Assembly: GCA_046757065.1 (NCBI GenBank)
Contig: JBHHXL010000002.1
Coordinates: forward strand, 1 to 59,114
Direction of reading: 5' to 3'
Origin: Anaerolineae bacterium
Lineage (GTDB): Bacteria; Chloroflexota; Anaerolineae; 4572-78; JBHHXL01
Length of the DNA stretch: 59,114 bases
In this document: one piece after another, positions 1 through 59,114 of the stretch
Position numbering within the stretch: position 1 is the first letter of the stretch
Layout of the letters: each line of letters starts with the position of its first letter
The notes under the pieces: generated by a model
The model's input: only the letters and a program-made list of their open reading frames with translations
What the model was told of the DNA's origin: nothing
Databases searched by the model: none
Made by a program: the position numbers and the translations under genes

Positions 1-74
1 TCGATATCCGTTTTCATCAAGCGCGAGTCGATGCGCATCCTAATGTGTCCTCGATAAGGGGCCATCCTGCAACC

Positions 75-109
75 GTATTAAGGGCTTTAGCCCTTTGCGG
101 CCTCAATAC
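75..109. repeat. Nested hairpin repeat (GTATTAAGG...CCTCAATAC enclosing GGGC-TTTA-GCCC)
   Basis: Inverted arms are visible in the sequence. A related two-armed copy lies at 7539-7590. Confidence 0.5.
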
Positions 110-131
110 AATGCCTGGTTACCCGCCAGGC

Positions 132-152
132 GGACAAGCTGTCAGCTTGTCC
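132..152. repeat. GGACAAGCT-N3-AGCTTGTCC hairpin, followed by TACAAAAC
   Basis: Perfect 9-bp stem. The same module occurs at 24570-24590 and 39277-39300, and as GCACAAGCT-AAC-AGCTTGTGC inside the 107-bp elements at 28276 and 58967. Confidence 0.6.
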
Positions 153-799
153 TACAAAACCGTCGCCTGCTTCGCGTCAGGCAACGACGCTGTCTTTTCT
201 GCATACACCAGGGCCGAAAGCCCGTAAGGCGCTTCGAGACTTTCCATCCGAAACCCGATTTCCTCCAGCAACGACCGCCAGCCGTCCGGAGTATAGACCC
301 ACATGCACCGCTGCTCGACGATGTAATAGTAAAACGTGTGCAAGAACAGTTTCAGCAGCCAGTTGCGCGGCTCGTAGAGGTCGTAGATAACCAGCCGGCC
401 GCCCGGTTTCATCACCCGGCGCACCTCCTTCAGCAAACCGGGCAGATCGGGGAACTCGTGCGCCGCCAGGGTGAAGTACACCTCGTCGAAGTGCTCGTCG
501 TGAAATGGCAGCACCCGAACATCACCATTGATCAGGTGCGTCTTGCTGCCATCCCGCCGCTGGTTACGCCGGTTGGCGCGCAACATCGGACGCGATAGAT
601 CGATCCCCACCACCCGCCGGGCCGGAACCCGGTTGCTGATGTAGCCGGTCCCGCAGCAGAGGTCTAGCACCTCCCCGTTGCCCTCCAGGTGGAATTTCAA
701 AATGCGCTGCCGCACAGCTTCGTAGGTCCCCAGCATATAGAGGTGGGTTAATGGGTCATAATAATTGGCAATCTTGTCGAAAAAGGCAGGTGGTGTCAT
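152..799 (-). CDS. Class I SAM-dependent methyltransferase (UbiE/MenG-like)
   Basis: 215-aa ORF with motif I VLDLCCGTGY. The N-terminus FFDKIANYYDP..LGTY resembles UbiE/MenG. The ATG overlaps the stop of the upstream UbiA gene (ATGA at 796-799). Confidence 0.8.
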   Translation of the reverse strand: MTPPAFFDKIANYYDPLTHLYMLGTYEAVRQRILKFHLEGNGEVLDLCCGTGYISNRVPARRVVGIDLSRPMLRANRRNQRRDGSKTHLINGDVRVLPFHDEHFDEVYFTLAAHEFPDLPGLLKEVRRVMKPGGRLVIYDLYEPRNWLLKLFLHTFYYYIVEQRCMWVYTPDGWRSLLEEIGFRMESLEAPYGLSALVYAEKTASLPDAKQATVL

Positions 800-1758
800 A
801 GCACTGCACTCAACCAGAATCCCATACAGAAAAGCAGCATGGTACTGCTATAAGTGATGACCATGGCCCGATTGGCAGGAGCCATTGCCCACGGCCTGAG
901 ATAGTCGGCCAGGATAACCCGAAACGAGCGTATGGCAAACGGCGCCGAAGCTAAGGCTAACAATGTCCATTGGGGGAAGACTCCCATCACGGCTCCGCCA
1001 ACGATATACAGGTAAACCCCTGTCAGGCTGGCGACATAGAGCCAGCGGGTGCGCCCTGGCCCCAGCCGGACGGTCAGGTTCAGTTTGTTGGCGTGCAGGT
1101 CTTCGGCGTAGTCGGGAATCTCATTGACAAGGATCATTGACCACATCAGCAGGCCGGGCAGCAGACCGGCAAGCCCGGCGATGGGGCTGAAGTGGCCGGT
1201 TTGCACGTAGGCGGCGCCCAGCGTGATCGTCGGTCCATAGCCGATCAGCATTGCCAGCTCGCCCACGCCGCGATGAGAGAAGCGAAGCGGCTTGACGGAA
1301 TAGAAGACGGATAGGAAGAGGCCCAGCAGCGCCATCCAGAAAACGCCAAGGCCCATCCGGAACGTCAAGTATACGCCAATGGCGGCAGCGATCAAATAGA
1401 ACAGCGTGACGGCGGTCAGCGTCTCGCCGGGTTGCAAGGAACCGTCGGCCAGGACGCCGCTGCCCCCGCTGAACGGATTCTTATTTTCCGTTTTGGAACA
1501 ATCGGTGCCGTAGACGTAATCGAGGGTATCGTTCAGCATTGTCAGCCCGATCTGCACACACGCCGATCCAACAAGGGCCAGGGCGAAGAAGCCCGGGTTG
1601 AACTCTCCCGTCTGAATCCAGGCCACCATACTCCCTAAGACCACAGGTAGAACCCCCTGGGGCAGGAATTTCAGCCGAAATGACTGCACCCACACGCGGA
1701 CTCGCCAGCCTACATCAGCCGCTGCAGATATTTGAATGTCTCTTGGGCCAATTGACAT
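796..1758 (-). CDS. UbiA-family (MenA-like) aromatic prenyltransferase
   Basis: 320-aa polytopic ORF with Asp-rich motifs NDTLDYVYGTD (NDxxDxxxD) and DYAED. The 5' end overlaps the previous gene by 49 nt, so the true start is uncertain. Confidence 0.8.
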   Translation of the reverse strand: MSIGPRDIQISAAADVGWRVRVWVQSFRLKFLPQGVLPVVLGSMVAWIQTGEFNPGFFALALVGSACVQIGLTMLNDTLDYVYGTDCSKTENKNPFSGGSGVLADGSLQPGETLTAVTLFYLIAAAIGVYLTFRMGLGVFWMALLGLFLSVFYSVKPLRFSHRGVGELAMLIGYGPTITLGAAYVQTGHFSPIAGLAGLLPGLLMWSMILVNEIPDYAEDLHANKLNLTVRLGPGRTRWLYVASLTGVYLYIVGGAVMGVFPQWTLLALASAPFAIRSFRVILADYLRPWAMAPANRAMVITYSSTMLLFCMGFWLSAVL

Positions 1759-2555
1759 TCATCAACCTCCAGATCGTTAGTGTTGAACTCGGCGTTGATC
1801 AAACCTCTGTAATCAATCGTCTCTAATCCTCGAAACACATCTGCAAAATCAATGTCGCCCTGCCCGATGGGAAGGTGAACATGTTTTCTGTCCTTGATAT
1901 CTTCCAAATGAACGTTGAAGATTTCGCGGTTACATTCAATGATCGCCTGGCTTACTGGACGGGTATCTGTGCATACGACATGGCCTACATCCAGCGTCAA
2001 GCCGAGCGCTGGCGAATCGACATGCGATTTGAGATATTGATAGTCCGCCAGATTGGACACGAACATGGACGGGTGAAATTCGAACCCCAGCTTAACCCCC
2101 TGGTTGTAGGCGAGGTCGGCCAGACGAGTTACTTCCGCAATTAACCATTTCCACGCCACCCCTGGATCAACGTCTGGCGGCAACGTGCCAGAATGAAGCA
2201 TTACGACTCGCGCACCTAGAAGCGGCGCGATCCGGATAGTCTCGACGACAAACCGAACATATCGCTCTCGTTCGGTGGAGGACGCGCTCACCAGCGAGGG
2301 TTCATGAGCTACATCGCTTAACACATACCGTCCGCCGGTGTTCAAGACAAGTTCGAGATTGTACGCGGCGATTTGCCGGGCTAGTTGGCGTTGGGTGTTC
2401 TTATCAGAGAAATAGGGATGAAAGTGCAGTCTATCCAGGGTCAACTCCAGGCCAGCATAGCCGAGAGAGTGGATAATTCCAATAACATTCATCAAGTTTT
2501 TAGAGCGAGAAAATCCACTCGTATTGTAGCCAAGTTTAAGCATCGTACATCCCAA
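1710..2555 (-). CDS. Xylose-isomerase-like TIM-barrel protein (sugar phosphate isomerase/epimerase family)
   Basis: 281 aa. Family pattern seen: GYAGLELT, VVMLHSG, GFEFHP, LTLDVGH, HLED. Confidence 0.75.
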   Translation of the reverse strand: MGCTMLKLGYNTSGFSRSKNLMNVIGIIHSLGYAGLELTLDRLHFHPYFSDKNTQRQLARQIAAYNLELVLNTGGRYVLSDVAHEPSLVSASSTERERYVRFVVETIRIAPLLGARVVMLHSGTLPPDVDPGVAWKWLIAEVTRLADLAYNQGVKLGFEFHPSMFVSNLADYQYLKSHVDSPALGLTLDVGHVVCTDTRPVSQAIIECNREIFNVHLEDIKDRKHVHLPIGQGDIDFADVFRGLETIDYRGLINAEFNTNDLEVDECQLAQETFKYLQRLM

Positions 2556-2561
2556 TTGTGA

Positions 2562-2671
2562 CTATTCAGGTGACTGGCACTTTGGTTTCAAAAGAGGCAC
2601 ACTCGGTAGCAAATAGCAACCATTTTACTACAATCAAGTGCCAGTCACCTATTCACCTTTAAGGTGAATAG
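2562..2671. repeat. Inverted-repeat intergenic element (AGGTGACTGGCACTT arms plus nested TTTAA-centred palindrome)
   Basis: CTATTCAGGTGACTGGCACTT (2562-2582) pairs with AAGTGCCAGTCACCT (2636-2650). The 3' arm is interrupted by ATTCACC-TTTAA-GGTGAAT. The element fills the whole gap between two genes. Confidence 0.6.
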
Positions 2672-4402
2672 TTACTCCCAATTGAAGACGCTATCGAGGT
2701 CCTGGTCGCTGACATCGAAGACGAGGTTGAAGGGCGGCAGGGCCTCGGTCTTGAAAAACTCCGGCAGCCGGTCGTGGGCCGGGGTGAAGCCGGCTGCCCG
2801 ATTGAAGTCCCGTTCCATTTGCAGCACGTCGCAGCCCAATTGAGAAACGTAGTCAGCGGGAAACTCGCCGCCGGCGAGCGCCCGCAGCATCTCGACCACG
2901 ACCTCCATCTGAGGCGCGGTCGCGCCGGTCACGAAAGAGCATAGGCCCAGTGTATCCCAGGCCGCCGCCGTAATCTGCGCCCTGCGCGAAAGTTCGGCTT
3001 TGCCCTCCGGGCTGTGGTGATCGACCGGGAAATCAGCGGTATGCCCGGCCGTGTGGTCGGCGCCCATCGGCGAGGTGGCGTAGGTCACGCCCAGACCCTT
3101 GACCGCGCGCGGGTCGTAGGCGGCGATGCATTGGCCCTTGACCACGGGCGTGCGGGCCAGGCCGAAGACGCTCCCGGCGGTGGCCGCCCCGTGGCCGATC
3201 ACCCGGCCAGACACGCTGCCGCGCTCGATCTCGTCGAGCAAGCCGAATACGCCCTCGACGTCGCCGAAAGCGAGCTGCCCGGCGTCCATCGCCACACCGA
3301 TCGCGCCGCCTACATCTACCGCGTCGAGGCCCAGGTCGTTGCAGCGCCGGTTGAAGCGCGCCACCGCATCCAGCGAGCCAATGCCGAGATTTGGCCCCAG
3401 CATGACCATGCTTTCGTACTCGATGGGGGCCACGATGGCCCCCCCGCCGGCGTCCGGCACGACGTTGGAGCAGCGCAGGACGCAGCCGGACATGCAGGCG
3501 TGGGTCGTTTTGCCAGCGCCGCCACGCCGGCGGATCGTCTCGCGCACGGCCTGTCCATCCAGTTCAGACAGGTCCTCGAAAGCGCCGGCGCGGAAATTGC
3601 GGGTGGGCAGCCCGCCGAGTTTCTGCATCGGGGCGACCATGTAGGGGGTGCCGATCTCAGGAAAGACCGTTGAGGTGTAGTAATCCTCTCGCAGGCCGGT
3701 TGTGTAGCGCCGGATGGCCTGCTTCAGCGATTCCGGGTTGGCGGCCGGAGGCGCTTTTTTGGACGTCTCTTCGATGACGATGGCCTTCAGGCCCTTGCTG
3801 CCCATAACCGCGCCGAGGCCGCCACGAGCGGCCAGGCGTCCGGGGTTGCCGTCGCGGTCGGTCAGGGCGATGCCGGCGGCTTTCAGGCGCATCTCTCCGG
3901 CGGGGCCGAGAAGCACCAGCGTGTTCCTGGCCCCGAACCGCGCCAGGAGTTTTTCGGCCAGGGCGTAATTGCCAAGCCCCCGGTATTCGTCGGCCGGCAG
4001 AAACTCGCACCCCTCCGCGCCGATGCGGACCAGATAGAGGCGTTCGGGCTCAGGTTTCCCTTCGATGATGACGGCCCGCAATCCGAGCCTGACGAGGTTC
4101 CCGGCGGCATTACCGCCGGCGTTGCTTTCCTTGATGCCGCCGGTCAGGGGGCTTTTGGCCCCAATAGAAATCCGTCCGGCGCTGGACGCTTGCGCGCCGC
4201 GCGCGGCCAGCAGTCCCGGCGCGAGGATCAATTTATTGCTTCGGCCGAGCGGATCGCAGGCTGGCGGTACTTCCCGGTTGAGGATGGCCGCTGTCAGCCC
4301 CCGCCCGCCCCACCGCGCGTAATCCTCGGATAAGGGTTCCGGTTGCGCCGTCAGGCGCGCCATGTTCAGGCGTAACAGATGCACGGCATCACTATCGCTC
4401 AA
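2672..4402 (-). CDS. Aldehyde:ferredoxin oxidoreductase family (tungstopterin AOR), copy 1
   Basis: 576 aa with an AOR N-domain pattern (GGRGLTAAIL) and a C-domain with SPMGADHTAGH and the Cys-rich HACMSGCVLRC. Overlaps the upstream hydantoinase A gene by 11 nt. Confidence 0.85.
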   Translation of the reverse strand: MSDSDAVHLLRLNMARLTAQPEPLSEDYARWGGRGLTAAILNREVPPACDPLGRSNKLILAPGLLAARGAQASSAGRISIGAKSPLTGGIKESNAGGNAAGNLVRLGLRAVIIEGKPEPERLYLVRIGAEGCEFLPADEYRGLGNYALAEKLLARFGARNTLVLLGPAGEMRLKAAGIALTDRDGNPGRLAARGGLGAVMGSKGLKAIVIEETSKKAPPAANPESLKQAIRRYTTGLREDYYTSTVFPEIGTPYMVAPMQKLGGLPTRNFRAGAFEDLSELDGQAVRETIRRRGGAGKTTHACMSGCVLRCSNVVPDAGGGAIVAPIEYESMVMLGPNLGIGSLDAVARFNRRCNDLGLDAVDVGGAIGVAMDAGQLAFGDVEGVFGLLDEIERGSVSGRVIGHGAATAGSVFGLARTPVVKGQCIAAYDPRAVKGLGVTYATSPMGADHTAGHTADFPVDHHSPEGKAELSRRAQITAAAWDTLGLCSFVTGATAPQMEVVVEMLRALAGGEFPADYVSQLGCDVLQMERDFNRAAGFTPAHDRLPEFFKTEALPPFNLVFDVSDQDLDSVFNWE

Positions 4403-6461
4403 GGTTCAGGTTCCCAAATTCATCGACCGCGCCGCTCCAGCCTGGAATGACCACAATGGTGGTGGTCACTTCTTCAACGATGGCGGGGCCGGATAGTTGC
4501 GTGCCGGGCTGCGAGCGAAGTTTGGCTCCGTCGTACACGGATGTATCCGCAAAACCGCCGCATTCCTCGAAGTAAACCGGGCGTGTTCCCTTGAGAGCGA
4601 CGGATGGATCGGGGCCATTGCGAGGGAGTCGAGCAATCTCCGGCTTGGGTTTTTCGCCAACCGCCGTCAGACGAATGTTGATGGTTTCGATGTCCGCCTC
4701 CAGCTCGTGGTACATAAAGAGCCGTTGATGAGCCTCGTGGAAGCGGCGAGCGATCTCGGGGATGTCGTCCGGGGTCAGTCGATGTGACGGCACGCGAACG
4801 GTCACCTCGTGGTGCTGGCCCTCGTAACGCATATCCATATCGCACTCGAAGTGGATATTCTCAGGGGCGATCCCCTCGGCCAGCAGCGCCGCCCGGCCTT
4901 CTGACTTCAGCCGGTCAAACTCTGCGTTCAATCGCTCCAGGTCCAGTTTTGAAATGAAATCCCAGAAGGTGTAGACATAATCGTGCTTGAGGTCAGACTC
5001 GATCATCCCCAGCGCGCAAAAGACGGAAGCGGCCTGGGGGACGATGACGCGCGGCACGCCGACGGCCTGGGCCAGCCGCGCGGCGTGGGCCGGCCCGGCG
5101 CCGCCGGCCGCCAACAACGCAAACGAGCGAGGATCGTGGCCTTTCTGGATGCTCATCACTCGAATGGCATCGGCCATGCTGGCGTTGGTCAGCTTGTGGA
5201 TGCCGTAGGCTGCCGTGACCGTATCCAGGCCCAAGGGATCGGCGATATGCTTCTGCACTGCCTGTCGAGCGGCGTCTTTGTCCAGAACGATCTCGCCGCC
5301 CAGGAAGTAGTTCTCGTTAAGGTAGCCCAGCAACAGATTGGCATCGGTCACGGTCGGTTTATTCCCGCCCCGCCCGTAGCAGGCCGGACCGGGCAGCGCG
5401 CCGGCCGATTGGGGGCCGACCTGGAGCAGGCCGCCCCGGTCGAGATAGGCCAGACTGCCGCCGCCGGCGCCGATGGTGTGAATATCGATCACCGGCAGGG
5501 CCACGCGGTAGCCGCCGACCTCGCTCTCGGTCGTCATCTCGTAGCGGCCTTCGTTGATGAGGGTCACGTCGAAGCTGGTGCCGCCCATATCGACCACAAT
5601 GAAGTTCGGCGTGTCCAGGGTGCGCGCCAGAAACATGCCGCCGATGGCTCCTCCCGACGGGCCGGAGAGAACGGCGTTGACGGCGTGGTCGGAGCCGTAG
5701 GCGATGGTCATCACCCCGCCGTTGGATTGCATAACCAGGAACTCGTTCTGCAAGCCCTCGTCAGCTAGCGCGGCGCGCAGGCGTTCCAGGTAGCGGCGCA
5801 CCACCGGGCCTACATAGGCGTTGACGACGGTGGTCGAGGTGCGTTCGTACTCGCGCACCTGGCGCAGAATCGCCGACGAAATCGAAACATACGCCTGGGG
5901 AAACTCCTCGGCGATGAGTTCTGCCAGGCGGCGCTCGTGGGCGTCATTGACGTAAGAGAAGAGCAGGCACACGGCAATGGACTCGACGCCGCCGGCGCGC
6001 AGTTCGCGGATCACGCGCCGGGCGTCGTTTTCATCGAGCGGCGTAATGACCTGGCCGCGATAGTCCATCCGTTGCTCGACGCCCAGCCGCCGGTAGCGGG
6101 GAACGATCATCGGCGGGCGCTGCGGCGAGAGGTCCCAGATGTTAGGCTTGTAGCCGCGCCGCATTTCCAGCGAGTCGCGAAAGCCCCGGGTGGTGATCAG
6201 GCCGGTGGGGACGCCTTTGTGTTCAAGCATGGTGTTGGTGGCCACGGTGGTGCCCAGCACCAGCAGCTCGATCTGGCCCAGGAACTCCGCCGGCGGTAAA
6301 CCGTAATGGGCGGCTGCCTTGCCCAGGACGTTGAAAACCCCCACCGAGGGGTCCTCCGGGGTGGACAGGTCCTTGAAGATGTCAATCGCGCCGGCAGGCC
6401 CCACCACTGCGCCGTCCGTAAAAGTGCCGCCGATGTCGATGCCAACCCGGTAACCCATCAC
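4392..6461 (-). CDS. hyuA: Hydantoinase A / oxoprolinase / acetone-carboxylase-beta family (ATP-dependent)
   Basis: 689 aa with ASKHA-type motifs RVGIDIGGTFTD and VVDMGGTSFDV. Confidence 0.9.
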   Translation of the reverse strand: MMGYRVGIDIGGTFTDGAVVGPAGAIDIFKDLSTPEDPSVGVFNVLGKAAAHYGLPPAEFLGQIELLVLGTTVATNTMLEHKGVPTGLITTRGFRDSLEMRRGYKPNIWDLSPQRPPMIVPRYRRLGVEQRMDYRGQVITPLDENDARRVIRELRAGGVESIAVCLLFSYVNDAHERRLAELIAEEFPQAYVSISSAILRQVREYERTSTTVVNAYVGPVVRRYLERLRAALADEGLQNEFLVMQSNGGVMTIAYGSDHAVNAVLSGPSGGAIGGMFLARTLDTPNFIVVDMGGTSFDVTLINEGRYEMTTESEVGGYRVALPVIDIHTIGAGGGSLAYLDRGGLLQVGPQSAGALPGPACYGRGGNKPTVTDANLLLGYLNENYFLGGEIVLDKDAARQAVQKHIADPLGLDTVTAAYGIHKLTNASMADAIRVMSIQKGHDPRSFALLAAGGAGPAHAARLAQAVGVPRVIVPQAASVFCALGMIESDLKHDYVYTFWDFISKLDLERLNAEFDRLKSEGRAALLAEGIAPENIHFECDMDMRYEGQHHEVTVRVPSHRLTPDDIPEIARRFHEAHQRLFMYHELEADIETINIRLTAVGEKPKPEIARLPRNGPDPSVALKGTRPVYFEECGGFADTSVYDGAKLRSQPGTQLSGPAIVEEVTTTIVVIPGWSGAVDEFGNLNLER

Positions 6462-7462
6462 GGCTGCCCCATCAGCAAGGCCAGAATGCCTTTTTGGACG
6501 TGCAGGCGATTCTCGGCCTGGTCGAGGATGACCGAACGCGGCCCGTCGAGGACTTTGCTGGTTACCTCTTGATCGCGGGCAGCCGGCATACAGTGCATCA
6601 CATTCACATCAGGGCGGGCAAACGCCAGCAAATCATCATCGACGATCCACGATTTGTACTGGTCAGGGTCAAGAATATGGGGGGCCTTACCCTGCGGCGC
6701 TAACTCGTCGGTGTCTTTGAACTTATCCTTGAAAACTTGTGGCGAGGCCCAGCAATAGACGTTGATAATATCCGCGCCCTGGGCCGCCTCCTGCATATCG
6801 TGGACGATCTCGAGGCGCGCGCCGGAGAGGGCGGCCTCGGCCTGCGCCTTGTCCCAGATTTCCGGCTCCGGCTCGTAGCCCTCCGGGCAGGCCAGGACGA
6901 AGTGCGCCCCCAGGCGCGAGGCAATGTACAGGCTGGAATTCGGCAGGCCCATCGGCGGGCTGGCCGGTCGCCAGGCCCAGGTAAAGACATACTTCAGTTG
7001 TTTCACATCCCCCTTTTTCTCCTGAATGGTCATGAAATCGGCCAGCGCCTGGCAGGGGTGCCCCTCGGCGGTGGAAGCGTTGATGACCGGAATGTCAATC
7101 AGGTCTGCCGCCGCCTGCAACTCAGCCGAGGAGGCCACCCGGCCCACCAGGCCGTCGGCGAAGCGGCCCATCACGCCGACGGTGTCGGCCCATGTTTCGT
7201 TGGCCTTTGAGGCCCAGATACGATCGGGAAACAGGTATTGCGCGTGCCCGCCTAGTTGGGTCATAGCGGCTTCAAACGAGATGCTGGTCCGGGTGGAGGG
7301 CATGTTGAAGATCATCGCCAGCGTTTTGTTCTTGAGAATATCCGGGCGCTGGCCGCGCCTTGCCAACCGCTTGAGGTCCCAGGCGGTTTCCCATATCTGG
7401 AACAGGTCCTCGCGGGTGTAATCGTGCAGGGAAATAAGATCAGGGTGGCGGAAATTTGGCAT
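6458..7462 (-). CDS. Aspartate/ornithine carbamoyltransferase-family protein with non-canonical second-substrate site
   Basis: 334 aa. Motifs are STRTS (variant of STRTR), HPCQ and HCMP (HCLP). There is no DxxxSMG ornithine motif. Overlaps the downstream gene by 4 nt. Confidence 0.85.
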   Translation of the reverse strand: MPNFRHPDLISLHDYTREDLFQIWETAWDLKRLARRGQRPDILKNKTLAMIFNMPSTRTSISFEAAMTQLGGHAQYLFPDRIWASKANETWADTVGVMGRFADGLVGRVASSAELQAAADLIDIPVINASTAEGHPCQALADFMTIQEKKGDVKQLKYVFTWAWRPASPPMGLPNSSLYIASRLGAHFVLACPEGYEPEPEIWDKAQAEAALSGARLEIVHDMQEAAQGADIINVYCWASPQVFKDKFKDTDELAPQGKAPHILDPDQYKSWIVDDDLLAFARPDVNVMHCMPAARDQEVTSKVLDGPRSVILDQAENRLHVQKGILALLMGQP

Positions 7463-7538
7463 AGGTGTTATCTCCGTCTAAAAGTAACTATTCCCCCTTG
7501 AAAATAGCTGTCTACCGGTTGGGGGGTGGCCGGGCATT

Positions 7539-7590
7539 GTATTGAGGGCTTCAGCCCTTGCCAGGCTCAGAGGGCTAAAGCCCTCAATAC
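7539..7590. repeat. Hairpin repeat GTATTGAGGGCTTCAGCCC ... GGGCTAAAGCCCTCAATAC
   Basis: Two inverted copies of the motif also seen at 75-109. Lies between the opine-DH-like and carbamoyltransferase genes. Confidence 0.55.
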
Positions 7591-7606
7591 GGCCACGGTC
7601 GATTTG

Positions 7607-8728
7607 CTAATACCCTTCTTCCAGGTACGCTTTCAATCGTTCCTTGGACCAGGCCGGATCGATTCCCATCTTCTCCACGGTGCGGCCGAGCGCCCAGTAA
7701 TCCTCCTGGTTGAGGATCGAGGCCAGGGTGATGATGGCTTCGGAGGCGGGGGTAGGTACATTTAGCATCTGCCCCAGCGAGGCCCAGGTCACCAGGCCGT
7801 AGGGCACATCCTCGGTCAGGTGGCGGGCTTTGAGGCTGTAAGGGCCGGGAACCTGCTCCAGCTTCTCGGTGTGCATCGACTCGTACATGGGCAGGACGGT
7901 ATCTCCGGCGTGGCCGGGGTTGTACTTGTTGCGGGTGTGTTCCACCTCCAGGGGGACGGCTTCGATGTCGAGCGCCTGCGCCAGCGCCATCCGTTCGCGA
8001 TCAATGGCTTCGATGATGTTGCAGACCGCCGGCGGATTCTCGTCGCGGCCAAAAAGATGAAACTCCTCCTTGCGGTAACCCGAGTCGATGCGGGCGGCGT
8101 TGGCAATCATCGGCCCGGTGTGGGTGATGGCGTTAAAATCGAGCAGCACACTCTCGAACAGATTGGGCGCTCGCCGGAAATCGCGGGTGGGGAAGAGCGC
8201 TTGCAGCGCCTCCCGCACACGGTCGGTGTGCTTGCCCGGAAAGGCGGCGACGACGTTCTCTTGAATCACGCCAAAGACGGTGACCTCGGCCGGGCCTATT
8301 TTGCGGCAGCCGTGCAGGAGCGTGTTGGTCTCGCCTAACACAACATCTTTTTCAATGCCCAATTCCTTCAGAACTTGCGACCAGGCCACCGACCCGCCGC
8401 CTTTGCCCATCGTCACCACGATCTGCCCATCTTCCAGGTGCGGCGCGGCGACGCGGGCCAGCGTTCCATAAGCATAGGCCGGAACCGGGTTGAAGACAAC
8501 CTCTGCCCCGTGCAGCGCGGCAGCGATGTCGCTGGTGGCCAGGGCTACCGCTCCGAATCCCTCTTTCTCCACGCCGGAGATGCGGATCCCTCCCTGGGCG
8601 CTTACTTCGGCCAGGCCGCCGGCGTACACGGGAAGTTCATACAGGCGCACTTCGTGCCCTTCCAGACCCAGATGAGCCGCCATCGTCATGCCGCCGTTCC
8701 CAGCGCCCAAAATGGCAACTTTCGTCAT
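7607..8728 (-). CDS. NAD(P)-dependent opine (octopine/nopaline) dehydrogenase-family protein
   Basis: 373 aa. Rossmann N-terminus KVAILGAGNGGMTMAAHL and C-terminal RHLTEDVPYGLV...TP pattern. Overlaps the hyuB stop by 4 nt. Confidence 0.8.
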   Translation of the reverse strand: MTKVAILGAGNGGMTMAAHLGLEGHEVRLYELPVYAGGLAEVSAQGGIRISGVEKEGFGAVALATSDIAAALHGAEVVFNPVPAYAYGTLARVAAPHLEDGQIVVTMGKGGGSVAWSQVLKELGIEKDVVLGETNTLLHGCRKIGPAEVTVFGVIQENVVAAFPGKHTDRVREALQALFPTRDFRRAPNLFESVLLDFNAITHTGPMIANAARIDSGYRKEEFHLFGRDENPPAVCNIIEAIDRERMALAQALDIEAVPLEVEHTRNKYNPGHAGDTVLPMYESMHTEKLEQVPGPYSLKARHLTEDVPYGLVTWASLGQMLNVPTPASEAIITLASILNQEDYWALGRTVEKMGIDPAWSKERLKAYLEEGY

Positions 8729-10485
8729 TTTCGCCTCTCTGCTTCCCTTAATTTGCGCGTTGCTTCCTGGTCGACTTCCAGGTTCTCGGTCAACACCACG
8801 CCGTAATCGCGCTGGGCGCTCTCCCGTGAGACAAATTCATTGTGCACATCCTGGCGCACGAGTTCGGGATCGCGTTCCAGGGGGTCGCCCCAACCTCCGC
8901 CGCCGGAGGCGTACAGGGTGTAGGTGTCGCCATTGCCAAGCTCGAACAGGCCCTTGCTCGGCATCTCGATCTCGGATTCACGACCTTCGTTGATGAACGG
9001 GCGGTTGACGGATCCCGGCAGCCCGCCAAACAAGCCGTAGGGCGGGTTTTTTACGCCGTCTCCGTGCATCGAGGCCGAGACTTTGGGGGCCTGCCAGCGG
9101 AGCTTGTACTTCACGCCCAGCCCGCCGCGATACTTGCCGGGGCCGCCGGAATCGATCAGGAGTTCGTGCTCCAGGTTGAGCTGCGGGCATTGGATTTCCA
9201 TCGTTTCGATGTTGGGCGAGAGCAGGCCGCCCAGGTCGATGCCGTCGGAGGTAAAGCTGATGCCGTCGGCGTCGGGGTTGGCCCCGGCGCCGCCCATCCC
9301 GCAGAAGCAGAATTGGATGAAGAAACGGCCGTTGCGCGGGTCGATGCCGGTGAAAGTCGGACCGGCTTTGCGGTTCCAGCCGGCGGGGACTTTGTCGGGC
9401 ACGGCCTGGGCCAACGCCAGCCACATTGCTTCGAGGATGGCGCAGGCGGTGTCGAGCGTGGCGCTGGCGACCGGGGCGGGGGGCCGCGGATTGACCAGGC
9501 AGCCCTCCGGCGCGACCACTTTGATGGGCAGGTAAGCGCCCTCCGTACGCGGCACTTCCTGGCCGATCGTCGTCATAACGGCCACATAAACCGAGGTCGC
9601 CGAATTCGCCAGCGGGCTGTTGATCGGCCCGCGCGTCTGGGGGTGGGTGCCGCTGAAGTCGGCCGTCATCTCGTCGCCCTCAACCGTCAGAGTCACCTTG
9701 ATGTTCACCTCATGGGCGTCGAATCCGTCGTCGTCGAGGATGGCTTCCCCGACATAGACGCCGTCGGGCAGGGCAGAGATGGCGGTGCGCATCTGGCTCT
9801 CGGCGTATTCCTGGATGCCTTGCATCACGGCCTTCATCGTGTCGCGACCGTATTCAGATACCATACCCGTCAGGCGCGCCTCGGCTACATCGCAGGAGGC
9901 GATCTGGGCGCGGATGTCGCTCCAGAGCATCTCCGGCAAGCGGGTGTTGATCTTGACCAGCTCGACCACGTCTGGAATGGGGCGGTTGTCGCGACAGATG
10001 CGCAGCGGGGGGACGCGGATGCCCTCGTGGAAGATCTCCGTCGCCATCGGGCTGTAGCTGCCGGCCGTCATCCCGCCGACGTCCTCGTGATGGGCGCGGT
10101 TGATCGCCATAAAGAGCATCTCGTCGTCGACGAAGATCGGCTTGACCACGGTCAGGTCGGCCAGATGGGTGCCGCCGGTATAAGCGTCGTTGATCAGAAA
10201 AATGTCGCCGGGGCGGATGTCGCCGGCGAAGCGTTCGGTAATGGACTTGGCCGCAATCATCGAGGAAGCGGTGTGCGACGGAATACCGTCCACCTGCGCT
10301 ACAATGCGCGGCACCCAATCGCAGATGGCGCACGAAAAGTCATGCACCTCGGCAAAGATCTGCGAGCGGGATGTGCGCATCATCGTGATCCCCATCTCTT
10401 TGTTGATGTTCTGCAATCTATGGAAAACCACAGAAAATGTGACGGGATCGACGCCGTAAGCGCCGGATTCCATTGAAAGTGCCAT
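8725..10485 (-). CDS. hyuB: Hydantoinase B / oxoprolinase family
   Basis: 586 aa with family-typical N-terminus DPVTFSVVFHRL and C-terminal GGGGWGDPLERDPELV. Confidence 0.9.
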   Translation of the reverse strand: MALSMESGAYGVDPVTFSVVFHRLQNINKEMGITMMRTSRSQIFAEVHDFSCAICDWVPRIVAQVDGIPSHTASSMIAAKSITERFAGDIRPGDIFLINDAYTGGTHLADLTVVKPIFVDDEMLFMAINRAHHEDVGGMTAGSYSPMATEIFHEGIRVPPLRICRDNRPIPDVVELVKINTRLPEMLWSDIRAQIASCDVAEARLTGMVSEYGRDTMKAVMQGIQEYAESQMRTAISALPDGVYVGEAILDDDGFDAHEVNIKVTLTVEGDEMTADFSGTHPQTRGPINSPLANSATSVYVAVMTTIGQEVPRTEGAYLPIKVVAPEGCLVNPRPPAPVASATLDTACAILEAMWLALAQAVPDKVPAGWNRKAGPTFTGIDPRNGRFFIQFCFCGMGGAGANPDADGISFTSDGIDLGGLLSPNIETMEIQCPQLNLEHELLIDSGGPGKYRGGLGVKYKLRWQAPKVSASMHGDGVKNPPYGLFGGLPGSVNRPFINEGRESEIEMPSKGLFELGNGDTYTLYASGGGGWGDPLERDPELVRQDVHNEFVSRESAQRDYGVVLTENLEVDQEATRKLREAERRK

Positions 10486-10571
10486 AGGGGTGCTCTCGAT
10501 TATCTATAGAGTCCGAAGAGTCCGACAGTCCCTGCGGGGCGACACCGACAATGAAAACAGCGGAGGCGGCC

Positions 10572-10699
10572 GCTATTTTCAAGGGAGCGTGAAAATGTCA
10601 TTCCGAGCGCAGCGAAGGAATCTCCACCTTTGGGGCGCGGAGACTGCTTCGCCCTCTTCGGGGGCTCGCAGTGACATAACACGGCTATTTTCAAGGGAG
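10572..10699. repeat. 16-bp direct repeats GCTATTTTCAAGGGAG flanking a 96-bp palindromic insert
   Basis: The direct repeats are at 10572-10587 and 10684-10699. The insert contains GTCATTCCGAGCG...GGAATC, a core also present at 28.41 kb. A third copy of the direct-repeat motif lies at 7491-7506 in reverse orientation. Confidence 0.55.
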
Positions 10700-10736
10700 A
10701 TAGAAATTACGCAGTTGAATGTGTCACCGCAGAGAA

Positions 10737-11633
10737 TCATTCGTGAACGAGATGGAGTTCCCGCAAGACTTCGCGGATGTCGTTTTTCTCCGTTTCGGTT
10801 AACTCAGGTAAAGGGCGCCGCACTTTGCCACAGGCCAGACCCATCATATGCAGGGCCTCTTTAGCCGGCGCCACGTAACCCGGGTCATACTCCAGGAAAC
10901 GATTGAGGTTTTGAAGCCGGTTATGAAGAACTCGGGCCTCTTTGTAACGGCCCGCCATCGTGCTATTGTAAAGGTCCACCATCTGTTGGGGGCAGATGGT
11001 GGCCGCCGTTGAGAATATGCCGGTTGCACCGACGCACAGGGCCGCGTAGAATTGGCTGTCAATCCCGGTGCAGATCGAAATTTTCTCCCCGGCCAGACGG
11101 ATGACCTCGACCAGTTGCCCGAGATCATCCTGGCTTTGTTTAAGACCGATGATGTTCTCGACCTCTGCCAGGCGGGCGATCAAAGCTGGCGACAGATTAT
11201 TGCCGGTGTATAGCGGGTTGTTGTAAACGACAACGGGAAGGGGCGAATTCTTTGCCAGCTCGGTGTAGTGCAGGTACAAAGCCTCTTCGGGTAGAATGAA
11301 ATAGTATGGCGGCGTGACAATCGCCGCCGCCGCACCCACCGCCGCCGCGTCCTCGGTGAGCAAGATCGCTTCGAGCGTGCTGCAGGCAGCAGTCCCGGCA
11401 ATAATTGGCACTCGACCTTCGGTGGCCTCGACGACGATTTGCGTGACACGTTTTCGTTCCTCGCGCAGGAGGAGTGGAAACTCTCCGGTGCCTCCGGTGG
11501 TCATGATCGCGTGGACACCGTTTTCGACGACGTAATTGGTCACGGCGCGCAAAGCGGATTCATCTAATTGCTCATCGTCTCCGAGGGGAGTAATGATGGC
11601 GGGGATCACCCCATTGAGATCGTCTTTGTTCAT
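10737..11633 (-). CDS. Dihydrodipicolinate synthase / N-acetylneuraminate lyase family class I aldolase
   Basis: 298 aa with TTGGTGEFPLL and the Schiff-base lysine context IIGLKQS. Confidence 0.85.
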   Translation of the reverse strand: MNKDDLNGVIPAIITPLGDDEQLDESALRAVTNYVVENGVHAIMTTGGTGEFPLLLREERKRVTQIVVEATEGRVPIIAGTAACSTLEAILLTEDAAAVGAAAAIVTPPYYFILPEEALYLHYTELAKNSPLPVVVYNNPLYTGNNLSPALIARLAEVENIIGLKQSQDDLGQLVEVIRLAGEKISICTGIDSQFYAALCVGATGIFSTAATICPQQMVDLYNSTMAGRYKEARVLHNRLQNLNRFLEYDPGYVAPAKEALHMMGLACGKVRRPLPELTETEKNDIREVLRELHLVHE

Positions 11634-11667
11634 CGGGTGGCTCCTCCCTCCTTATCATAAGGGTGTT

Positions 11668-12366
11668 TTAAGGTGTTCCGTCCTCAAAATCTTCATCGTC
11701 GAGATTGGTGAGTACCAGTTCGCCCGCCTCAACGATATGATCAACAAGCGTTTTCTGCGCCAACTCAATGTCGCCTGCGCGCAGGGCTTCGATAATCGGG
11801 TAATGGGTGTCAACGACGTCGTGCGGGTTATCGTACAGTTGGTCCTTGATGGAAAAAAATAGGCGTAGTTGGGCAGACATGCGTAGCCAGGCGCGGATCA
11901 ACCGGCTGTTGTGGGAGCTATCGACGATACGCTCGTGAAAAGCATGATCCCATTCGACCAACTGGGATATATCGCGCTCTTCTGCTGCCTGGCGCATCTT
12001 ATTTACCAACGCCTCAAGTTCGTCGATTTCGGCCGGTGTCATATGGGGTAAAGCAAGTTTGACGGCCAGGCTTTCCAGGGCAGTGCGTAGGGTGTAAATC
12101 TCCTCGATGTCCTGGCGCTTCAGTTTGATAACAAACGAACCCTTACGCGGAATGCTGACGACAAAGCCCTCTTCCTCCAGCAACCGGATGGCTTCACGAA
12201 CAGGTGCCCTGCTGGTGCCCATTTGCTCAGCAATGGCGGTTTCTACCAAACGAGCGCCGGGTTTGAGCGCCCCGGCCTCGATCGCCTGCCGAATGTTGTT
12301 AACCACTTGTTCCCGCAGCGATTTGTCATCAACCTGTCTGAAAATTTGGCTTGATTCAAAGGTCAT
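11668..12366 (-). CDS. GntR-family transcriptional regulator (FadR/FCD subfamily)
   Basis: 232 aa. Winged HTH AIAEQMGTSRAPVREAIRLLEEEGFVVSIPRKGSFV followed by an all-helical FCD-like C-domain. Confidence 0.9.
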   Translation of the reverse strand: MTFESSQIFRQVDDKSLREQVVNNIRQAIEAGALKPGARLVETAIAEQMGTSRAPVREAIRLLEEEGFVVSIPRKGSFVIKLKRQDIEEIYTLRTALESLAVKLALPHMTPAEIDELEALVNKMRQAAEERDISQLVEWDHAFHERIVDSSHNSRLIRAWLRMSAQLRLFFSIKDQLYDNPHDVVDTHYPIIEALRAGDIELAQKTLVDHIVEAGELVLTNLDDEDFEDGTP

Positions 12367-12386
12367 AGTTACATCCAGTGTTTTTA

Positions 12387-13133
12387 CTAGGCTGCGGACC
12401 AGCCTCCGTCCACATAAAAAACGCCGCCGGTAATATAGCTTGAGGCTGAAGAGGCGAGTAGAAGCGCAGCCCCTACAACCTCGTCAGGCTTACCCAAACG
12501 ACGCATCGGGGTGCGCTGGATGATGCTCTCTAATAGCCAGGGGGTATCTTCTAAACCGGCTGTCATATCCGTCTCGATGTAGCCCGGAGCGATGGCATTT
12601 ACCTGGACGTTGTATTCAGCCCACTCCTGGGCCAGAACGCGAGTGACCTGGAGCAGCCCTCCTTTGGCGGCGCAATACGCAACGAATTTTGGTAAGCCCG
12701 TGCTGGCTCCGATTGAGACAATGTTGATAACCTTGCCCTGGCGTTGCTCAACCATCACCCGCCCAACGGCCTGGCAACACAAAAAAGTGCCCGTTAGATT
12801 GACCGCCAAAATTCGGTTCCAATCCTTCTCTTTGAGTTTCAGCGCACGGGTGTACACCGGGCTAATCCCGGCATTGTTGATGAGCACATCGATCCGGCCG
12901 AACGCCTGCAAAGTTGCCCCGGCTAATGCGGAGACGTCAGATGATTGACTCACATCCGTCGGCACACCCAGACCACGCCGGCCGCGGGTTTTGACTTCCT
13001 CAACGACGCGTTCGACATCTTGCCGGGTGCGGCTCGCGATGACCACATCTGCGCCCGCCTCGGCTAAACCAAGCGCGAGCGACCGGCCTATGCCGCGGCT
13101 ACCCCCCGTCACAATGGCGACCTTGCCGTCCAA
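12387..13133 (-). CDS. Short-chain dehydrogenase/reductase (FabG-like)
   Basis: 248 aa with TGGSRGIG, NNAG and the catalytic YCAAK. Confidence 0.9.
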   Translation of the reverse strand: MDGKVAIVTGGSRGIGRSLALGLAEAGADVVIASRTRQDVERVVEEVKTRGRRGLGVPTDVSQSSDVSALAGATLQAFGRIDVLINNAGISPVYTRALKLKEKDWNRILAVNLTGTFLCCQAVGRVMVEQRQGKVINIVSIGASTGLPKFVAYCAAKGGLLQVTRVLAQEWAEYNVQVNAIAPGYIETDMTAGLEDTPWLLESIIQRTPMRRLGKPDEVVGAALLLASSASSYITGGVFYVDGGWSAA

Positions 13134-13190
13134 GGAAAAATCGATTGGAGCACCCCTTTAGCTTCTACAATGCTTGTCTCGAAGAATATG

Positions 13191-13248
13191 CGTCGACTGT
13201 CGACAGTCGACGTTATACAATTCTAACATGCCCGGAATCTTTTGTCAA
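13191..13248 (-). promoter_or_regulatory. Promoter P1(-) with operator O1
   Basis: On the minus strand: TTGACA (13248-13243), 17-nt spacer, TAGAAT (13225-13220), 7 nt, then the perfect 22-bp palindrome CGTCGACTGTCGACAGTCGACG (13191-13212). It lies 58 nt upstream of the SDR start. Confidence 0.7.
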
Positions 13249-13293
13249 CTCATCTATCGCTAAATTTCGAACCCAAGGCATGCTAATTGCTAA

Positions 13294-13350
13294 TTGACAG
13301 CCACAAATTATTATGCTAGAATAAAGATCGTCGACTGTCGACAGTCGACG
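13294..13350 (+). promoter_or_regulatory. Promoter P2(+) with operator O2
   Basis: TTGACA 13294-13299, 17-nt spacer, TAGAAT 13317-13322, 6 nt, then the perfect 22-bp palindrome 13329-13350. Confidence 0.6.
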
Positions 13351-13386
13351 TTGTGCAATTCTAGCACACCAAAAATCTTTTGTCAA
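13329..13386 (-). promoter_or_regulatory. Promoter P3(-) sharing operator O2 (face-to-face with P2)
   Basis: On the minus strand: TTGACA (13386-13381), 17-nt spacer, TAGAAT (13363-13358), 7 nt, then the same palindrome 13329-13350. Confidence 0.55.
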
Positions 13387-13403
13387 CTCGCCTCGTAAAA
13401 CGG

Positions 13404-13585
13404 GGTCCACGAACGATCTGTTGGGAATTCACCGACTTGCCCTGAGGCGGAGCGTTGAAACGCCCGGCTGATACAGAAAAACCTGTTGAAACAGGTTAAT
13501 ACAGCCTTTTAGTGTGTTTTTAACACACTTTTCGTATCAGCCGATGATTTCAATCATCGGGTTAAAAACAGATCGTTCGTGGACC
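13404..13585. other. 182-nt multi-helix palindromic element (candidate leader/ncRNA or MITE)
   Basis: A perfect 19-bp closing inverted repeat, GGTCCACGAACGATCTGTT / AACAGATCGTTCGTGGACC. An inner 10-bp helix (13465-13474 with 13534-13543) encloses two hairpins. A further hairpin at 13541-13560 competes for 3 nt. GC content is lower than the surroundings. Confidence 0.6.
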
Positions 13586-13602
13586 GACCGAACGTATGCT
13601 AA

Positions 13603-13659
13603 TTGACAACCACGAATTATTGTGCTAGAATAAAAATCGTCGACTGTCGACAGTCGACA
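13603..13659 (+). promoter_or_regulatory. Promoter P4(+) with operator O3
   Basis: TTGACA 13603-13608, 17-nt spacer, TAGAAT 13626-13631, 6 nt, then the palindrome at 13638-13659 (21 of 22 positions match). It lies 31 nt upstream of the CoA-ligase ATG. Confidence 0.7.
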
Positions 13660-13689
13660 AAACCCCGAGGATGGTTCATTTCACGCCAG

Positions 13690-15102
13690 ATGATGCCCAA
13701 GATCGTTCCCTCACCTATGTACTCTACCCGAAAGAGCGCTTCGCGGGAAACGTTGAAGCAAACCCAGTTGGCACGCTTGAAGCGCCAGTTGGATTATGTC
13801 TACCAGTGCAGCCCGTTTTACCGGATGCGGTTTGATGCGGCCGGGGTTTCCCCTGGCGATGTGCGCAGCCTGGCGGACATTCGCCGTCTGCCCCTGCTAA
13901 CAAAGGAGGATTTGCTGGCGGATCAGGAAGGGCAGCCTCCTTACGGGGCCCGGTTGTGTGTTTCGGAAGACAAGATTGCCATGCTGATTCTCACCAGCGG
14001 CACCTCCGGCGTCGGGCAGGAAGCGTATGCCATGACGCGGCTGGACGTCGAGTTTGGCGGCAGCGCCTGGACCAACTGGTACTATCGCTGCGGCCTGCGG
14101 AAGGGCGACCAGATTCTGCTCACCTGGCCGTTGGGCACCAATTCCGGGCCGCAAGGCGCTTTCCTGGGGGCCTACAAGCTCGGCGCCAATACTCTTCCCA
14201 TTGCCCCCTATGATAGCCGGTCCAAACTCCAAACTTATCTGCTGAAGTTCAACCCGGCCGGCATTGTGGTTACACCCGCCTATTTGTCCCACCTGACTGT
14301 TTTGTGCGAAGAATTGGGCATCGATCCAAAGCAACAATTCCGGAATCTTAAGGCGATTATGATTGCAACCGAGGCGTACCCAACCTCCTGGGCGCAACGA
14401 ATGGAGTCAATCTGGGGAACGCGGCTTTATGAACTCTATGGTAACACACAACAGGGAGGGCTGGCCGCCGGCTGTTGCGAAGCCGGCGTACTGACCGAAG
14501 ATGGCGGACGCGGCTGTTTGCACCTTGACGAGTGGAGCACCTTGTTTGAGGTGATCGACCCTGAAACTCACGAACCGGTGGCTCCCGGGGAAGTCGGCGA
14601 GCTGGTCCTGACCAACCTCTTCCGGGAAGGCTCGCCGCTGGTCCGTTTCCGGACGAAGGACCGGGTTCGATTCCTGCCCCACACCTCTTGCACTTGCGGC
14701 CGACCGACAGATTGCATAGAGGCCGGCACCGTCGCGCGCTACGATGATATGATGAAGATCCGCGCCCAAAATGTTTGGCCGGAAGCGGTCGATTCGCTTA
14801 TTCTCGCCCATCCCGAAATCGAAGAATACCAGGGCCGGGTGTATGTGGACGACCGCGGCCGGGAACAGGTGGAAGTGAAAATCGAATTCAAGGTTGGGTT
14901 GTTGACTGAAGAGGCCAAACGCCGATTGTTGAATAATCTTACGGCTGAACTTCGCCGTGGGGTTGGCATATCTATGGATCTTTCCGAAGCCCCGGCAGGT
15001 TCGCTGGAGCGTTTTGTTTTCAAAACCCGGCGTTGGACCGATGAACGCAAAAAGGGCCTGGAACGGGTGCTCCACACGGCCGCTGGTGCACGCAAGGAGT
15101 GA
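13690..15102 (+). CDS. Phenylacetate-CoA ligase / coenzyme F390 synthetase-family (PaaK-like) acyl-CoA ligase
   Basis: The ORF-track start at 13603 is a TTG inside the -35 hexamer. Family similarity begins near MMPK (13690): QLARLKRQLDYVYQCSPFYR, LTSGTSG. Confidence 0.85.
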   Translation: MMPKIVPSPMYSTRKSASRETLKQTQLARLKRQLDYVYQCSPFYRMRFDAAGVSPGDVRSLADIRRLPLLTKEDLLADQEGQPPYGARLCVSEDKIAMLILTSGTSGVGQEAYAMTRLDVEFGGSAWTNWYYRCGLRKGDQILLTWPLGTNSGPQGAFLGAYKLGANTLPIAPYDSRSKLQTYLLKFNPAGIVVTPAYLSHLTVLCEELGIDPKQQFRNLKAIMIATEAYPTSWAQRMESIWGTRLYELYGNTQQGGLAAGCCEAGVLTEDGGRGCLHLDEWSTLFEVIDPETHEPVAPGEVGELVLTNLFREGSPLVRFRTKDRVRFLPHTSCTCGRPTDCIEAGTVARYDDMMKIRAQNVWPEAVDSLILAHPEIEEYQGRVYVDDRGREQVEVKIEFKVGLLTEEAKRRLLNNLTAELRRGVGISMDLSEAPAGSLERFVFKTRRWTDERKKGLERVLHTAAGARKE

Positions 15103-15107
15103 GACTT

Positions 15108-15287
15108 ATGACCTCTGGCGAAATCATCGAGCGTTTGAAGGAGTTGCTGGCTGCCGTGCAAGAATTGGCTGCCCTGCGCGATCCTGCGCTTGAAGGAGAT
15201 ATACAAATCTTGCTCGCCGTTCTGGTGGACAAACTCCGCTACCTGGACCCGGCCGGCGACTATCCACACCAGGTGGAATACGAATGA
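15108..15287 (+). CDS. Small hypothetical protein (59 aa), translationally coupled
   Basis: AAGGAG lies 8 nt upstream of the ATG at 15108. The stop overlaps the next start (ATGA 15284-15287). No recognisable domain. Confidence 0.4.
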   Translation: MTSGEIIERLKELLAAVQELAALRDPALEGDIQILLAVLVDKLRYLDPAGDYPHQVEYE

Positions 15288-16174
15288 CCCTACGACCCTT
15301 TGCCTACGTTGAACCGAAACAGTTGGACGAGGCGGTGGCGGCCCTCGTCGAATACAGCTCCGAGGCTATGCTGCTGGCCGGCGGGACCGATCTGCTGGTC
15401 ATGATGAAATCCGGGCTTGTCAGCCCGAAGGCGATCATCAATTTGAAGCGTGTCCCGGGGCTGGCCGGAATCACCACCGGGAATGGAGATGTGCGCCTGG
15501 GGACGCTGACGACGTTCCGGGCGATTGAAACTTCGGCCCTGCTGCAGGAGCGATGCCCGGCCTTGCCAGAGGCGGCTAAGTGGCTGGGCTCGGTCCAGAT
15601 CCGCCACCTGGCTACGCTGGGCGGCAATGTTTGCCGGGCCTCGCCCAGCGCCGAGTCCGCGCCGCCGCTGATTGCGCTGGGCGCTCAGGCTCACATCGTG
15701 GGGCCGGACGGCGAGCGCGCGCTGCCGCTGGATGAATTCTTCACCGGTCCGGGAACCACGGTTCTGGCCCCCGGAGAGATTCTGACGGAAATCCGCGTGC
15801 CAGTGCCCGCCGCCAGGTCGGGCGCTGCCTACTTGCGGCGGAGCATCCGGCCTTTGATGGACCTGGCCATCGTTAACGTGGCCGCGTCGGTCACGCTCGA
15901 TGAGGCGGGCCAGTCGTTCGTCGATGCCCGTATCGCGCTTGGCGCTGTGGCGCCCACGCCAATCCGGGCCCGCCAGGCCGAGGCGGCGCTGCGCGGCCAA
16001 CCGGCAACCGAGACCGTTCTGGAAGCGGCTGCCGCGCTGGCCGCCGAAGAAGCCCGACCGATCACCGATGTGCGCAGCACCGCCGATTACCGGCGGGCAA
16101 TGGTGCGTCTTCTGACGCGACGCGCCCTTGAACGGGCGCTCGCCCGTGCTACGGAGGACTCTCTGCCAACATGA
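15284..16174 (+). CDS. Xanthine dehydrogenase-family FAD-binding (medium) subunit
   Basis: 296 aa with [27 protein letters not shown] and [12 protein letters not shown]. There is no Cys-rich insertion of the 4-hydroxybenzoyl-CoA reductase type. Confidence 0.9.
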
Positions 16175-16659
16175 AGCTACTCGTCTCGCTAAACGTAAAC
16201 GGACAAACTTACGACCTGGCCGTTGCTCCACACCGGACGCTTCTGGACGTCTTGCGCGAAGATATAGGGCTGACCGGAACAAAACGCGGTTGCGATGACG
16301 GCGACTGCGGCGCGTGTACGGTGCTGATCGACGGCGAGCCGGTCACGTCGTGCCTGGTGCTGGCCGTGGATGGCCAGGGTAAGGCCATCACGACCATCGA
16401 GGGCCTGGCCGTCGACGGCCAGTTGCACCCGGTACAGCAAGCGTTTATCGACTATGGCGGCCTGCAATGTGGTTTTTGCACGCCGGGGATGATTCTGGCC
16501 GCCAAACACCTGCTCGAACAAAATCCAAATCCTACGGATGAGGAGATCAGTCTTGGCCTGGCCGGTAATTTGTGCCGCTGTACGGGGTACGTACAGATAC
16601 TGGAAGCGGTCGCGGCCTGCCGGGAAGACAATGGTGTTGTGGCGGAGGATTCTCAATGA
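16171..16659 (+). CDS. Xanthine dehydrogenase-family [2Fe-2S] small subunit
   Basis: 162 aa with [11 protein letters not shown] and CGFCTPG...CRCTGY cluster motifs. Overlaps both neighbours by 4 nt. Confidence 0.9.
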
Positions 16660-19070
16660 AACAGGAACTCAAGGTCGTTGGAAAACCGCTGCCGCGCGTG
16701 GACGGCTATGCCAAAGTCACCGGCCAGGCGGAGTTCACGGTTGACGTCAACTTACCGGGTATGCTGCACGGCAAAATCCTGCGCAGCCCCCATCCCCATG
16801 CTCGCATCCTCAACATCGACACCAGCGCCGCCGAACGCCTGCCCGGTGTGAAAGCGGTGATCACCGGCCGCGATACGGCGGATATGCGCTATGCCTTTGT
16901 GGATACGCCGCGCTATCCCGCCGACGAGTACCCCCTGGCTCAAGACAAGGTGCGCTACATCGGCGACGAGGTGGCCGCGGTGGCTGCGGTGGACCTCGAA
17001 ACGGCTCAGGAGGCGCTTGACCTGATCCAGGTCGATTACGAAATCCTGCCGGCCGTGTTCGATCCGTTCGAGGCTATGAAACCCGAGGCGCCCGCGATCC
17101 ATGAGACCCAATACGAAGGCACATCGATTTGGGAAGAATGGGGCGCGAAGAAGACCCGTCGCTCCCAGGCGAACGAGACGGTCAATAATGTCAGCGGGCG
17201 CACCGTCATCACCTATGGCGATGCCGACGAAGCCTTTGCCTCTGCCGACTACATCCGGGAAGATCACTTCGAAACCAGTTCGACGGCTCATTGTGCCCTG
17301 GAACCCCACGCTGCTGTTGCCCACGTGGATCCGAACGGCCAGTTGCACCTGTGGCTGTCGAGCATGGGCATCTATTACAAGCGTTACGTGATCGCCAAGG
17401 TGCTCAAAATGCCCACCAGCCAGGTCCGCCTGCACAAAGTCTACGTCGGCGGCGCGTTCGGCGGCAAAATGGACGTCTTCCCTTACGAAATCTGCACCGC
17501 AATCCTGGCCCAAAAGTCTGGCCGGCCGGTCAAGATCGAGTTAACGCGCGAAGAGGTGTTCACCACAACCCGCATCCGCTTTCCTACCTACATTGATATT
17601 AAAACCGGCGTAACGCGCGACGGGCGGATACTGGCCCAACACATCCGCACCGTCGTCAACAACGGCGCGTTTATGGGCACCGGGCCGGTGGTGGTATTTC
17701 TGTTCCACGGCTGGACGGCCCCGGTCTACCGCGTGAGCAACATGAATTACGAGGGCGTGTCGGTCTGGACAAACATTCCGGTCGGTGGTCCGCAGCGCGG
17801 CCATGGCGCGCCCCAGATTCGCTTCGCCATTGATTCGCAACTCGATATGATCGCCGAAGACCTTGGCCTTGATCCGGCTGAGATGATGCTGAAGAATGTG
17901 CGACGCATTGGCGACGTGCTGCCCAACGGCGACGTGCTGAAAAGCTGTGGTCTCACCGACTGCATCAAACAGGCTGTGGCCGTCTCCGGCTGGAAAGAGA
18001 AGCGCGGCAAGCCGGGCAGCAATCGCGCCGAACGCGGCCAGGGGACAAAACGGCGCGGGGTCGGCATTTCCACCACCACCATGATCTCCGGCGCGCCGTA
18101 TTATCCCTTTGCCTCGGCCGGTATTGTGCAGCTCGACGACGACGGCGCGGCGACCCTCATTTCGGGCGTCGTCGAAATGGGACAGGGCGCTGAGACGACG
18201 CTGGCGATGGTGGTGGCGGAAGTGCTTGGCCTGCGCCTGGAGGATATCCGCATCGTCTCCGGCGATAGCGAGCAAACACCGGTCGATATGGGCAGCTTCC
18301 TGAGTGGAGGCGCGCTCGTCACCGGCGACGCGATCCGGCTCGCTGCCGAAGATGCCAGAAAGCAATTGCTGGAAATCGCCTCGGAACGGCTCGATGCAAT
18401 GGTCGAGGAACTCGAGTTGAGCGATGGCCGGGTGTGTGTGCAAGGCCGGCCTGATCGTTGTATGACCATTGGCGAAGTCGTGCGATACAGCATCAAGGAA
18501 AACGGCCAGCCTATTATCGGCCGGGGGTTCCGCAAAATCCTGACTGCGGCCGAGCACTACCCGAGCCTGGCCAAGGGCACCGGGCGCTGGACGGACGCCT
18601 ATGGCTTCAACGCCCAGGTGGCCGAGGTCGAAGTGGATACTGAGACCGGCCAGGTCACCCTTATCCGCGCCACGACTTTTCACGATTGCGGCCAGCCGCT
18701 CAACCCCCAGATCGTGGAGGGGCAGGTTTGCGGCTGCGTCTCGACCGGGCAGGGCCAGGCGTTGACCGAGCAACTCATTCTTGAAAATGGCCGCGTCCTG
18801 AACCCCTCCTTCGCCGACTACCGCTTGCCGATCACGCTGGACACCCCCGATACTGCCGGCGATGCGGTTGATTCGTATGAGCCGGCCGGCCCGTTCGGGG
18901 CCAAAGAGGTAGGCGAGGGCGTTCTGGCCCAGACGTTGGCCGCCATCGCCAACGCCGTCTACGATGCCGTTGGCGTGCGCATCACCAGCCTGCCCATCAC
19001 CCCGGAAAAGGTGCTGGCAGCGTTGGAGGAGAAAAAGGAGCGCGAATCCTATGCCACTCAGAACCGGTGA
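16656..19070 (+). CDS. Xanthine dehydrogenase-family molybdopterin-binding large subunit
   Basis: 804 aa from the ATG at 16656 (ATGA overlap with the small subunit). N-terminus [17 protein letters not shown], and the GGAFGGK motif. Confidence 0.9.
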
Positions 19071-20481
19071 ACAATTCCTTGAAAGTTTGCGTGATGGCCG
19101 TCAGGTGTACATCCTCGGCGAGCGCGTTGAAGATGTAACCGCGCATCCGGTGTTGGGGGTTCCAGCGCGCCACTCGGCGCTGGAATTCGACCTGGCGCAC
19201 AAGCCCGAACTGTCTGATTTAACCCTTGCCACTTTGGAAACGACCGGCGAATCGGTCAGCCGCTACTACCAACTTCCCCGCACCCCGGAAGACTTGCTCA
19301 AGCGCCGGGATTTGATAGAGTACGGCTCTGAACTTGGGCTGTCTATGCCGCTCTTCATCAAGGCAATTGGTAGTGACTGCTTGAATGCCCTCCATCTCAT
19401 TTGTGATGCCCTGGACCGAGATCAGGGCACAGATTATTCAACGCGTGTCGCCGATTATCGTAGCTACTGCGCCACGAACGACCTGGCGCTGGCCGGGGCC
19501 ATCACCGATGTCAAGGGGGACCGGTCCAAACGGCCCTCGCAGCAGGCCCATCCCGACTACTACGTGCGCATCCTGGCCCGCCAGGCGGACGGCATTGTCG
19601 TCAGCGGCGCAAAGACCAACATCACCGCAGCCCCCTACGTGAACGAGTATGTCGTGCTGCCCACCCGGGCGATGGGGCCTGACGATGAAGACTTCGCCGT
19701 TTCATTCGCCGTGCCGGTGAACGCCCGGGGCGTGAAGGTAATCGCCCGCCCGGACGGGGTCAAGAACCAATTTGATTTTCCGCTCAGCTCGCGCCATTTC
19801 CACATCGAGGGGACGATCATCTTCGACGAAGTCTTCGTGCCCTGGGAGAGGGTATTCTTGGCCGGCGAATGGCGCTACGCCGGCGCGCTGGCCAACACCT
19901 TCGCCACCTGGCATCGCTTTACCGGCCTGGCCTACAAGGGCCCGGGGGCTGACCTGTTGCTGGGGATGGCGCAGCTCATCGCCGAGTACAACGGCGTGGC
20001 CGGGGCCTCGCATATCAAGGCCAAGATCACCCAACTCATTCAGTACGCCGAGACGATCCGGGTCTTCGCCCGTGAAGCGGCCCGCGAGGCCGAGTATTAC
20101 GCCGGCCTGGCCTGCCCCAACGCTTTGCTGGCGAATATGGGCAAGTACATCTTCGCCAGCGGCTGGCACGATGCCATCCGCGCGGTGCAGGAGATCGCCG
20201 GCGGGACGACCGTGACCGGGCCCTCGAGCCGCGATTTTGAAAACCCGGAGACCCGTGACTACATCGAGCGGTATTTTGGCGGGGTGGATGGCGTCCCAAC
20301 CGAGCACCGGCTCCGCGCCTTCAAGTTGATTATGGATATGACGGCCAGTGAATACGCCGGCAACTGGTCCCTGGCCACGCTCCACGGCGAGGGTTCGCTG
20401 GAAGCGCAGCGGCTTTCGATGTACCGGCAATACGATATTGAACGCTGTGTGAAGCTGGCCAAGCAGGCAGCGGGAATTTAG
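19051..20481 (+). CDS. 4-hydroxybutyryl-CoA dehydratase / HpaB-family protein (AbfD-like)
   Basis: 476 aa from the ATG at 19051. AITDVKGDRSKRPSQQAHPDYYVRI..GIVVSGAK and HGEGSLEAQR closely resemble AbfD as I recall it. The Cys ligands of the AbfD Fe-S cluster appear to be absent. Confidence 0.8.
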   Translation: MPLRTGEQFLESLRDGRQVYILGERVEDVTAHPVLGVPARHSALEFDLAHKPELSDLTLATLETTGESVSRYYQLPRTPEDLLKRRDLIEYGSELGLSMPLFIKAIGSDCLNALHLICDALDRDQGTDYSTRVADYRSYCATNDLALAGAITDVKGDRSKRPSQQAHPDYYVRILARQADGIVVSGAKTNITAAPYVNEYVVLPTRAMGPDDEDFAVSFAVPVNARGVKVIARPDGVKNQFDFPLSSRHFHIEGTIIFDEVFVPWERVFLAGEWRYAGALANTFATWHRFTGLAYKGPGADLLLGMAQLIAEYNGVAGASHIKAKITQLIQYAETIRVFAREAAREAEYYAGLACPNALLANMGKYIFASGWHDAIRAVQEIAGGTTVTGPSSRDFENPETRDYIERYFGGVDGVPTEHRLRAFKLIMDMTASEYAGNWSLATLHGEGSLEAQRLSMYRQYDIERCVKLAKQAAGI

Positions 20482-20505
20482 TGAAGAAAGGTTACTACTC
20501 AGGCT

Positions 20506-21408
20506 ATGTTTCAACTTAGCTCACAGGAGATTAGAAAGGAAACAACTTGCGTGAGCCAAAACGCTAAATCGAAACTGCGCAACGTTGGAAAGTACTACCA
20601 GTCCGGAGACTGGAGCGATTATTGGCGCACGGCCATCAGCTACGTGGCCCCCCAAAAGGTGCTCATTCGGGGCTACCCCATCGAGGAGATTTGCGAGCAC
20701 CTGACCTACGCCGAGATGTGCTGGCTGACCATCCGGGGTGAGTTGCCGACGCAGGCGCAGGCGCGGGTGATGGACGCCCTGCTGTGCTGCATGCCGGATC
20801 ACCAGTTTGTGGCCTCCCACACTCCGGCGGCGCGCTTCACCGCCTCCGCCTTCCCCGAATCGCCCATTCCCGGCATCGCCAGCGCGGTGCTCACGATGGG
20901 CTCCAACACGGTCTCGCCCCAAGAGTCGGCCAAGATCATCCTGGCCGCCTGCGAATTGATGGAGTCGGAGGGCCTGAGCAAGGAAGACGCCGCGCGGGAG
21001 ATGATCAAGCGTTATCTCGCCGCCGGGCGGCGCATCCCCGGCCTGGGCCACCCGACTCACAAGCACGATGACATGCGCGCCTCCGCGCTGCGGCGGGTTA
21101 CCGAGGCGCAGGGCTTGTGGGGCGAGAAGTGCCAGGTCTACGAGTGTATCCACCGGGCATTCATCGAAACAACGGGCAAATCCCTGCCGATCAACATTGA
21201 CGGGATGATGGCGGCGGTGATGACCGAACTCGGCTTTGACCCGCTGGAAATGGCCGGCATCGGCGCGCTGTCTGTTCTGCCCGGCGTCATCGCCCACGTC
21301 GTCGAAGAGATTCGCGAGGGTGTGCCTCTGCGCATCATCCCCGATGAGCTGGGTTCGCAGTACACCGGCCAACCTGAGCGGCATTTGCCGCATACCCAGG
21401 AGACCTAG
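20506..21408 (+). CDS. Short citrate-synthase-fold protein (citryl-CoA-lyase-like)
   Basis: 300 aa with GLGHPTHKHDDMRA (compare GFGHRVYK..DPR), NIDG and PGVIAHVVEE. The HGGA histidine segment is replaced by MGSNT. The start is uncertain. Confidence 0.7.
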   Translation: MFQLSSQEIRKETTCVSQNAKSKLRNVGKYYQSGDWSDYWRTAISYVAPQKVLIRGYPIEEICEHLTYAEMCWLTIRGELPTQAQARVMDALLCCMPDHQFVASHTPAARFTASAFPESPIPGIASAVLTMGSNTVSPQESAKIILAACELMESEGLSKEDAAREMIKRYLAAGRRIPGLGHPTHKHDDMRASALRRVTEAQGLWGEKCQVYECIHRAFIETTGKSLPINIDGMMAAVMTELGFDPLEMAGIGALSVLPGVIAHVVEEIREGVPLRIIPDELGSQYTGQPERHLPHTQET

Positions 21409-21855
21409 ATGTTCACCGTTCGCGGCTTCAACGACGTCGACGTCGGCCACACCTTCAGCCATAGCGTCACCGTGACCGAGGCCCATCTGGTCCTGGCCGC
21501 CGGGCTGTTTGGCGACTTTCACCCGCTGCACACCAACGAGGAGTATGCCCGGCAAAGTCGCTTCGGCCACCGCATCACCCACGGCCCGTTGAACGTTGGC
21601 ATTATGGCCAGCGTGCTCGGCAATTACTTCGCCGGGGCTGCCGGGCCTTACCTGGAGCAGGTCGTTCGTTTCAAGGGGCCTGTAGCGCCCGGTGACACGG
21701 TGACCACGACCTGGAAGATCGTTGAAAAAATCCCGAAAGCGAAACTCGAAGGCGGTATCATCCGCCTGGAAGTGCAGATGCACAATCAGGATAAGGTATT
21801 GATTCTCGAGGGCGAGGGCAAGATTATCTTGTATAACGATGCCCGGCCAAGGTAG
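21409..21855 (+). CDS. MaoC-like (R)-specific enoyl-CoA hydratase/dehydratase
   Basis: 148 aa, hot-dog motif GDFHPLHTNEEYA..FGHRITHG. Confidence 0.85.
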   Translation: MFTVRGFNDVDVGHTFSHSVTVTEAHLVLAAGLFGDFHPLHTNEEYARQSRFGHRITHGPLNVGIMASVLGNYFAGAAGPYLEQVVRFKGPVAPGDTVTTTWKIVEKIPKAKLEGGIIRLEVQMHNQDKVLILEGEGKIILYNDARPR

Positions 21856-21861
21856 GTTCTC

Positions 21862-22386
21862 ATGGAGTTCTGGGAAGTTTTGCAAAAACGCCGTAGCGTC
21901 CGGGAATTTGACCCGGAGCGGGATGTTCCGTTGGAGTCGATCAATCGGCTGTTGGAAGCGGCTATCCTGGCCCCGACTGCCGGGGATCGCCAGCCCTGGC
22001 ACTTTGTCATCGTTCGCAAACCCAGCGTCAAGGAAGCCATCGCCCGCACAGCCCTGCGTCAGGATTTTATCGCCACTGCCCCCGTCGTCATCGTCGTCTG
22101 TGGTGAGCCTGAACGGTCCGGGGCGCGCCGGGGCCAGGAAATGGCCGAGCTCCATACGGTCCAGGATGTTTCCGCAGCGGTGGAGAATATCCTGCTTGCG
22201 ACCACCGACCTGGGGCTTGCCTCATGTTGGGTCAGCGCCCTGCGAGAGGATGAGGTGCGCCAGGCGCTCGACCTGCCACCGGCTTTCCGGCCGCTGGCAA
22301 TTGTTCCCATTGGGTTTGCTGCCAGACGACCGGGGGCGCGCCCCCCACGCCGGCCGGTAGACGCCGTAACGACCTTTATCGACTAG
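21862..22386 (+). CDS. Nitroreductase-family flavoprotein
   Basis: 174 aa with RRSVREF and APTAGDRQPWHFVIV. Confidence 0.85.
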   Translation: MEFWEVLQKRRSVREFDPERDVPLESINRLLEAAILAPTAGDRQPWHFVIVRKPSVKEAIARTALRQDFIATAPVVIVVCGEPERSGARRGQEMAELHTVQDVSAAVENILLATTDLGLASCWVSALREDEVRQALDLPPAFRPLAIVPIGFAARRPGARPPRRPVDAVTTFID

Positions 22387-22389
22387 GTA

Positions 22390-22505
22390 ACTACTCAGCC
22401 TTAAGGTGCGACGCACTTCATTTGCACCAAAACCGTCGTTTGCTTACCGCATCAAACTGCAAATCAGGGCGATTCCGGGCACGAAGTGCGTCGCACCTGA
22501 GTAGT
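22390..22505. repeat. Inverted-repeat intergenic element (ACTACTCAG..AGGTGCGACGCACTTC arms)
   Basis: The 5' arm is AACTACTCAG-CCTTAAG-GTGCGACGCACTTC and the 3' arm is GAAGTGCGTCGCACCTGAGTAGT. The 5' arm carries a 7-nt CCTTAAG insertion. Same arm core as 58874-58957. Confidence 0.6.
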
Positions 22506-22536
22506 ACTCCTTCAAGGTGATTATGATAAATTGTAG

Positions 22537-22569
22537 GTCACGTTTTTAACGTGACTGTCACGCTAGAAT
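22537..22569 (+). promoter_or_regulatory. Candidate operator (GTCACGTT-TTT-AACGTGAC plus third GTCACG half-site) abutting a TAGAAT -10 box
   Basis: 19-bp palindrome at 22537-22555, an extra half-site at 22557-22562, and TAGAAT at 22564-22569. It lies 31 nt upstream of the aldolase ATG. No good -35 element. Confidence 0.35.
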
Positions 22570-22599
22570 TTCAACCGTTGACGGGAGACATTAACCATT

Positions 22600-23394
22600 A
22601 TGCTACAAGACAAGACCAGACGGATGCGGCGCATCTTTCGCGAAGACGGGCGGGCCGTGATTATCGCTATGGAACACGGCGCGTTTTTCGGCGTCCAGCC
22701 CGGCTTCGAGAATCCCAGAGACGCAATCAGGCAGGTGATCGCCGGCGGCGCGGATGCGATCATGGCCACCGTTGGCCTGGCCAGGAATTTTGCCGAGGAA
22801 CTGGCCCCGGTCGGGATGATCCTGCGCGTAGATGGCGGGGTGACGCGGCTGGGATCGCGCATCTGGCGCGGCAACCTGGTCTATGGAGCGGAAATGGCGC
22901 TGCGCCTGGGCGCTGATGGGGTGGTGGCGATGGGCTTCCCCGGCTGCGAAAACGAAGACCAGAATTTGAAGTACCTGACCGATCTCATCGAGCAGTGCGC
23001 TCGCTGGGGCCTGCCGGTGATGGCTGAGATGTTGCCCCGGGGCTTTGAAGGCGGCGACGATGCCCGCGCCCCCGAGACAATGCGCATGGTGATGCGCATC
23101 GGCGCCGAGCTGGGCGTTGACCTGATCAAGACCCAGTACACCGGCGACAGGGAGAGCTTTCGGGCGGCCACCGAAAGTTGCTTTGTTCCCGTCGTCGTTC
23201 TGGGCGGTTCTAAAGTAAAGGACGACGCCGCCGTGTTGCAAATGGTGCGCGACTCGATAGACGCCGGTGGCCGGGGTGTGGCTATGGGGCGCAACATTTG
23301 GGGCCACCGGCATCCGGCGAAGATGACGGCGGCTATTGTTGCCATCGTCCACGACGATGCATCGGTCGAAGAAGCACTCGCCTTGCTTGGTTGA
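22600..23394 (+). CDS. DhnA/LsrF-type class I aldolase (DeoC/LacD family)
   Basis: 264 aa with the Schiff-base lysine context VDLIKTQYTGD, and VVVLGG. Confidence 0.8.
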   Translation: MLQDKTRRMRRIFREDGRAVIIAMEHGAFFGVQPGFENPRDAIRQVIAGGADAIMATVGLARNFAEELAPVGMILRVDGGVTRLGSRIWRGNLVYGAEMALRLGADGVVAMGFPGCENEDQNLKYLTDLIEQCARWGLPVMAEMLPRGFEGGDDARAPETMRMVMRIGAELGVDLIKTQYTGDRESFRAATESCFVPVVVLGGSKVKDDAAVLQMVRDSIDAGGRGVAMGRNIWGHRHPAKMTAAIVAIVHDDASVEEALALLG

Positions 23395-23407
23395 AAGAAG
23401 GGGAAAA

Positions 23408-24460
23408 ATGACATCCAACGGCAAAATGCGACGGGCTCTTCTAACAGGCCCAAGACAGATCGAGTTCGAGGAGATTCCTGTCGGCCTTCCCGCGCCGGAC
23501 GAGGTGCTGGTCAGGATACACTCCTGTGCTATCTGCACCTGGGAAAAACGAGCTTACACCGGGGCCGACCAGCGCTTCTACCCGCTGCTCGGCGGGCACG
23601 AGATCTCCGGCGTGGTCGAGGCTATCGGCGAGGACGCCGCAGACGACCTGGAGGTGGGCGACCACGTCTCGGTTTCCGGGCTGACCCGCTGCGGCAAGTG
23701 CTATTCGTGCCGCATGGGGCGCGACAATCGCTGCGATAACACCTGGCAAAAGGGCTTTAAGCCGGGCACACCCATCGGCCCGGGCGGCCTGGCCACGCAC
23801 AAGATGGCCAAAGCTTACCAGGTATTCAAAGTGCAGGCAGATACCGACCTGGTTGAGGTCTCCCTGGCGGAGCCGCTGGCCTGCGTCTTGCGCAGCATCA
23901 AAAAAGCGCGGGTTGAGGCGGGAGACTTCGTCGTCGTCGTCGGTAGCGGCGTGATGGGGGTTTTGCACCTGATGCTGGCGAAAAGGCGCGGGGCCACGGT
24001 CATCGTCAGCGAGCCGGACGAAGGTCGCCGCCAGCGGGCGCTGGACTTTGGCGCCGATCACGTGCTCGACCCTGCCGAAGACGACCTGGTTGAGCGCGTC
24101 AAAGAGATCACCGGCGACCGCGGCGCACAAGAGATTTTCGACGCCGTCGGCCGAGGCCCCATCCTGGAGAGCGCCATCGGCGCGTTGGGCAAGGGTGGGC
24201 GGCTGCACGTTTACGCCCGCGTCTATCCCAAGGGCAGCACTATCAGCATCGACCCGAATATCTTTCACGAGAAAGAGATCGTCCTGACCGGCACGATGAG
24301 CCAAAGCCGCGAGGATTATCTACAAGCAGCCGAGATGATCGCCCGCCACGCCATTGACCTGCGGCCAATTATTTCGGGGACTTACCCGATGGATCAAATG
24401 AAAGAAGCGTTTGAGGCTTCGACCCGGTTGGAGAATTACCGCATTGTCGTCACGATGTAG
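23408..24460 (+). CDS. Zinc-dependent medium-chain alcohol dehydrogenase
   Basis: 350 aa from the ATG at 23408. GHEISGVV, structural-zinc Cys cluster CGKCYSCRMGRDNRC, and VVVVGSGVMG. Confidence 0.85.
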   Translation: MTSNGKMRRALLTGPRQIEFEEIPVGLPAPDEVLVRIHSCAICTWEKRAYTGADQRFYPLLGGHEISGVVEAIGEDAADDLEVGDHVSVSGLTRCGKCYSCRMGRDNRCDNTWQKGFKPGTPIGPGGLATHKMAKAYQVFKVQADTDLVEVSLAEPLACVLRSIKKARVEAGDFVVVVGSGVMGVLHLMLAKRRGATVIVSEPDEGRRQRALDFGADHVLDPAEDDLVERVKEITGDRGAQEIFDAVGRGPILESAIGALGKGGRLHVYARVYPKGSTISIDPNIFHEKEIVLTGTMSQSREDYLQAAEMIARHAIDLRPIISGTYPMDQMKEAFEASTRLENYRIVVTM

Positions 24461-24482
24461 CTTATGGCACAAGGCCATTTCT

Positions 24483-24616
24483 AATGGGTGCATTCAATAT
24501 TCAGTTGGGAAGTGTACCTTCGGCAAACAAAGTCCTGCGTACTTTGCAGGCTGTTAGTTTGTTCGGCAGGGACAAGCTAACAGCTTGTCCTACAACTCAT
24601 TTTGAACACACCCATT
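24483..24616. repeat. 134-bp element with imperfect terminal inverted repeats, carrying the GGACAAGCT-AAC-AGCTTGTCC module
   Basis: AATGGGTGCATTCAA (24483-24497) against the reverse complement of TTGAACACACCCATT (24602-24616) matches at 13 of 15 positions. The interior aligns with the core of the 107-bp elements at 28276 and 58967. Confidence 0.55.
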
Positions 24617-24741
24617 TCTAATCACCAATTGGACTCTGGCGAATCGAGGAGTGAGCACGCCTACGTGCGAACGGTCCCATGCGCGAAGCGTACGGCACGT
24701 GGGCATACCTTACTCCACAAGTAACGCTCGCGGAGGCGTTG

Positions 24742-25191
24742 ATGGACACACCTTTGCTACTCCTGGACGCAACCCAGTGCGTCGAATGTGACCTGTGCTC
24801 GCTGGCCTGTTCCCTGGCCAAGGTCGCGCAGGCAGACGTCAAGGTTGCGCGCGTGCGTATCGTCAGGCACTGGCCCGATTATCCTGACCTCAACATCTGC
24901 CGCCACTGGCGTTGCGATTCCAAGGCGTGCATTGACGCCTGCCCGCCGGAGGCCATCGAGCTGGAGGATGGGGTGCTCTTTATCGACCCCCATCTGTGCA
25001 CGGGATGCGGCGAGTGCATTCCAGCCTGTCCCTACGGCGCGATCCACATGAACGAGTTGGACTGGGTCGCCGTCGCTTGCGATCTTTGCGGGGGGGCGCC
25101 GGCCTGCGCGCCCGCCTGTCCCACCGGCGCGCTGGTTTTCGAGGCCAGCCTCGAGCCAGGTCGAAAGGGAGACAGCTATGTTCACCAGTAG
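24742..25191 (+). CDS. Poly-[4Fe-4S] ferredoxin-like subunit (AorA-like)
   Basis: 149 aa from the ATG at 24742, with a GGAGG RBS. Four Cys clusters: CVECDLCSLAC, CRHWRCDSKACIDACP, CTGCGECIPACP, CDLCGGAPACAPACP. Confidence 0.8.
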   Translation: MDTPLLLLDATQCVECDLCSLACSLAKVAQADVKVARVRIVRHWPDYPDLNICRHWRCDSKACIDACPPEAIELEDGVLFIDPHLCTGCGECIPACPYGAIHMNELDWVAVACDLCGGAPACAPACPTGALVFEASLEPGRKGDSYVHQ

Positions 25192-27025
25192 TCGAAACAC
25201 GCTCTTACGCATCAATTTGAGCGAGCGAACGGCGACGGCGGAGGATATATCGCCGGGGTTGGCGGCCTATGTCGGCGGTATGGGCATCGGCGTCAAGCTG
25301 CTGCTCGACGAAGTGCCGGCCGGAACCGACGCCCTGGGGGCGGGCAACAAGCTCATCTTCGCCGTGGGCCCGCTTACCGGCACGCACGCGCCGATGTTCC
25401 CGCAAACGTGCATCGTGACCAAGTCGCCCTTAACGGGCACAATCCTGAATGCTTACGCGGGCGGCACGCTGGGGCCGGAGATCAAACAGGCCGGCTACGA
25501 TGCCCTGGTGTTCGAGGGCGCTGCGGCCGAGCCGGTCTTCGTTTTCATCGACGGTAAAGAGGTTTCGTTCCATCCGGCCGCCGATCTGTCTGGTCTGGGG
25601 GCCTCCGAGACGGCCCGCCAGGTGCGGCGCAGGATCGCTTTACCGGAAGCGCGGGTGGTCAGCATCGGCCTGGCCGGGGAGAACCGCGTCCGCTTTGCCT
25701 CGGCCTTGTCCGAGCATCGAGTGTTTGGACGCGGAGGGGCCGGCGCGGTTATGGGGGCCAAGAACCTCAAGGCCATTGCTGTCTACGGCGACCGGCCGGT
25801 CGCGGTGCGCGATGCCGATGCCTTCGATGCCGCCGTCGAGGCGGCGTTGGCCTCGATCCAGGCCGAACTGGAAAATGAGTTCAGCCTGCTCGGTATGTTT
25901 TCGCGTTATGGCACCGGCGCCGGTATGGGGCTGGTCAACGAGCGTCGCATGCTGGCAACGCGTAACCACCGTTTCGGGCACTTCGATCAGGCGCATGAAA
26001 TTGATGCGGCAGCCTTCGAGAAAACCTATCCCACCCGTCCCGTCTCCTGTTTCGGCTGTCCGGTGCACTGCGGGATGCTGCGCCGGGCCACCGACGGACC
26101 GCTGAAAGGTCTGTTTTCGCGCGGGCCGGAATACGAAACCATGTACGCCCTCGGCTCCAACCTGGCGCTCAGCAATCGCGAGGCGCTGTTCCAGGCCAAC
26201 GACCTGTGCGACCAGTACGGGATGGACACCCTGACGACGGGCGCGGTGCTGGGTCTCACCCTGGAGGCGGCCGAGAAGGGGTTGGTCAAGGACGGCCAAG
26301 ACCTGCGTTTTGGGGACCCGGCCTCGATCCTCGGCCTGATTGAGAAGATCGCCCATCGCGATGGGCTGGGCCACATCCTGGCCGAGGGGCCGGCACGCGC
26401 CGCTGTAGAAATCGGCGGGGACGCGCTCGACTTCGCCATGCAGATCAAGAACTCCGGCTATGCCGCCTGGATGCCCCGCCCGATGAAAGGCACCGGGCTG
26501 TCGTTTGCCACCGCCAACCGGGGCGCTTGCCACAAACGCGCGCCCATCGGGGCTGAGATTATGGGATTTGTGGATGGAGCCAGTACGGAGAATAAGGCGG
26601 CGATGGTCAAAGAGATTCAGGACAAGGTCAACGCCTACTTCACCCTGGTTTCGTGTCGCTTTGCCGAGTTTGTGCTGCCGCCCGAAATCTGCGTGCAATT
26701 GCTGGCCGGCGCTACCGGCCTGGCTCTCTCAGAGGCAGAGTTTATGCAATTGGGCGAGCGCATCTGGAACCTGGAGCGCATCTTCAACGTTGCTGAGGGT
26801 TTCAGCCGTAAAGATGACCAGTTCCCGGCGCGCGAGTTTGAACCGGTTGCCGGCGAAGACGCGGATGCGCCGCAACTGACTCGTGCCGAGGCCGATTCTA
26901 TGCTCGACGAGTACTATGCCCTGCGCGGCTGGGACAACGAGGGCGTGCCGACCGCCGCGCGTCTGGCGGAACTTGGCCTGTCAGATTACGCCCAACGGTT
27001 GGAAACGCCTCCCGCCGAAGCATGA
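25178..27025 (+). CDS. Aldehyde:ferredoxin oxidoreductase family (tungstopterin AOR), copy 2
   Basis: 615 aa with the canonical CFGCPVHC (CxxCxxxC) cluster motif. Overlaps the ferredoxin gene by 14 nt. Confidence 0.9.
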   Translation: MFTSSRNTLLRINLSERTATAEDISPGLAAYVGGMGIGVKLLLDEVPAGTDALGAGNKLIFAVGPLTGTHAPMFPQTCIVTKSPLTGTILNAYAGGTLGPEIKQAGYDALVFEGAAAEPVFVFIDGKEVSFHPAADLSGLGASETARQVRRRIALPEARVVSIGLAGENRVRFASALSEHRVFGRGGAGAVMGAKNLKAIAVYGDRPVAVRDADAFDAAVEAALASIQAELENEFSLLGMFSRYGTGAGMGLVNERRMLATRNHRFGHFDQAHEIDAAAFEKTYPTRPVSCFGCPVHCGMLRRATDGPLKGLFSRGPEYETMYALGSNLALSNREALFQANDLCDQYGMDTLTTGAVLGLTLEAAEKGLVKDGQDLRFGDPASILGLIEKIAHRDGLGHILAEGPARAAVEIGGDALDFAMQIKNSGYAAWMPRPMKGTGLSFATANRGACHKRAPIGAEIMGFVDGASTENKAAMVKEIQDKVNAYFTLVSCRFAEFVLPPEICVQLLAGATGLALSEAEFMQLGERIWNLERIFNVAEGFSRKDDQFPAREFEPVAGEDADAPQLTRAEADSMLDEYYALRGWDNEGVPTAARLAELGLSDYAQRLETPPAEA

Positions 27026-27303
27026 AAATCACCGTGCGTTTCGCCGGTTACTACCGCACTCTCGCCGGCCGGCCGTCGCTCGATCTTGAGCTGGCCGAGG
27101 GGGCCACGGTCGAAGACGCATTGGCCAGGCTGAACGAACTGCTCGAAGGGCGCTTTCACGACGTATTTTTTCGTGTAGGGGTCCGGAGTCGATATCCGAC
27201 CTTTTTGATTCTGATCGACACGCAAATTGTCGATCGCGAAACTATGCTTAGGGAGGGCAACGTGATGGCCATTGTCCCGCCGATGGCCGGGGGCCAGCTG
27301 TGA
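27022..27303 (+). CDS. MoaD/ThiS-family beta-grasp sulfur-carrier-like protein
   Basis: 93 aa. MKITVRFAGYYR...VMAIVPPMAGG followed by two extra residues (QL). Overlaps both neighbours by 4 nt. Confidence 0.7.
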   Translation: MKITVRFAGYYRTLAGRPSLDLELAEGATVEDALARLNELLEGRFHDVFFRVGVRSRYPTFLILIDTQIVDRETMLREGNVMAIVPPMAGGQL

Positions 27304-28271
27304 GAAGCCTGAGAGCGGTGCGCGAGATTCACATTGGGCTTGGCGAATCGTGGGCGCTCGCCTCGGCCGTGAGCTATGCGCTGGGCAACGTGCTGACGCG
27401 CGTGGTTTCGGTCGGAGGCGATCCTCTGGCCGGGTCGATCATCCGCACCTTGCCGCTGATGTTTGCCAGCCTGGGGATAATGGCCTGGCGCTACGGCGGC
27501 ATCGCTCGTCTGCTGCCACGGCGCGCAGGCTTTATGGGCTGGCGGGGGCTGGGCGTGCTGGCCTTCGCCGGGTTGGTTAACACGCCGGTGAGCATCGTGG
27601 CGCTTTATCTTGCTTTTCGATACGGCGGCGTCCTTGTCGCCGTTCCGATCTTCTCGATCAACCCCTTGTGGGGCGCGCTGATTGCCGTCCCCTTTCTGGG
27701 GGAGGCGTTTAACAAACTCATCGGCGGTGGCATCGTCGCTACTATGATTGGGATCGCCTTGTTGACCTACGGCCAGCACGTTGGAACGCCGGTCTCACCC
27801 CAATGGCCGCTGGGCGTGGTGTACGCCATGCTCACCTCCCTCAGTTGGGGGTTGGGCGCAAATTTGCGCCGCTATGTGCTCAAAAGAGGGCTGGACGTCT
27901 TTTGGCTGAACGGCATCACCTCAACGGCGGGCATTGTGTTGCTGACGGCGATCCTGGCCGGAATGGGTCGCCTGGACACAGTGTTTGAGTTTTCGTCGAC
28001 CCAAATCTGGCAGTTGTTCTCCGCCGGCGGGTTGAGCGCCATCGGGAACTGGACGCTATCGGCAGCATTCGTATTGACCGTTGTCGCCAGCGTCACGACA
28101 CTCAAGTCGCTCGACATCGTCATTGCCTCGCTGCTGGCGATCTTCTTTCTGGGGGAGGTCTTAAATTTGCCCGTCGGCCTGGGCATCCTGATTATCATCG
28201 CGGGCGTGTTGCTGGTGCAAACCGGTATGGCACGCCCGTCACGAGCGGTTGAAACTGTGTCTGCCAATTAA
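27300..28271 (+). CDS. EamA/DMT-superfamily transporter
   Basis: 323 aa, about 10 hydrophobic helices arranged as two repeated halves. Confidence 0.8.
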   Translation: MRSLRAVREIHIGLGESWALASAVSYALGNVLTRVVSVGGDPLAGSIIRTLPLMFASLGIMAWRYGGIARLLPRRAGFMGWRGLGVLAFAGLVNTPVSIVALYLAFRYGGVLVAVPIFSINPLWGALIAVPFLGEAFNKLIGGGIVATMIGIALLTYGQHVGTPVSPQWPLGVVYAMLTSLSWGLGANLRRYVLKRGLDVFWLNGITSTAGIVLLTAILAGMGRLDTVFEFSSTQIWQLFSAGGLSAIGNWTLSAAFVLTVVASVTTLKSLDIVIASLLAIFFLGEVLNLPVGLGILIIIAGVLLVQTGMARPSRAVETVSAN

Positions 28272-28275
28272 GTTA

Positions 28276-28382
28276 GGCTCTATGAGGAATTGTGTGGTAA
28301 TGTAGGACACGCGAAGCGTGTTAGTTTGTCCCGCACAAGCTAACAGCTTGTGCTACAAAACCCCATAAAAGCTCAAAGAGCC
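28276..28382. repeat. 107-bp structured repeat element, copy 1
   Basis: Matches 58967-59073 at 105 of 107 positions. Ends are GGCTCTATGAG / CTCAAAGAGCC. Internal hairpins are ACACGC-GAA-GCGTGT and GCACAAGCT-AAC-AGCTTGTGC. Flanked on both sides by TTAAGTTAGG. Confidence 0.8.
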
Positions 28383-28390
28383 TTAAGTTA

Positions 28391-28595
28391 GGGGTGCGCG
28401 TAATGCAGAGCTTGTCATTCCGAGCGACCAGCGGGAGCGAGGAATCCATAAAGCGGTGTTGCTATAACTACCTTCTGAGGGATTCTGGCTATGCCTGGCA
28501 TAGCCCTCCGCTGCGCTCCGTTCAGAATGACATGTGGGGCATTGCTCCGCATTCGCGCCAGTTTTTTCGCCACAAAAGGTAATTACGCGCACCCC
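28391..28595. repeat. 205-bp palindromic element with perfect 14-bp terminal inverted repeats
   Basis: GGGGTGCGCGTAAT (28391-28404) pairs with ATTACGCGCACCCC (28582-28595). A nested inverted repeat, GTCATTC...GAATGAC, lies inside. It abuts the truncated enolase-superfamily gene. Confidence 0.7.
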
Positions 28596-28606
28596 TCAAT
28601 ACAATT

Positions 28607-28890
28607 GCGGCGGGTTGACCGCCGTTGGCGTCGCCGCCAATGTGCATCTGAGCGCCGCCGCGCCGACGTTCACGGTGCTTGAATACGACGCCACGCCGGG
28701 GCAGCCCCTGCGTGAAGAGTTGCTGAAAGACGGCTTGTTCTCACCGGACCGGATTAACGGTGGCTGCCTGGCCGTGCCCGAAGGGCCGGGCTTGGGAATC
28801 GAAGTTGATGAGGCGGTGTTGGAGAAGTACCCGTACCGCCAGCGCGGCCTTACCAAAGATTTGCCGGGCTATAGGACGCCTCATTTGTAA
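28607..28890 (+). pseudogene. 3' fragment of a mandelate racemase/muconate-lactonizing (enolase superfamily) gene
   Basis: Only the C-terminal ~94 aa are present (GLTAVGVAANVHLSAAAPTF...GPGLGIEVDEAVLEKYPY). The N-terminal two thirds are missing and are replaced by repeat elements. Confidence 0.6.
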
Positions 28891-28940
28891 ACCCGCGCCC
28901 AAAATTGCCACTTGCTCGAATGTTTGGGGATTAACTTGCA

Positions 28941-29120
28941 GTGAACGATAACACGCGCCTGTTCCTGAACGCCCCCTTCGCCTTTGGCTGGGGTAGCCTG
29001 GCGCACCTCGGTCAATTGGAGGGCAGCCGGGCGGCCATCGTAACCGACGAGGCAATGATGGAGCAACTGGGTTTCCTTCAAGCCTATTACGGCAATTTGC
29101 CGGAGGAGCTGGCCGCATGA
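28941..29120 (+). pseudogene. 59-codon stub resembling the N-terminus of an iron-containing alcohol dehydrogenase
   Basis: GTG-initiated frame VNDNTRLFLNAPFAFGWGSLAHLGQLEGSRAAIVTDEAMMEQLG has the same layout as the N-terminus of the Fe-ADH at 37837. It ends in an ATGA overlap with the kinase start. Confidence 0.35.
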
Positions 29121-30559
29121 GTCGTGATCTATTACTGGGCGTAGATGTCGGGACGACCCAAACGAAGGTCGGCGCGTTCGACTTGGAAGGGCATCTGGTC
29201 GCCTCCGGCCGGGCGGGCTATTCGCTGGTTACGGACGCGGAAACGAACGCCTCCGAGCAAGACCCGGCCGATTGGTGGGAAATTGCGGCGCAGACGATCC
29301 GCACTGTAATCTCTGAAGTTGATCCGGCGCGCCTGCTGGCCGTCTGTGTCGGCGGCCAGGGGCCAACCGTCGTCGCCGTTGACGAGCATCTCAATCCGGT
29401 TTGCCCGGCGATGACCTGGATGGATTTACGCGCCACGCGCGAAGCCGAGACGCTGTTCGAGCGGACGGGGCGCAAATTACCGCCTCATTTCTTCACGCCC
29501 AAGACTATGTGGATAAAAAAGAACCGGCCCGAAGCGTATGCCGCGACGCGTTGGTTCTGCCAATCGTGGGATTTTGTGGCCGCGCAACTCATAGGGGAGC
29601 TTGCTATTTCCGCTGCGCCCGGTATTGCGCCCTGGAGCGACGACCTCATCGCCGCTGCTGAACTCGACGCGGAAAAGTTCCCGCCCCAGCGACCAATGGG
29701 TGCAGCCCTGGGTGAGATTACGGCGGAGGCGGCGCGGGCGACCGGCCTGCCGGAGGGCCTACCGGTGGTTGGCGGCATCTCCGACTTCTTCGAAGGTCTC
29801 ATCGGCAGCGGCGCGCTCAGCCCGGGGATGGCCTGTGACAACGGCGGCACTTCGCAGTTAATTAGTATTTGCTGGGAGAAACCCCTTGAGGGCCAGGGTT
29901 TGTTGAACGTGCCTTCCTTTATTGAGGGCATCTGGCACGTCGGCGGCCCGGCCTCGACGACGGGCAAGGCGCTCGACTGGTGGCTCGCCTCCATTCTGGA
30001 ATGTGACCCGGATGATTATACGGCGTTGGATCCCATTCCGGCGCTTGCTCCCGGCAGCGAGCGCCTGGTCTTCCTGCCCTACCTGGCCGGCGAACGCGCG
30101 CCCATCTGGGACCCGCAGGCGCGGGGGGTGTTCTTTGGTCTGTCCCTCAATCACCGCCGCGAGCATCTCACCCGCGCCGTCATGGAAGCGGTAGCCTACA
30201 CCCTCTGCCATGTAATCGAACGTTTCGAGGCGGCCGGAGGCAAAGTGCTTGAAATCCGCGCTTGTGGCGGTCAGGCGCGGAGTGAGGCCTGGTGCCGGAT
30301 CAAGGCCGATGCGACCGGCCGGAGAGTGATCGTACCTGAATTTACCGACGCACCGATGCTTGGGGCTGCCATTATTGCCGGGGTGGGGGCGGGTGCGTTC
30401 GACGACTTTGCCGCCGGCGCGCGAGAGATGGCGCGCCCGCGCACCGTCGTCGAGCCGGACGAGGCGCGCCACGCGCGCTATGCCGCTCTCTTCGATATTT
30501 ACCGCGACCTTTATACGCAAGTGCGCCCATTATACGAACGCCTGGGCAAGATTAGTTGA
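29117..30559 (+). CDS. FGGY-family carbohydrate kinase (xylulokinase-like)
   Basis: 480 aa with N-terminus LLGVDVGTTQTKV, followed by C-terminal FGGY domain patterns. Confidence 0.9.
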   Translation: MSRDLLLGVDVGTTQTKVGAFDLEGHLVASGRAGYSLVTDAETNASEQDPADWWEIAAQTIRTVISEVDPARLLAVCVGGQGPTVVAVDEHLNPVCPAMTWMDLRATREAETLFERTGRKLPPHFFTPKTMWIKKNRPEAYAATRWFCQSWDFVAAQLIGELAISAAPGIAPWSDDLIAAAELDAEKFPPQRPMGAALGEITAEAARATGLPEGLPVVGGISDFFEGLIGSGALSPGMACDNGGTSQLISICWEKPLEGQGLLNVPSFIEGIWHVGGPASTTGKALDWWLASILECDPDDYTALDPIPALAPGSERLVFLPYLAGERAPIWDPQARGVFFGLSLNHRREHLTRAVMEAVAYTLCHVIERFEAAGGKVLEIRACGGQARSEAWCRIKADATGRRVIVPEFTDAPMLGAAIIAGVGAGAFDDFAAGAREMARPRTVVEPDEARHARYAALFDIYRDLYTQVRPLYERLGKIS

Positions 30560-30572
30560 GGGAATTATGTTT

Positions 30573-30625
30573 GGAGTGCAGAGCTTGCTCTGCAGATAAG
30601 TTTGGCAAAGCAAGCTTTGCACTCC
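30573..30625 (+). terminator. 17-bp-stem hairpin after the kinase gene (no T-tract)
   Basis: GGAGTGCAGAGCTTGCT pairs with AGCAAGCTTTGCACTCC with one mismatch. Confidence 0.3.
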
Positions 30626-30652
30626 GGCCCCTATTTTATACGAGGAGCATTG

Positions 30653-31435
30653 ATGAATACCCGTAGCGATCACCACCCTGTCATTGAGCTTCAGGGTGTA
30701 TCAAAACAGTTCGGTTCCGGTTCTAAGATCGTGGAAGCCTTAGAAGACGTGAACTTGTCAGTGGAAGCCGGTGAATTCATCTCACTCATCGGGCCTTCGG
30801 GCTGCGGCAAATCCACCTTGCTGCGCGTTCTGGGAGATTTAATCGAGCCGACGGCAGGTACGGTGCGTATCAAGGGCAAGACGGCGCAGCAAGCTCGCGC
30901 CGACCGTGATTATGGTATGGTCTTTCAGTCGCCGATTTTATACGAATGGCGGGACGTCCGGCGCAACGTCGAATTGCCTCTGGAGGTGATGGGTTACTCC
31001 CACTCAGAGTGGCAAGAGCGGGTCGACTCGATGCTCGAACTGGTCGGCCTGGAAAAATTCGACAAGAGCCATCCCTGGCAGCTTTCGGGCGGTATGCAGC
31101 AGCGCGTGGCCATTGCCCGCGCCCTGGCCTTTCAGCCGTCCATACTTCTGATGGACGAGCCCTTCGGCGCGCTCGACGAGATGACGCGCGAGTACCTGAA
31201 CCTTGAGCTGTTGAACATCTTCACCCGCACCGATGTGACCATCATATTTGTAACTCATAGTATTCCAGAGGCCGTCTTTCTCTCGACCCGCGTCGTCGTC
31301 ATGAGCGCCCGGCCGGGTACGATCAAACAGATCGTGCCGATTGATCTGCCCCAGCCGCGTTCGTTCGACACCCGCGAGACCCCGCGCTATTTTGAACTCG
31401 TTACCAAAGTGCGCGAGGCTTTGAGAGTTACCTGA
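30653..31435 (+). CDS. ABC transporter ATP-binding protein (NitT/TauT family)
   Basis: GAGGAG RBS. Walker [10 protein letters not shown], signature LSGGMQQR, Walker B LLMDEPF. Confidence 0.9.
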
Positions 31436-31457
31436 CCGGCTTTCTTCCTCGCTTTTG

Positions 31458-31519
31458 TTGACAGCCCGGTTATCCCATGTTACTATACCGGTGCATACAG
31501 TCGACTGTCGACAATCGAC
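31458..31519 (+). promoter_or_regulatory. Internal promoter P5(+) with operator O4
   Basis: TTGACA 31458-31463, 17-nt spacer, TACTAT 31481-31486, then GTCGACTGTCGACAATCGAC at 31500-31519, matching the 20-bp palindrome core at 19 of 20 positions. AAGGAGG RBS, then the ATG at 31548. Confidence 0.65.
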
Positions 31520-31547
31520 CGAAATCAAGGAGGGTATTCAGGTTATT

Positions 31548-32414
31548 ATGGGGAGAACGCAATCCCCCTGGCAGGATCGAGCACTTTTGACCCCCTTTCG
31601 GGAATTGGGGGGAGCATTTCTTGCAAGCCGTTTGGGTAAGCTGGCGCGCCAACGGTCTGAATATCTCCTGGTGCCCGTTTTTCTATTGCTTATCTTTGGC
31701 GTCTGGCAGATCATCATCAAGTTGGGCGATATGCCTCCCTACATCTTGCCTGCGCCCACATCGGTTTGGCGGAAACTGCTAACCGTTTTGGAAAACGGCG
31801 ACTTGTGGCGGCACACCAGAATCACGCTCCTGGAGTCTTTTTACGGCTTTATTAGCGCCCTGGTATTCGCCGCCGTTGTGGGCTACATTCTGGCCAAGTC
31901 ACCCTGGTTGGAAAAACTGGTCTCCCCTTACCTGGTAGCCGCCCAGACCGTACCCCTCATTGCCCTTGCGCCGTTGCTGGTGGTCTGGCTCGGCTTTGGC
32001 ATCGCCTCCAAGGTGTTCATTGCCTTTGTCATCGTCTTCTTCCCGATGCTGATCAACACTATTGTCGGCATCCGCCTGGTGAACGAGGAGCAGCGGGAGC
32101 TGATGCGCTCGTACTCGGCTTCTCACTGGCACGTTTTTTCGAAGCTGGAGCTGCCCTCGGCCCTGCCCTTGCTTTTGGGCGGCCTCAAAATAGGGATCAC
32201 CCTGGCCTTAACCGGAGCTATGGTCGGAGAGTACGTGGGCTCCAGTTATGGGTTGGGCTTTATGATCTTGCACTCCAAGCAGAAATTTGATACCGCTGAG
32301 GTGTTTGTCACCATCTTTGCCCTGGTGATTATCAACGTCGTCCTGTATGCCGCCGTGTCGGCTCTTGAAAGCGTCTTGCTCTCCGGAAGAAGGCGTGAAG
32401 AAAGCACGCTGTAG
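31548..32414 (+). CDS. ABC transporter permease (NitT/TauT family), copy A
   Basis: 288 aa from the ATG at 31548, about 6 TM helices. Paralogous to 32612-33478, sharing LINTIVGIRLVNEEQRELMRSYSAS. Confidence 0.85.
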   Translation: MGRTQSPWQDRALLTPFRELGGAFLASRLGKLARQRSEYLLVPVFLLLIFGVWQIIIKLGDMPPYILPAPTSVWRKLLTVLENGDLWRHTRITLLESFYGFISALVFAAVVGYILAKSPWLEKLVSPYLVAAQTVPLIALAPLLVVWLGFGIASKVFIAFVIVFFPMLINTIVGIRLVNEEQRELMRSYSASHWHVFSKLELPSALPLLLGGLKIGITLALTGAMVGEYVGSSYGLGFMILHSKQKFDTAEVFVTIFALVIINVVLYAAVSALESVLLSGRRREESTL

Positions 32415-32468
32415 GTGCTTTATCCCTGTATTTATACCTGGCGCGGCCACAAAGTAACATTTTGTTTT

Positions 32469-32543
32469 GGAGATTAGAGATTAGAGATTAGAGATTGGAG
32501 ATTGCCTTCATTAAATAATCTCCTAATCTTCCTATCTCCAATC
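32469..32543. repeat. Heptamer-built long hairpin (GAGATTA x3 / AATCTCC)
   Basis: GGAGATTAGAGATTAGAGATTAGAGATTGGAGATT, a loop, then AATCTCCTAATCTTCCTATCTCCAATC. Lies between the two permease genes. Confidence 0.65.
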
Positions 32544-32611
32544 GCCTGATAAAAATGTTCGTTTATGCCCGTTGGCAGTACAGAAACAGGACTGGAATTC
32601 AGGAATGATTT

Positions 32612-33478
32612 ATGGACGCTGAACGCGCTTCCCCAAGACTGGAAATACTCTCCCCAGAGTCCCTCGAGGCCAGGGAAGAGAGGTGGCAGTATCGCGTGGG
32701 GGCGATGGTCCGGCAACGGTTTGAATACCTGCTCATCCCGGTTTCCCTGCTGCTTTTTGTCGGCGCCTGGCAGCTTGTCGTCAACACGGAACGGTTTCCC
32801 GCATACGTTCTGCCCAGCCCGGACGCCGTCTGGAAAATGTTTCTGGAGGCCGTGGACGGGGGCGTTTTATGGTTCCACACTCGCTATACGCTGGCTGAAG
32901 CCCTGGCGGGGTTTGCTTTGGGCTTCGTTTTTGCCACCGTCCTCGGATACATCCTGGGCAAGTCGCCGGCTCTGGAAAAAGTGACCTCCCCCTACCTGGT
33001 AGCCGGCAAGTCGATCCCCATTTTAGGCGTCGCCCCCTTGATCATCATCTGGTTTGGCCAGGGCATCCTGTCCAAGGCGCTCATCGCCTTCATGATCATC
33101 TTCTTCCCCATGCTGGTCAACACCATTGTCGGCATCCGGCTGGTGAACCCGGAGCAGCGCGAGCTGATGCGCTCCTATTCGGCCTCGGCCTGGCAAATCT
33201 TTGCCAAGCTGGAGGTGCCGGCCGCGCTGCCCATTTTGTTAGGAGGCATCCGGGTCGGGCTGGCCCGCTCGATGATGGGCGCTATTGTGGGCGAATATCT
33301 CGGCGGCAAGCGGGGATTGGGGTTCCTGGTAAATATGGGTGCGGGGGGTGGAGCGCCGAACGCCAGCCTGGTTTTCGTTGGCATCTTTGCTATTATCGTC
33401 ATCACGCTCATACTTTACGGCTCGGCAGCTACATTGGAGAGCGCATTGCTGGCGGGGAGGCGGCGTAAGGCCGAGTAG
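32612..33478 (+). CDS. ABC transporter permease (NitT/TauT family), copy B
   Basis: 288 aa. Paralogue of copy A. Confidence 0.85.
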   Translation: MDAERASPRLEILSPESLEAREERWQYRVGAMVRQRFEYLLIPVSLLLFVGAWQLVVNTERFPAYVLPSPDAVWKMFLEAVDGGVLWFHTRYTLAEALAGFALGFVFATVLGYILGKSPALEKVTSPYLVAGKSIPILGVAPLIIIWFGQGILSKALIAFMIIFFPMLVNTIVGIRLVNPEQRELMRSYSASAWQIFAKLEVPAALPILLGGIRVGLARSMMGAIVGEYLGGKRGLGFLVNMGAGGGAPNASLVFVGIFAIIVITLILYGSAATLESALLAGRRRKAE

Positions 33479-33573
33479 ACCCTTGGAAAGGAGGTGAAGC
33501 TTTCGACCAACTTCAAGCAACGGTAACGGTTTAGAATTTAGGTTTAACATCCAATGTATGAGGAGGAGACACA

Positions 33574-34728
33574 ATGAGAAATTTAATCGTCAGACAGCGT
33601 TTTCTAATCATCGCCGTCCTGGTCGTTGGCCTGGGATTGATTGCGGCGCAGTGCGGGGCCCAACCGGCGGAACCGCAGGTCATCGAGCGGGTCGTGACCC
33701 AGGAAGTCCAGGTGGTGGTTACCAAAGAGGTTGAGGTTGAGAAGATCGTCACTAAAGAGGTCGAGGTCGAGAAGATCGTCACCCAGGAAGTTGAAGTTGA
33801 GGTTGAGGTCCCGGCCGATATCGCAGTCGTCAGAATCAATATGGGCTATATCCCCGATCCCCAGTACGCGCCGTTTTACGTCGGCGTGGAGAAGGGCTAC
33901 TTCGCTGAGGAGGGGATACAGATCGTCACCGACTATTCGACGGAGGTAGACGGGATCGAGTTGCTGGCCGCCGGGGAAGCTGATTTTGCTACTGGGAGCG
34001 GGGACTTGCTGCTCCAGGCCCGGAGCCAGGGTCTGCCGATTGTCTACGTCTTGCGTTGGTACAACGGCATTCCTGCGGCCATCTTCTCGCTCAAAGAGGC
34101 CGGTATCGATAGCCCTGAAGACCTGAAGGGCAAGACGGTCGGCATTCCCGGTTTCTTTGGGATCAACTACAAAAGCTGGCTGGCCTTCCTCGAGGCGAAT
34201 GGGCTGACCAGTGATGATGTAACCCTGGAAGCCATTGGTTTTGCCCAGGTGGCCTCGGTCAGCGAGGGGCAGGTGGACGCCGCCGTTGGGTACTCCAACA
34301 ACGAGCCGGTGCAAATGATGGTGCAGGGTATGGATGTCAACGTCATCGAGCTTGCGCCGTACAACAACTTCGTGCCCATCGGGATTATGACGACCGAGAC
34401 TATGATCGCGGAGAGACCTGAGGTGGTGCAAGGGTTCGTGCGCGCCTTCCTGCGTTCTGTGAAGGCCACGCTCGACGATCCGGATTACGCTTTGGACGCG
34501 GTTGTGCGGGCGGTCCAGTTCAGCGGTGGGGATGCCCGGCCAATCACCCAGGCGACGCTCAGTAAGGCGATGGAGTTCTGGACCCCGGTAGATGGTAAGT
34601 TCGGCTATTACGACGCGGAGACCTTCGAATGGTCCCAGGAGTTTCTGCTCGCTGCCGGGGAAATGGATACCGAGATCGATGTGTCACAGGCCTTCACCAA
34701 CGAATTCGTCGAGAACGCCCAGCCATAG
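33574..34728 (+). CDS. ABC substrate-binding protein (NMT1/THI5-like) with membrane anchor and repeat linker
   Basis: GAGGAGGAG RBS. N-terminal hydrophobic helix, an EVEVEK repeat linker, then a periplasmic-binding fold (RINMGYIPDPQYAPFYV). Confidence 0.85.
   Translation: MRNLIVRQRFLIIAVLVVGLGLIAAQCGAQPAEPQVIERVVTQEVQVVVTKEVEVEKIVTKEVEVEKIVTQEVEVEVEVPADIAVVRINMGYIPDPQYAPFYVGVEKGYFAEEGIQIVTDYSTEVDGIELLAAGEADFATGSGDLLLQARSQGLPIVYVLRWYNGIPAAIFSLKEAGIDSPEDLKGKTVGIPGFFGINYKSWLAFLEANGLTSDDVTLEAIGFAQVASVSEGQVDAAVGYSNNEPVQMMVQGMDVNVIELAPYNNFVPIGIMTTETMIAERPEVVQGFVRAFLRSVKATLDDPDYALDAVVRAVQFSGGDARPITQATLSKAMEFWTPVDGKFGYYDAETFEWSQEFLLAAGEMDTEIDVSQAFTNEFVENAQP
33691..33810 (+). repeat. In-frame tandem 30-nt (decapeptide KEVEVEKIVT-like) repeat within the SBP gene
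   Basis: VVTQEVQVVVTKEVEVEKIVTKEVEVEKIVTQEVEVEVEV. Confidence 0.85.
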
Positions 34729-34739
34729 TTGATGGATTA

Positions 34740-34770
34740 GATTAGTTCAATCTCCGAGATTGAACCAATC
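34740..34770 (+). terminator. Hairpin after the SBP gene (GATTAGTTCAATCTC / GAGATTGAACCAATC)
   Basis: About 13-bp stem with one mismatch, starting 12 nt after the stop. No T-tract. Confidence 0.4.
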
Positions 34771-34798
34771 TGGCATCTATCAAAACGGGGCGGGGCGC

Positions 34799-34916
34799 TA
34801 TCCGCTCATCCGCTACTTATCCGCTGATGGTCATTGCTCGTCGGCCAGGAGGAACTCCGTTTTCACCAAACCAAAGCCTATCAGCGGATGGCTCCGCCGG
34901 GCGGATGAACGGATCC
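34799..34916. repeat. Convergent arrays of ATCCGC(T) motifs
   Basis: Three forward ATCCGCT copies (34799-34830) face three reverse (A/G)CGGAT copies (34874-34914). The family recurs at 39136-39236 and 49187-49267. Confidence 0.5.
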
Positions 34917-35154
34917 TCTTCTGACGTAGAGACCCAGAAACGTTTGCGGACACGGCAGCCCCCGAAGAAGGAACTCCGCCGAATGTTGAAACGCTATCAA
35001 ATCCTGGTCTCCTCCGGCAGCACCGGCGCAGTCTTGCTGCCAGACGATCACCTCCTAACTTAGAACGATCCGGCTGGCCTCATTATGCCTCTGCCGGGGA
35101 GCCAGGTTCTCATTTCAAGATGCTGCGAGAAGTCGGAGCGGTTTGAGAGGTGAG

Positions 35155-36243
35155 ATGACGGTAACCGTCGATCATAAATCGCTACAGGCGCTGGTCGCCA
35201 GGATATATGAAAAACTGGGTGTGCCGGCGCAGGATGCCCGGACGGCGGCCGAGATCGCGGTGGCATCCGATCTGAGGGGTGTCGATTCCCACGGGGTGGT
35301 GATGTTGCCGCGCAAAGTGGATTATATGCGGAGAGGGCTGATCGAGCCAAAGCCGCAGAGCACAGTCGAGCGTGAGACTCCGGCGACGGCTTTGCTGAAC
35401 GGCGGTAACGGCCTGGGTTCGGTGGCGGGCAAGCGGGCGATGGAGATATGTATCCAGAAGGCCAAAGCCGTGGGGGCTGGCTTCGTGGCGGTGCACGACA
35501 GCAACCATTACGGCATCGCTGGCTATTATTCCATGATGGCCCTCGAGCACGACATGATCGGCATCTCCATGACCAACACGACACCCATCGTCGTACCAAC
35601 CTTCGGGCGGAAGGCGATTCTCGGCACCAATCCCCTCAGCGTGGCCGCGCCGGCTGGTGAAGAACGCCCCTTCGTCCTGGATATGGCCACCAGCATCGTG
35701 CCTTCGGGCAAGATGACCGTCTTCAGAAACCAGGGCAAGAGCATCCCGGCCGGCTGGGCCATCGATAGTGAGGCTCGGGCGATGACCGATCCGGCCGAGG
35801 TGACGAACATGCTGTACAGCCGCACCGGCGGAGGTCTGTTGCCCCTGGGGGGCGCGGGCGAGGAGTTTGGCGGGCACAAGGGCTATGGACTGACGTTTAT
35901 GGCCGATATCTTCTCAGGCATCCTGTCCGGGGCTGCCTTCGGTCCCTTCGTCTACCCCAGCAAAGATGGCAAGCAATCGCCCGGCAACGTCGGCCACTTT
36001 TTTAGCGCCCTGGCGGTAGACGCTTTTCGCCCCCTGGATGATTTCAAGCAGACGATGGATGCGATGATCCGGGCTTTGAAAGACACGCCGAAGGTTCCGG
36101 GGCAGGATCGAATCTACATCCACGGCGAGAAGGAGTTTGAGATTGAGGCGGAACGGCGGCGAAACGGCATCCCGCTGCACGATCAGGTCGCTGCCGCCTT
36201 GCGAGAACTGGCCCAGGACCTGGAAGTGGATTATAACTTGTGA
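35155..36243 (+). CDS. Ldh2-family (type 2 malate/L-lactate dehydrogenase-like) oxidoreductase
   Basis: GAGAGGTGAG RBS before the ATG at 35155. LRGVDSHGV, HYGIAGYY and GGHKGYGL patterns. Confidence 0.85.
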   Translation: MTVTVDHKSLQALVARIYEKLGVPAQDARTAAEIAVASDLRGVDSHGVVMLPRKVDYMRRGLIEPKPQSTVERETPATALLNGGNGLGSVAGKRAMEICIQKAKAVGAGFVAVHDSNHYGIAGYYSMMALEHDMIGISMTNTTPIVVPTFGRKAILGTNPLSVAAPAGEERPFVLDMATSIVPSGKMTVFRNQGKSIPAGWAIDSEARAMTDPAEVTNMLYSRTGGGLLPLGGAGEEFGGHKGYGLTFMADIFSGILSGAAFGPFVYPSKDGKQSPGNVGHFFSALAVDAFRPLDDFKQTMDAMIRALKDTPKVPGQDRIYIHGEKEFEIEAERRRNGIPLHDQVAAALRELAQDLEVDYNL

Positions 36244-36259
36244 CGGAAGCGAATCCGGG

Positions 36260-37054
36260 ATGAGAAAAAACGTCGCCAAAGAGAAACTCAAAAAGGGCGA
36301 AGTGGTGATTGGCACGTTTGTCACCTTTCGCTCGGCGACTATGGTCGAGATATGCGGCCACGCCGGTTTCGACTTCGTCATCATCGACGCCGAGCACGGC
36401 CCGCTGACCCCGGAGAGTTGTGAGGACCTGGTGCGGGCGGCTGATGTGACGGGCATGACCCCCATCGTGCGCGTCACCCGCAACCACCCGGCGGAGATTT
36501 TGCGCTACCTCGACATCGGCGCCCTGGGGGTGCAGATACCGATGGTGCGAACCGCAGACGATGCCCGCCGCGCGGTTGAGGCCGTCAAGTACCATCCCCT
36601 GGGCCAACGGGGCCTGGGCGGCGCGCGCGCCTCGGCCTGGGGGATGAAGGGTGGCTTCGGCCAGTACCTCGCCGATGCGAACCGCGAGACAATGGTCATC
36701 ATTCAGATCGAGACGAAAGAGGCGGTCGAGAATATTTCGGCTATCCTGGCCGTGGAAGGGGTGGACGCCATCCTGATCGGACGCCTCGATCTATCCCAGG
36801 CCTATGGCATACCGGGCCAGTCCCACGACCCTCTGATCTCGGAAACGGTGGAGCGCCTCATCAACGAAGCGCAAGCCGCCGGCGTAGCCGTTGGTCTGTT
36901 CGAGTTAGACCCGCAACGGGCCGTGCAGTACAAGAGCCGGGGGGTGCGGTTATTCGAGACCTGGCTCGGCTATTTCCTGGCCAGGGCCGCCGCCGGCTAT
37001 ATGCAGCAGGTGCGGGGCGACGCAACGGGATCGGTTCCAGGGGGGGAAGTCTAA
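36260..37054 (+). CDS. HpcH/HpaI-family 2-keto-3-deoxy-acid aldolase
   Basis: 264 aa from the ATG at 36260. KLKKGEVVIGTF, DFVIIDAEHG, VRV...LDIGALGVQIP. Confidence 0.85.
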   Translation: MRKNVAKEKLKKGEVVIGTFVTFRSATMVEICGHAGFDFVIIDAEHGPLTPESCEDLVRAADVTGMTPIVRVTRNHPAEILRYLDIGALGVQIPMVRTADDARRAVEAVKYHPLGQRGLGGARASAWGMKGGFGQYLADANRETMVIIQIETKEAVENISAILAVEGVDAILIGRLDLSQAYGIPGQSHDPLISETVERLINEAQAAGVAVGLFELDPQRAVQYKSRGVRLFETWLGYFLARAAAGYMQQVRGDATGSVPGGEV

Positions 37055-37060
37055 ATACCG

Positions 37061-37840
37061 ATGCGCATTCTGCTCGTTGGCGACGTAATCGCCCAACCGG
37101 GGCTGGCAGCCATCGAACGTTTTTTACCCCAATTGCGCCGGGAGCGCGCGCTCGATCTCGTCGTCGCCAATGGGGAGAACGTGGCCGCCGGGCTGGGCCT
37201 GACGATAGCCGACGCTCAGGCTCTGTTCGCCGCCGGGGTGGATGTTATCACTTCGGGCAATCACATTTGGGACCGGCGGGAGATCGTGGAATTTATGGAG
37301 CAAGGGCAGCCGGTGTTGCGGCCCTTGAACTACCCTGAGGGGGCGCCGGGTTCCGGATATGCCATCAGCAAAGATGTCCTGGTTGTGAGTTTGTTGGGAC
37401 GCATCAATATCGATAGCGTCGATTGTCCCTTCGCCCGCATAGCTGACCTCTTGGATGAACTGCCGGACCGGCCGGCCGTCAGCGTGGTCGATTTTCACGC
37501 CCTGGACCCTATGGAAAAGGTGGCGATGGGCTGGTACCTGGACGGACGCGTCAGCGCCGTGGTGGGCACCCACACCCACATCCCCACCGCCGACGTCCGC
37601 CTGTTGCCCGCAGGGACCGCTTTCGTGGGCGACATCGGAATGGTCGGCCCCTACAACTCCGTAGCCGGTGTCGAAATCGAACCGGCCATCGCCCGGTTCC
37701 GCACTCGTTTGCCTCCCGGCTTCCTGGGCTTCAGGGCCGCCTCCGGGCCGGTTATGTTCAACTCCGTGCTGGTGGATGTGGATGAAGAATCTGGACAGGC
37801 CGTCGATATCACCCGCGTAGACGAGATGGTAGAGTTATGA
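37061..37840 (+). CDS. YmdB-like metallophosphoesterase
   Basis: 259 aa. MRILLVGDV...VVANGENVAAGLGLT and DFHA typical of the YmdB family. Confidence 0.8.
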   Translation: MRILLVGDVIAQPGLAAIERFLPQLRRERALDLVVANGENVAAGLGLTIADAQALFAAGVDVITSGNHIWDRREIVEFMEQGQPVLRPLNYPEGAPGSGYAISKDVLVVSLLGRINIDSVDCPFARIADLLDELPDRPAVSVVDFHALDPMEKVAMGWYLDGRVSAVVGTHTHIPTADVRLLPAGTAFVGDIGMVGPYNSVAGVEIEPAIARFRTRLPPGFLGFRAASGPVMFNSVLVDVDEESGQAVDITRVDEMVEL

Positions 37841-39015
37841 GCGCCCGAATCTTTCGGAATGCGAACGACATTGTTTATGGCCGGGGGGCTTTGGGGCACC
37901 TCAAGACGCTAAAGTGCCAGCGGGTGCTGCTCTTGACCGGCCGGCGGGCTATGGAAAAAACGGGCGTCCTGGCCGAAGCGGTTTCCTGCCTGAAAGCGGC
38001 GGGTGCTCAGGTCGAGGTCGTGAAAGGCGTGCAGCCGGAGCCTCCCCTCGAGGACGTGGAAGCCCACCTGGAAGCGGCCCGGGCCCTGCAACCCGACTTG
38101 ATCGTCGGGCTGGGCGGCGGCTCGGTCATCGACAGCGCCAAGGCGTTGTGGGCCTTCTACGAGCATCCCGAACTCGAGCGGCAGGCGCTTTTCAAAACGC
38201 ACGTTTCTCGCCCCTACCCGCTGCCCAACCTGCGCCGGAAAGCGCGCCTGGTGGCCATTCCCTCCACCAGCGGGACCGGGAGCGAGACCTCCGCCGTGTC
38301 GATCCTGGTCGAGGCCGGGACCCGGCTGAAACGGGTCCTCCTGTCCGCCGAACTTGTGCCGGATGTGGCTATCATCGACCCGGACATCGCCGCCCACATG
38401 CCGCCCCGGTTGGTCGCCCACACCGGGCTGGACGCCCTGGCCCACGCCGTTGAGGCGGCAATCAGCCCCTGGTGCACCGATTTCTCCGAGCCGCCGGCCC
38501 TAAAGGCCATCCAGCTTATTTTCCGGAACCTGCGGGCGGCCTACAGCGGGTCCGACCGGGAGGCGCGGGCCAAGATGCACTACGCGGCCACCCTGGCCGG
38601 GATGGCGATCAACAATTCGATCACCGGCCTGGCGCACGGGATGGATAAGATCGGCCTGGTCTTCGGCCTGCCGCACGGCCTGACCGTGGCCCTGCTTTTG
38701 CCCCACACCCTGCGCTTTAGCGCCACCGAAGCCGGGGCGGGCTACGCCCGGATCGCCCGGACCCTGGGCCTGGCCGGCCGGGATGAGGAGGCCCTGGCCC
38801 GGGCCTTCATTCAGGCCCTGGTGCAATTAGGAAGGGACGTCGGCCTCCCGCAAAGCTTCCGGGAGCTGGGGATTGGGCGGGACCAGTTCAAGGCGCAGAT
38901 CGCTGCGGTCAGCGAGGCGGCCCTGAAAGCCGGCCCGACGGTCTTCAGCCCCAGGGTTCCGACGGCGGAGGAACTGGAGCAACTGTACTGGCAGGCGTAT
39001 GGCGGGGCGGGTTGA
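37837..39015 (+). CDS. Iron-containing (group III) alcohol dehydrogenase
   Basis: 392 aa with GLGGGSVIDSAKA, and a histidine-rich metal site (HTGLDALAHAVE, LAHG). Confidence 0.85.
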   Translation: MSARIFRNANDIVYGRGALGHLKTLKCQRVLLLTGRRAMEKTGVLAEAVSCLKAAGAQVEVVKGVQPEPPLEDVEAHLEAARALQPDLIVGLGGGSVIDSAKALWAFYEHPELERQALFKTHVSRPYPLPNLRRKARLVAIPSTSGTGSETSAVSILVEAGTRLKRVLLSAELVPDVAIIDPDIAAHMPPRLVAHTGLDALAHAVEAAISPWCTDFSEPPALKAIQLIFRNLRAAYSGSDREARAKMHYAATLAGMAINNSITGLAHGMDKIGLVFGLPHGLTVALLLPHTLRFSATEAGAGYARIARTLGLAGRDEEALARAFIQALVQLGRDVGLPQSFRELGIGRDQFKAQIAAVSEAALKAGPTVFSPRVPTAEELEQLYWQAYGGAG

Positions 39016-39135
39016 ATTGAGGCAACTCCTTGTGGGGCGGTCGATGCGGCAGTACGCAATTCTTGAAGCCCTCGCCCTGGCGGCACGACGAAAGACGATC
39101 GACGAATATAGACCCATTCTTTTCGAATGAGCCGA

Positions 39136-39236
39136 GGATTCTCAGCGAATTGCTTTCGGCCTAGCGGATTAACGGATGCCCCCTTGCGCGGAGTTTATCC
39201 GCTAATCCGCTCGGCGGAGCCATCCGCAGAGAATCC
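39136..39236. repeat. ATCCGC-motif array bounded by GGATTCTC / GAGAATCC
   Basis: AGCGGATTAACGGAT ... TATCCGCTAATCCGCT..GGAGCCATCCGC. Shares GCGGATGGCTCCGCC, in inverted orientation, with 34.88 kb. Confidence 0.5.
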
Positions 39237-39276
39237 CCTGCTGATCGCAGAGGCTTTTACTTGACAGGTCTTAGCT

Positions 39277-39300
39277 GTAGGACAAGCTGTTAGCTTGTCC
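39277..39300. repeat. GTAGGACAAGCT-GTT-AGCTTGTCC hairpin (inverted copy of the 24570 module)
   Basis: Lies 18 nt upstream of the MttB-family start codon. Confidence 0.6.
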
Positions 39301-39317
39301 CCACGGGAGCTGAAATA

Positions 39318-40787
39318 GTGGTTGGCAACGGTCCACTAAAGATTCTCGATGAAGGGCAAATTCACTCGATACACCAGACGGCGCTGGGCTTGCTGGAGAA
39401 GATCGGCGTCGTGGTCAAAGAGCCGCGCGCGTGGCGCTATTTTCGGGAGGCCGGCGCTGCGATTGACGAGGAGAACATGCGGGTGCGCATCCCGCCCGAC
39501 ATCGTCGAGGAGGCCATCAGGCTGGCGCCCAGTCGATTCACCGTACACGCCCGCGAACCGGATAATACCGTTGAAGTGGATTACCGACGGCTGCACATCG
39601 AGCCAATGATCGGGCGTCTCAATTTTCTCGATCCAGAGACGGGCGAGCGCCGCCGCACCAATATCACCGATGTGGGCAACCTGGTGCGCGTGGCCGATGC
39701 GATGGAGAATTACCATCTGCTGCACAGCGGGGCGATTATGCCCAGCATCGAGGGCGTTCCCTTGCACGCCGCGCACGCGCACGGTTACCTGGCCAGCGCG
39801 CGCAACACCGGAAAGGTCATCAAAGGCTCGGCGCGTGGCCGGGCAACGGCTGAGGATTGCATCCGTATGGCCGCCGTTGTGGCCGGCGGCGAAGATGCGC
39901 TCCGGCAGCGCCCGAACGTCTTCACCACCGTCAACCCGGTTGCGCCGCTGCAACACGATAAGGGCTTGACCGAAGGCTTGATCGAATATGCCTCTTACGG
40001 CCTGCCCATTGACGTCACCAGCGAACCGCAGGCGGGGGCGACCGCGCCCATCACCCTGGCCGGGTTGCTGGCCCAGCAGACCGCCGACGTGCTCAGCGGG
40101 ATCACGCTGGCCCAATTGGTCAACCCCGGCACGCCGGTCTGGTACGGAACCTGCGGCACGATTATGGATATGAAGCTGGGCGCAATTGCGCTGGGCGCGG
40201 TCGAGGCCGGGTTGATCAATGCGGCCTCGGCGCAGATGGCCGCCTTTTATCAGATTCCGTGCCGGGGCACCGGCGCAGCGACGGAGTCCAAGCTGCTCGA
40301 CATTCAGGCCGGCTACGAGAAGGCCATCACGCTCTTTATGGCCGCCCTGGGCGGCATCAATTGCCTCTTCTATCCGGGCGTGCTCGAACACGCGCTGACG
40401 ATCAGCCTGGAGGCGCTGGTGATCGACAATGAAATCTGCGGTATGGCCCTGCGCGCCCTACGCGGCATCGAGGTCAACGCCGACACGCTGGCCGTGCCGG
40501 TGATCGAAGCGGTAGGGCCGGGCGGCAATTTCCTGGGCCAGCGCCACACGATGAACTTCTTGCACCAGGAACAGTTCATGCCCAACTTTAGCAACCGGCA
40601 GACCCGCGAGGATTGGCTGGCAAAGGCAGGGGGCAAATCGGGCTGGGAGCGCGCCAAAGACGAAGTGCGGCGCATCCTGGCCGAGCACGAGCCGCCGCCG
40701 TTGGATGCCGGCGTCGAGGCCGAACTGGAGCGCATCGTGCGCGAAGTCGAGGCGCGCGGCCCGGAGCCAAAGAGGGTGTACGTATGA
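39318..40787 (+). CDS. MttB-superfamily methyltransferase, pyrrolysine-free (quaternary-amine:corrinoid methyltransferase-like)
   Basis: 489 aa, GTG start, no in-frame TAG. ILDEGQIHSIH..LLEKIGV, VAPLQHDKG, EPQAGATAPITLAG and GPGGNFLGQRHT are family-typical. Confidence 0.9.
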   Translation: MVGNGPLKILDEGQIHSIHQTALGLLEKIGVVVKEPRAWRYFREAGAAIDEENMRVRIPPDIVEEAIRLAPSRFTVHAREPDNTVEVDYRRLHIEPMIGRLNFLDPETGERRRTNITDVGNLVRVADAMENYHLLHSGAIMPSIEGVPLHAAHAHGYLASARNTGKVIKGSARGRATAEDCIRMAAVVAGGEDALRQRPNVFTTVNPVAPLQHDKGLTEGLIEYASYGLPIDVTSEPQAGATAPITLAGLLAQQTADVLSGITLAQLVNPGTPVWYGTCGTIMDMKLGAIALGAVEAGLINAASAQMAAFYQIPCRGTGAATESKLLDIQAGYEKAITLFMAALGGINCLFYPGVLEHALTISLEALVIDNEICGMALRALRGIEVNADTLAVPVIEAVGPGGNFLGQRHTMNFLHQEQFMPNFSNRQTREDWLAKAGGKSGWERAKDEVRRILAEHEPPPLDAGVEAELERIVREVEARGPEPKRVYV

Positions 40788-41797
40788 GCAAATCGCCGCT
40801 GGAGTTCCTTTATCTGGCCCAGGCGGACGTGCAGGCCGCCGGCCTTTCGATGGCCCTGGCCCTGAAAGCGGTCGAGGAAACATTCAAGCTCCACGCCCAG
40901 GGTAAAGTCAATATGCCCCACAAGACCGTGCTCGACCTGGGCGAGCGCGAGCGCGGGCGGGTCAATGCTATGCCGGCCTACGTCGGCGGCGATTTCGACG
41001 TGTGCGGCATCAAGTGGATCGCCGGCTTTCCCCAGAATCCCCTCAAGCACAATTTACCGCGCGGCATTGGCCTGCTGGTGCTCAACGACTCGTGGACCGG
41101 CGTGCCCCTGGCCATTATGGATGCGACGTCGATCAGCGCTATGCGCACCGGGGCAGCGACCGGCGTCGGCGCGAAGTACCTGGCTCGCCCGGATTCCGGG
41201 ATCGCGGCCCTGATTGGGGCGGGGGTGCAGGCGCGCACGCAACTTGAGGCCCTCCAGGCCACGTTGCCCAACCTGCGTCTGGCCCGCGCTTACGACGTGC
41301 GCGCCGAGACCGCGCAAGCCTTTGCATCCGAGATGAGCGCGCAGCTAGGGATCGATGTGCAGGCGGTGTCTACTCCGCAGGCAGCCGTCGAAGGCGCGGA
41401 CGTGATTGTGACGGCTACGGTGGCCGACGAGCCGATTGTGAAGGATGCCTGGGTAAAGCCGGGCAGCCTGTTTGTCCACGTCGGCTCCTACCAGGAGGAA
41501 GAGGAAGCGGTGGTCGAACATTCGGATATGCTCGTCGTTGACGACTGGCAGGCGGTCTTGCACCGGGAGACGCCGATTCTAGCCAGGATGTTCCTGGCCG
41601 GCCAGTTGCAGGAGGCGGACATCCACGCCGACCTGGGCCAGATCATCCTCGGCCAGAAACCCGGTCGCCGCTCGGAGGCTGAGCGCATTTTCTACGCCCC
41701 TATCGGCCTGGGCAGCGAAGACGTGGCCGTCGGTTATGAAATTTACCGGCTGGCGCAAGAGAAAGGTCTGGGCCAACGTCTGCGGCTTTTTGTTTAG
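40784..41797 (+). CDS. Ornithine cyclodeaminase / mu-crystallin-family NAD(P) enzyme
   Basis: 337 aa from the ATG at 40784 (ATGA overlap with the MttB-like stop). AMPAY..GIKW, SAMRTGAATGVGAKYLAR, LIGAGVQAR. Confidence 0.85.
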   Translation: MSKSPLEFLYLAQADVQAAGLSMALALKAVEETFKLHAQGKVNMPHKTVLDLGERERGRVNAMPAYVGGDFDVCGIKWIAGFPQNPLKHNLPRGIGLLVLNDSWTGVPLAIMDATSISAMRTGAATGVGAKYLARPDSGIAALIGAGVQARTQLEALQATLPNLRLARAYDVRAETAQAFASEMSAQLGIDVQAVSTPQAAVEGADVIVTATVADEPIVKDAWVKPGSLFVHVGSYQEEEEAVVEHSDMLVVDDWQAVLHRETPILARMFLAGQLQEADIHADLGQIILGQKPGRRSEAERIFYAPIGLGSEDVAVGYEIYRLAQEKGLGQRLRLFV

Positions 41798-41887
41798 GAG
41801 ATTGGGAGGTTGGGGGATTAGGGGATTAGGAGGTAGCCAGACCGGGGATTCGCTTCAATCTCCCAATCTCCCAATCCCCAGTCCCCA
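41797..41887. repeat. Heptamer-built long hairpin (GGGGATTA / CAATCTCC)
   Basis: GGAGATTGGGAGGTTGGGGGATTAGGGGATTAGG ... CTTCAATCTCCCAATCTCCCAATCCCC. Lies between the OCD-like and corrinoid genes. Confidence 0.65.
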
Positions 41888-41904
41888 TCTATAGGAGAAG
41901 TCAG

Positions 41905-42576
41905 ATGTCTGAACATGACGATATTATCGAACGAATGCAGGAGAGTATTTACGAAGCGGAAGAGGAAGAAGCCGCCGCCGCCGCCGCCGCTGCGTTGGAA
42001 GCGGGTATGGACCCCCTCGAAGCGCTTGAGCGGGGCTTCGCCGAGCCGATCCGTGAACAGGGGGAGGCGTTCAACCGGATGGAGATCTTCCTGCCCCAAC
42101 TCGTTCTGAGCGCCGGGGCTATGAAGGCCGGCCTCAAAGTGCTGGAGCCGGCCCTCAAAGCCGGCGACGACTACGAGGCGACCCGCAAAGGGACGGTCGT
42201 GATCGGCACCGTCGAAGGTGACATTCACGACATCGGCAAGACGGTCGTCATCGCTATGCTGCGCTCCGCCGGCTACGAAGTCCACGACCTGGGGGCCGAT
42301 GTGCCGATGCCCAATTTCCTGCAGGTGGCCGAACAGGTCAAGGCCGACATCATCGCCATGTCGGCCCTGCTTTCCACGACGATGCTGCGCCAGCGCGACC
42401 TGATCGAGTTGATGGAGCTGAAGGGCGTTCGCGACCGGTACTACGTCATTGTCGGCGGTGCGCCGGTGAACGAAGCCTGGGCCCGGGAGATCGGGGCCGA
42501 CGCTTTTGCGCTCGATGCTTTTGAGGCGGTGGAAGCGCTGAACGCGCGCCAGCGATTGGAGGGTTCTCATGCTTAA
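41905..42576 (+). CDS. Corrinoid (cobalamin-binding) protein, MtbC/MttC-like
   Basis: 223 aa, AGGAGA RBS. A helical cap domain followed by a Rossmann domain with the DxHxxG motif (EGDIHDIGK), SALLSTT and VGGAP. Confidence 0.9.
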   Translation: MSEHDDIIERMQESIYEAEEEEAAAAAAAALEAGMDPLEALERGFAEPIREQGEAFNRMEIFLPQLVLSAGAMKAGLKVLEPALKAGDDYEATRKGTVVIGTVEGDIHDIGKTVVIAMLRSAGYEVHDLGADVPMPNFLQVAEQVKADIIAMSALLSTTMLRQRDLIELMELKGVRDRYYVIVGGAPVNEAWAREIGADAFALDAFEAVEALNARQRLEGSHA

Positions 42577-43933
42577 TTACCTGGAGGCTATCAAGCGGGC
42601 CGAGATTGGGCCTATGTCAACGTCTGATGATTTCGCCATGCAGCTCATTGCCAGGAAGGTGCCGGAGCTGCAAAAGAAGTACGATATTCGTTACGATCCC
42701 AAGGTGCGCGTCAATACCGACGATGACCTGGCCGACCGCGTCTGGCAGGCCGGGCGCGAGTTGCTGCTGCACACGGGGCTGTTTAGCCTCAACAGCCGCC
42801 GCCGGATCGTGTTCGACGAGCGAGAGGTCGATGAGACGCTGGCGGCGGCGACCGCCGAGTTTGCCGCCGGCGAGGGCAAGGACGCGGCCCACGTCTACCG
42901 GCGCGACGTCGAAGACCCGCGCCCGCCGGTCATCTTTGGCGGGCCGTTCAACGCCGACGTCCACGAGAGCATGTTCGTCAAGCTCAATGAGGCCTTCGCC
43001 AGCGAGCCGCTGGTGGACCTGCTTCTGCTGCCGGGATACCTCAAGGAACTGGACGGGATCACCATCCGCCCCAATTCGGGGCTGTCGACGCGCGCCGCGA
43101 TGCTTTACGGCAGATGGTCGCGCGAGGCCATCGAGCGGGCCGGCCGGCCCGGGCTGCCGATTGTCGGGCACGCGGTGATGGCCCTCAACGAGATCGCCTG
43201 CACCAACGACGCCTGGGGCCTGCGCCGGACCGACCCGCGCGCCTACGCCATCATCTCCGAGCTGCAAGTGGACGACGTGACGCTGACCCGGCTGGCTTAC
43301 TACCATTCCATTGGCAGCCCGGTCTATATTTCGGCCACGCCGCTTATCGGCGGCTTCGGGGGCGGCCCGGACGGCACGGCCATCATCGGCGTGGCGGCGC
43401 ATATCGGCTCGGTCATGCTCGGCAGCCATGTTATGCACCTTGGGCCGCAACACATCCAACTCAGGCAACAGACGAATGCTATGTCGCTCTGGATGGGTAG
43501 CGTCGTCAAGCAAGCCGTGGCGCGCAACAGCAAGATGATCAACACTACCAGCGTGACGACGTCGGGGCGTCCGGGCTCGATGCAATATATTTACGAGTTC
43601 TCGGCCCTGGCGCTCTCGGTCGTGACCAGCGGTAGCAACCTGACCGGCCCCCGCCCGGCGGAGCCCCTCGGCTGGAACAACGTCAGCCCGCTGATGTGCC
43701 GGCTCTTCGCCGAAGTCGGTCGGGCCGCTACGAAACTTAGCCGCCAGGACGCGAATCGCATCGCCGACGCCCTGTTGGACAAATACAAGGACAAAATCCA
43801 GTTGAAGGACGCGCCCAAAGGTCTGCCGTTCGAGCAGATGTACGACGTAAATACGCTTCAACCCAACGCCGAGCACCGGGCGCTGTACGAGCAGGGACGG
43901 TCGGAGCTTAAGGAATTAGGGGTGCCGTTATAG
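42569..43933 (+). CDS. MtmB-family (monomethylamine methyltransferase-like) protein, pyrrolysine-free
   Basis: 454 aa, uninterrupted. The N-terminus (IKRAEIG..DDF..ELQKKYDIRYD...LADRVWQAGRELLLHTG), AGRPG and the C-terminus (FEQMYDVNTLQPN..YEQGRSELKELGV) are collinear with Methanosarcina MtmB as I recall it. Overlaps the corrinoid gene by 8 nt. Confidence 0.75.
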   Translation: MLNYLEAIKRAEIGPMSTSDDFAMQLIARKVPELQKKYDIRYDPKVRVNTDDDLADRVWQAGRELLLHTGLFSLNSRRRIVFDEREVDETLAAATAEFAAGEGKDAAHVYRRDVEDPRPPVIFGGPFNADVHESMFVKLNEAFASEPLVDLLLLPGYLKELDGITIRPNSGLSTRAAMLYGRWSREAIERAGRPGLPIVGHAVMALNEIACTNDAWGLRRTDPRAYAIISELQVDDVTLTRLAYYHSIGSPVYISATPLIGGFGGGPDGTAIIGVAAHIGSVMLGSHVMHLGPQHIQLRQQTNAMSLWMGSVVKQAVARNSKMINTTSVTTSGRPGSMQYIYEFSALALSVVTSGSNLTGPRPAEPLGWNNVSPLMCRLFAEVGRAATKLSRQDANRIADALLDKYKDKIQLKDAPKGLPFEQMYDVNTLQPNAEHRALYEQGRSELKELGVPL

Positions 43934-43941
43934 GCGATGCT

Positions 43942-44649
43942 ATGACCACATATGTGCTCTGTCACGGCGCTTTCACCGGCGGATGGATCTGGCGGGAGGT
44001 CGCAGCTCCGATAAGGGCTGCCGGCCATGAGGTCTATACGCCAACCTTCACCGGCGCGGGCGAGCGCGCTCACCTGGCCAATCCCGAGGTCGGCCTGGAC
44101 ACCCATATCCAGGACATCCTGATGGTATTCGAGTATGAGGATTTGCACGAGGTGATCCTGGTCGGTTACAGCTACAGCGGAGCCGTCGTTTCCGGAGTGG
44201 CCGAACGGGCCGCGGGCCGGATTGCCCATCTGGTCTATCTGGATGCATTTGTCCCGGAGAACGGCCAGTCTCAGGCGGACCTGGTCGGGCCGGAAGTGAT
44301 GGCGGGCATCCTTCAGGCCGCCCGGACCTCCGGCGATGGCTGGCGCATCCCCCACAATTACCACTCGCCCCATCCGCCCGCCCCCCGGCGCACGGACCTG
44401 TTGCTGAAGGCCGTCTTGCAGCCCGTTCGCCTTGGCGATCCGGCCGCTGCCCTGCCGCGCACGTTCATTCGCTGCACCGAGGGCCAGGCGGACCTGGGGC
44501 CGGTTGGCATCCCCATCGCGGAGGCGGCGCAGAAAGCCAGGAAAGACAGGCGCTGGCGGTATCGTGAATTGAAGACAGGGCATCATCCCTGGGAGACAGC
44601 GCCCCAGGAACTGGCCCACCTATTACTTGAGTTAGCACAGGAGAAATAG
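43942..44649 (+). CDS. Alpha/beta-hydrolase (SABP2/methylesterase-like)
   Basis: 235 aa. N-terminus YVLCHGAFTGGWIWREV and nucleophile elbow GYSYSG. Confidence 0.8.
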   Translation: MTTYVLCHGAFTGGWIWREVAAPIRAAGHEVYTPTFTGAGERAHLANPEVGLDTHIQDILMVFEYEDLHEVILVGYSYSGAVVSGVAERAAGRIAHLVYLDAFVPENGQSQADLVGPEVMAGILQAARTSGDGWRIPHNYHSPHPPAPRRTDLLLKAVLQPVRLGDPAAALPRTFIRCTEGQADLGPVGIPIAEAAQKARKDRRWRYRELKTGHHPWETAPQELAHLLLELAQEK

Positions 44650-44655
44650 ACAAAG

Positions 44656-45024
44656 ATGAGCGAGAAACCAGATTCAGATCAACTTGTTGGCCGGGGCAGG
44701 AAAGAGGGCGCCAGGCTTTTTCGGGAGTGGTTCGACGACCTGGCTCACGCCGGCGAACGCGGTGAACAGGCCGCTTACGTTTTTGTGATGGGCAGCATGG
44801 CCGAGATTTTGCGCACATTTGATTCGATCAAGAGTTGCCGGACGACATCCACCGGCCTGGCCGACAGCCGGCGGTTCTTTATGAAGGACCGGGACCTGCC
44901 GAGTTTGTATATTGAGTCGGACATGATGGACAAGCGAGTGGTATCCGAGGCGCAATTAAAGAACCGGATCGATGCGTTTTTCGAGGGGCTGTCCGCCCGC
45001 AAACAACAGGCCGCCGTCAGCTAA
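44656..45024 (+). pseudogene. Internally collapsed remnant of a 2-hydroxyacyl-CoA dehydratase / BcrC-HgdB-family gene
   Basis: 122 aa. An N-terminal-like piece (LFREWFDDLAHAGERGEQAAYVFVMGSMAEILRTFD) is fused to a C-terminal-like piece (LPSLYIESDMMDKRVVSEAQLKNRIDAFFEGL). Full-length members are about 3 times longer. Confidence 0.45.
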
Positions 45025-45301
45025 CAGGGGTAGGAAGCATATTCGGCCCGAAACGGCAAGGGGATTGACATAAATATACTGCCAATCCTCTCATATCCCC
45101 AACCCGAGCTTGCGTGAGGTTTGTAGAGCACTTTATCCCTCAGTCAAAGGCTCTACCAGCTTTCCCCGGCCCGGACAGCCCACCACAACGCGGGGGACGC
45201 TTCCCCATCTGCCGCAAATATGATATGCTAATCTAGGACGCACCCTAATCATGGGTCGGGTAGTCACGGTCCAAATTTTCTGCTACAATGAAGCTAACAT
45301 A

Positions 45302-45337
45302 AAAAGCCCCCACGATCTGACTGTCCGGGGGGCTTTT
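45302..45337. terminator. Bidirectional-looking terminator hairpin AAAAGCCCCC...GGGGGCTTTT
   Basis: 10-bp stem, 16-nt loop, with A and T tracts on either side. Confidence 0.4.
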
Positions 45338-45468
45338 CTGAGATTTTCGTCATGCGCCGGCGCTGCCGGGACATATGCTCTTGGTTAAGTATAGGCGTCT
45401 TTGGGCGGCTGTCGAGTGTAGGGCCCGTCGTCCTGATAAACCAGCATTCTACCGATGAGGAAATCCCC

Positions 45469-46779
45469 GTGGATATTTCAACGCTCGAAAACTGGCTGTG
45501 GGAAGCGGCCTGCTCGATCCGGGGACCGTTGGATGCCCCGAAGTACAAGGACTATATCCTCCCTCTCCTCTTCTACAAACGTTTGTACGACGTTTTTGAC
45601 GACGAACTCAACCGGCTGACCGAGAAGGTCGGCAATGCGGACCTGGCCCGCGATCTGGTCAAGGAAGATCGAGACCTGATCCGCTTCTATATCCCCAACG
45701 AGCACAAATGGAATGAGGTACGCCGCTCGCCGGTGGAATTGGGCCAACGGCTGACGGACGCGATGCGGGCCATCGCCCGCGAAAACCCCAGGCTGTCCGG
45801 CGTGATTGACCGGCGCGACTTCAACGCTACCGAGGCCGGCCAGCGTCTCCTGGAAGATGAGGGCCTGGCCCGGCTGATGGAGATCCTGAACCGGCATCGT
45901 CTGGGCCTGCACGACGTGGAGCCGGACATTTTGGGCCGGGCCTACGAGTACCTGCTGCGCAAGTTCGCCGAGGGCGGCGGCCAGAGCGCCGGCGAGTTTT
46001 TTACCCCTCGTGAGGTGGGCCTGCTGATGGCCACCATCCTCGACCCGCAGGAGGGCGAGACGCTGTACGATCCGGCTTGCGGGTCGGGCGGGCTGCTGAT
46101 CAAGGCCCAACTCCGCCTGCGGGACGCGCTGCGGGCGGCCTCGGCCAGGGGCGTGGCTCCGCACGACCTTAAGCCGGGCGACATCGGCCGCCCGCTGCAA
46201 CTCTATGGTCAGGAGATCAACCCCGACACCTTCGCCATGGCCAGGATGAACGCCTTCATCCACGATATGGAGGCCGACATCCGCCGCGGCGATACGATGC
46301 GCGCCCCCCGTTTCCTGGACGAGGAGGGCCGCCTGCAACGCTTCGACAAAGTAATCGAGGCCGTTATCCTTTTGCCGGAGAACCTCTTTTACAACACCAG
46401 CGCGCCGGGCATCATTATGGTGGTCAACAAGGCCAAGGCCCATCCGGGCCAGATTTTGTTGATCAACGCCTCCAGGCTGTATGCCAAGGGCCGGCCCAAG
46501 AACTACCTGGCGCCGGAGCACATCCAGCAGATTTATGAGCTGTACCGCGATTGGAAGGCCGAGGAGGGCCTGAGCGCGATCATCACCACCGAGGAAGCGG
46601 CGCGCAACGACTACAACCTCAGCCCCAGCCGCTACGTAGCCAGCAACGACCACGAGCCGCCGCTGCCGTTGGAGGAAGCGCTGGTGCTGCTGGCCGAGGC
46701 CGAGGAGGAGCGCCGCGAAGCGGATGCGGCGCTGAGCGAGGTGCTGGCCAAATTGGGATTTGAAGGGTGGCAGACGTAG
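45469..46779 (+). CDS. hsdM: Type I R-M HsdM-like N6-adenine DNA methyltransferase with in-frame loss of catalytic motif IV
   Basis: GTG at 45469 with a GAGGAA RBS. HsdM N-domain (LENWLWEAACSIRG..YKDYILPLLFYKRL) and motif I DPACGSGGLL. There is no NPPF/NPPY anywhere. The sequence jumps from RFDKV directly to IEAVILLPENLFYNT at about nt 46354. Confidence 0.7.
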   Translation: MDISTLENWLWEAACSIRGPLDAPKYKDYILPLLFYKRLYDVFDDELNRLTEKVGNADLARDLVKEDRDLIRFYIPNEHKWNEVRRSPVELGQRLTDAMRAIARENPRLSGVIDRRDFNATEAGQRLLEDEGLARLMEILNRHRLGLHDVEPDILGRAYEYLLRKFAEGGGQSAGEFFTPREVGLLMATILDPQEGETLYDPACGSGGLLIKAQLRLRDALRAASARGVAPHDLKPGDIGRPLQLYGQEINPDTFAMARMNAFIHDMEADIRRGDTMRAPRFLDEEGRLQRFDKVIEAVILLPENLFYNTSAPGIIMVVNKAKAHPGQILLINASRLYAKGRPKNYLAPEHIQQIYELYRDWKAEEGLSAIITTEEAARNDYNLSPSRYVASNDHEPPLPLEEALVLLAEAEEERREADAALSEVLAKLGFEGWQT

Positions 46780-46891
46780 GCCCCCTCCCCCAGCCCCTCC
46801 CCCAAATTTGGGGGAGGGGAGCCAATTCCCCCCTCTCCCAATTTTGGGAGAGGGGGTGCCCGAAGCGAAGCGGAGGGCGGGGGTGAGGGCC
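46780..46891. repeat. GC-rich hairpin repeat block
   Basis: CCCCTCCCCCAAATTTGGGGGAGGGG and CCCCCCTCTCCCAATTTTGGGAGAGGGGG, then GGAGGGCGGGGGTGAGGGCC. Confidence 0.75.
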
Positions 46892-46931
46892 TACCGCCTT
46901 CGCGCTTGACAGGAGCAAAGAGGATAGGTTT

Positions 46932-47303
46932 ATGAAACACCGACAAAAACGAATACGCACCTTAAGCCCCATTCAACAACGGGCGCGTGAACTTCGCCAA
47001 CAAATGACGCCGGCTGAAAAAACACTCTGGCAGCGCTTGAGGAATAAGCAACTGAATGGGTTCAAATTCCGGAGACAGCATCCGCTTGGCCCGTTTATCG
47101 CCGATTTCTATTGTCCTGCCTGCCGCCTGGTGGTGGAAATCGACGGCGATATCCACGATTTGCAGCCGGAGCGTGATGCTGCCCGCACCGAGCGATTCGA
47201 GCAATACGGCTATCGCGTGATCCGCTTTCGCAATGAGCAGGTTCTTGATGATCTCGAGGGTGTATTAACTGCCATCGAAGCTGCCTGTTTCTCTTCAACC
47301 TAA
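46932..47303 (+). CDS. DUF559 endonuclease-domain protein (Vsr-like fold)
   Basis: 123 aa. RELRQQMTPAEKTLWQRLRNKQLNGFKFRRQHPLGPFIADFYC....VVEIDGDIH. Confidence 0.85.
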   Translation: MKHRQKRIRTLSPIQQRARELRQQMTPAEKTLWQRLRNKQLNGFKFRRQHPLGPFIADFYCPACRLVVEIDGDIHDLQPERDAARTERFEQYGYRVIRFRNEQVLDDLEGVLTAIEAACFSST

Positions 47304-47331
47304 TGTTCGATGAGGGTTGATGCCGGGGTAA

Positions 47332-47394
47332 GGCCCTCTCCTCACCCCCTGGCCCCCTCCCCCGGAGTTGGGGGAGGGGCCGGGGGTGGGGGCC
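47332..47394. repeat. GC-rich hairpin repeat block
   Basis: Contains CCCTCCCCCGGAGTTGGGGGAGGGGCCGGGGGTGGGGGCC. This module recurs at 47528-47567 and 48333-48372. Confidence 0.75.
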
Positions 47395-47445
47395 TGCCAA
47401 CGGCCAAAACGAGAGCAAGGCGTAGGCGTGGGTGACTGGGGAAAT

Positions 47446-47567
47446 GGGCCCTCATCCTCCGCCCTCTCCTCACCCCTTGGCCCCCTCTCCTCTCCCAACG
47501 TTGGGAGAGGAGAAGGGGGAGTATTCCCCCTCCCCCGGAGTTGGGGGAGGGGCCGGGGGTGGGGGCC
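47446..47567. repeat. GC-rich hairpin repeat block (two hairpins)
   Basis: CCTCTCCTCTCCCAACGTTGGGAGAGGAGAAGG plus the shared CCCTCCCCC..GGGGGAGGGGCCGGGGGTGGGGGCC module. Confidence 0.75.
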
Positions 47568-47592
47568 ATCTGGGTTCTAGAGAAGGAGATGT

Positions 47593-47901
47593 TTGATTAT
47601 GAACCAATCGAAGCTTGAAATCCCTCGGGACAAAATCATCGCCTTCTGCCGTCGCCATCACATTCGGCAACTGGCCCTCTTCGGCTCCGTGCTGCGCGAG
47701 GATTTCGGCCTGGGGAGCGACGTCGATGTGCTGGTAGACTTTGAACCAGACGCACAGGTAGGCTTTGTGGCTCTGAGCCGGATGCAACGAGAGCTGGCCG
47801 ACCTGTTACAGCGCCCCGTGGACCTGGTGCCGCGAGAGGGGTTGAAGCCCGTTATCAAAGAGGCCGTTCTGGCCAGCGCCGAGGTGGTTTATGCGGCCTG
47901 A
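47593..47901 (+). CDS. MNT-type nucleotidyltransferase (antitoxin of HEPN/MNT pair)
   Basis: 102 aa with LFGSVLREDFGLGSDVDVLVDF. Confidence 0.85.
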   Translation: MIMNQSKLEIPRDKIIAFCRRHHIRQLALFGSVLREDFGLGSDVDVLVDFEPDAQVGFVALSRMQRELADLLQRPVDLVPREGLKPVIKEAVLASAEVVYAA

Positions 47902-48271
47902 GAAGCTGTACCTGACCGACATCGTGGAGGCAACCGAGGCCATTCAGCGCTTTATCGCCGGCGTTGAGCGCGACGACTTTTTCCAGGATGAATTGCTCCA
48001 AAGCGCTGTCCTGCAAAAACTGATCGTCATCGGTGAGGCGGTTGCTCGCTTATCCCAAGAGTTCCGGGAGCGGCATCCCGAAATCGAGTGGCGAGACATC
48101 GTCAGTTTCCGCAATATCGCCGTCCACGCGTATTTCTCCGTCAACCTTAACATTGTTTGGGTCACTGCCACGCAAGACGTCCCCGATTTGCAGCACAAGG
48201 TTGCCCAGATTTTGGCTCAAGAATACGGCCCGACCGATGTGTCAGACGCCGACGAGGCGCCCAATGGGTGA
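47891..48271 (+). CDS. HEPN (DUF86) toxin-like protein
   Basis: 126 aa with the RNIAVHAY Rx4H motif. Overlaps the MNT gene by 11 nt. Confidence 0.85.
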   Translation: MRPEKLYLTDIVEATEAIQRFIAGVERDDFFQDELLQSAVLQKLIVIGEAVARLSQEFRERHPEIEWRDIVSFRNIAVHAYFSVNLNIVWVTATQDVPDLQHKVAQILAQEYGPTDVSDADEAPNG

Positions 48272-48276
48272 AGCAG

Positions 48277-48372
48277 CCCTCACCCCCCGACCCCCTCTCC
48301 CAAAACTTGGGAGAGGGGGAGAAATCAAGCTCCCCTCCCCCAACTCTGGGGGAGGGGCCGGGGGTGGGGGCC
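48277..48372. repeat. GC-rich hairpin repeat block (two hairpins)
   Basis: CCCCCTCTCCCAAAACTTGGGAGAGGGGG plus the shared 3' module. Confidence 0.75.
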
Positions 48373-48396
48373 ATCTTAGGAGTTCAAGCTGTGGCA

Positions 48397-48891
48397 ATGA
48401 ACATCCAAATTAAGCCTCAAGCCCGTAAAAGCCTGGCGATGAAAGCCACCCCAGCCGGGGTGCAGGTCCTCATCCCTCGCCACCTCGACGCCGGCAGCGA
48501 GCAAGTCCAGGCTTTTGTTGCCGAAGGTCTGGATAAACTGACGCCGCCCTTACCTGTACCGGACACAGAGCGCCTGAGCAAGGATGAAATTCTGGCTTTG
48601 GTCGACGCCTGGGTCGAGCGGCTGGCGGTGCAGGTGGGACGTGTCCAGCTTCAGCCGATGCGTCAGAAGTGGGGCTCGATTTCGACGGCGGGCAACCTGA
48701 CCCTGGCCAGCGACCTGGTGAACTTGCCCCGGCATCTGGTGGAGTACGTCGTTTGTCACGAGTTGCTGCATTTGAAGGTTCCCACCCACAACAGGCTCTA
48801 TTACCTGCTGCTGGGCCGCCACATTCCGGATTGGCGTGAGCGGGAGCAGGAGTTGGGACGGTGGGTATTGGCGATAGGGGATAAGAGATGA
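48397..48891 (+). CDS. DUF45/YgjP-like zinc metallopeptidase-fold protein (shortened)
   Basis: 164 aa from the ATG at 48397, with the HELLH zinc motif (VVCHELLHLKVPTHN). This family often accompanies type I R-M loci. Confidence 0.7.
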   Translation: MNIQIKPQARKSLAMKATPAGVQVLIPRHLDAGSEQVQAFVAEGLDKLTPPLPVPDTERLSKDEILALVDAWVERLAVQVGRVQLQPMRQKWGSISTAGNLTLASDLVNLPRHLVEYVVCHELLHLKVPTHNRLYYLLLGRHIPDWREREQELGRWVLAIGDKR

Positions 48892-49010
48892 CCTTCCTCG
48901 ACGCCGCCTGCCAAACGCGAGGCGTGAAACAAGCCGGCGGGCCCCTGCACTACACCGAGGTCGCCGCCCGCTCAGGCATCTGCGTCGGCGGAGGCGATGA
49001 GGGGCGGTAG
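48888..49010 (+). pseudogene. 40-codon stub resembling a HARE-HTH N-terminus
   Basis: MTFLDAACQTRGVKQAGGPLHYTEVAARSG. ATGA overlap with the DUF45 stop, then a premature end. Confidence 0.3.
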
Positions 49011-49183
49011 ATCGTAGCGGACGATCTGCCACAGAATATCGAAGTCAACCGAGTCGTACCCGTGGATAAGCCGGTTGCGCAGGCCGACCACCTGTGGCCA
49101 CGGAATTTGCGGCGGTCGTTATCCAGGTCGGCCCGGCGCTTGCCCTGGACCAGGGTCACCGCTTCCCTGGCGTGGTCGAGCAT
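48972..49183 (-). pseudogene. Degenerate HEPN (DUF86) gene remnant
   Basis: An N-terminal piece, MLDHAREAVTLVQGKRRADLDNDR, lies in one frame. A C-terminal piece, IPWPQVVGLRNRLIHGYDSVDFDILWQIVRYDLPPLI (Rx4H), lies in another. The middle of the gene is missing. Confidence 0.55.
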
Positions 49184-49186
49184 AAA

Positions 49187-49267
49187 TCATAGCCCGGATT
49201 TCCACGCAGAGCGTGAGCGGATAAATTCACCCTATTAATCCGTAAATTCTGCCGCTCCGGGCTATGA
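49187..49267. repeat. Hairpin with 12-bp perfect arms TCATAGCCCGGA / TCCGGGCTATGA enclosing GCGGAT/ATCCGT motifs
   Basis: Arms at 49187-49198 and 49256-49267. Confidence 0.55.
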
Positions 49268-49320
49268 AGGGTCAGCAACCACAGAAAATGTTAGAACCAG
49301 AAAACGTCAAATCTCATCCT

Positions 49321-49349
49321 TTGCCGTCTGGCTTTTGCAGTGTTATAAT
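49321..49349 (+). promoter_or_regulatory. Promoter of tRNA-Leu
   Basis: TTGCCG, 17-nt spacer, TATAAT with a TGT extension. It ends 15 nt before the tRNA 5' end. Confidence 0.6.
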
Positions 49350-49363
49350 CCAGAAGACTTTAT

Positions 49364-49445
49364 GGGGAAGTGTCGGAACTGGCAGACGAGCGTGATTTAG
49401 GATCACGTGCCGCGAGGCGTGCGGGTTCGAGTCCCGCCTTCCCCA
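49364..49445 (+). tRNA. tRNA-Leu (anticodon UAG), class II with long variable arm; CCA not encoded
   Basis: Acceptor GGGGAAG/CTTCCCC plus discriminator A. Anticodon stem-loop CGTGA-TTTAGGA-TCACG. T-arm GCGGGTTCGAGTCCCGC. Confidence 0.9.
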
Positions 49446-49461
49446 TTGATTCAGGCCATCG

Positions 49462-49492
49462 AGTCCTGCCCCAGCGCAGGGCTTTGTTTTTG
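49462..49492 (+). terminator. Rho-independent terminator after tRNA-Leu
   Basis: About 8-bp stem (AGTCCTGC / GCAGGGCT) followed by TTGTTTTT. Confidence 0.5.
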
Positions 49493-49503
49493 GCTCATGT
49501 TCA

Positions 49504-49579
49504 GTACAAGTGACCGGCACTTTATTCTTCTCGGTTTTCCCTTCAGTATCCAGAGGTGCCGGTCACTTTTGCACTTGTT
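49504..49579. repeat. Inverted-repeat element (ACAAGTGACCGGCAC ... GTGCCGGTCACT..CACTTGT)
   Basis: Arms are visible in the sequence, and the core resembles the 2562 and 22390 family. Lies between tRNA-Leu and the glnE 3' end. Confidence 0.5.
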
Positions 49580-49623
49580 CTGGATATGAGCCTTGTTCTT
49601 TGCCCGCGCAGGGCCGCCCGCGC

Positions 49624-52600
49624 TCAACCCAGCAGGCGCGCGCTCAACTTGCGGACAAAGGAGGTATGCGCGCCAAGATCGCGGCTGAGGCGTGCCAGGT
49701 CATCACCATAGTCCAGGCGGCGGGCCAGGAAAGCAAATTCCTGGCTGTTGGCCGGGGGAACGGTCAGGTCCCAGGCGTTGCCCCGCACCACGCGCAAGGC
49801 GTTGATGAGCTGTCTCAAAAAATCGAAGGCCGCGCGCAATTGCGCGTAGTCATCGGGGGCTAGAACTCCCGCTTCTTTCAAGGCGGCCATTGCTTCGCGG
49901 GTGTTCGTTGAGCGCAGGGCCGGGTTGTGCCGGCCGTGCGTGATTTGCAGGCCCTGCACCAGGTATTCCGCATCGACCAGGCCGCCGGGGCTGTGCTTGG
50001 CGTTGATCGTGCCGCCTTTGACCAGGTGCCTGATCTGCCGCTCGCGCATGCCGCGCATAGAGGCCGCATCGAACGGTTCGTCGCTGTAGACCAGCCTGTC
50101 GCGCAGGGCCACAACCTGCCGGCCAAACGCGGCGTCGCCGGCGATGGGGCGCAGCTTGACCAGGGCCTGCCGTTCGTAGGCCCAGGCGTCGCCATCTGCC
50201 GCGAAGTAGCGGCGAAACGACTCCAGCGAAACGGCCCGGCTGCCGGCCCGGCCGTAGGGTCGCAGGCGCAGGTCTATCTCGAAGATGCCCTCCCGTTTGG
50301 CCTGGATGGCGTTGGTAACGGCCAGCACCAGCCGTTCGAAATAGTCGGTGGTGGTGATGACCTCCGGCCCCGAGGTCTGGCCGGGGCCGCCGTAGATGAA
50401 GATCAGCTCGATGTCTGAGGCGAAGCCCAGTTCTCGCCCGCCGCATTTGCCCAGGGCGCACAGGCTCAACGGGCAGGGCCGGCCATCTTCGAGCAGCGGC
50501 GCGCCGAACCGGGCGCGCAGCTCTTTATCGCCCAGAGCGTAGGCCGCCTGAACAACGACCTCCGCCAGGTCGGTCAACTCCGCCGCGAATTGCCCGAACT
50601 CGGTGATGTGCCCCAAAATCTTGCGCATATCGATGCGGAACATCTCCCGGTCCTTGAAGGCGTTTAGCGCCGCGCCCCACGTTGCGCCGTCCGGGGCCTC
50701 GGCCAGCGCTGCCTCCAGCTCGGCGGCCAACTGCCGCTTCGATTTTGCGGTCGCCAGCGCCTCCACCTCGCGCACGACCGGGAAGAGGTTGGCGTGTTGC
50801 ATGCGCAGAAAGTCGTTCCAGAGAAAGTCGCTGACGCCCAGCAGATGGGCCAGCGCGTCCAGGACGCGGGGTTGCTGCACCGAGGCCAGCTCGTCCGGCC
50901 AGTTGGGGCGGCTGAACAACCCGGCCAGAAACTGGCGAAAATGCAACAGGGCCGATTCCGGGTTGGGCGAGTGGGGCAGCAGGTGGGTGAAGTGTTTGAT
51001 CAGCACCACGGCGGCGCGCAGTTCCTGTTGCCTGGCCGGAGAGGTGATCTTTCGCCCGTTGGAATCGGTGATGTACAGCGTGTCCTGAATGCGGTCGCCG
51101 CTCGTCTCGATGGTGACCCGGACGATGTAAAGCCCGTTCAAGGCCAGGGCGTTGGTGAATTCGTACAGAAAGCCGACGGTGTCGGTGGAGTCGATGTGCA
51201 AGACCGTGCTCCGGTCCGAGCTGCGGTTATCAATTTCGATCTCGATGGGGTAAAGCCTGGGCGTTATCTGTTCAAACTGGCTCAAGGCGGCGGCGAAGCG
51301 CCGGGCCAGTTCGCCCTGCACCTGCTGTTGCTGCCGGTGTTCCAGCTTCTGCAAGAGGGCGTTCAAATCGCGGCTGTAGCCGGACCAGAATCCGGGCGGT
51401 AGCCCGCCTTTGATGGGGCGCACGGTGAAGACATCGACGATTTTGGGGCGGGCGTCGGGGCGCTTCGCTTGGGCGGGCCGGGGCCGCCGGGCCGGGGCCG
51501 CCGTCTGGGGCCTTTTCGCGGGCCGGTAGGTGAAAACATTGCCGTCGATGATGTTCAGGCCGTGGATGAACATCAGGCCGCAGATCAGCGACAACTCGCC
51601 CAGGTAGTCGTAGCCAACGATGGTAACCCGCCAGCGGCCGTCCTCAAGCGGGGCCGCCTCGACTTCGGCCAGGTTGTCAGGCTCGATCCTGGCCGCCAAC
51701 GCGGCGTGGCGCTCGATCTCTTTTTGGCTGAAGACCTCGCTGTACGAGGGGGACAGCCGGGCCAGGTGGGATTGAATGGTTGGGGATTGGGAACGGGCGG
51801 CCGGGTCCGGCTCGTCGAGGCCCAAATGCCGCTGGTAAACGGCCCGGATGGCCGCGCTGTGCTGTTCGTAGCCGGCCACGAATTTCGCCCCTGCCCCGCT
51901 CCCCTGGAAACCGAGGCGGCGGGCCAGGTGCGCCAGCTCCTCGGGGTCGGTGGGCAGGGTGTGCGTCTGGCGGTAGTGCATCATTTGCAGCCAGTGCTCG
52001 ACCGGGCGCAAGAAGGTGTACCCATCGGCCAGAACGCGGTAGTCATCTGCCGCCAGCAGCCCGCTGGCGGCGAGCTGGGCCAGCGCCTCGAGGGTGTTGG
52101 GGCTGCGCACCTCGGGGTGGGTGTCGCCGTGGGCCAGTTGCAGGTACTGGGTCACAAATTCGATGTCGCGGATGGAGCCCTGGCCGAGTTTGACCTCCCC
52201 CCATTCGCGTCCCCACTCCTGGAGATAGCTTTCGATGCGGTCCTTCATCGCCCGCACGTCGCTGCGGACCACCTCGCCGGCGGTTTCAAAGATGAGCGGC
52301 TGCACGGCTTGCAGGAAGCGCTGGCCTACCTCCTGGTCGCCGGCGATCAGGCGCGCCTTGAGCAGGGCCTGCTTCTCCCACAGGCGAGCCTGGCGGCGCA
52401 AATAGGCCAGATGCCCGTCGACCGAGGTCACCAGCGCGCCGACCTTGCCCCACGGGCGCAGGCGCATATCGACCCGGTACAGGAAGCCCTCCGCCGTGAC
52501 CCGCGTCAGGTTGTCGATCAGCCGTTCCCCAAGCCGCCGGTAGCTGTTGGCCTCCGATCCCGCCAGAAAAAGCAGGTCGATGTCGGAGCTGTAGTTCAGC

Positions 52601-53295
52601 TCCCCGCCTCCCAATTTGCCCATGCCGATCACGGCGAAGCCGTCGGGGGAGGTGTTCGACCCTTCGGCGGCGATGTCCAGGCAGGCCCGGATCAGGCCCT
52701 CGGCCAGGAGCGAGAGTTGGGCCGTGACCGTCGGCAGGTCGAGCAGGCCCAACAGGTCGCAGGCCCCGATGCGCAGCAGTTCCCAGCGCTGGAGGCGGCG
52801 CAGGGCGTCGAGCTGCTGTTCAGGATGTGCCGAACCGGCCCTGGCGACCTGAATCCCGGCCTTGAAATCCGCCGGGCTCTTGGACCTGGCCAGGTGTTGG
52901 TGCCGGACCAACCGTTCGAAATATTCGGGCGTGCGCAGCAGGATTTCGGTTAAGAACTGGCTGCCGGCGAAGAGGGTGACCAGAATCTCGATGGCGCGGG
53001 GGTTGGCCGCAAACAGGCGGAAGAGGGCCGGGCGATCCTCGACGCGGCGGGTAAACCGCTCGAGGTTGACCAGCACCCGGTCGGGGTGGGCTGCCTCGGA
53101 CAGGGCCAGTAGCAAGGCCGGCAGGGAATCGGCCAGGGCGGGCCGCGTTTCCAGATTGCCGGCCATTCTTCGCAGGGTTCCGGCGGCCCCCGCCGGATCG
53201 CGAAAGCCGATGGGCTCTAGCAAGTTCCGGGCCTCGTCAGCGGCCAATTGCTCGTCCAGGATGAGCTGGCGGACGTTTTCAACCGAATGCATCAC
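49624..53295 (-). CDS. glnE: Glutamine synthetase adenylyltransferase/adenylyl-removing enzyme (GlnE) with two internal ACT-like domains
   Basis: 1223 aa with two GlnE nucleotidyltransferase halves (GKLGGGELNYSSDIDLLF and GKCGGRELGFASDIELIF). An insert of about 250 aa holds ACT-like segments (VTIVGYDYLGELSLICGLMFIHGLNIIDGNVFT; LHIDSTDTVGFLYEFTNALALNGLYIVRVTIETSGDRIQDTLYITD). Confidence 0.9.
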   Translation of the reverse strand: MMHSVENVRQLILDEQLAADEARNLLEPIGFRDPAGAAGTLRRMAGNLETRPALADSLPALLLALSEAAHPDRVLVNLERFTRRVEDRPALFRLFAANPRAIEILVTLFAGSQFLTEILLRTPEYFERLVRHQHLARSKSPADFKAGIQVARAGSAHPEQQLDALRRLQRWELLRIGACDLLGLLDLPTVTAQLSLLAEGLIRACLDIAAEGSNTSPDGFAVIGMGKLGGGELNYSSDIDLLFLAGSEANSYRRLGERLIDNLTRVTAEGFLYRVDMRLRPWGKVGALVTSVDGHLAYLRRQARLWEKQALLKARLIAGDQEVGQRFLQAVQPLIFETAGEVVRSDVRAMKDRIESYLQEWGREWGEVKLGQGSIRDIEFVTQYLQLAHGDTHPEVRSPNTLEALAQLAASGLLAADDYRVLADGYTFLRPVEHWLQMMHYRQTHTLPTDPEELAHLARRLGFQGSGAGAKFVAGYEQHSAAIRAVYQRHLGLDEPDPAARSQSPTIQSHLARLSPSYSEVFSQKEIERHAALAARIEPDNLAEVEAAPLEDGRWRVTIVGYDYLGELSLICGLMFIHGLNIIDGNVFTYRPAKRPQTAAPARRPRPAQAKRPDARPKIVDVFTVRPIKGGLPPGFWSGYSRDLNALLQKLEHRQQQQVQGELARRFAAALSQFEQITPRLYPIEIEIDNRSSDRSTVLHIDSTDTVGFLYEFTNALALNGLYIVRVTIETSGDRIQDTLYITDSNGRKITSPARQQELRAAVVLIKHFTHLLPHSPNPESALLHFRQFLAGLFSRPNWPDELASVQQPRVLDALAHLLGVSDFLWNDFLRMQHANLFPVVREVEALATAKSKRQLAAELEAALAEAPDGATWGAALNAFKDREMFRIDMRKILGHITEFGQFAAELTDLAEVVVQAAYALGDKELRARFGAPLLEDGRPCPLSLCALGKCGGRELGFASDIELIFIYGGPGQTSGPEVITTTDYFERLVLAVTNAIQAKREGIFEIDLRLRPYGRAGSRAVSLESFRRYFAADGDAWAYERQALVKLRPIAGDAAFGRQVVALRDRLVYSDEPFDAASMRGMRERQIRHLVKGGTINAKHSPGGLVDAEYLVQGLQITHGRHNPALRSTNTREAMAALKEAGVLAPDDYAQLRAAFDFLRQLINALRVVRGNAWDLTVPPANSQEFAFLARRLDYGDDLARLSRDLGAHTSFVRKLSARLLG

Positions 53296-53371
53296 ACGGC
53301 CTCATTTTTGGGCATACAAGACCCGCCCTTCTTGCAGGTTTCGACCCCTATCGTTGCACTCGTGACTGGTG

Positions 53372-54028
53372 TCACTCTCTCTCAATTCCCCCCATCAGAT
53401 CCCTGGCTCGAGCCAGGAAAAACGCTTTCAATTCTGTCAGAGAAAAGGGTTTGATCATCCTGGGTAAAATCTCGATTTGTTCCGCTCGCTGCAAGGCAAT
53501 GGCTAACCAATAATCGTCGATGCCGAGATGTTTTTTGCGCGTTTGCTCCACCAGGCGTTCAAAAGGGATGGCTTCGTGGCAGATGAAGTACACGTCGACG
53601 AAATCCTTTGGTTCGGCCCGGTCAAACAAGGCCGAAAGTTTGTTGCAAGCCATATCGGGCAAACTGTCTACGTGTATGTGAAACGTTTCATCAACGCGGG
53701 TCGGCTCCAACCGATACGGGGTGTCTTGCCCGAAATCCATCTCGACCCGTTCGCCATCTGGTGCTTGTAGGAAACATTGCAGGTACGTGCCCAGGGTACG
53801 GGTGAAGGCGATCTCAAGCTCAAGCTGCTGAGCAATCTCTTGCATCAGGGGCGGTACTCGGGCAACAGCTGCCGGATCAGGGGTGAAGAAATCCAGATCC
53901 ACGGAATAGCGATGATAAAGGTAGTAAACCGCCAGAGCCGTACCGCCGGTCAGGTAAAAGCTATTGCTTAGAGGACTGCGGCCGATCTCCAGCAGAATGC
54001 TTTGCTGAAGCTGGGTTAGAATGTTCAT
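53372..54028 (-). CDS. AbiEii/AbiGii-family nucleotidyltransferase toxin
   Basis: 218 aa from the ATG at 54028, with FYLTGGTALAVYYLYHRYSVDLDFFTPD. Confidence 0.8.
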   Translation of the reverse strand: MNILTQLQQSILLEIGRSPLSNSFYLTGGTALAVYYLYHRYSVDLDFFTPDPAAVARVPPLMQEIAQQLELEIAFTRTLGTYLQCFLQAPDGERVEMDFGQDTPYRLEPTRVDETFHIHVDSLPDMACNKLSALFDRAEPKDFVDVYFICHEAIPFERLVEQTRKKHLGIDDYWLAIALQRAEQIEILPRMIKPFSLTELKAFFLARARDLMGGIERE

Positions 54029-54308
54029 AGCGATGTTGGATTTCAGGTAAATCGAAATACCATTCCCAAAAGCGCCGAATCTCAGGTGGTAGATTGAGGG
54101 TGGAGAAGTAAGCGTAGATCGTATCAATCCCAATGGCCTTAATGTCTTCAGCCCGCCCTCGGCTAAGCACGCGGGCGATGTACCAATGGCGAAAGGCTTC
54201 GCTCTGTTCAGCATCTGGCGGGATCTCGTATTCCCACACAAGATTGGGGTTAATGGGCAGAGGGGGCTGGGGTTCGGCAACTGGTAAATCGGACTTCTGG
54301 GTGTTCAT
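53961..54308 (-). CDS. Small upstream partner of AbiEii (putative antitoxin, non-AbiEi)
   Basis: 115 aa from the ATG at 54308. Overlaps the toxin start by 68 nt. No HTH is recognisable by eye. Confidence 0.45.
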   Translation of the reverse strand: MNTQKSDLPVAEPQPPLPINPNLVWEYEIPPDAEQSEAFRHWYIARVLSRGRAEDIKAIGIDTIYAYFSTLNLPPEIRRFWEWYFDLPEIQHRYEHSNPASAKHSAGDRPQSSKQ

Positions 54309-54393
54309 TTGTCCTTCTTCGTTTGCTCTATTTTGGTCTCGCCTGCAGGAAATTGTAATTTGAAGCGGTAGAAATGGCAAGCGAGAAAAGAGG

Positions 54394-56109
54394 TCAATCC
54401 GCGCCTGGTTTCCAGCCGTAGATCGCCACGCCCTCCTTTTCATCCCGGTAAAGCAGGCGCAGGTGCTGTTCAACGACCGGGGCGGGGGGCGCGTCCGGCA
54501 GCCGGTGGTGAACGACCACGTAATCTGCACCCTTTTCGCGTAGCAAGGTCAGGCTATCTGCTGAGGGGAAGGCCAGCATCGATTCCCGCAACCGGCTGTG
54601 ATACGGCGGAAAGAAGCCGGAATAGCCGTTGAGCATCGCCGCTTGAAAGTAGCGGCCGGCCAGCATCCAGCGGGTCGTCTGCTCGAAGTCGGCCACCCGC
54701 CCGCTCCGGGCAAAGGGCACGAGGACGACCGCCAGCGGCGAGGGTTGCTCCTTGAGCCAGGTCTGCCAGGCGGCGTCCGGCGGCGGGGGGACTTCCAGCA
54801 GGGGCAGAGGCAGGGCCAGCGTCTCGAAAATGGCAAATGAGGCGACCAAAGCTAGAGCCAGATTATTGGCGTTTTTCCGAAGAGGAGTCCGGAATTCATT
54901 CCGGACTCCTTGAAAAGCTACGGGCATTTTTGAACAGATGATCCCCAGATGGTGCAGCCCGAACCCGGCCAGCAGCGCCAGATGCAACTGCGCAAAGGCG
55001 GCAAAACGGAACGGGCTGCGCAGTTGGGCGAAGCCGGGAACGTAATGCCTGAGTAGCTGGTAGGGGGCAAATCCGGCCAGATTGAGGCGAAGTCCCAGCG
55101 AGAGCGCAAAGGCCAGGACTGCCGCCAGAGCCAGATAGGCCCTGAGCCGCTTCTGTCGCCGCCCGGCGAGGCCGGCCAGGGCCAGCGCGGTCAGGCCGAG
55201 GCCGGGGAACAGACGCTGGCCCTGGCCGCTTTGCCGCCCCAGGAAGCGGCCATACAGCAGGTTGTCATCCAGGAAAAATGTGTAATTCTCCGGCCGGGCC
55301 GATTGGTTGGTGATGGTCTTTTCGCTGCGGGCAAACCCGTAGGTTTGCAGACGCCGGCGTTGGGCCAACAGAAAAGGGCCGCTCAAGGCCAGGGCCAGCA
55401 GGCCGATGATCGCCAGCCGGCCGGCTGTGCTCCAGGTCAAGTGTCGCCGGCGCAGGTGAAACAGGAGGGCCAGGGGCAGGAACAGGAGGCTGAACAGGCC
55501 GTAGTAGGCGCAGGTGAAGAAGGTGACGGGGCTGCCCAGAGCCAGGCCGAGGCCGTTTCGCCAGGAGGCGCTCCCGGCGCGGGCCAGGAAGCGATGCAGG
55601 AACAGCAGCGACCACAGCGGCCCAAAGAGGGCCATCAGTTGCAAAACGCCCCGCTCCTGGGCCACAAAAGGCAGCGCCTGGGTCAGGAGACCGGCCAGAA
55701 GGGAGGGCCAGGACGGTAAGCCCCAGCTTCTGAGGAGCCAATAGGCGAACCAGCCGTTCAGGGTCAGAAAGAGGATGACCAGGGCATTGTAGGCCAGGGC
55801 CGGCGATCCGGAGCCCAGCCAGACCGGGGCGGCCAGCAGAGCGCTCAGCGGTTGGGTTTCGGAGAAGGCAAATGTGCCGCTCGCCGGGGCGAAGATGGGC
55901 GCGTCCCAATAGCCGGGATAGCCTTGCAGCAACTGGTCGATGTTCCATTGCAGCGTCCACAGGTTGAAGAGGGGGACGGTGCCGGACCGTTCGCTGCCGA
56001 GCGGGATGTGGTCGAGCGGGCGCAAGATCAGCGGGTAGCTTAAGACCAGGGACCCCAGGCTAAAAACCAGGAAGATGAGGATGGGCTGGCGCGGGCGCGT
56101 GTCGGTCAT
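54394..56109 (-). CDS. Large polytopic membrane protein (GT-C-like glycosyltransferase candidate)
   Basis: 571 aa with more than 10 hydrophobic helices followed by a soluble C-terminal domain. Function not established. Confidence 0.6.
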   Translation of the reverse strand: MTDTRPRQPILIFLVFSLGSLVLSYPLILRPLDHIPLGSERSGTVPLFNLWTLQWNIDQLLQGYPGYWDAPIFAPASGTFAFSETQPLSALLAAPVWLGSGSPALAYNALVILFLTLNGWFAYWLLRSWGLPSWPSLLAGLLTQALPFVAQERGVLQLMALFGPLWSLLFLHRFLARAGSASWRNGLGLALGSPVTFFTCAYYGLFSLLFLPLALLFHLRRRHLTWSTAGRLAIIGLLALALSGPFLLAQRRRLQTYGFARSEKTITNQSARPENYTFFLDDNLLYGRFLGRQSGQGQRLFPGLGLTALALAGLAGRRQKRLRAYLALAAVLAFALSLGLRLNLAGFAPYQLLRHYVPGFAQLRSPFRFAAFAQLHLALLAGFGLHHLGIICSKMPVAFQGVRNEFRTPLRKNANNLALALVASFAIFETLALPLPLLEVPPPPDAAWQTWLKEQPSPLAVVLVPFARSGRVADFEQTTRWMLAGRYFQAAMLNGYSGFFPPYHSRLRESMLAFPSADSLTLLREKGADYVVVHHRLPDAPPAPVVEQHLRLLYRDEKEGVAIYGWKPGAD

Positions 56110-56142
56110 ACGGATACACCCTCACGGGGTGTCGCGGCGGCG

Positions 56143-56304
56143 TCAGCAGCCTGGTTGGCCGTGATGGCCGCAACAGGTTGAACCGGTGCGGATTTTGATC
56201 CAGTTGTTACGCAGGATGAGCGCCAGCTTCTGCCCGAGCGGCATCGGTTGGCGCAGGTTTTCCAGGGTTTCCGGCAGAGTGCCCCGCCGTTGATCGCTGC
56301 ACAT
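56143..56304 (-). CDS. Small Cys-rich protein (53 aa) ending in CCGHHGQPGC
   Basis: AAGGAG RBS 7 nt upstream of the ATG at 56304. Lies directly upstream of the membrane protein gene. No family recognised. Confidence 0.4.
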   Translation of the reverse strand: MCSDQRRGTLPETLENLRQPMPLGQKLALILRNNWIKIRTGSTCCGHHGQPGC

Positions 56305-56421
56305 AGCGTTCTCCTTGAAAATAAATCCCCCGCTTGCGCGCAACCCTCCCCCTGTCCAGGAGGAGGGAGTCGCCATAGGCGGTGGGTGAGGGCCAAATTC
56401 TCATCACGCGCCCGGCCCCGC

Positions 56422-57276
56422 TTATTCGCCCGCCAATGCCCGGCGGCAAAAGGCGAGGCTCTGGCGCAAGTTTTGCCGCAGCCGTTCTTCTGAGTCGGCT
56501 TGCAGGCTGACCGGGTTTAGCTCCAGCGAGACCAGCCCCCCGAAGCGGTCTCCGGCCAGTTCGCTCAACAACGCGGCCAGCGGCAACGCGCCGTCGTGGG
56601 GGAGCTGGTGTTCGCGGCCATTATAGTTGGACAGGTGAACGTGGGCCACTTTATCTTTGATGGCCCGGTAAAAACCCAGCAGGTCCGCGCCCCGGGTGCC
56701 GACGTGGGTCGTATCGAGGGTCAGGTACGGAAACCGGCTCAACTGCCCGGCCCCGGCAAAATGGTACGGTTCCAGCCGGAAGGGGCCGAGCGGGCGGCAG
56801 GGCATATTTTCCACGGCGATCTTGACCGGGGTCGTGGCCTGAAATTCAGCCAGGTCCTGGGTCAGCCAGCGCCCCAATCGGCCCGGGCCGAGCAGCGGCA
56901 GGGGCAACGACACCCGCCGGGTCCGGTCGGGGGTGGTCACCGCCCCTTGCAGGCGTATCCAGCGGCCCGGCGGATGAACAACGACCGTCTGCGCCCCGAG
57001 CGCTTCGGCCAGTTCGACCGCCCGCGTGATGCGGGCCACGGGGTCACGGGGCCAGCCCTGCAAGCGCATCGAGGGAAAGGGGCTGTGCAGGGCCAGGATG
57101 GGCAGGCCGTGCCGGGCCACCAGCGTTTCCAGCCGCTTCCGGCGGTAGGTTTCCGTCCGCCAGTCGATCACTAACTCCAGGCCATCAAACCCGGCTTCGC
57201 GGGCGAAGGCCATCGCGCTATCCACGTCGAAATTATATAGGGAGCCGGTTGATAAAATGATGGGGCCGGTCGTCAT
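56422..57276 (-). CDS. Xylose-isomerase-like TIM-barrel protein
   Basis: 284 aa from the ATG at 57276, with GFDGLELVI, VVVHPPG, LDTTHVG and HLSN patterns. Confidence 0.8.
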   Translation of the reverse strand: MTTGPIILSTGSLYNFDVDSAMAFAREAGFDGLELVIDWRTETYRRKRLETLVARHGLPILALHSPFPSMRLQGWPRDPVARITRAVELAEALGAQTVVVHPPGRWIRLQGAVTTPDRTRRVSLPLPLLGPGRLGRWLTQDLAEFQATTPVKIAVENMPCRPLGPFRLEPYHFAGAGQLSRFPYLTLDTTHVGTRGADLLGFYRAIKDKVAHVHLSNYNGREHQLPHDGALPLAALLSELAGDRFGGLVSLELNPVSLQADSEERLRQNLRQSLAFCRRALAGE

Positions 57277-57387
57277 CGCAGGCTGTGCATTACAGGCCCA
57301 GGAGCGATTGAAGTTGCCGTTCAATTCTCCAGGTATGGTTAGTCAACATCGTTAACCTCATTTCTGGTGGTAATGCGGCTGTTTATA

Positions 57388-58803
57388 TTACTGTGAGATC
57401 TTCAGGTTGGCCAGGCGCGCCTGATAGTCGGCCTTTTGGATATCTGTTTCAGTCAGGTCAATAGCTTGCCGGTAGAGCGCCCGGCCGGCTTCAAGGTCGC
57501 CATTCCGCATAAGTTGATCGGCCAGCAGGGTGTAGGTGAGGGCTTTGGGGGGGAGCGAAAATGTTTTGACCTGGGCCAGTAATTCATCGGCGGAGAGCCC
57601 GGCCTGGTGGAAATAAACGATCACCCGCCGATCGATGGCGATGAGGACGGCGTTGTGTTCCCGCAACCAGGTACGCAAGCCCTGGTCCCGCTTTTGAGAG
57701 TAACTGCTCAACACAAACCAGCGCTGCTCGTGGGCCTGCAGCGCCTGCCAAATCGGCTCGCTGCGGCTGTAGGTGCCAGACGGCGCCCTGGCGGGGGGAT
57801 AGTACCGGTTGATGGCGGGCTCAGCCTTGACCGCGATGACCACGTCGTCCGGTTGGGCATTCTCCCACAGCAGTTGGCCGACTGCCCGCCAATCTTCTCT
57901 CGACTGGGTTGAATAATACCTCAGATTTTCATCGAGTTCGGCCAGCAGTAAGGGGATTAGAGCCAGCAGAAGCAGGCTGCCGGGGAGAATGCGGCCAGGA
58001 TAGTGCGGATGGTTACGCGCTCGCAGCGTTGCGCTGAATTTTAGCAGAGTTGCAGCCAGGGCATCGATGCCGTAGGCCACCAGGATCAAATAGGCTGGAA
58101 GTGTGTACAGGATGTAGCGGATGGCATAAAAGGTGCCGCGCTGGAGCAAGAAGAGGTAGATCAAGAGAATCGGCAAAAGCAGCCACCCCAACAGCAACAA
58201 GATGGCCTCCCGATCATGGCGGCCTCGTCTCCCTAACGACACCACGGCAGCCAGGAAAAAGGCGCTATGCAGAAGTAGCGTTGGCTTGTGGGTTGTGCTC
58301 AAGGGCACGAACACCTTGTCCACAAAAAAGGCTAGCCCTATAGGTGGGCCTGAACCTCTGTTCGGCTTTTCCTGCGGGGGGAGCGTGAGCGTTTCCGGTT
58401 GGCTGACCACGGTTGCAAAACGCGAGCCGACATAGTGGGTCAATGTTGCCCCAACCCTGCGGTTGAACAGACGGCGGCCAAGGGCATAAATGAGCGGCAC
58501 AGCCAACGTGCCGAAAACGAGCGCCGGGAAGCGCACCCAGGCTTCCTGCCGCCCCAGTTGCAGCCAGCCGTGCAGCAGATAGTAATCAAGGGGCATTGCC
58601 GCGTGGCGTTCCAGTTGCGGCCAGATTTGGAGAAATGGCCCCTGAGCGATGTCCAGCTCCAACAATTCGTCGTACCACAGGCTGGGCGCCCCTGAACGGT
58701 ACACGCGCAGGGCGAAGGCGAACAGGGTCAGGCCGGCGATGAAAATCAGATCAAGCCGGGGCCATCGTTTTTCTGTGGCCGACGAGATGTGTTTTGTTTC
58801 CAT
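57388..58803 (-). CDS. GT-C (family 39/83-like) membrane glycosyltransferase with C-terminal TPR-like tail
   Basis: 471 aa from the ATG at 58803. First-loop motif SLWYDELLELDIA, multiple TM helices, and a C-terminal helical repeat (GDLEAGRALYRQAIDL). Confidence 0.65.
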   Translation of the reverse strand: METKHISSATEKRWPRLDLIFIAGLTLFAFALRVYRSGAPSLWYDELLELDIAQGPFLQIWPQLERHAAMPLDYYLLHGWLQLGRQEAWVRFPALVFGTLAVPLIYALGRRLFNRRVGATLTHYVGSRFATVVSQPETLTLPPQEKPNRGSGPPIGLAFFVDKVFVPLSTTHKPTLLLHSAFFLAAVVSLGRRGRHDREAILLLLGWLLLPILLIYLFLLQRGTFYAIRYILYTLPAYLILVAYGIDALAATLLKFSATLRARNHPHYPGRILPGSLLLLALIPLLLAELDENLRYYSTQSREDWRAVGQLLWENAQPDDVVIAVKAEPAINRYYPPARAPSGTYSRSEPIWQALQAHEQRWFVLSSYSQKRDQGLRTWLREHNAVLIAIDRRVIVYFHQAGLSADELLAQVKTFSLPPKALTYTLLADQLMRNGDLEAGRALYRQAIDLTETDIQKADYQARLANLKISQ

Positions 58804-58873
58804 AATGGTTGTTATTTTTGGCAACCCTGGTCTCATAGCCCCTGGCGGGGGTGTCCCAGATTTCAGGCGAGCC

Positions 58874-58957
58874 AGGTGCGACGCACTGTTGGCTGGCACT
58901 TCAAGGGACGAAATCCGTAATCCAGGTGGTTTTTTAAACGACAAGTGCGTCGCACCT
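58874..58957. repeat. Inverted-repeat element with AGGTGCGACGCACT arms
   Basis: 58874-58887 pairs with 58944-58957. Same arm sequence as 22390-22505. Confidence 0.6.
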
Positions 58958-58966
58958 AAAGTTTAG

Positions 58967-59073
58967 GGCTCTGTGAGGAATTGTGTGGTAATGTAGGACA
59001 CGCGGAGCGTGTTAGTTTGTCCCGCACAAGCTAACAGCTTGTGCTACAAAACCCCATAAAAGCTCAAAGAGCC
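58967..59073. repeat. 107-bp structured repeat element, copy 2
   Basis: Matches 28276-28382 at 105 of 107 positions. Flanked by AAGTTTAGG on the left and AAATTTAGG on the right. Confidence 0.8.
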
Positions 59074-59114
59074 AAATTTAGGGCAGCCCCCCCTAGTCCC
59101 GATACTCCGCTGCG

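Follow-up and report, generated by a model that had tools for sequence, protein, structure and literature searches.

The 59,114-nt stretch of Anaerolineae DNA analyzed here (the window) contains, between two divergent catabolic operons, a control region in which a 22-bp palindrome recurs beside near-consensus promoters, and the GntR/FCD repressor of the adjacent minus-strand operon most likely binds this repeated palindrome. The region is a known kind of bacterial gene switch in an unusual duplicated arrangement, with two bidirectional units fused via a common central operator in the order O1<-P1|P2->O2<-P3|P4->O3 (Table 1). Based on the comparisons described below, we consider it likely that the whole account holds, namely that the palindrome is the operator of the adjacent repressor, that the control unit was duplicated via its operators, and that a MITE was inserted later.

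Table 1. Features of the duplicated control region, its flanking genes and the distal operator site (positions in the window).
Feature	Position	Strand	Description
GntR/FCD (FadR-subfamily) regulator, proposed repressor	11668..12366	-	Predicted autoregulation via P1/O1 and P3/O2
SDR gene, first of minus operon	12387..13145	-	Likely start non-canonical ATC 13145-13143 behind AAAGGGG
O1 (predicted operator)	13191..13212		Perfect 22-bp palindrome; starts 7 nt 3′ of P1 -10 box
P1	13220..13248	-	TTGACA-N17-TAGAAT, extended -10 TG; proximal promoter of minus operon; orthologous position in relatives
7-nt tandem duplication GCTAATT-GCTAATT	13282..13295	+	Abuts P2 -35 box; single copy in unit 2
P2	13294..13322	+	TTGACA-N17-TAGAAT with TG; P4 paralogue, faces P3; predicted start ~13329-13330
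O2 (predicted operator)	13329..13350		Perfect 22-bp palindrome common to face-to-face P2/P3; junction of duplicated units
P3	13358..13386	-	TTGACA-N17-TAGAAT with TG; P1 paralogue; distal tandem promoter of minus operon
MITE-like insert	13404..13585		182 nt, perfect 19-bp (19/19) terminal inverted repeats; in second spacer
P4	13603..13631	+	TTGACA-N17-TAGAAT with TG; proximal promoter of plus operon
O3 (predicted operator)	13638..13659		21/22; sole difference is the last base, outside the 20-bp consensus
PaaK-like CoA ligase, first of plus operon	13690..15102	+	Start ATG 13690, 13693 or 13717
Fifth promoter	31458..31486	+	TTGACA-N17-TACTAT with TG, 5′ of O4
O4 (predicted operator)	31499..31520		AGTCGACTGTCGACAATCGACC; differs from the 22-mer at 3 positions and from the 20-mer core at 1

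The 22-mer CGTCGACTGTCGACAGTCGACG was found without mismatch at O1 and O2 and with one mismatch at O3, and no copies were expected by chance (100 shuffles). Each of its hexamers is itself palindromic, the hexamers recur with a period of 7 bp, and the whole site forms a perfect palindrome around a central T-GT-CG-AC-A; O1 includes the 20-bp clade consensus GTCGAC-TGTCGACA-GTCGAC. A fourth copy, O4, which was absent from the first-pass annotation, lies between an ABC ATPase gene and permease/binding-protein genes (ATG 31548). These are the only four copies of the core in the window, each of them promoter-proximal, at 6–12 nt 3′ of a -10 box. A promoter scan returned 12 promoter-like sites where 0.9 were expected, including four that score 11/12 and read TTGACA-17-TAGAAT, each with TG before the -10 box. 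The gap between -10 box and operator is 6 nt for P2 and P4 and 7 nt for P1 and P3, and 35 nt separate the -10 boxes of the face-to-face pair P2/P3, with O2 in between. The first-pass annotation, made from the letters alone, had placed the palindrome at O1–O3, 6–7 nt 3′ of a TTGACA-N17-TAGAAT promoter at each copy, with P1 and P4 as promoters of the divergent operons and P2 and P3 converging on a shared O2. All of these positions, distances and promoter matches were recovered, and the assignment of P1 and P4 agrees with the unduplicated unit of orthologous loci.

In the Chloroflexota orthologues, the control region is compact and reads operator<-P(-)|P(+)->operator, its two sites lying 104–114 nt apart around back-to-back TTGACA-N17 promoters (L035, L199/L200, L201/L202 and L203), which upholds the earlier proposal that the layout of the window is a duplicated divergent control region. 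The contigs of the close orthologues L195–L198 end within the SDR gene and hold no upstream sequence for comparison. Within the window, unit 1 aligns to unit 2 once the insert is removed, and the repeats match at 81% (13178-13251 vs 13316-13389) and 94% (13288-13349 vs 13597-13658). The duplication is not a one-off misassembly because the independently assembled Logan contig L194 (99.9% identical) reproduces the left two-thirds, namely O1-P1-P2-O2-P3 plus the insert as far as its middle. The locus is also present in Logan run SRR29324597. The right half (13481-13659; MITE right arm, P4 and O3) is represented in the window assembly only, and a CoA-ligase protein look-up for a second assembly of it returned no record.

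The fused layout is what unequal recombination between two palindromic operators would produce. We propose that the ancestor was a single compact unit, that its two identical palindromic operators would have recombined unequally to give a tandem duplication, and that P2 and P3 would therefore have come to face each other across a single hybrid operator, O2; the 182-nt MITE would have landed in the P3-P4 spacer at a later step. The operators of the window are spaced by 138 nt (13.1 turns) and 309 nt (29.4 turns) as opposed to 104 nt (9.9 turns) in relatives, and a phasing suited to DNA looping is suggestive for the ancestral unit only, from which we draw no conclusion. The window may offer a clean natural example of palindromic operators acting as recombination substrates by which a whole bidirectional control region is duplicated, leaving convergent promoters under one operator in a region that a MITE would later have remodeled. 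It also calls for caution with metagenome assemblies; duplicated layouts may be under-reported because the contigs of relatives often break at such repeats.

The insert in the second spacer, which the first-pass annotation had not reported, explains the length of that spacer and is a member of a dispersed Chloroflexota MITE family. Its 19-nt arm is common to eight Chloroflexota/Anaerolineae loci, five of them contigs of one MAG, and five elements of the family are 182–183 nt long. Three copies (L210, L211 and L212) have 8–9-bp flanking direct repeats; the flanks of the window insert match at 4 of 8 bases, with no clear target-site duplication seen. The family was found by a single-arm scan, and a gapped two-arm pattern gave no matches in the species genomes because the right arm differs in relatives. 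The insert had no match to plasmids by blastn, and an Rfam search of the region gave sub-threshold chance matches only (snoRNA and miRNA models). Like bacterial MITEs in general, it is short, bounded by terminal inverted repeats, devoid of an ORF and strong in hairpin potential. It shares its termini and its length with multi-copy elements of Chloroflexota MAGs, whereas its interior sequence is unrelated to theirs; unlike multi-copy MITEs, it is present once in the window, and no partner transposase is known. It is very strongly structured on both strands, with one terminator-like hairpin on each, at 13511-13529 (+) and 13497-13480 (-). The 360-nt P2 leader proposed at first pass would have to cross this MITE, including its -90 kcal/mol structure and a terminator-like hairpin.

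Substitutions between the two units are unevenly distributed: 1 of 68 positions differs in the boxes (promoter hexamers and operators) against 12 of 47 outside them (p = 7.6e-5), and none of 24 against 12 of 47 when promoter hexamers are taken by themselves (p = 0.004), an argument for selection that comprises 13 substitutions in all. This pattern, to which patchy gene conversion or spacer AT-richness could add, suggests that all four promoters have been maintained. Since the boxes and operators are intact amid neighbors that have diverged by ~26%, the extra promoters P2 and P3 are probably active. P3 would then give the minus operon a second promoter, one gated by two operators, and transcription from P2 would either continue into the plus operon as added read-through or stop in the MITE after a short transcript. 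The polymerase footprints of P2 and P3 overlap, and the two would therefore be mutually exclusive when derepressed.

It is possible, though somewhat unlikely in our judgment, that the duplication is real but neutral, with P2 and P3 as recent, functionless by-products that add nothing to P1 and P4. Under such a scenario, mutual occlusion and the MITE may keep both silent, and their boxes would be intact through chance, youth or gene conversion. The necessary overlap of the two footprints speaks for this possibility, as do the small number of differences in the substitution test and the MITE structure and terminator-like hairpin that lie between P2 and its presumed target. In addition, three operators or a convergent pair were seen in none of the relatives compared, and the comparison therefore lends no support to any function of the duplicated layout. 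Against it, the promoter hexamers have remained unchanged while about a quarter of the unconstrained positions diverged, and the extended -10 TG and the 17-nt spacer have been kept in all four promoters. That the pair sharing one operator is a selected device rather than a relic is a separate and unlikely proposition. If true, a single repressor dimer would control both convergent promoters, which would exclude each other, and induction would commit polymerase one way or the other on each DNA copy, or the pair would set the ratio or timing of both operons and of the repressor. A short RNA from P2, terminated in the MITE, might in addition be complementary at its 5′ end to every operon transcript, and operator-mediated duplication would be a naturally evolved route to new regulatory logic.

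A search of 185,579 species genomes with the 20-mer gave 33 exact matches. Approximately 29 of them belong to heptamer arrays of the type (GTCGACW)n or (GTCCACA)n, which recur several times within a MAG; these were unrelated to the regulator and were set aside after inspection of their flanks. The other four are isolated, and all four adjoin a homologue of the regulator at 30–65% identity; when the regulator was compared by phmmer with the ORFs at the 20-mer loci, homologues appeared at the isolated sites only. The conservation covers exactly 20 bp. The core TGTCGACA was counted 43 times in 40 kb of sequence upstream of homologues, against 16 times in 1.24 Mb of other sequence, which amounts to ~83-fold enrichment across several phyla. 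The loci are phylogenetically related and were retrieved by peptide patterns that include the recognition helix, and this figure therefore does not represent independent events. One or both outer hexamers came within one mismatch of GTCGAC at 37 of 65 sites. A cross-tabulation of recognition helix and motif (0/22 vs 37/137) is uninformative because the loci had been retrieved with that helix pattern. The motif accompanies homologues of the regulator in differing gene contexts and phyla (L024, L028, Alphaproteobacteria, Kineococcus and Thermomicrobiales), and in the distant relatives it lies 2–220 nt upstream of the regulator gene, often as the 8-bp core with one hexamer only. The first-pass assignment of the palindrome to the GntR/FCD protein, as a predicted operator, is thus strengthened by a motif that travels with both orthologues and distant homologues of the regulator.

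The regulator (232 aa) is composed of an N-terminal GntR winged-HTH domain (PF00392; E value, 8e-18) and a C-terminal FCD domain (PF07729; E value, 1.7e-30), both above the gathering score, and no NCBIfam equivalog scored above its cutoff. Its FCD metal tetrad (D140, H144, H188 and H210) is invariant in 19 orthologues. The best PDB match was 7xp0 (E = 3e-25; 92.6 bits over ~200 residues); a literature search for the code 7XP0 found nothing, and the QQEGD segment identified the entry as PmiR/PrpR of P. aeruginosa. The Zn ligands of PmiR (D143, H147, H192 and H214) align with the tetrad of the regulator, and D140/H144 pair with D143/H147 inside the QQEGD..H segment (alignment; PmiR residues from PMC9728974). 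The window’s regulator is a distant homologue outside the PrpR/PmiR orthologous group, without prpBCD neighbors, and its system would work like PrpR/PmiR without belonging to that group. PmiR/PrpR binds its own promoter region (PMC9765439, PMC9728974), its binding needs two adjacent protected sites (PMC9728974), and its predicted operator is ATTGTCGACAAT (PMC9765439). Operators of the FadR subfamily typically have N3 spacing, but a subset that includes the PrpR/UxuR/GntR groups has N2 (PMC4494728). The GT-N2-AC core noted at first pass is therefore of the GntR/FadR type as claimed, but its spacing is that of this subset and not the typical one.

Three other explanations of the palindrome were weighed. 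It could act mainly in RNA, as a 5′-terminal stabilizing hairpin, a terminator or an attenuator. The perfect 5′ hairpin foreseen at first pass is real as a calculation, with the 22-mer folding into a 9-bp stem of -13.7 kcal/mol, and its place just 3′ of the -10 box would be the 5′ end of all transcripts. A terminator scan also flags O1–O3 when read on the minus strand, though the sites are at predicted 5′ and not 3′ ends, and the flags arise because an AT-rich -10 region comes next. However, it is the sequence itself that is conserved, with no compensatory changes seen; in distant relatives, the motif lies at variable distances and is frequently truncated to a form that would not fold into the same hairpin; and a characterized relative, which binds the region of its own promoter, has this core as its predicted DNA operator (PMC9765439). 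A role in RNA is compatible with an operator role and is not separable from it here, but as the main function it is improbable; any palindromic operator at +1 would give a 5′ hairpin automatically. It is quite improbable that the site is instead the operator of a different, unlinked transcription factor. The exact core is missing upstream of approximately three-quarters of the homologues that have the same SRAPVR helix, which would fit such a factor, but the co-occurrence across gene contexts and phyla and the identity of the core with the PrpR/PmiR motif (PMC9765439) point to the adjacent protein, and the annotated genes of the region included no other transcription factor. The heptamer arrays raise the further prospect that the motif is a REP-like or tandem (GTCGACW)n repeat or an assembly artefact with no regulatory link, which we regard as highly improbable. 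In the window and in orthologues, it is isolated, consists of exactly three hexamers and always lies within 6–12 nt of a -10 box; in orthologous loci, it is confined to the syntenic control region; and two copies are reproduced by the independent assembly. The REP-like alternative that the first-pass annotation had itself raised finds no support in a window with four copies, all promoter-proximal.

Taken as the operator of the adjacent repressor, each 20–22-bp palindrome would be occupied by the GntR/FCD protein at approximately +1 to +22 of a near-consensus sigma-70 promoter, and this occupancy is therefore expected to prevent open-complex formation or promoter escape. Release of the repressor would be triggered by a metabolite, probably a carboxylate that binds at the FCD metal site, and would turn on both divergent catabolic operons, the regulator gene and, through O4, an ABC-uptake operon 18 kb away. 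The minus operon contains SDR, GntR/FCD, DHDPS-like and hydantoinase-type genes and further genes, and the plus operon contains the PaaK-like CoA ligase, Mo-hydroxylase subunits and further genes. The mechanical start of the SDR gene is a TTG at 13133, and the N-terminus of its orthologues is MSDFS; no clear Shine-Dalgarno sequence was found before the CoA ligase. With its PaaK-like ligase, 4-hydroxybenzoyl-CoA-reductase-like Mo enzyme, caprolactamase-like ATP-dependent hydrolase and aldehyde:ferredoxin oxidoreductases, the gene set of the region hints at an unstudied anaerobic pathway. The analysis provides a concrete predicted operator for an uncharacterized FCD regulator clade in uncultured Chloroflexota, with a predicted local regulon of two divergent operons and an ABC importer.

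Among characterized systems, the closest is PmiR/PrpR (PA0797), the repressor of the 2-methylcitrate cycle in P. aeruginosa, which is likewise a FadR-subfamily GntR/FCD protein with the same metal tetrad. Its predicted operator has the same TGTCGACA core with a 2-nt GT..AC spacing (PMC9765439, PMC4494728), and it is autoregulated, as is predicted for the window’s regulator. The window site differs in being flanked by GTCGAC hexamers instead of AT, which makes it a 20-bp triple-hexamer palindrome, and the gene context differs in that prpBCD is absent, the neighbors being SDR, DHDPS-like, hydantoinase-type, CoA-ligase and Mo-hydroxylase genes. Divergons of the FadR/HutC subfamily, in which two operator sites occupy the intergenic region, have been described (Suvorova, Korostelev and Gelfand 2015, PMC4494728). 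In these, the regulator gene lies in one of two divergent operons and each promoter has an NyGT-Nx-ACNy palindrome (PMC4494728), an arrangement identical to the ancestral one of L035, L199, L201 and L203. The window departs from the divergons in that the unit is repeated in tandem, a single operator serves both convergent promoters and the second spacer contains a MITE; no published description of a duplicated divergon was found. NanR of E. coli (FadR subfamily) binds three hexamer-type repeats, TGGTATAW (cited in PMC4494728). It resembles the window’s regulator, with its predicted operator of three short repeats, in being FCD-type and recognizing such a site, but its repeats are direct and asymmetric whereas the hexamers of the window are each palindromic. 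Face-to-face promoters with transcriptional interference are known from phage 186 (pR/pL) and IS10 (pIN/pOUT), where the proximity of the promoters permits polymerase occlusion or collision and the transcripts have complementary 5′ ends. P2 and P3 are likewise convergent with complementary 5′ transcript ends predicted. In contrast to the phage 186 and IS10 pairs, their predicted starts are only ~22 nt apart, a single predicted repressor site spans both, and the two promoters are near-consensus paralogues of the operon promoters that would have arisen by duplication.

The control region between the two divergent operons contains three copies of the 22-mer CGTCGACTGTCGACAGTCGACG (putative operators O1–O3), where none would be expected by chance. 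The first-pass annotation had reported two perfect copies and one matching at 21 of 22 positions, and the same positions were recovered. The promoters that it placed 6–7 nt before each palindrome also proved accurate, with 6 nt (P2, P4) or 7 nt (P1, P3) between the −10 box and the operator. P2 and P3 converge on O2, which lies in the 35 nt separating their −10 boxes. The operator is built of three hexamers at 7-bp spacing. A fourth copy, O4, absent from the earlier annotation, is preceded by TTGACA-N17-TACTAT and lies directly before ABC permease and binding-protein genes.

Positions of the features discussed (window coordinates)
Feature	Position	Strand	Description
O1	13191-13212		perfect copy
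O2	13329-13350		perfect copy
O3	13638-13659		one mismatch, last base
O4	31499-31520		one mismatch against the 20-bp core
P1	13248-13220	-	TTGACA-N17-TAGAAT, TG extended -10, 11/12 in consensus scan; predicted to drive the minus operon
P2	13294-13322	+	as P1, 11/12
P3	13386-13358	-	as P1, 11/12
P4	13603-13631	+	as P1, 11/12; predicted to drive the plus operon
GCTAATT-GCTAATT	13282-13295		7-nt tandem duplication just upstream of and overlapping the P2 -35 box; one copy at paralogous P4
MITE-like insert	13404-13585		182 nt, perfect 19-bp terminal inverted repeats
SDR start	13145-13143	-	probably non-canonical ATC, 6 nt past AAAGGGGT
GntR/FCD regulator	11668-12366	-	minus operon
MttB family	39318-40787		uninterrupted ORF
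MtmB family	42569-43933		uninterrupted ORF
ORF	20521-22155	-	544 aa, no Pfam match
ORF	54394-56109	-	571 aa, no Pfam match

Orthologous loci carry a single compact unit between the same divergent operons (L035, the same as L030; L199/L200; L201/L202; L203), in which the operators are 104–114 nt apart and back-to-back TTGACA-N17 promoters each point outward through their own operator. The L205 locus is organised likewise, its spacer measuring 338 nt. The window holds this unit twice, O1 to O2 (P1 and P2) and O2 to O3 (P3 and P4), with O2 common to both, which supports the earlier proposal of a duplicated divergent control region. A repeat finder paired O1+P1 with O2+P3 at 81% and P2+O2 with P4+O3 at 94%. 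An unequal exchange, in which the right-hand operator of one copy recombined with the left-hand operator of a sister copy, would be expected to give the window layout; the operators share one palindromic sequence, which makes such a mechanism plausible. None of the relatives found has three operators.

The spacer of unit 2 measures 217 nt versus 45 nt in unit 1 because a 182-nt element, absent from the earlier annotation, has been inserted. The element has calculated folding energies of −90 and −88 kcal/mol for its two strands (z approximately −9.4 on both), contains one terminator-like hairpin per strand and has no Rfam match. Its 19-nt arm was found in nine species-genome loci; eight come from Chloroflexota or Anaerolineae, with one MAG contributing five contigs. 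Five arm-bearing elements (L207, L210, L211, L212 and L214) are 182–183 nt long and share the termini GGTCCACGAACGATCTGTTGGGA ... TTGTTCGTGGACC, and their interiors differ between genomes, being G/C-rich and of the CCCCCATCCCCCAGCCCC type in MAGs versus AT-richer in the window. Three of them are flanked by 8–9-bp direct repeats (GACGAACGG, ACCGCGCA and AGGCGTTG); the flanks of the window insert match at only four of eight positions. Judged by its sequence, the insert is a MITE belonging to a 182–183-nt Chloroflexota/Anaerolineae MITE-like family with at least five copies in one MAG. Together with the related loci, this family assigns the window to Chloroflexota/Anaerolineae.

Window 13480-10670 is also covered by L194, a contig from an independent assembly (Logan, 99.9% identity), which carries O1, P1, P2, O2 and P3 as well as the left-hand half of the insert; the window assembly is the one source for the right third of the control region. 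Short-read contigs of relatives often stop in or beside the control region (L205:1-13, L194:1, the L006/L034 end, L114–L116, L195–L198), with the L205 contig opening inside an operator and L194 breaking off at the midpoint of the MITE palindrome. The repeated cassettes probably break assemblies, and multi-operator layouts may therefore be under-sampled.

Spacers and discriminators of the paralogous copies differ at 12 of 47 positions (26%), whereas the promoter boxes (−35 and −10) together with the operators show a single difference in 68 positions (Fisher p = 7.6e-5), at a base outside the 20-bp consensus; for the promoter hexamers alone, the comparison with the same 12/47 gave 0/24 (p = 0.004). 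Small as these numbers are, they argue for constraint on all four predicted promoters and three operators since the duplication. Patchy gene conversion is a possible alternative account of the conserved boxes.

The palindrome had been proposed as the operator of the GntR/FCD regulator. An exact 20-mer scan of 185,579 species, one genome each, returned 33 loci. Approximately 29 of them sit within (GTCGACW)n or (GTCCACA)n heptamer arrays of unrelated MAGs, a phenomenon distinct from the operator. The arrays, which also include (GTCAACn)n, are short, intergenic, often at gene ends and several per genome, in Gemmatimonadota, Acidobacteriota, Bacteroidota, Thermodesulfobacteriota and others (L004, L007, L009, L018, L021, L022 and more). 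The four isolated copies coincide exactly with the four loci encoding a regulator homologue: L006 and L030 (syntenic Chloroflexota, 65 and 54% identity), L024 (Chloroflexota, 37%) and L028 (Alicyclobacillaceae, 30%). We retrieved 160 homologue loci by peptide patterns including the recognition helix, among them Alphaproteobacteria, Thermomicrobiales and Kineococcus. The 8-bp core TGTCGACA occurred 43 times in 40 kb (−250 to +10 of regulator genes) versus 16 times in the other 1.24 Mb, an 83-fold enrichment among phylogenetically related, helix-selected loci; the exact core is missing from many homologues with the same helix. In a symmetrised frequency matrix, conservation spans exactly 20 bp, GTCGAC-TGTCGACA-GTCGAC, and 37 of the 65 distinct sites have, on one or both sides, an outer hexamer that departs from GTCGAC at no more than one position (chance approximately 0.5% per side). 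A REP-like repeat was a competing explanation, but the core occurs only four times in the window and a relaxed scan (up to six mismatches) added none there, so this alternative is not supported here. The observation is real, and the comparative evidence supports its main reading as a putative GntR/FCD operator.

The minus operon encodes an SDR, the regulator, a DHDPS-family enzyme, hydantoinase/oxoprolinase B and A subunits (B matching caprolactamase subunit beta below cutoff), octopine-DH-like and OTCase-like proteins and an aldehyde:ferredoxin oxidoreductase (AFOR). The plus operon encodes a PaaK-like CoA ligase, a three-subunit Mo-hydroxylase (4-hydroxybenzoyl-CoA reductase closest, below that model's cutoff), an HpaB/4-hydroxybutyryl-CoA-dehydratase-family protein, MaoC, nitroreductase, DeoC, Zn-ADH, ferredoxin, a second AFOR and others. 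The annotated genes yielded no second transcription factor. At the orthologous locus L204:1889-3755, the CoA-ligase operon is replaced by NicX-family (2,5-dihydroxypyridine dioxygenase-like), second GntR/FCD and MtmB-like genes opposite the SDR-side operon, which hints at a pathway acting on N-heterocyclic compounds.

Within 13143-13160 (minus strand), an in-frame TAA closely precedes the SDR ATC; the L006 orthologue begins GTG-TCT-GAT-TTT-TCC (MSDFS), the window counterpart being ATC-GAT-TTT-TCC, and the mechanical ORF call starts at TTG 13133. No Shine-Dalgarno sequence could be recognised ahead of any in-frame ATG of the CoA-ligase gene (13690, 13693 and 13717; 13660-13720 inspected), and its L030 orthologue lacks one too; the GAGG-ATG at 13667-13673 belongs to another frame. 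Elsewhere, the MttB- and MtmB-family homologues lie on either side of an ornithine-cyclodeaminase-like gene, and the 544-aa ORF, antisense to plus-strand citrate-synthase-like, MaoC and nitroreductase genes, is probably not a gene. Unrelated defence and housekeeping genes towards the right end of the window (45352-54280) encode type I R-M HsdM, a YgjP-like metallopeptidase, an AbiEii toxin and a 1223-aa GlnE/GlnD-type adenylyl/uridylyl-transferase fusion.

Repressor binding, transcription starts and P2/P3 function are predictions from sequence. The repressor would sit across each promoter from approximately +1 to +22, preventing initiation or escape until relieved by a metabolite that is probably a carboxylate bound at the metal site of the FCD domain; the regulator would be autoregulated since its gene lies inside the minus operon. 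P3 would be a distal promoter of that operon, its transcripts also traversing O1. The predicted P2 and P3 starts are approximately 22 nt apart, so polymerase footprints would have to overlap, and the two would compete once derepressed. P2 transcripts would either continue across the MITE and on into the ligase operon, the proposed leader of approximately 361 nt having to traverse all 182 nt, or end at a hairpin near 13511-13535. The RNA hairpin suggested earlier was calculated at −13.7 kcal/mol at the 5′ end of every predicted transcript, an automatic result of a palindromic operator at +1; an RNA role of the 22-mer could exist beside its DNA role.

The top solved-structure match of the regulator was 7xp0/7xp1 (E = 3e-25; 92.6 bits for 7xp0). 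The 7xp0 sequence contains the QQEGD...H segment numbered 139–143 in the PmiR paper (PMC9728974), which identifies it as PmiR (PrpR, PA0797) of P. aeruginosa. PmiR has the predicted palindromic operator ATTGTCGACAAT, and EMSA shows that it binds upstream of its own gene (PMC9765439); its footprint covers two adjacent sites, both needed for binding, and its effector 2-methylisocitrate sits at the Zn site D143, H147, H192 and H214 (PMC9728974). In the orthologue group of the window regulator, D140, H144, H188 and H210 are invariant. The two systems probably work alike, but the distant match, NCBIfam equivalogs all below cutoff and a different gene context indicate that the window regulator is not a PrpR/PmiR orthologue. 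The earlier assignment of GT-N2-AC as the GntR/FadR-type core holds for a subset including PrpR, whereas GT-N3-AC is usual in the FadR subfamily, where two-site divergons are a recognised layout (Suvorova et al., PMC4494728). No description was found of a divergon duplicated in this way, with one operator serving a convergent promoter pair and a MITE in the spacer. By these comparisons, the predicted regulator–operator pair is a new example of a well-known type, the FadR/FCD divergon, with a PrpR-like core. Its tandem duplicated control region, combining convergent promoters that share an operator with an inserted MITE, counts as an unusual variant.

What the first reader, a model, noticed from the sequence alone, without database searches (positions are those of the whole stretch)
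13690..22386. Uncharacterised CoA-thioester pathway: PaaK-like ligase, XDH-family molybdoenzyme, AbfD-like protein, short citrate-synthase-like protein, MaoC and nitroreductase
Nine co-directional genes have start/stop overlaps through most of the operon. In order:
- acyl-CoA ligase;
- 59-aa unknown protein;
- FAD, 2Fe-2S and Mo subunits of the molybdoenzyme;
- AbfD/HpaB-family protein;
- citrate-synthase-fold protein;
- MaoC dehydratase;
- nitroreductase.

**Established precedents.** XDH-family enzymes that act on CoA thioesters include 4-hydroxybenzoyl-CoA reductase and 2-furoyl-CoA dehydrogenase. The FAD subunit here lacks the Fe-S insertion of the former.

**Inference.** A (hetero)aromatic or heterocyclic carboxylate is activated to its CoA ester and hydroxylated by the molybdoenzyme. 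It is then processed by hydratase/dehydratase and a C-C lyase-type citrate-synthase-fold enzyme. I do not recognise this gene combination from any described pathway.
Basis: inference. Interest (0 to 1): 0.75.

Follow-up and report, generated by a model that had tools for sequence, protein, structure and literature searches.

The report
Uncharacterised anaerobic acyl-CoA degradation operon
An uncultured anaerobic Chloroflexota bacterium carries a tightly packed, repressor-controlled nine-gene operon that most likely breaks down a ring-shaped, probably nitrogen-containing acid as its CoA ester, using unusual versions of known enzymes; no published pathway matching it was found.

Summary

- **Boundaries.** A near-consensus promoter plus a 22-bp palindromic operator lies upstream and is conserved in three relatives. 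A repeated hairpin element follows the last gene.
- **Molybdoenzyme.** It is closest to 4-hydroxybenzoyl-CoA reductase, but its FAD subunit lacks that enzyme's 38-residue Cys-rich Fe-S insertion.
- **"AbfD-like" protein.** It lacks three of the four Fe-S ligands. It belongs to a large cluster-free clade.
- **Citrate-synthase-fold protein.** It keeps the catalytic His/His/Asp. It lacks an Arg (pig R401 equivalent, from memory) that citryl-CoA lyase and citrate synthases conserve.
- **Conservation.** The full cluster occurs only in a narrow Anaerolineae clade (about 80-89% identity). At greater distance the modules recombine, yet ligase + 59-aa protein + Mo subunit, and lyase + MaoC, stay linked, each sometimes with an AbfD-family gene.
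- **Nitrogen hints.** Relatives insert RidA or an isochorismatase-family amidase. One relative shares the divergent operon (caprolactamase-like lactamase, carbamoyltransferase). In the window an ABC transporter promoter carries the operator.

Best reading: an O2-independent CoA-thioester pathway for an N-heterocyclic acid. The substrate is unknown and no described pathway matched. It is a new variant of a known kind, of moderate interest.

The parts
13603..13660 (+). Promoter-like site (TTGACA-17-TAGAAT, 13603-13631) followed by a 22-bp perfect palindrome operator (13637-13660), about 30 nt upstream of the ligase start
   Evidence: The same promoter + GTCGACTGTCGACAGTCG operator lies upstream of the ligase gene in L097, L005 and L167.
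13693..15102 (+).
   Evidence: Pfam AMP-binding + AMP-binding_C_2. TIGR02155 PaaK scores 193.5 bits against a cut-off of 646. Best PDB match is PaaK 2y27, 180 bits.
15108..15287 (+). 59-aa conserved small protein of unknown function (motif DPxLEGDIQIIL..DKLRYLDP)
   Evidence: No Pfam or NCBIfam hit. 66-69% identical, same length and same position after the ligase in L005 and L082. Family of 8 representatives.
15284..16174 (+). FAD-binding subunit of the XDH-family molybdoenzyme, without the [4Fe-4S] insertion
   Evidence: Pfam FAD_binding_5 + CO_deh_flav_C. Alignment A3 shows that the 38-residue Cys-rich insertion of L003 is absent.
16171..16659 (+). Two-[2Fe-2S] subunit
   Evidence: Pfam Fer2 + Fer2_2. 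NCBIfam hits all fall below equivalog cut-offs.
16656..19070 (+). Molybdopterin subunit, nearest to the 4-hydroxybenzoyl-CoA reductase alpha subunit
   Evidence: TIGR03194 scores 705 bits against a cut-off of 994.55. PDB 1rm6_A scores 478 bits. The GGAFGGK and GAKEVGEG motifs are present.
19051..20481 (+). AbfD/HpaB-family flavoprotein of a clade without Fe-S cluster ligands
   Evidence: PDB AbfD 6vjr/1u8v score 265/256 bits, HpaB 182 bits. Substitutions are C99->L, C103->A, C299->Y, Y296->G and E455->A, while H292 and E257 are kept. The same holds in 120 homologues.
20551..21408 (+). Short citrate-synthase-fold (citryl-CoA-lyase-like) C-C lyase (285 aa; alternative start at 20506)
   Evidence: Pfam Citrate_synt. 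NF004869 scores 213.3 against a cut-off of 212. PDB 6hxp scores 132 bits. Catalytic His/His/Asp are kept, while the Arg of 'GRVPG' is replaced by Val.
21409..21855 (+). MaoC-type (R)-specific enoyl-CoA hydratase
   Evidence: Pfam MaoC_dehydratas. The hydratase-2-like motif FGDFHPLHTNEEYA is visible in the sequence. Relatives of the lyase at 54-61% identity often have a MaoC-family gene on the same contig.
21862..22386 (+). Small nitroreductase-family flavoprotein
   Evidence: Pfam Nitroreductase. Best PDB matches are uncharacterised nitroreductases from structural genomics. Weak NCBIfam hits include BluB, the FbiB C-terminal domain and malonic semialdehyde reductase.
22390..22508 (+). Long hairpin (REP-like repeat) directly after the operon, likely marking the 3' boundary
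   Evidence: MFE -54.9 kcal/mol, z = -5.3. A second copy lies at 58874-58957. A promoter-like TAGAAT follows before the next gene.
13191..13386 (.). Two further exact operator copies (13191-13212, 13329-13350) with one + strand and two - strand near-consensus promoters: the divergent control region
   Evidence: 0 matches expected by chance.
4392..13133 (-). Divergent operon, a candidate part of the same system. Genes: SDR (12387-13133), GntR/FCD regulator (11668-12366), DHDPS-family (10737-11633), hydantoinase B-like (8725-10485), octopine-DH-like (7607-8728), OTCase-like carbamoyltransferase (6458-7462), hydantoinase A-like (4392-6461)
   Evidence: Pfam. HyuA/HyuB best match caprolactamase CapA/CapB at 740/378 bits, below the cut-off of 1000. 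The same seven genes in the same order are divergent from the ligase operon in L167.
31460..34728 (+). Promoter-like site + fourth operator copy (31500-31519, 1 mismatch) + RBS in front of two ABC permease genes and an NMT1/THI5-type binding protein: candidate uptake system
   Evidence: The binding protein's best PDB relative is the pyrimidine (FAMP)-binding protein ThiY, 3ix1, 98 bits.
22600..28271 (+). Syntenic downstream genes, with membership in the pathway uncertain. Genes: DeoC-type aldolase, Zn-ADH, 4Fe-4S ferredoxin, aldehyde:ferredoxin oxidoreductase, ThiS/MoaD-like, EamA exporter
   Evidence: Pfam. Conserved after the operon in L005, L088, L097 and L167. In L097 they are separated from it by an inserted sulfatase + SPASM gene pair, and in the window by a 213-nt gap with its own promoter-like site.

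Best explanation
This is a repressor-controlled catabolic operon of an anaerobic, uncultured Anaerolineae (Chloroflexota) bacterium. It most likely degrades a ring-containing, probably N-heterocyclic, carboxylic or acetic acid as its CoA thioester, without O2.

**Proposed steps (all inferred from family chemistry)**
1. The PaaK-type ligase makes the CoA ester.
2. The three-subunit XDH-family molybdoenzyme descends from the 4-hydroxybenzoyl-CoA reductase lineage but lacks the ferredoxin-entry [4Fe-4S] insertion. It works in the hydroxylase direction and introduces a water-derived OH next to a ring heteroatom. The product tautomerises to a lactam or lactone.
3. The cluster-free AbfD-family flavoprotein converts the 4-oxygenated or 4-aminated acyl-CoA into a 2-enoyl-CoA. 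It could do so by delta-isomerisation, by flavin-only gamma-elimination (as BbuA does with gamma-butyrobetainyl-CoA), or by alpha,beta-dehydrogenation.
4. MaoC hydrates the 2-enoyl-CoA to a 3-hydroxyacyl-CoA.
5. The citrate-synthase-fold lyase cleaves that into acetyl-CoA plus a carbonyl compound. The logic is dehydrogenase/hydratase/lyase, as used wherever a tertiary alcohol blocks beta-oxidation.
6. The nitroreductase-family flavoprotein reduces a reactive product or serves flavin redox.

Ring-nitrogen release is helped in relatives by RidA or an isochorismatase-type amidase. It is probably also served by the divergent operon (ATP-dependent lactamase, carbamoyltransferase).
For: **Shown here**
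- Gene order, tight coupling and domain content.
- One operator-bearing promoter upstream, conserved in L097, L005 and L167, and a structured boundary element downstream.
- The whole cluster is conserved on at least five other contigs.
- At 69% identity a rearranged cluster keeps FeS - ligase - 59-aa protein - Mo subunit - XdhC. It is followed by a different AbfD-family gene that has the Fe-S ligands.
- The FAD subunit has no Fe-S insertion, whereas the Desulfosporosinus relative has one.
- The AbfD-like protein lacks the cluster ligands.
- The lyase keeps its catalytic residues.
- A MaoC-family gene lies on the same contig in 19 of 80 lyase-anchored loci, many of them short. The longer ones are beta-oxidation-type clusters, one with a genuine AbfD.
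- Nitrogen hints: RidA in L005 and L097, and an isochorismatase-family protein in L167, sit in the same slot. The divergent caprolactamase-like and carbamoyltransferase genes are conserved in L167. A ThiY-like binding protein lies behind the same operator.
- Anaerobic lifestyle: two aldehyde:ferredoxin oxidoreductases and MttB/MtmB-family genes in the window.

**Established chemistry used**
- Dehydrogenase -> hydratase -> tertiary alcohol -> lyase in anaerobic naphthalene degradation (PMC11659651, PMC12016498).
- Flavin-only C4 elimination by BbuA (PMC8364193).
Against: - No substrate, activity or expression data exist.
- All nine genes co-occur only in close relatives (about 77-89% identity), where synteny alone is weak evidence.
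- At 52-60% identity the AbfD-like, lyase and Mo proteins each sit in different contexts.
- The nearest relatives of the Mo subunit outside the clade look like reductases: one has the Fe-S insertion, another sits next to HGD-D (benzoyl-CoA-reductase-type) genes.
- The window itself has no RidA, amidase or XdhC in the operon.
- The role given to the nitroreductase is vague.
- The regulatory link to the divergent operon and the transporter rests on shared DNA motifs only.
Confidence: 0.5

Rival explanations
1. It is an ordinary 4-hydroxybenzoyl-CoA reductase system. A phenolic acid is activated and reductively dehydroxylated to benzoyl-CoA, and the other genes are unrelated passengers.
For: - The Mo subunit's best family and best solved structure are the 4-HBCR alpha subunit.
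- Relatives at 60-66% identity have the Fe-S insertion or lie next to HGD-D (benzoyl-CoA-reductase-type) genes.
- JGI annotation names relatives 4-HBCR.
Against: - All three subunits score below the equivalog cut-offs (705 vs 994.55; 137.5 vs 404.55; 199.9 vs 257.8).
- The defining [4Fe-4S] insertion is absent in the window and in all cluster-bearing relatives.
- The ligase is PaaK-type.
- No benzoyl-CoA reductase or dienoyl-CoA pathway genes are in the 59-kb window.
Confidence: 0.1
2. The HpaB-family protein and the nitroreductase form an O2-dependent two-component flavin monooxygenase (oxygenase + flavin reductase), so the operon is an aerobic hydroxylation pathway.
For: - Pfam HpaB_N and HpaB give strong hits.
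- The protein lacks the Fe-S cluster of AbfD.
- From general knowledge, nitroreductase-family proteins can act as flavin reductases.
Against: - The sequence is clearly nearer to AbfD than to HpaB (265 vs 182 bits), and HpaB-1 scores 207 against a cut-off of 480.
- Clade relatives sit among CoA-ester and beta-oxidation genes without any reductase partner.
- The genome neighbourhood carries oxygen-sensitive tungsten or molybdenum aldehyde:ferredoxin oxidoreductases.
- In L082 the corresponding position holds an Fe-S AbfD.
Confidence: 0.1
3. The operon is a mosaic with no single pathway. A ligase + molybdoenzyme module for one substrate was fused by rearrangement to a generic hydratase/lyase module serving another.
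For: - The modules occur separately elsewhere.
- L089 combines close orthologues of the lyase and MaoC with another ligase and an OYE-type reductase.
- An IS30-like fragment and contig breaks lie right upstream of the ligase in relatives.
Against: - Translational coupling runs through the operon, and there is only one conserved operator-bearing promoter.
- An AbfD-family gene joins both modules independently: L082 with the Mo module and L094 with the lyase/MaoC module.
- The order is retained in five lineages despite variable insertions.
Confidence: 0.15
4. It is an anaerobic version of the 2-furoate (Trudgill) pathway: furoyl-CoA ligase + furoyl-CoA dehydrogenase, with different downstream steps.
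For: From established knowledge, 2-furoyl-CoA dehydrogenase is the known XDH-family hydroxylase that acts on a CoA ester (reviewed in PMC3223595, listed). The combination here of a ligase with an insertion-free Mo-enzyme resembles it.
Against: - No orthology test was possible because no reference sequence was on hand.
- The Trudgill route needs only a hydrolase after hydroxylation, not AbfD-like, MaoC and lyase enzymes.
- RidA, the amidase, the lactamase, the carbamoyltransferase and the ThiY-like binding protein point to nitrogen chemistry.
Confidence: 0.08

Closest known systems
4-Hydroxybenzoyl-CoA reductase (HcrABC of Thauera aromatica, PDB 1rm6)
   Same: It has the same three-subunit XDH-family architecture. 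The alpha subunit is the best match among solved structures (478 bits) and among NCBIfam families. Its substrate is a CoA thioester supplied by a ligase.
   Different: - The FAD subunit lacks the [4Fe-4S] insertion that feeds low-potential electrons.
- All equivalog cut-offs are missed.
- The ligase is PaaK-type.
- No benzoyl-CoA pathway genes lie nearby.
- The likely direction is hydroxylation, not dehydroxylation.
2-Furoyl-CoA dehydrogenase / furoate pathway (HmfABCDE)
   Same: The concept is the same: acid -> CoA ester -> water-dependent Mo hydroxylation of the heteroaromatic ring.
   Different: The downstream genes are entirely different (AbfD-like, CS-fold lyase, MaoC, nitroreductase instead of a hydrolase). 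Accessory genes suggest nitrogen chemistry. The host is an anaerobe. Sequence orthology was not tested.
[quoted passage not shown]
   Same: It has the same fold and is the closest solved relative (256-265 bits over the full length). H292 and E257 are conserved.
   Different: C99, C103 and C299 (cluster ligands), Y296 and E455 are all replaced. The same is true across a large clade, so radical dehydration via [4Fe-4S] is excluded.
Citryl-CoA lyase (Hydrogenobacter thermophilus CCL, PDB 6hxp) / citrate synthase
   Same: It shares the short architecture limited to the citrate-synthase C-terminal domain. The catalytic His/His/Asp and the Arg nine residues after the GH motif are conserved.
   Different: - The Arg that CCL and citrate synthases conserve before the PG(L/W)xAH motif is Val here (its role in oxaloacetate binding, as pig R401, is recalled from memory).
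- No citryl-CoA synthetase genes are present.
- A MaoC hydratase gene often lies on the same contig, inside beta-oxidation-type clusters.
Dehydrogenase - hydratase - lyase sequence at a tertiary alcohol in anaerobic naphthalene degradation (ThnO, hydratase, ThnQS)
   Same: [quoted passage not shown]
   Different: The proteins are non-homologous: an AtuA-like lyase and a canonical ACAD there, a citrate-synthase-fold lyase and an AbfD-family flavoprotein here.

Membership tests
4-Hydroxybenzoyl-CoA reductase | The alpha, beta and gamma subunits reach the NCBIfam equivalog cut-offs (TIGR03194/03195/03193) | tested here: not met
   705.2 vs 994.55; 137.5 vs 404.55; 199.9 vs 257.8
4-Hydroxybenzoyl-CoA reductase | Cys-rich [4Fe-4S]-binding insertion of about 40 residues in the FAD subunit | tested here: not met
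   The window subunit has 2 Cys and no insertion. A 38-residue insertion is present in the L003 relative only.
4-Hydroxybenzoyl-CoA reductase | Genomic association with benzoyl-CoA reductase or dienoyl-CoA pathway genes | tested here: not met
   None in the 59-kb window apart from a 122-aa HGD-D fragment.
XDH/xanthine-oxidase family molybdenum hydroxylase | FAD_binding_5/CO_deh_flav_C, Fer2/Fer2_2, and Ald_Xan_dh_C/MoCoBD_1/MoCoBD_2 modules, with the Moco-site Gly motif and the C-terminal catalytic Glu | tested here: met
   Pfam. GGAFGGK and GAKEVGEG are visible in the sequence, and the latter aligns with HcrA GAKEASEG.
XDH/xanthine-oxidase family molybdenum hydroxylase | XdhC-type cofactor-insertion chaperone encoded nearby | tested here: inconclusive
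   Absent from the window by tblastn. Present next to the cluster in L097 and L082.
2-Furoyl-CoA dehydrogenase (HmfABC) | Orthology to HmfA/B/C and an HmfE-type hydrolase in the cluster | not tested
   No reference sequences were available in the tools used. No ECH-family hydrolase is in the operon.
4-Hydroxybutyryl-CoA dehydratase (AbfD) | [4Fe-4S] ligands C99, C103, H292, C299 (1u8v numbering) | tested here: not met
   L, A, H, Y at these positions. All 120 best homologues also lack the three Cys.
4-Hydroxybutyryl-CoA dehydratase (AbfD) | Active-site Y296, E257, E455 | tested here: not met
   G, E, A. Genuine AbfD-type proteins in the fetched loci show the signature C-E-H-Y-C-E.
HpaB-type two-component flavin monooxygenase | Reaches the HpaB equivalog score, and is nearer to HpaB than to other family branches | tested here: not met
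   TIGR02309 scores 206.9 vs 480.2. PDB HpaB scores 182 bits, below AbfD at 265 bits.
Citryl-CoA lyase | Short CS-C-terminal-domain protein with catalytic His, His, Asp | tested here: met
   H84 (at least 90% conserved), H167 and D217 invariant in 30 family members. Aligned to 6hxp. NF004869 scores 213.3 vs 212.
Citryl-CoA lyase | Full set of oxaloacetate/citrate-binding arginines (pig CS R329, R401, R421'; residue roles and numbering recalled from memory) | tested here: not met
   The Arg nine residues after the GH motif (R176) and R261 are invariant in the family; their equivalence to pig R329 and R421' is by motif spacing only. The Arg of 'GRVPG' in 6hxp and of 'ARISGW' in citrate synthase is Val in the window protein and not Arg in the family consensus.
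Citryl-CoA lyase | Partner citryl-CoA synthetase (succinyl-CoA-synthetase-like) genes | tested here: not met
   No such genes among the window ORFs scanned.
Phenylacetate-CoA ligase PaaK | Equivalog score, and a paa operon context | tested here: not met
   193.5 vs 646.3. No paa genes nearby. Only the PaaK-type fold (AMP-binding_C_2) is shared.
MaoC (R)-specific enoyl-CoA hydratase | Single hot-dog MaoC domain with the hydratase-2 Asp/His motif | tested here: met
   Pfam 70.8 bits. The motif G-D-F-H-P-L-H-x5-A is visible in the translation.

The most novel reading that the evidence does not exclude
The two divergent operons plus the transporter form the first described anaerobic, CoA-thioester-based route for an N-heteroaromatic acid. 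Candidate substrates are imidazole-, thiazole-, pyrimidine-, indole- or pyridine-type acetic or carboxylic acids.

In this reading:
- a descendant of 4-hydroxybenzoyl-CoA reductase has been turned into a water-dependent hydroxylase;
- a cluster-free descendant of the radical enzyme AbfD carries out flavin-only isomerisation or gamma-elimination (ring C-N cleavage);
- a citrate-synthase-fold enzyme acts as a general 3-hydroxyacyl-CoA lyase that releases acetyl-CoA;
- the ureido or lactam remainder is opened by an ATP-dependent lactamase and harvested by a carbamoyltransferase.
Probability: 0.25. Interest if true: 0.8.

Novelty: new variant of a known kind. Interest (0 to 1): 0.55.

Why it matters
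- **Environmental gap.** Anaerobic fates of N-heterocyclic acids such as auxin-like, histidine-, thiamine- or nicotinate-derived compounds are poorly known. Anaerolineae are abundant but mostly uncultured.
- **New functions for three enzyme families.** If the model holds, it assigns functions to three large, misannotated families:
  - 4-HBCR-like molybdoenzymes without the Fe-S insertion;
  - cluster-free "4-hydroxybutyryl-CoA dehydratases" (the search returned over 4,000 family homologues at E <= 1e-40, and all 120 best of them are cluster-free);
  - short "citryl-CoA lyases" that lack the conserved Arg and often have a MaoC gene on the same contig.
- **A new solution to an old block.** It would add a citrate-synthase-fold answer to the tertiary-alcohol problem in beta-oxidation.
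- **Annotation.** Current automatic names (4-HBCR, 4-hydroxybutyryl-CoA dehydratase, citryl-CoA lyase) can feed false calls of aromatic degradation and of CO2-fixation cycles in metagenome studies.

Tried and rejected
1. **Genome scan (GTDB species representatives) with the AbfD-like protein.** It returned only relatives at 43% identity or less. None had the lyase, MaoC or nitroreductase nearby, so no named or cultured carrier of the cluster was found.
2. **Literature searches.** I searched for the gene combination, for the anaerobic indoleacetate (iaa) pathway, for furoyl-CoA dehydrogenase in anaerobes, for 4-HBCR/PaaK in Chloroflexi, for N-heteroaroyl-CoA names, and for cluster-free AbfD homologues. 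No matching pathway turned up. The iaa paper mentions no molybdoenzyme or hydantoinase in the text that was searched.
3. **The small proteins next to the Mo genes in the Desulfosporosinus and Tectomicrobia relatives.** They showed no evident similarity to the 59-aa protein on inspection (not tested by alignment).
4. **A "true citryl-CoA lyase" role (tricarballylyl/aconityl/citryl-CoA route from isonicotinate).** I considered this but downgraded it, because the conserved Arg is missing and the thioester would sit on the wrong carboxyl (chemistry by inference).
5. **Rfam on the control region.** It gave only chance-level hits.
6. **Exact operator search in all fetched loci.** It found nothing. 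Reading the upstream sequences directly then showed slightly diverged copies in three relatives.
7. **Structure prediction and fold search.** They were not used. Sequence-level tests already settled the membership questions, and a model would not identify the substrate.

Full report
**1. Observation**

The interval holds nine co-directional genes exactly as described. They are the ligase (13693-15102), a 59-aa ORF (15108-15287), the FAD subunit (15284-16174), the 2Fe-2S subunit (16171-16659), the Mo subunit (16656-19070), an AbfD/HpaB-family protein (19051-20481), a short citrate-synthase-fold protein (20551-21408, alternative start 20506), MaoC (21409-21855) and a nitroreductase (21862-22386).

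Pfam and NCBIfam confirm every family assignment. Junction spacings are +5, -4, -4, -4, -20, +69, 0 and +6 nt, followed by 213 nt before the next gene.

The Mo subunit's exact sequence recurs on two further contigs with the same downstream genes.

The 59-aa ORF is a real gene. It keeps its length, its position after the ligase and 66-69% identity in relatives whose other proteins are 68-80% identical. It belongs to a family of only 8 representatives in a library of 1.8 billion proteins.

**2. Operon boundaries and regulation (new)**

The 557-nt region upstream of the ligase holds three exact copies of a 22-bp perfect palindrome, CGTCGACTGTCGACAGTCGACG, where none is expected by chance. Each copy abuts a near-consensus TTGACA-17-TAGAAT promoter. 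Two promoters face the ligase operon and two face the divergent genes.

The promoter and operator closest to the ligase (13603-13660) are conserved upstream of the ligase gene in three relatives, L097, L005 and L167. This is a phylogenetic footprint for the transcription start.

A fourth copy of the operator (1 mismatch) sits behind a promoter-like site and ahead of an RBS, in front of ABC permease genes at 31500-31548. The core TGTCGACA fits GntR/FadR-type sites (general knowledge), and a GntR/FCD regulator is encoded in the divergent operon.

Directly after the nitroreductase stop there is a 119-nt hairpin (z = -5.3). It is a repeat with a second copy at 58874-58957. A separate promoter-like site then precedes the DeoC gene.

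The nine genes are therefore very probably one transcription unit. This is inferred from sequence; no transcript data exist.

**3. What the proteins are and are not**

*Organism.* The closest database proteins come from Anaerolineae/Chloroflexota MAGs. The window also encodes two aldehyde:ferredoxin oxidoreductases and MttB/MtmB-family methyltransferases, which points to an anaerobe.

*Molybdoenzyme.*
- The large subunit is nearest to the 4-hydroxybenzoyl-CoA reductase alpha subunit: 705 bits against an equivalog cut-off of 994.55, and 478 bits to PDB 1rm6_A.
- The FAD subunit lacks the Cys-rich insertion. That insertion is present in the subunit encoded next to a 60%-identical Mo subunit in Desulfosporosinus sp. 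BRH_c37.
- In 4-HBCR that insertion binds the [4Fe-4S] cluster through which ferredoxin electrons enter (established knowledge, Unciuleac et al. 2004). Its absence in the window and in every cluster-bearing relative argues for the hydroxylase direction (inference).

*AbfD-like protein.*
- It is closer to AbfD (256-265 bits) than to HpaB (182 bits).
- The residue-by-residue alignment to 1u8v shows C99->L, C103->A, C299->Y, Y296->G and E455->A. Only H292 and E257 are retained.
- All 120 best homologues (48-89% identity) share this pattern, with Tyr invariant at position 299. Genuine AbfD-type sequences in the fetched loci show C-E-H-Y-C-E.
- It is therefore a member of a large, cluster-free sister clade, not a radical dehydratase.

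*Citrate-synthase-fold protein.*
- It matches citryl-CoA lyase 6hxp (132 bits) and sits right at the cut-off of NCBIfam subfamily NF004869.
- The catalytic His/His/Asp are conserved across 30 family members, as are two further invariant arginines that by motif spacing correspond to pig citrate synthase R329 and R421' (pig numbering and roles from memory).
- The Arg of 'GRVPG' in 6hxp and of 'ARISGW' in citrate synthase (R401 equivalent by the same mapping) is Val here. A substrate different from citryl-CoA is likely.

*MaoC.* It has the hydratase-2-type Asp/His motif.

*Ligase.* It is PaaK-type but far below the PaaK cut-off (193 vs 646).

**4. Conservation**

*Full cluster.* It occurs in these loci:
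- L005/L006 (Chloroflexi MAG GCA_019456165.1, Mo subunit 81% identical);
- L097 (89%);
- L167 (85%);
- L088 and L087, which are partial.

Protein lists show roughly 14-25 distinct 90%-identity clusters at 77% identity or more for the Mo, AbfD-like and lyase proteins, followed by a gap to 69% or less.

*Variable accessory genes.* RidA sits between the Mo and AbfD-like genes in L005 and L097. An isochorismatase-family protein occupies that slot in L167. XdhC and a 3-hydroxyacyl-CoA dehydrogenase lie upstream in L097.

*At 69% identity (L082).* The order is FeS - ligase - 59-aa - Mo - XdhC. A different AbfD-family protein follows that does have the Fe-S ligands.

*Further out, the contexts differ.*
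- A Mo relative at 66% identity lies beside HGD-D (benzoyl-CoA-reductase-type) genes.
- One at 60% identity lies with a PaaK-like ligase and an ABC transporter.
- AbfD-like relatives at 52-57% identity lie among ligases and beta-oxidation genes.

*Lyase-anchored metagenome scan.* Eighty loci were returned. A MaoC-family gene lay on the same contig in 19 of them, many of which are short. Nearly all of those 19 are among the roughly 30 loci with 54% identity or more. The genes sit inside DUF362 - ACAD - lyase - thiolase - OYE-like reductase - ACAD - MaoC clusters. One (L094) has a genuine AbfD and one (L106) an isochorismatase-family gene. L089 joins close orthologues of the lyase and MaoC to another PaaK-like ligase and an OYE-type reductase.

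*Conclusion.* The stable units are (i) ligase + 59-aa + Mo-enzyme and (ii) lyase + MaoC. An AbfD-family gene joins each unit independently. The nine-gene combination is a lineage-specific assembly.

**5. A larger system**

The divergent operon runs SDR - GntR - DHDPS-family - HyuB - octopine-DH-like - OTCase-like - HyuA. It is conserved in the same order opposite the ligase operon in L167, which also has operator-like GTCGAC repeats in its intergenic region.

- HyuA and HyuB are nearest to the ATP-dependent caprolactamase CapA/CapB (740/378 bits, below cut-off).
- The carbamoyltransferase misses the OTC and putrescine-carbamoyltransferase cut-offs.
- The binding protein behind the fourth operator is nearest to the pyrimidine-binding ThiY (98 bits).

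With the RidA and amidase slot genes (weakly RutC- and RutB/BiuH-like), these point to lactam, ureido or enamine intermediates, and so to a nitrogen heterocycle. This is circumstantial.

**6. Mechanism (inference)**

The proposed sequence is:
1. The ligase forms the CoA ester.
2. The Mo-enzyme hydroxylates the ring next to the heteroatom, giving a lactam tautomer.
3. The cluster-free AbfD-family flavoprotein produces a 2-enoyl-CoA, by isomerisation, flavin-only C4 elimination or dehydrogenation.
4. MaoC adds water.
5. The citrate-synthase-fold lyase releases acetyl-CoA and a carbonyl product.

Precedents:
- BbuA eliminates trimethylamine from C4 of gamma-butyrobetainyl-CoA with flavin only (PMC8364193).
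- Anaerobic naphthalene degradation uses dehydrogenase -> hydratase -> tertiary alcohol -> lyase, with an unrelated AtuA-like lyase (PMC11659651, PMC12016498).

If the ligase keeps the arylacetate preference of its family, the hydratase/lyase pair would cut the acetyl-CoA side chain off a dearomatised ring. If it takes a ring carboxylate, they would act after ring opening. The data cannot decide between these.

The downstream DeoC - ADH - ferredoxin - AOR - ThiS - EamA block is syntenic in all relatives. However, it is separated from the operon by its own promoter-like site in the window and by a sulfatase/SPASM insertion in L097. An aldehyde-handling role is possible but unproven.

**7. Comparison and novelty**

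None of the searches found a described pathway with this composition, or any catabolic N-heteroaroyl-CoA route.

The concept of acid -> CoA ester -> Mo hydroxylation is known from 2-furoyl-CoA dehydrogenase. The enzyme variants and their combination are not known. I class it as a new variant of a known kind.

The three automatic names (4-HBCR, 4-hydroxybutyryl-CoA dehydratase, citryl-CoA lyase) are each contradicted by a tested defining feature. This matters for metagenomic inference of aromatic degradation and CO2-fixation cycles.

**8. Limits**

- No cultured carrier was found; the genome scan returned only distant relatives.
- Orthology to HmfABC could not be tested.
- There are no expression or biochemical data.
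- The regulon is inferred from DNA motifs.

Overall confidence in the general model is about 0.5, and the substrate is open.

Noticed in passing
window 13134-13689: The control region is internally duplicated. A 62-nt promoter+operator unit occurs twice (13288-13349 and 13597-13658, 94% identical), and a 74-nt operator + reverse-promoter unit also occurs twice (13178-13251 and 13316-13389). Between the copies lies a segment bounded by a perfect 19-nt inverted repeat (13404-13422 / 13567-13585) that encloses two hairpins. It is possibly a small inserted element. Rfam gave only chance-level hits.
   Followed up: partly
window 31460-31548: A fourth copy of the operator palindrome (1 mismatch) lies between an ABC ATPase gene and the permease genes, preceded by TTGACA-17-TACTAT and followed by AAGGAGG-ATG. 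The binding protein of this transporter (33574-34728) is nearest to the thiamine-pyrimidine-binding protein ThiY.
   Followed up: partly
window 22390-22508 and 58874-58957: A REP/MITE-like long hairpin repeat with arms AGGTGCGACGCACTTC. One copy sits directly after the operon, the other near the end of the window.
   Followed up: partly
window about 13511-13529 and about 22537-22555: Two palindromes share a TTTTTAA centre (AGTGTGTTTTTAACACACT and GTCACGTTTTTAACGTGAC). The second overlaps the promoter-like site of the DeoC gene. They may be sites for another regulator.
   Followed up: no
L097 2050-2500; L005 and L006 start: In L097 an IS30-like transposase fragment lies directly upstream of the ligase promoter. 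Two independent assemblies (L005, L006) break about 195 nt upstream of the ligase. This suggests a repeat or rearrangement hot spot at the operon's 5' edge.
   Followed up: no
window 39318-40787 and 42569-43933: MttB-family (457 bits to the TMA methyltransferase model, below cut-off) and MtmB-family genes are read as uninterrupted ORFs, so they are apparently non-pyrrolysine homologues. They lie next to an ornithine-cyclodeaminase-family gene (40613-41797), an Ldh_2-family dehydrogenase (35143-36243) and an HpcH aldolase (36137-37054).
   Followed up: no
window 2672-4402 (-): A second aldehyde:ferredoxin oxidoreductase gene directly follows the hydantoinase A-like gene at the far end of the divergent operon.
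   Followed up: no
window 44656-54280: A patch of defence or mobile-type genes: an HGD-D fragment (44656-45024), a type I restriction HsdM methylase (45352-46779), DUF559 (46932-47303) and an AbiEii toxin (53372-54280).
   Followed up: no
L009/L010 (Syntrophorhabdaceae-type contigs): A cluster-free AbfD-like protein (52% identical) sits in a large cluster with AcnX, LarA-like proteins, an AMP-ligase-SDR fusion, a TRAP transporter and a 2-oxoacid:ferredoxin oxidoreductase. This is another uncharacterised CoA-ester pathway that uses this clade.
   Followed up: no

Follow-up and report, generated by a model that had tools for sequence, protein, structure and literature searches.

A conserved four-gene corrinoid methyltransferase module pairing pyrrolysine-free MttB-like and MtmB-like proteins in uncultured bacteria

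Known corrinoid methyltransferase systems

Among the closest described systems is the MtgB/MtgC/MtgA glycine betaine:tetrahydrofolate (THF) system of Desulfitobacterium hafniense, which, like the locus described here, combines an MttB-superfamily corrinoid methyltransferase (MT1) devoid of pyrrolysine (Pyl) with a DxHxxG corrinoid protein. MtgB removes one methyl group only; its residues Y97 and F356 form the cation-pi pair for glycine betaine, and R312, which binds the carboxylate, is kept throughout the characterised MttB members acting on acidic quaternary amines (PMC13080624). The Eubacterium limosum enzymes MtpB (proline betaine), MtcB (carnitine), MtyB (gamma-butyrobetaine) and MthB (phosphocholine) are likewise non-Pyl MttB-family MT1s for acidic quaternary amines, in which the Arg is conserved and the aromatic pair is not (PMC13080624), a pattern that matches the present locus when compared by description. 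Each E. limosum system performs one demethylation and excretes the product, with neither an MtmB-family partner nor a gene of the ornithine cyclodeaminase (OCD) family; MT2 and RamA are common to several MT1s and are encoded elsewhere, as inferred here. An aerobic pathway for proline betaine and 4-hydroxyproline betaine consists of the HpbD epimerase, Rieske and flavin N-demethylases, a dehydrogenase, a DHDPS-type deaminase and an aldehyde dehydrogenase. Its logic of two N-demethylations followed by imino-acid and then semialdehyde oxidation resembles the scheme favoured below, and the locus reported here likewise lies with a DHDPS-family gene and aldehyde oxidisers (here aldehyde:ferredoxin oxidoreductases, AORs), but the enzymes of the aerobic pathway are entirely different and oxygen-dependent.

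Within the MtmB family, the Pyl-dependent MtmB/MtmC pair of Methanosarcina barkeri (MtmB, PDB 1l2q), which acts on monomethylamine, has been joined by MtqB/MtqC of Methanococcoides methylutens Q3c, described in 2026, in which a Pyl-free MtmB homologue adjoins its corrinoid gene and was shown experimentally to be an MT1, methylating cobalamin from tetramethylammonium and choline (PMC13044021). This methanogen system passes the methyl group to CoM and has neither an MttB nor an OCD gene as partner, and, of the ~1,000 MtmB sequences listed, those outside the Pyl and MtqB clades are non-Pyl and of unknown function (PMC13044021). MtqB makes outdated the view, held in the original prediction, that MtmB is characterised only as a Pyl enzyme, and it provides a precedent for a non-Pyl MtmB acting as MT1.

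Organization of the gene cluster

The window, that is, the whole stretch of 59,114 nucleotides analysed from an Anaerolineae bacterium, carries five plus-strand genes whose predicted coordinates agree with the list of open reading frames (ORFs) and whose predicted families were upheld by Pfam profile searches. These encode an MttB-like methyltransferase (39318..40787; MTTB, 397 bits), an OCD/mu-crystallin-family NAD(P) oxidoreductase (40784..41797; OCD_Mu_crystall, 248 bits), a corrinoid protein, CorP (41905..42576; B12-binding_2, 51 bits, and B12-binding, 94 bits), an MtmB-family methyltransferase (42569..43933; MtmB, 271 bits across residues 5-451 of 454) and an alpha/beta hydrolase (43942..44649; Abhydrolase_6, 60 bits). 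Translation of the MttB-like gene starts at a GTG, 8 nt after a GGGAG ribosome-binding site, and that of the OCD-like gene at an ATG at 40784, within a longest ORF that begins at 40613. Both predicted overlaps were read directly in the sequence: an ATGA, through which the OCD-like gene is translationally coupled to the MttB-like gene, and an 8-nt overlap of the CorP and MtmB-like genes. Methanogen mtmCB-type pairs show the same CorP-then-MT1 order with a stop/start overlap. CorP contains DIHDIG, in line with the predicted DxHxxG motif, and is the sole B12-binding protein that Pfam found among the scanned ORFs of the window; it scores 211 bits against TIGR02370 (cutoff 215) and ~200 bits against each of the MtgC and MtbC models. 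The spacer between the OCD-like and CorP genes holds a predicted long G-rich/C-rich hairpin (41797..41885, plus strand; fold energy -48.7 kcal/mol, z-score -3.0), which is without a U-tract and is followed by an AGGAG ribosome-binding site; its repeat arms occur nowhere else in the window.

A scan of the window for ORFs of at least 90 aa, taken as a greedy non-overlapping set, revealed no MT2, RamA or pyl genes, in agreement with the predicted absence of the first two. Compared with the Mtg system, the operon lacks an MT2 and includes, besides an OCD-family gene, a further putative MT1 that belongs to the MtmB family. In most related loci a canonical MT2 is not immediately beside the core, and in two relatives (L035 and L040) Pterin_bind MT2-like genes occur with FolD a few kilobases away. 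FTHFS lies directly 5' of the MttB-like gene in three others (L023, L024 and L026), and RACo/RamA-like genes are near the core in a further three (L038, L041 and L047).

Conservation of the core

The related loci from GTDB species genomes number 42, all of them in MAGs, so that no cultured carrier of the cluster is among them; 37 loci were informative and 21, referred to as long loci, extend at least 6 kb to both sides. The MttB-like, OCD-like and CorP genes occur together with an MtmB-like gene in 33 of the 37 informative loci and in 20 of the 21 long ones, spanning at least seven phyla (Chloroflexota, Spirochaetota, Thermotogota, Bipolaricaulota, Atribacterota, Coprothermobacterota and Caldisericota). 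As the adjacency recurs in 33/37 loci from different species and phyla, the clustering is more than chance. The core consists of two permutable pairs, [MttB-OCD] and [CorP-MtmB], found in either order and in differing neighbourhoods; the order CorP-MtmB is kept in every related locus, and the OCD-like gene always adjoins the MttB-like gene, so the tight coupling proposed for the OCD-family gene is seen both in the overlap and in evolution. Of the five genes originally grouped into one cluster, all are real, but the conserved unit comprises four: the hydrolase has homologues 3' of the core only in the closest relatives (L012 and L009-L011) and is a lineage-specific accessory outside it.

The two methyltransferases

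Neither methyltransferase ORF is interrupted or contains an in-frame TAG, as predicted. The MttB-like protein scores 457 bits against TIGR02369, under the cutoff of 525, and its best solved relative is MtgB (328 bits), followed by M. barkeri MttB (241 bits); GCG (Ala321) takes the place of the mttB UAG in the alignment. An Rfam PYLIS_3 match within the gene (40278..40377, plus strand; 43.6 bits, gathering threshold 38) is not a functional Pyl insertion element: the model UAG aligns to this GCG, several model base pairs are broken, and the match reflects coding-sequence homology. In the substrate pocket, Y97/R312/H348/F356 of MtgB correspond to I98/R316/Y352/A359, which are invariant or nearly so among 120 clade members. 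The carboxylate-binding Arg common to both proteins is retained across the clade as Arg316, whereas the aromatic pair is replaced by an invariant Ile and a near-invariant Ala, and H348 by an invariant Tyr. The protein is a candidate MT1 whose substrate would be an acidic quaternary amine.

The placement of 42569-43933 in the MtmB family holds over its full length, and the protein matched none of the NCBIfam models. It is a full-length homologue of M. barkeri MtmB1 (1l2q; 185 bits), with which it shares the position of its gene after that of the corrinoid protein but not the UAG-encoded Pyl, Pyl202 being aligned to Val199. This position is variable within the clade, in which G200-H201 is invariant in an alignment of 22 sequences. 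Among 134 family representatives the protein falls in a discrete 11-member bacterial subclade; MtqB was compared with it by description. By homology it is a putative second MT1. Members of its sister clades adjoin AORs, with no MttB or corrinoid gene nearby, and so this lineage can work independently of MttB; one solitary member of the clade itself (L042) is also without MttB. An Fe-ADH gene lies beside one sister-clade homologue as well, and one sister-clade locus has an MR_MLE gene.

The OCD-like enzyme and the wider genomic context

Of the solved structures, the one closest to the OCD-like protein is 6t3e, a delta1-pyrroline-2-carboxylate reductase (210 bits); next come archaeal AlaDH (193 bits) and SbnB (187 bits). 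OCD-family chemistry is diverse, including cyclodeaminases, imine reductases and amino-acid dehydrogenases, and the protein is below the cutoff of every NCBIfam equivalog model, so that any particular reaction given to it is a guess.

The original reading of the core was made without the wider conserved context. An Fe-ADH gene (37837..39015, plus strand), preceded by YmdB, HpcH aldolase and Ldh_2 dehydrogenase genes, lies 5' of the core and is probably accessory; the same Ldh2-HpcH-YmdB-FeADH-core arrangement recurs in L012. Aldehyde oxidisers, either ferredoxin with AOR or ALDH, are usually 3' of the core in relatives. Homologues of a ferredoxin, tungsten-type AOR and ThiS/MoaD-like block, found in the window at 24679..27303 (plus strand; Fer4, AFOR_N/C, ThiS), lie directly 3' of the MtmB-like gene in L004, L006, L014, L017, L018, L025, L027, L029 and L032, and directly 3' of the OCD-like gene in Thermotogota and Bipolaricaulota. 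An AFOR gene is found no more than 10 kb from the MtmB-like gene in 14/21 long loci, and ALDH directly 3' of it in four further ones; L041 has an IOR-type 2-oxoacid:ferredoxin oxidoreductase and an ADP-forming acyl-CoA synthetase upstream. The window also encodes the molybdenum subunit of an XDH-family hydroxylase (16572..19070, plus strand; MoCoBD_1/2). In loci from Thermotogota, Bipolaricaulota and Atribacterota, the core and AOR genes are followed by those for a three-subunit homologue of this hydroxylase.

On the minus strand, an operon at 2672..12366 (Pfam, NCBIfam) encodes GntR(FCD), DHDPS, HyuB, an opine-DH-like protein, a divergent OTC-like carbamoyltransferase, HyuA and an AOR, HyuA and HyuB being of the hydantoinase/lactamase type. 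Counterparts of these genes form one continuous run with the core in L020, L021/L052, L028, L030, L031, L034, L039, L044 and L050; for HyuA/HyuB, opine-DH-like and OTC-like genes this holds in Thermotogota, Bipolaricaulota, Atribacterota and one Spirochaetota locus, with the same genes within 10 kb of the core in Anaerolineae. Among the 21 long loci, 13 have HyuB, 12 an OTC-like gene and 11 HyuA, so that the set accompanies the core in ~60% (12-13/21), and the remaining ~40%, mostly Spirochaetota, are without it.

Proposed function and alternatives

The reading that we favour, with modest confidence and from sequence comparison, is that 39318-43933 is a self-contained unit for substrate demethylation within a corrinoid-dependent methyltransferase system. 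Two unrelated TIM-barrel MT1s, the Pyl-free MttB-like and MtmB-like proteins, would each methylate CorP, in its Co(I) form, from an N-methyl donor; a pterin-binding MT2 encoded outside the window would move the methyl group to THF, and a RamA-type activase, likewise encoded outside, would keep the corrinoid active. The substrate would be an acidic, carboxylate-bearing N-methylated amine other than glycine betaine, from which the MttB-like protein most probably takes the first methyl off a quaternary nitrogen and the MtmB-like protein most probably takes a further one off the resulting tertiary or secondary amine. Oxidation of the C-N bond of the demethylated secondary amine or imino acid would then fall to the co-translated OCD-like enzyme, with NAD(P)+ as acceptor, and the carbon skeleton of the resulting imine or 2-oxo compound may proceed via an aldehyde- or 2-oxoacid-oxidising enzyme (AOR, ALDH or 2-oxoacid:ferredoxin oxidoreductase). 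The predicted N-methylated amino- or imino-acid substrate fits the conserved carboxylate-binding Arg and the pyrroline-2-carboxylate reductase-like OCD relative; candidates are the betaines of proline, hydroxyproline and pipecolate, other amino-acid betaines and dimethylglycine/sarcosine-type intermediates, proline betaine being just one of them. To our knowledge the characterised quaternary-amine systems all stop after one demethylation, which counts against sequential action. MtqB, the sole non-Pyl MtmB so far characterised, takes quaternary amines, so that there would be no precedent for tertiary or secondary amines as donors to a non-Pyl MT1. The sister-clade MtmB homologues that have no MttB nearby count against the favoured reading as well. 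The wider context (AOR, HyuAB, opine-DH-like, OTC-like and XDH-family genes) exceeds a simple proline-betaine scheme and is not explained by it, and the HyuAB set beside the core in 12-13 long loci counts against a simple betaine scheme of any kind. With no assigned substrate and with its recurrence among uncultured anaerobes from seven or more phyla, the module probably marks an undescribed way of removing methyl groups from a nitrogen compound, and it is a good lead for experiment.

Alternatively, the two MT1s might work in parallel and share CorP, each taking a single methyl group from a quaternary amine of its own, for example an amino-acid betaine and a choline- or tetramethylammonium-like cation, with the OCD-like enzyme serving the MttB branch only. 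Two such parallel substrates are equally allowed by the quaternary-amine specificity of MtqB, and the separable gene pairs, the sister-clade homologues and the solitary L042 are consistent with them. According to papers from the Krzycki laboratory, one E. limosum corrinoid protein reportedly serves several MttB-family MT1s, which favours such sharing. We nevertheless consider it unlikely, since co-occurrence in nearly all long loci across so many phyla exceeds expectation for independent substrates and the MtmB-like gene has no second product-handling enzyme beside it.

In view of the recurring HyuAB genes, the core could instead be the N-demethylating arm of a larger catabolism of cyclic ureides, lactams or N-heterocycles. 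ATP-dependent HyuAB would open the ring, the OTC-like enzyme would phosphorolyse an N-carbamoyl compound to carbamoyl phosphate and an N-methyl amine, and the methyltransferases with the OCD-like or opine-DH-like enzymes would dispose of the latter, as in a route from creatinine through N-methylhydantoin and N-carbamoylsarcosine to sarcosine. Consistent with this, the OTC-like protein retains STRTS but is without the SMG ornithine loop and scores below OTC cutoffs, and XDH-family, PreA-like (DHO_dh-Fer4) and Amidohydro_1 proteins, Bmp/nucleobase transporters and one creatininase-family gene recur near the core. A hydantoin substrate is not established, as HyuAB scores best against caprolactamase models, under cutoff, and a literature search found no description of a ureide or lactam N-demethylation pathway. 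The long loci without the set, the distance of 27 kb and the opposite strand separating it from the core in the window, and the carboxylate-binding Arg of the MttB type, which points to a quaternary betaine such as the creatinine route does not contain, make this explanation quite doubtful.

That the MtmB-like protein is itself the missing MT2, transferring methyl from CorP to an acceptor and completing an MT1-CorP-MT2 operon, would accord with its coupling to CorP, its variable Pyl-equivalent position and the scarcity of canonical MT2 genes beside the core, but is very improbable given that MtqB is an MT1, that we know of no MtmB-family member acting as MT2, and that classical pterin-binding MT2-like genes accompany FolD near the core in L035 and L040.

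The gene cluster and its conserved core

Five co-directional genes lie on the forward strand, where the original prediction had placed them, and Pfam profiles bear out the family given to each: an MTTB gene (39318-40787; 397 bits), an OCD_Mu_crystall gene (40784-41797; 248 bits), a corrinoid protein gene with B12-binding_2 and B12-binding domains (41905-42576; 51 and 94 bits), an MtmB gene (42569-43933; 271 bits over profile positions 4-449 of 450), and an alpha/beta hydrolase gene of the Abhydrolase_6 family (43942-44649; 60 bits). Direct reading of the sequence confirmed the ATGA overlap between the MttB-like and OCD-like genes and the 8-nt overlap between the corrinoid protein and MtmB-like genes. 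Both methyltransferase ORFs run uninterrupted, free of an in-frame TAG, as had been described. The corrinoid protein combines a B12-binding_2 cap with a Rossmann B12-binding domain whose DxHxxG motif, also noted earlier, reads DIHDIG, making it of the methyltransferase-cognate type, and it scores just below the cutoff of TIGR02370 (211 vs 215 bits). Pfam scanning of a greedy non-overlapping set of ORFs of at least 90 aa across the 59 kb gave no pterin-binding or URO-D-type methylcorrinoid:acceptor methyltransferase (MT2), no RACo/RamA-type reductive activase and no pyl genes, in agreement with the earlier reading for MT2 and RamA. With MT2 and activase both absent, the window does not encode a complete set of substrate:corrinoid methyltransferase (MT1), corrinoid protein, MT2 and RamA.

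The gene order was compared across 42 loci, all from metagenome-assembled genomes (MAGs), obtained by a profile-guided scan with one genome per GTDB species. They belong to Chloroflexota (Anaerolineae), Spirochaetota, Thermotogota, Bipolaricaulota, Atribacterota, Coprothermobacterota and Caldisericota, plus one MAG labelled "archaeon". When every ORF of these loci was searched with the window proteins, MttB-like, OCD-like and corrinoid genes were found beside the MtmB-like gene in 33 of the 37 loci whose flank reaches 3.5 kb or more, and in 20 of the 21 long loci, which extend 6 kb or more to either side. The core consists of two invariant pairs, MttB-OCD and corrinoid protein-MtmB, which follow each other in that order in Anaerolineae, most Spirochaetota loci, Coprothermobacterota and Caldisericota, and in the reverse order of pairs in Thermotogota, Bipolaricaulota and Atribacterota; beyond the core, the neighbours differ between loci. 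Only the closest relatives of the window have the alpha/beta hydrolase gene after the core; it was rejected as a fifth core gene, so the conserved unit comprises four of the five genes in the original prediction.

Between the two gene pairs of the window, the spacer separating the OCD-like and corrinoid genes (41797-41885, forward strand) holds a 90-nt G-rich/C-rich hairpin (-48.7 kcal/mol, z = -3) without a U-tract, followed by a ribosome-binding site. Its repeat is unique to this site within the window, and the hairpin may be an mRNA processing or stability element setting unequal levels of the MttB-OCD and corrinoid protein-MtmB halves.

The MttB-like protein

The first methyltransferase belongs to the MttB superfamily (PF06253 / COG5598), matched over residues 6-476 against a cutoff of 25 bits. 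It is not MttB sensu stricto, which is ruled out by a GCG codon (Ala321) at the UAG position, the lack of an in-frame stop, and a score of 457 bits against the trimethylamine methyltransferase model TIGR02369, under the cutoff of 525. Its closest solved relative is MtgB, the glycine betaine methyltransferase of D. hafniense (328 bits, vs 241 bits for pyrrolysine (Pyl)-type MttB). For characterised non-Pyl MttB proteins, the substrates are glycine betaine, proline betaine, carnitine, gamma-butyrobetaine and phosphocholine. The glycine-betaine site of MtgB has been defined experimentally as Y97, F356 (cation-pi), H348 and R312 (PMC13080624), and the equivalents here are I98, A359, Y352 and R316, so that all of these residues except the Arg are replaced. 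Among 120 members of the clade, the Ile, Tyr and Arg are each found in 120 and the Ala in 119. The retained Arg is a carboxylate ligand conserved in all characterised members acting on acidic quaternary amines (PMC13080624). Since the aromatic pair of MtgB is invariantly absent from the clade, glycine betaine is disfavoured as substrate. Two of the substitutions are predicted to give the pocket more room than that of MtgB, and the retained Arg together with such a roomier pocket argues for an acidic quaternary amine other than glycine betaine, perhaps a bulkier one.

Relatives of this protein number 789 (E<=1e-20) in a 90%-clustered protein collection, with the same pattern as the MtmB-like relatives. 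MAG labels place clade members (P0286 and P0357, 59-76% identity) in the Asgard archaea (Hermodarchaeia, Asgardarchaeia), and one MtmB-like locus (L045) carries the label "archaeon"; these labels may reflect a module crossing domains or binning errors. Within the MttB-like gene, positions 40278-40377 of the forward strand match the Rfam model PYLIS_3 (mttB pyrrolysine insertion sequence) above its gathering score. A recoding signal was rejected, as the UAG of the model falls on the GCG codon of Ala321, several base pairs are broken and the stretch is homologous coding sequence; the match looks like retained coding homology and not a functional element.

The MtmB-like protein

The second methyltransferase is a full-length member of the MtmB family (PF05369) and scores 185 bits against M. 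barkeri MtmB1 (1l2q). With Val199 opposite Pyl202 and an uninterrupted ORF, it is ruled out as the monomethylamine methyltransferase MtmB sensu stricto. The column at the Pyl position is variable among 134 MtmB-family representatives, and in the clade of the window protein this position is flanked by an invariant G200-H201. At least 435 relatives are present in the 90%-clustered collection (E<=1e-10), the best 120 of which are all at least 59% identical and named only automatically as "monomethylamine methyltransferase". The three nearest loci are in uncultured Anaerolineales/Chloroflexota MAGs, with proteins 88%, 81% and 68% identical to that of the window. At the level of 50%-identity representatives, where the whole family amounts to 855 clusters, the clade is a single cluster (P0105) with next relatives at 45% and 39% identity, and a neighbour-joining tree of the 134 full-length representatives places it within an 11-member subclade. 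The MtmB subclade is discrete and abundant, represented in metagenomes by at least 435 clusters (90% identity) and in GTDB by 42 species. In uncultured anaerobes of at least seven phyla it is almost always tied to a specific MttB clade, a single corrinoid protein and a dehydrogenase of the OCD family.

The MtmB family was held in the original prediction to be characterised only as a Pyl enzyme, a view outdated by MtqB of Methanococcoides methylutens Q3c, a non-Pyl MtmB homologue reported in 2026 to methylate cobalamin from tetramethylammonium and choline (PMC13044021). Non-Pyl MtmBs had long been recognised, with no function assigned before MtqB, whose clade is marked by conserved Met/Cys and aromatic pocket residues (PMC13044021). 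MtqB is placed near Pyl-type MtmBs (PMC13044021), whereas the subclade of the window protein is ~30% identical to M. barkeri MtmB1.

The MtmB-like gene of the nearest sister clades (39-45% identity; L054:538-5942 and the P0121 locus) lacks a nearby MttB or corrinoid gene and is flanked by one or two aldehyde:ferredoxin oxidoreductases (AORs); one such locus also has an Fe-ADH, an MR_MLE (enolase-superfamily) protein and a peptide/opine-type ABC transporter. The association of an MtmB-like gene with an AOR thus recurs. Of the long loci, just one is clearly solitary, a member of the clade itself from a Spirochaetota MAG (L042:9749-11365) whose flanks, 10 kb each way, contain no MttB, OCD or corrinoid gene.

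The OCD-like protein

The protein translationally coupled to the MttB-like methyltransferase belongs to the OCD/mu-crystallin family (PF02423) and stays below cutoff for all NCBIfam equivalogs compared: SbnB (267 vs 327 bits), alanine dehydrogenase (242 vs 409) and OCD (106 vs 350). Its nearest solved structure is delta1-pyrroline-2-carboxylate (Pyr2C) reductase (6t3e), followed by archaeal alanine dehydrogenase and SbnB. These three enzymes depend on NAD(P) and form or cleave a C-N bond at the alpha-carbon of amino or imino acids.

Genes surrounding the core

Directly downstream of the core, most lineages encode a ferredoxin and a tungsten-type AOR, often with a ThiS/MoaD-like gene; the AOR is present in 14 of the 21 long loci, and in four loci an aldehyde dehydrogenase takes its place. 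An ATP-dependent HyuA/HyuB-type hydantoinase/lactamase, an opine-dehydrogenase-like protein and an OTC-like carbamoyltransferase are fused to the core or lie within 10 kb of it in 11-13 of these 21 loci. Rarer neighbours are a three-subunit XDH-family enzyme, a PreA-like DHO_dh-Fer4 protein, an Amidohydro_1 protein and nucleobase/nucleoside-type transporters. The HyuAB proteins match caprolactamase models best, at scores below cutoff, and the opine-dehydrogenase-like protein is closest to Arthrobacter CENDH. In the OTC-like protein, STRTS replaces STRTR, the ornithine-binding SMG loop is missing, and scores fall below both the OTC and PTC cutoffs; the carbamoyltransferase may have a new specificity.

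The window has its own copies of these modules, namely GntR-DHDPS-HyuB-opine DH-like-OTC-like-HyuA-AOR (12366-2672, reverse strand), the Mo-subunit of an XDH-family enzyme (16572-19070, forward strand) and Fer4-AOR-ThiS-EamA (24679-28271, forward strand). Here they are dispersed, and in other phyla they are physically fused to the core. A DeoC/Zn-ADH pair (22600-24460) adjoins the Fer4-AOR genes. In several Anaerolineae loci (L014/L053:1197-6692, L004 and L006), the stretch directly upstream of the core encodes a mannose-family PTS (EIIA/EIIB/EIICD, HPr, EI) together with a regulator of the GntR/UTRA type, a DeoC-type aldolase and a Zn-ADH.

Genes of one-carbon and corrinoid metabolism adjoin the core in several relatives: FTHFS directly upstream of the MttB-like gene (L023, L024 and L026), FolD with an MT2-like Pterin_bind gene (L035 and L040), and RACo/RamA-like activases (L038, L041 and L047). 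Upstream of the core, L041 also encodes an IOR-type 2-oxoacid:ferredoxin oxidoreductase and an ADP-forming acyl-CoA synthetase. Unannotated proteins beside the Spirochaetota cores were considered as hidden MT2s and rejected; the neighbour of ~800 aa is GH13/sucrose-phosphorylase-like, that of ~410 aa gave no informative match, and a genuine Pterin_bind gene is located further downstream. Pooled Pfam searches of 77 unannotated neighbour ORFs gave, among the best 25 of 101 families, Gly_reductase, Creatininase, Arginase and MR_MLE once each, too sparse to interpret, and the adjacent ABC system is SsuA/TauA-like at low score, offering no substrate clue.

Proposed function

To our knowledge, six quaternary amines are known substrates of corrinoid-dependent demethylation, and in every case one MT1 removes just one methyl group. 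The core belongs to this known kind, the corrinoid-dependent N-methyl transferases, and its architecture is new, joining two MT1 superfamilies to one carrier and an OCD-family enzyme. It is real and robustly conserved, and undescribed as far as the literature was searched: searches for an MttB, MtmB and OCD module, for N-methylproline with corrinoids, for sarcosine or dimethylglycine, and for clusters of HyuAB, carbamoyltransferase and opine dehydrogenase turned up no account of this module or of the larger cluster, nor any orthologous cluster with an assigned substrate.

The balance tips slightly towards a mechanism with two MT1s, one corrinoid protein, MT2 and RamA encoded in trans, and sequential demethylation followed by oxidation by the OCD-like enzyme. 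Both TIM-barrel proteins would act as MT1s methylating the single corrinoid protein, the methyl group would pass to THF via a pterin-binding MT2, and a RamA-type activase would repair the cofactor, MT2 and activase being encoded elsewhere for the window and in cis in some relatives. The MttB-like protein would take a methyl group from a quaternary nitrogen, the MtmB-like protein would demethylate that product, and the OCD-like enzyme would oxidise the secondary amine or imino acid left behind, the carbon skeleton becoming an aldehyde or 2-oxoacid oxidised with ferredoxin or NAD+. In our view, the near-obligate co-conservation, the single carrier and the presence of just one oxidoreductase to handle the product, coupled in translation to the MttB-like gene, make it most likely that the two enzymes act in sequence on one substrate. 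Cyclic imino-acid betaines would fit best, as they carry exactly two N-methyl groups and yield a substrate of the OCD-family type; proline betaine itself, the example named in the original prediction, is at most an improbable candidate. Schemes based on creatinine, trigonelline/homarine, hercynine, trimethyllysine, homoserine betaine and methylated nucleobases were also considered. A more far-reaching proposal, that one betaine-type substrate undergoes multi-step anaerobic N-demethylation, with the MtmB-like protein as the first non-Pyl corrinoid MT1 acting on a tertiary or secondary amine and the OCD-family dehydrogenase finishing conversion to a central 2-oxoacid or aldehyde, is tentative and on present evidence doubtful.

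The shared carrier could also serve two different quaternary substrates, one for each methyltransferase, for which MtqB offers a precedent and the sister clades, standing alone beside AORs without MttB, a further parallel; we regard this as unlikely. The frequent fusion of the core with HyuAB, opine-dehydrogenase-like and OTC-like genes would suit a demethylating arm of a larger ureide, lactam or N-heterocycle pathway, of which creatinine to N-methylhydantoin, N-carbamoylsarcosine and sarcosine is one chemically coherent example. Such a pathway, partly compatible with sequential demethylation, seems quite improbable. That the MtmB-like protein is itself the missing MT2 would explain why no canonical MT2 lies in the window or beside most cores, but this idea, which is very unlikely, is weakened by L035 and L040, where classical Pterin_bind genes lie near the core.

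The four-protein core provides a concrete target for finding a new substrate class, and makes testable both the demethylation of non-quaternary amines without pyrrolysine and the role of non-Pyl MtmBs. If multi-step demethylation is true, the core would represent a sink for osmolyte-type methylated amines that is widespread and had gone unseen, diverting them from methanogenic and trimethylamine (TMA)-forming routes in anoxic sediments and digesters. Should the substrate be a common osmolyte or a methylated component of biomass, the pathway would alter the methylated nitrogen reaching methanogens and TMA producers. Metagenome annotation would gain as well, since core genes are now mislabelled as "trimethylamine" or "monomethylamine" methyltransferases.

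Other features of the window

Downstream of the alpha/beta hydrolase gene, a 122-aa HGD-D/benzoyl-CoA-reductase-like ORF (44656-45024) is a truncated piece of a gene encoding 431 aa in the syntenic locus L012. It is followed by HsdM (45352-46779), DUF559 (46932-47303), a YgjP-like protein (48157-48891), tRNA-Leu(TAG) (49363-49446) and AbiEii (53372-54280), and the region 44656-54280 has the look of a defence island that inserted beside a tRNA gene and truncated the neighbouring gene. Between the tRNA gene and AbiEii, the reverse strand (49624-53295) encodes an unusually long, 1223-aa homologue of GlnE-type glutamine synthetase adenylyltransferase with duplicated GlnE/GlnD_UR_UTase domains.
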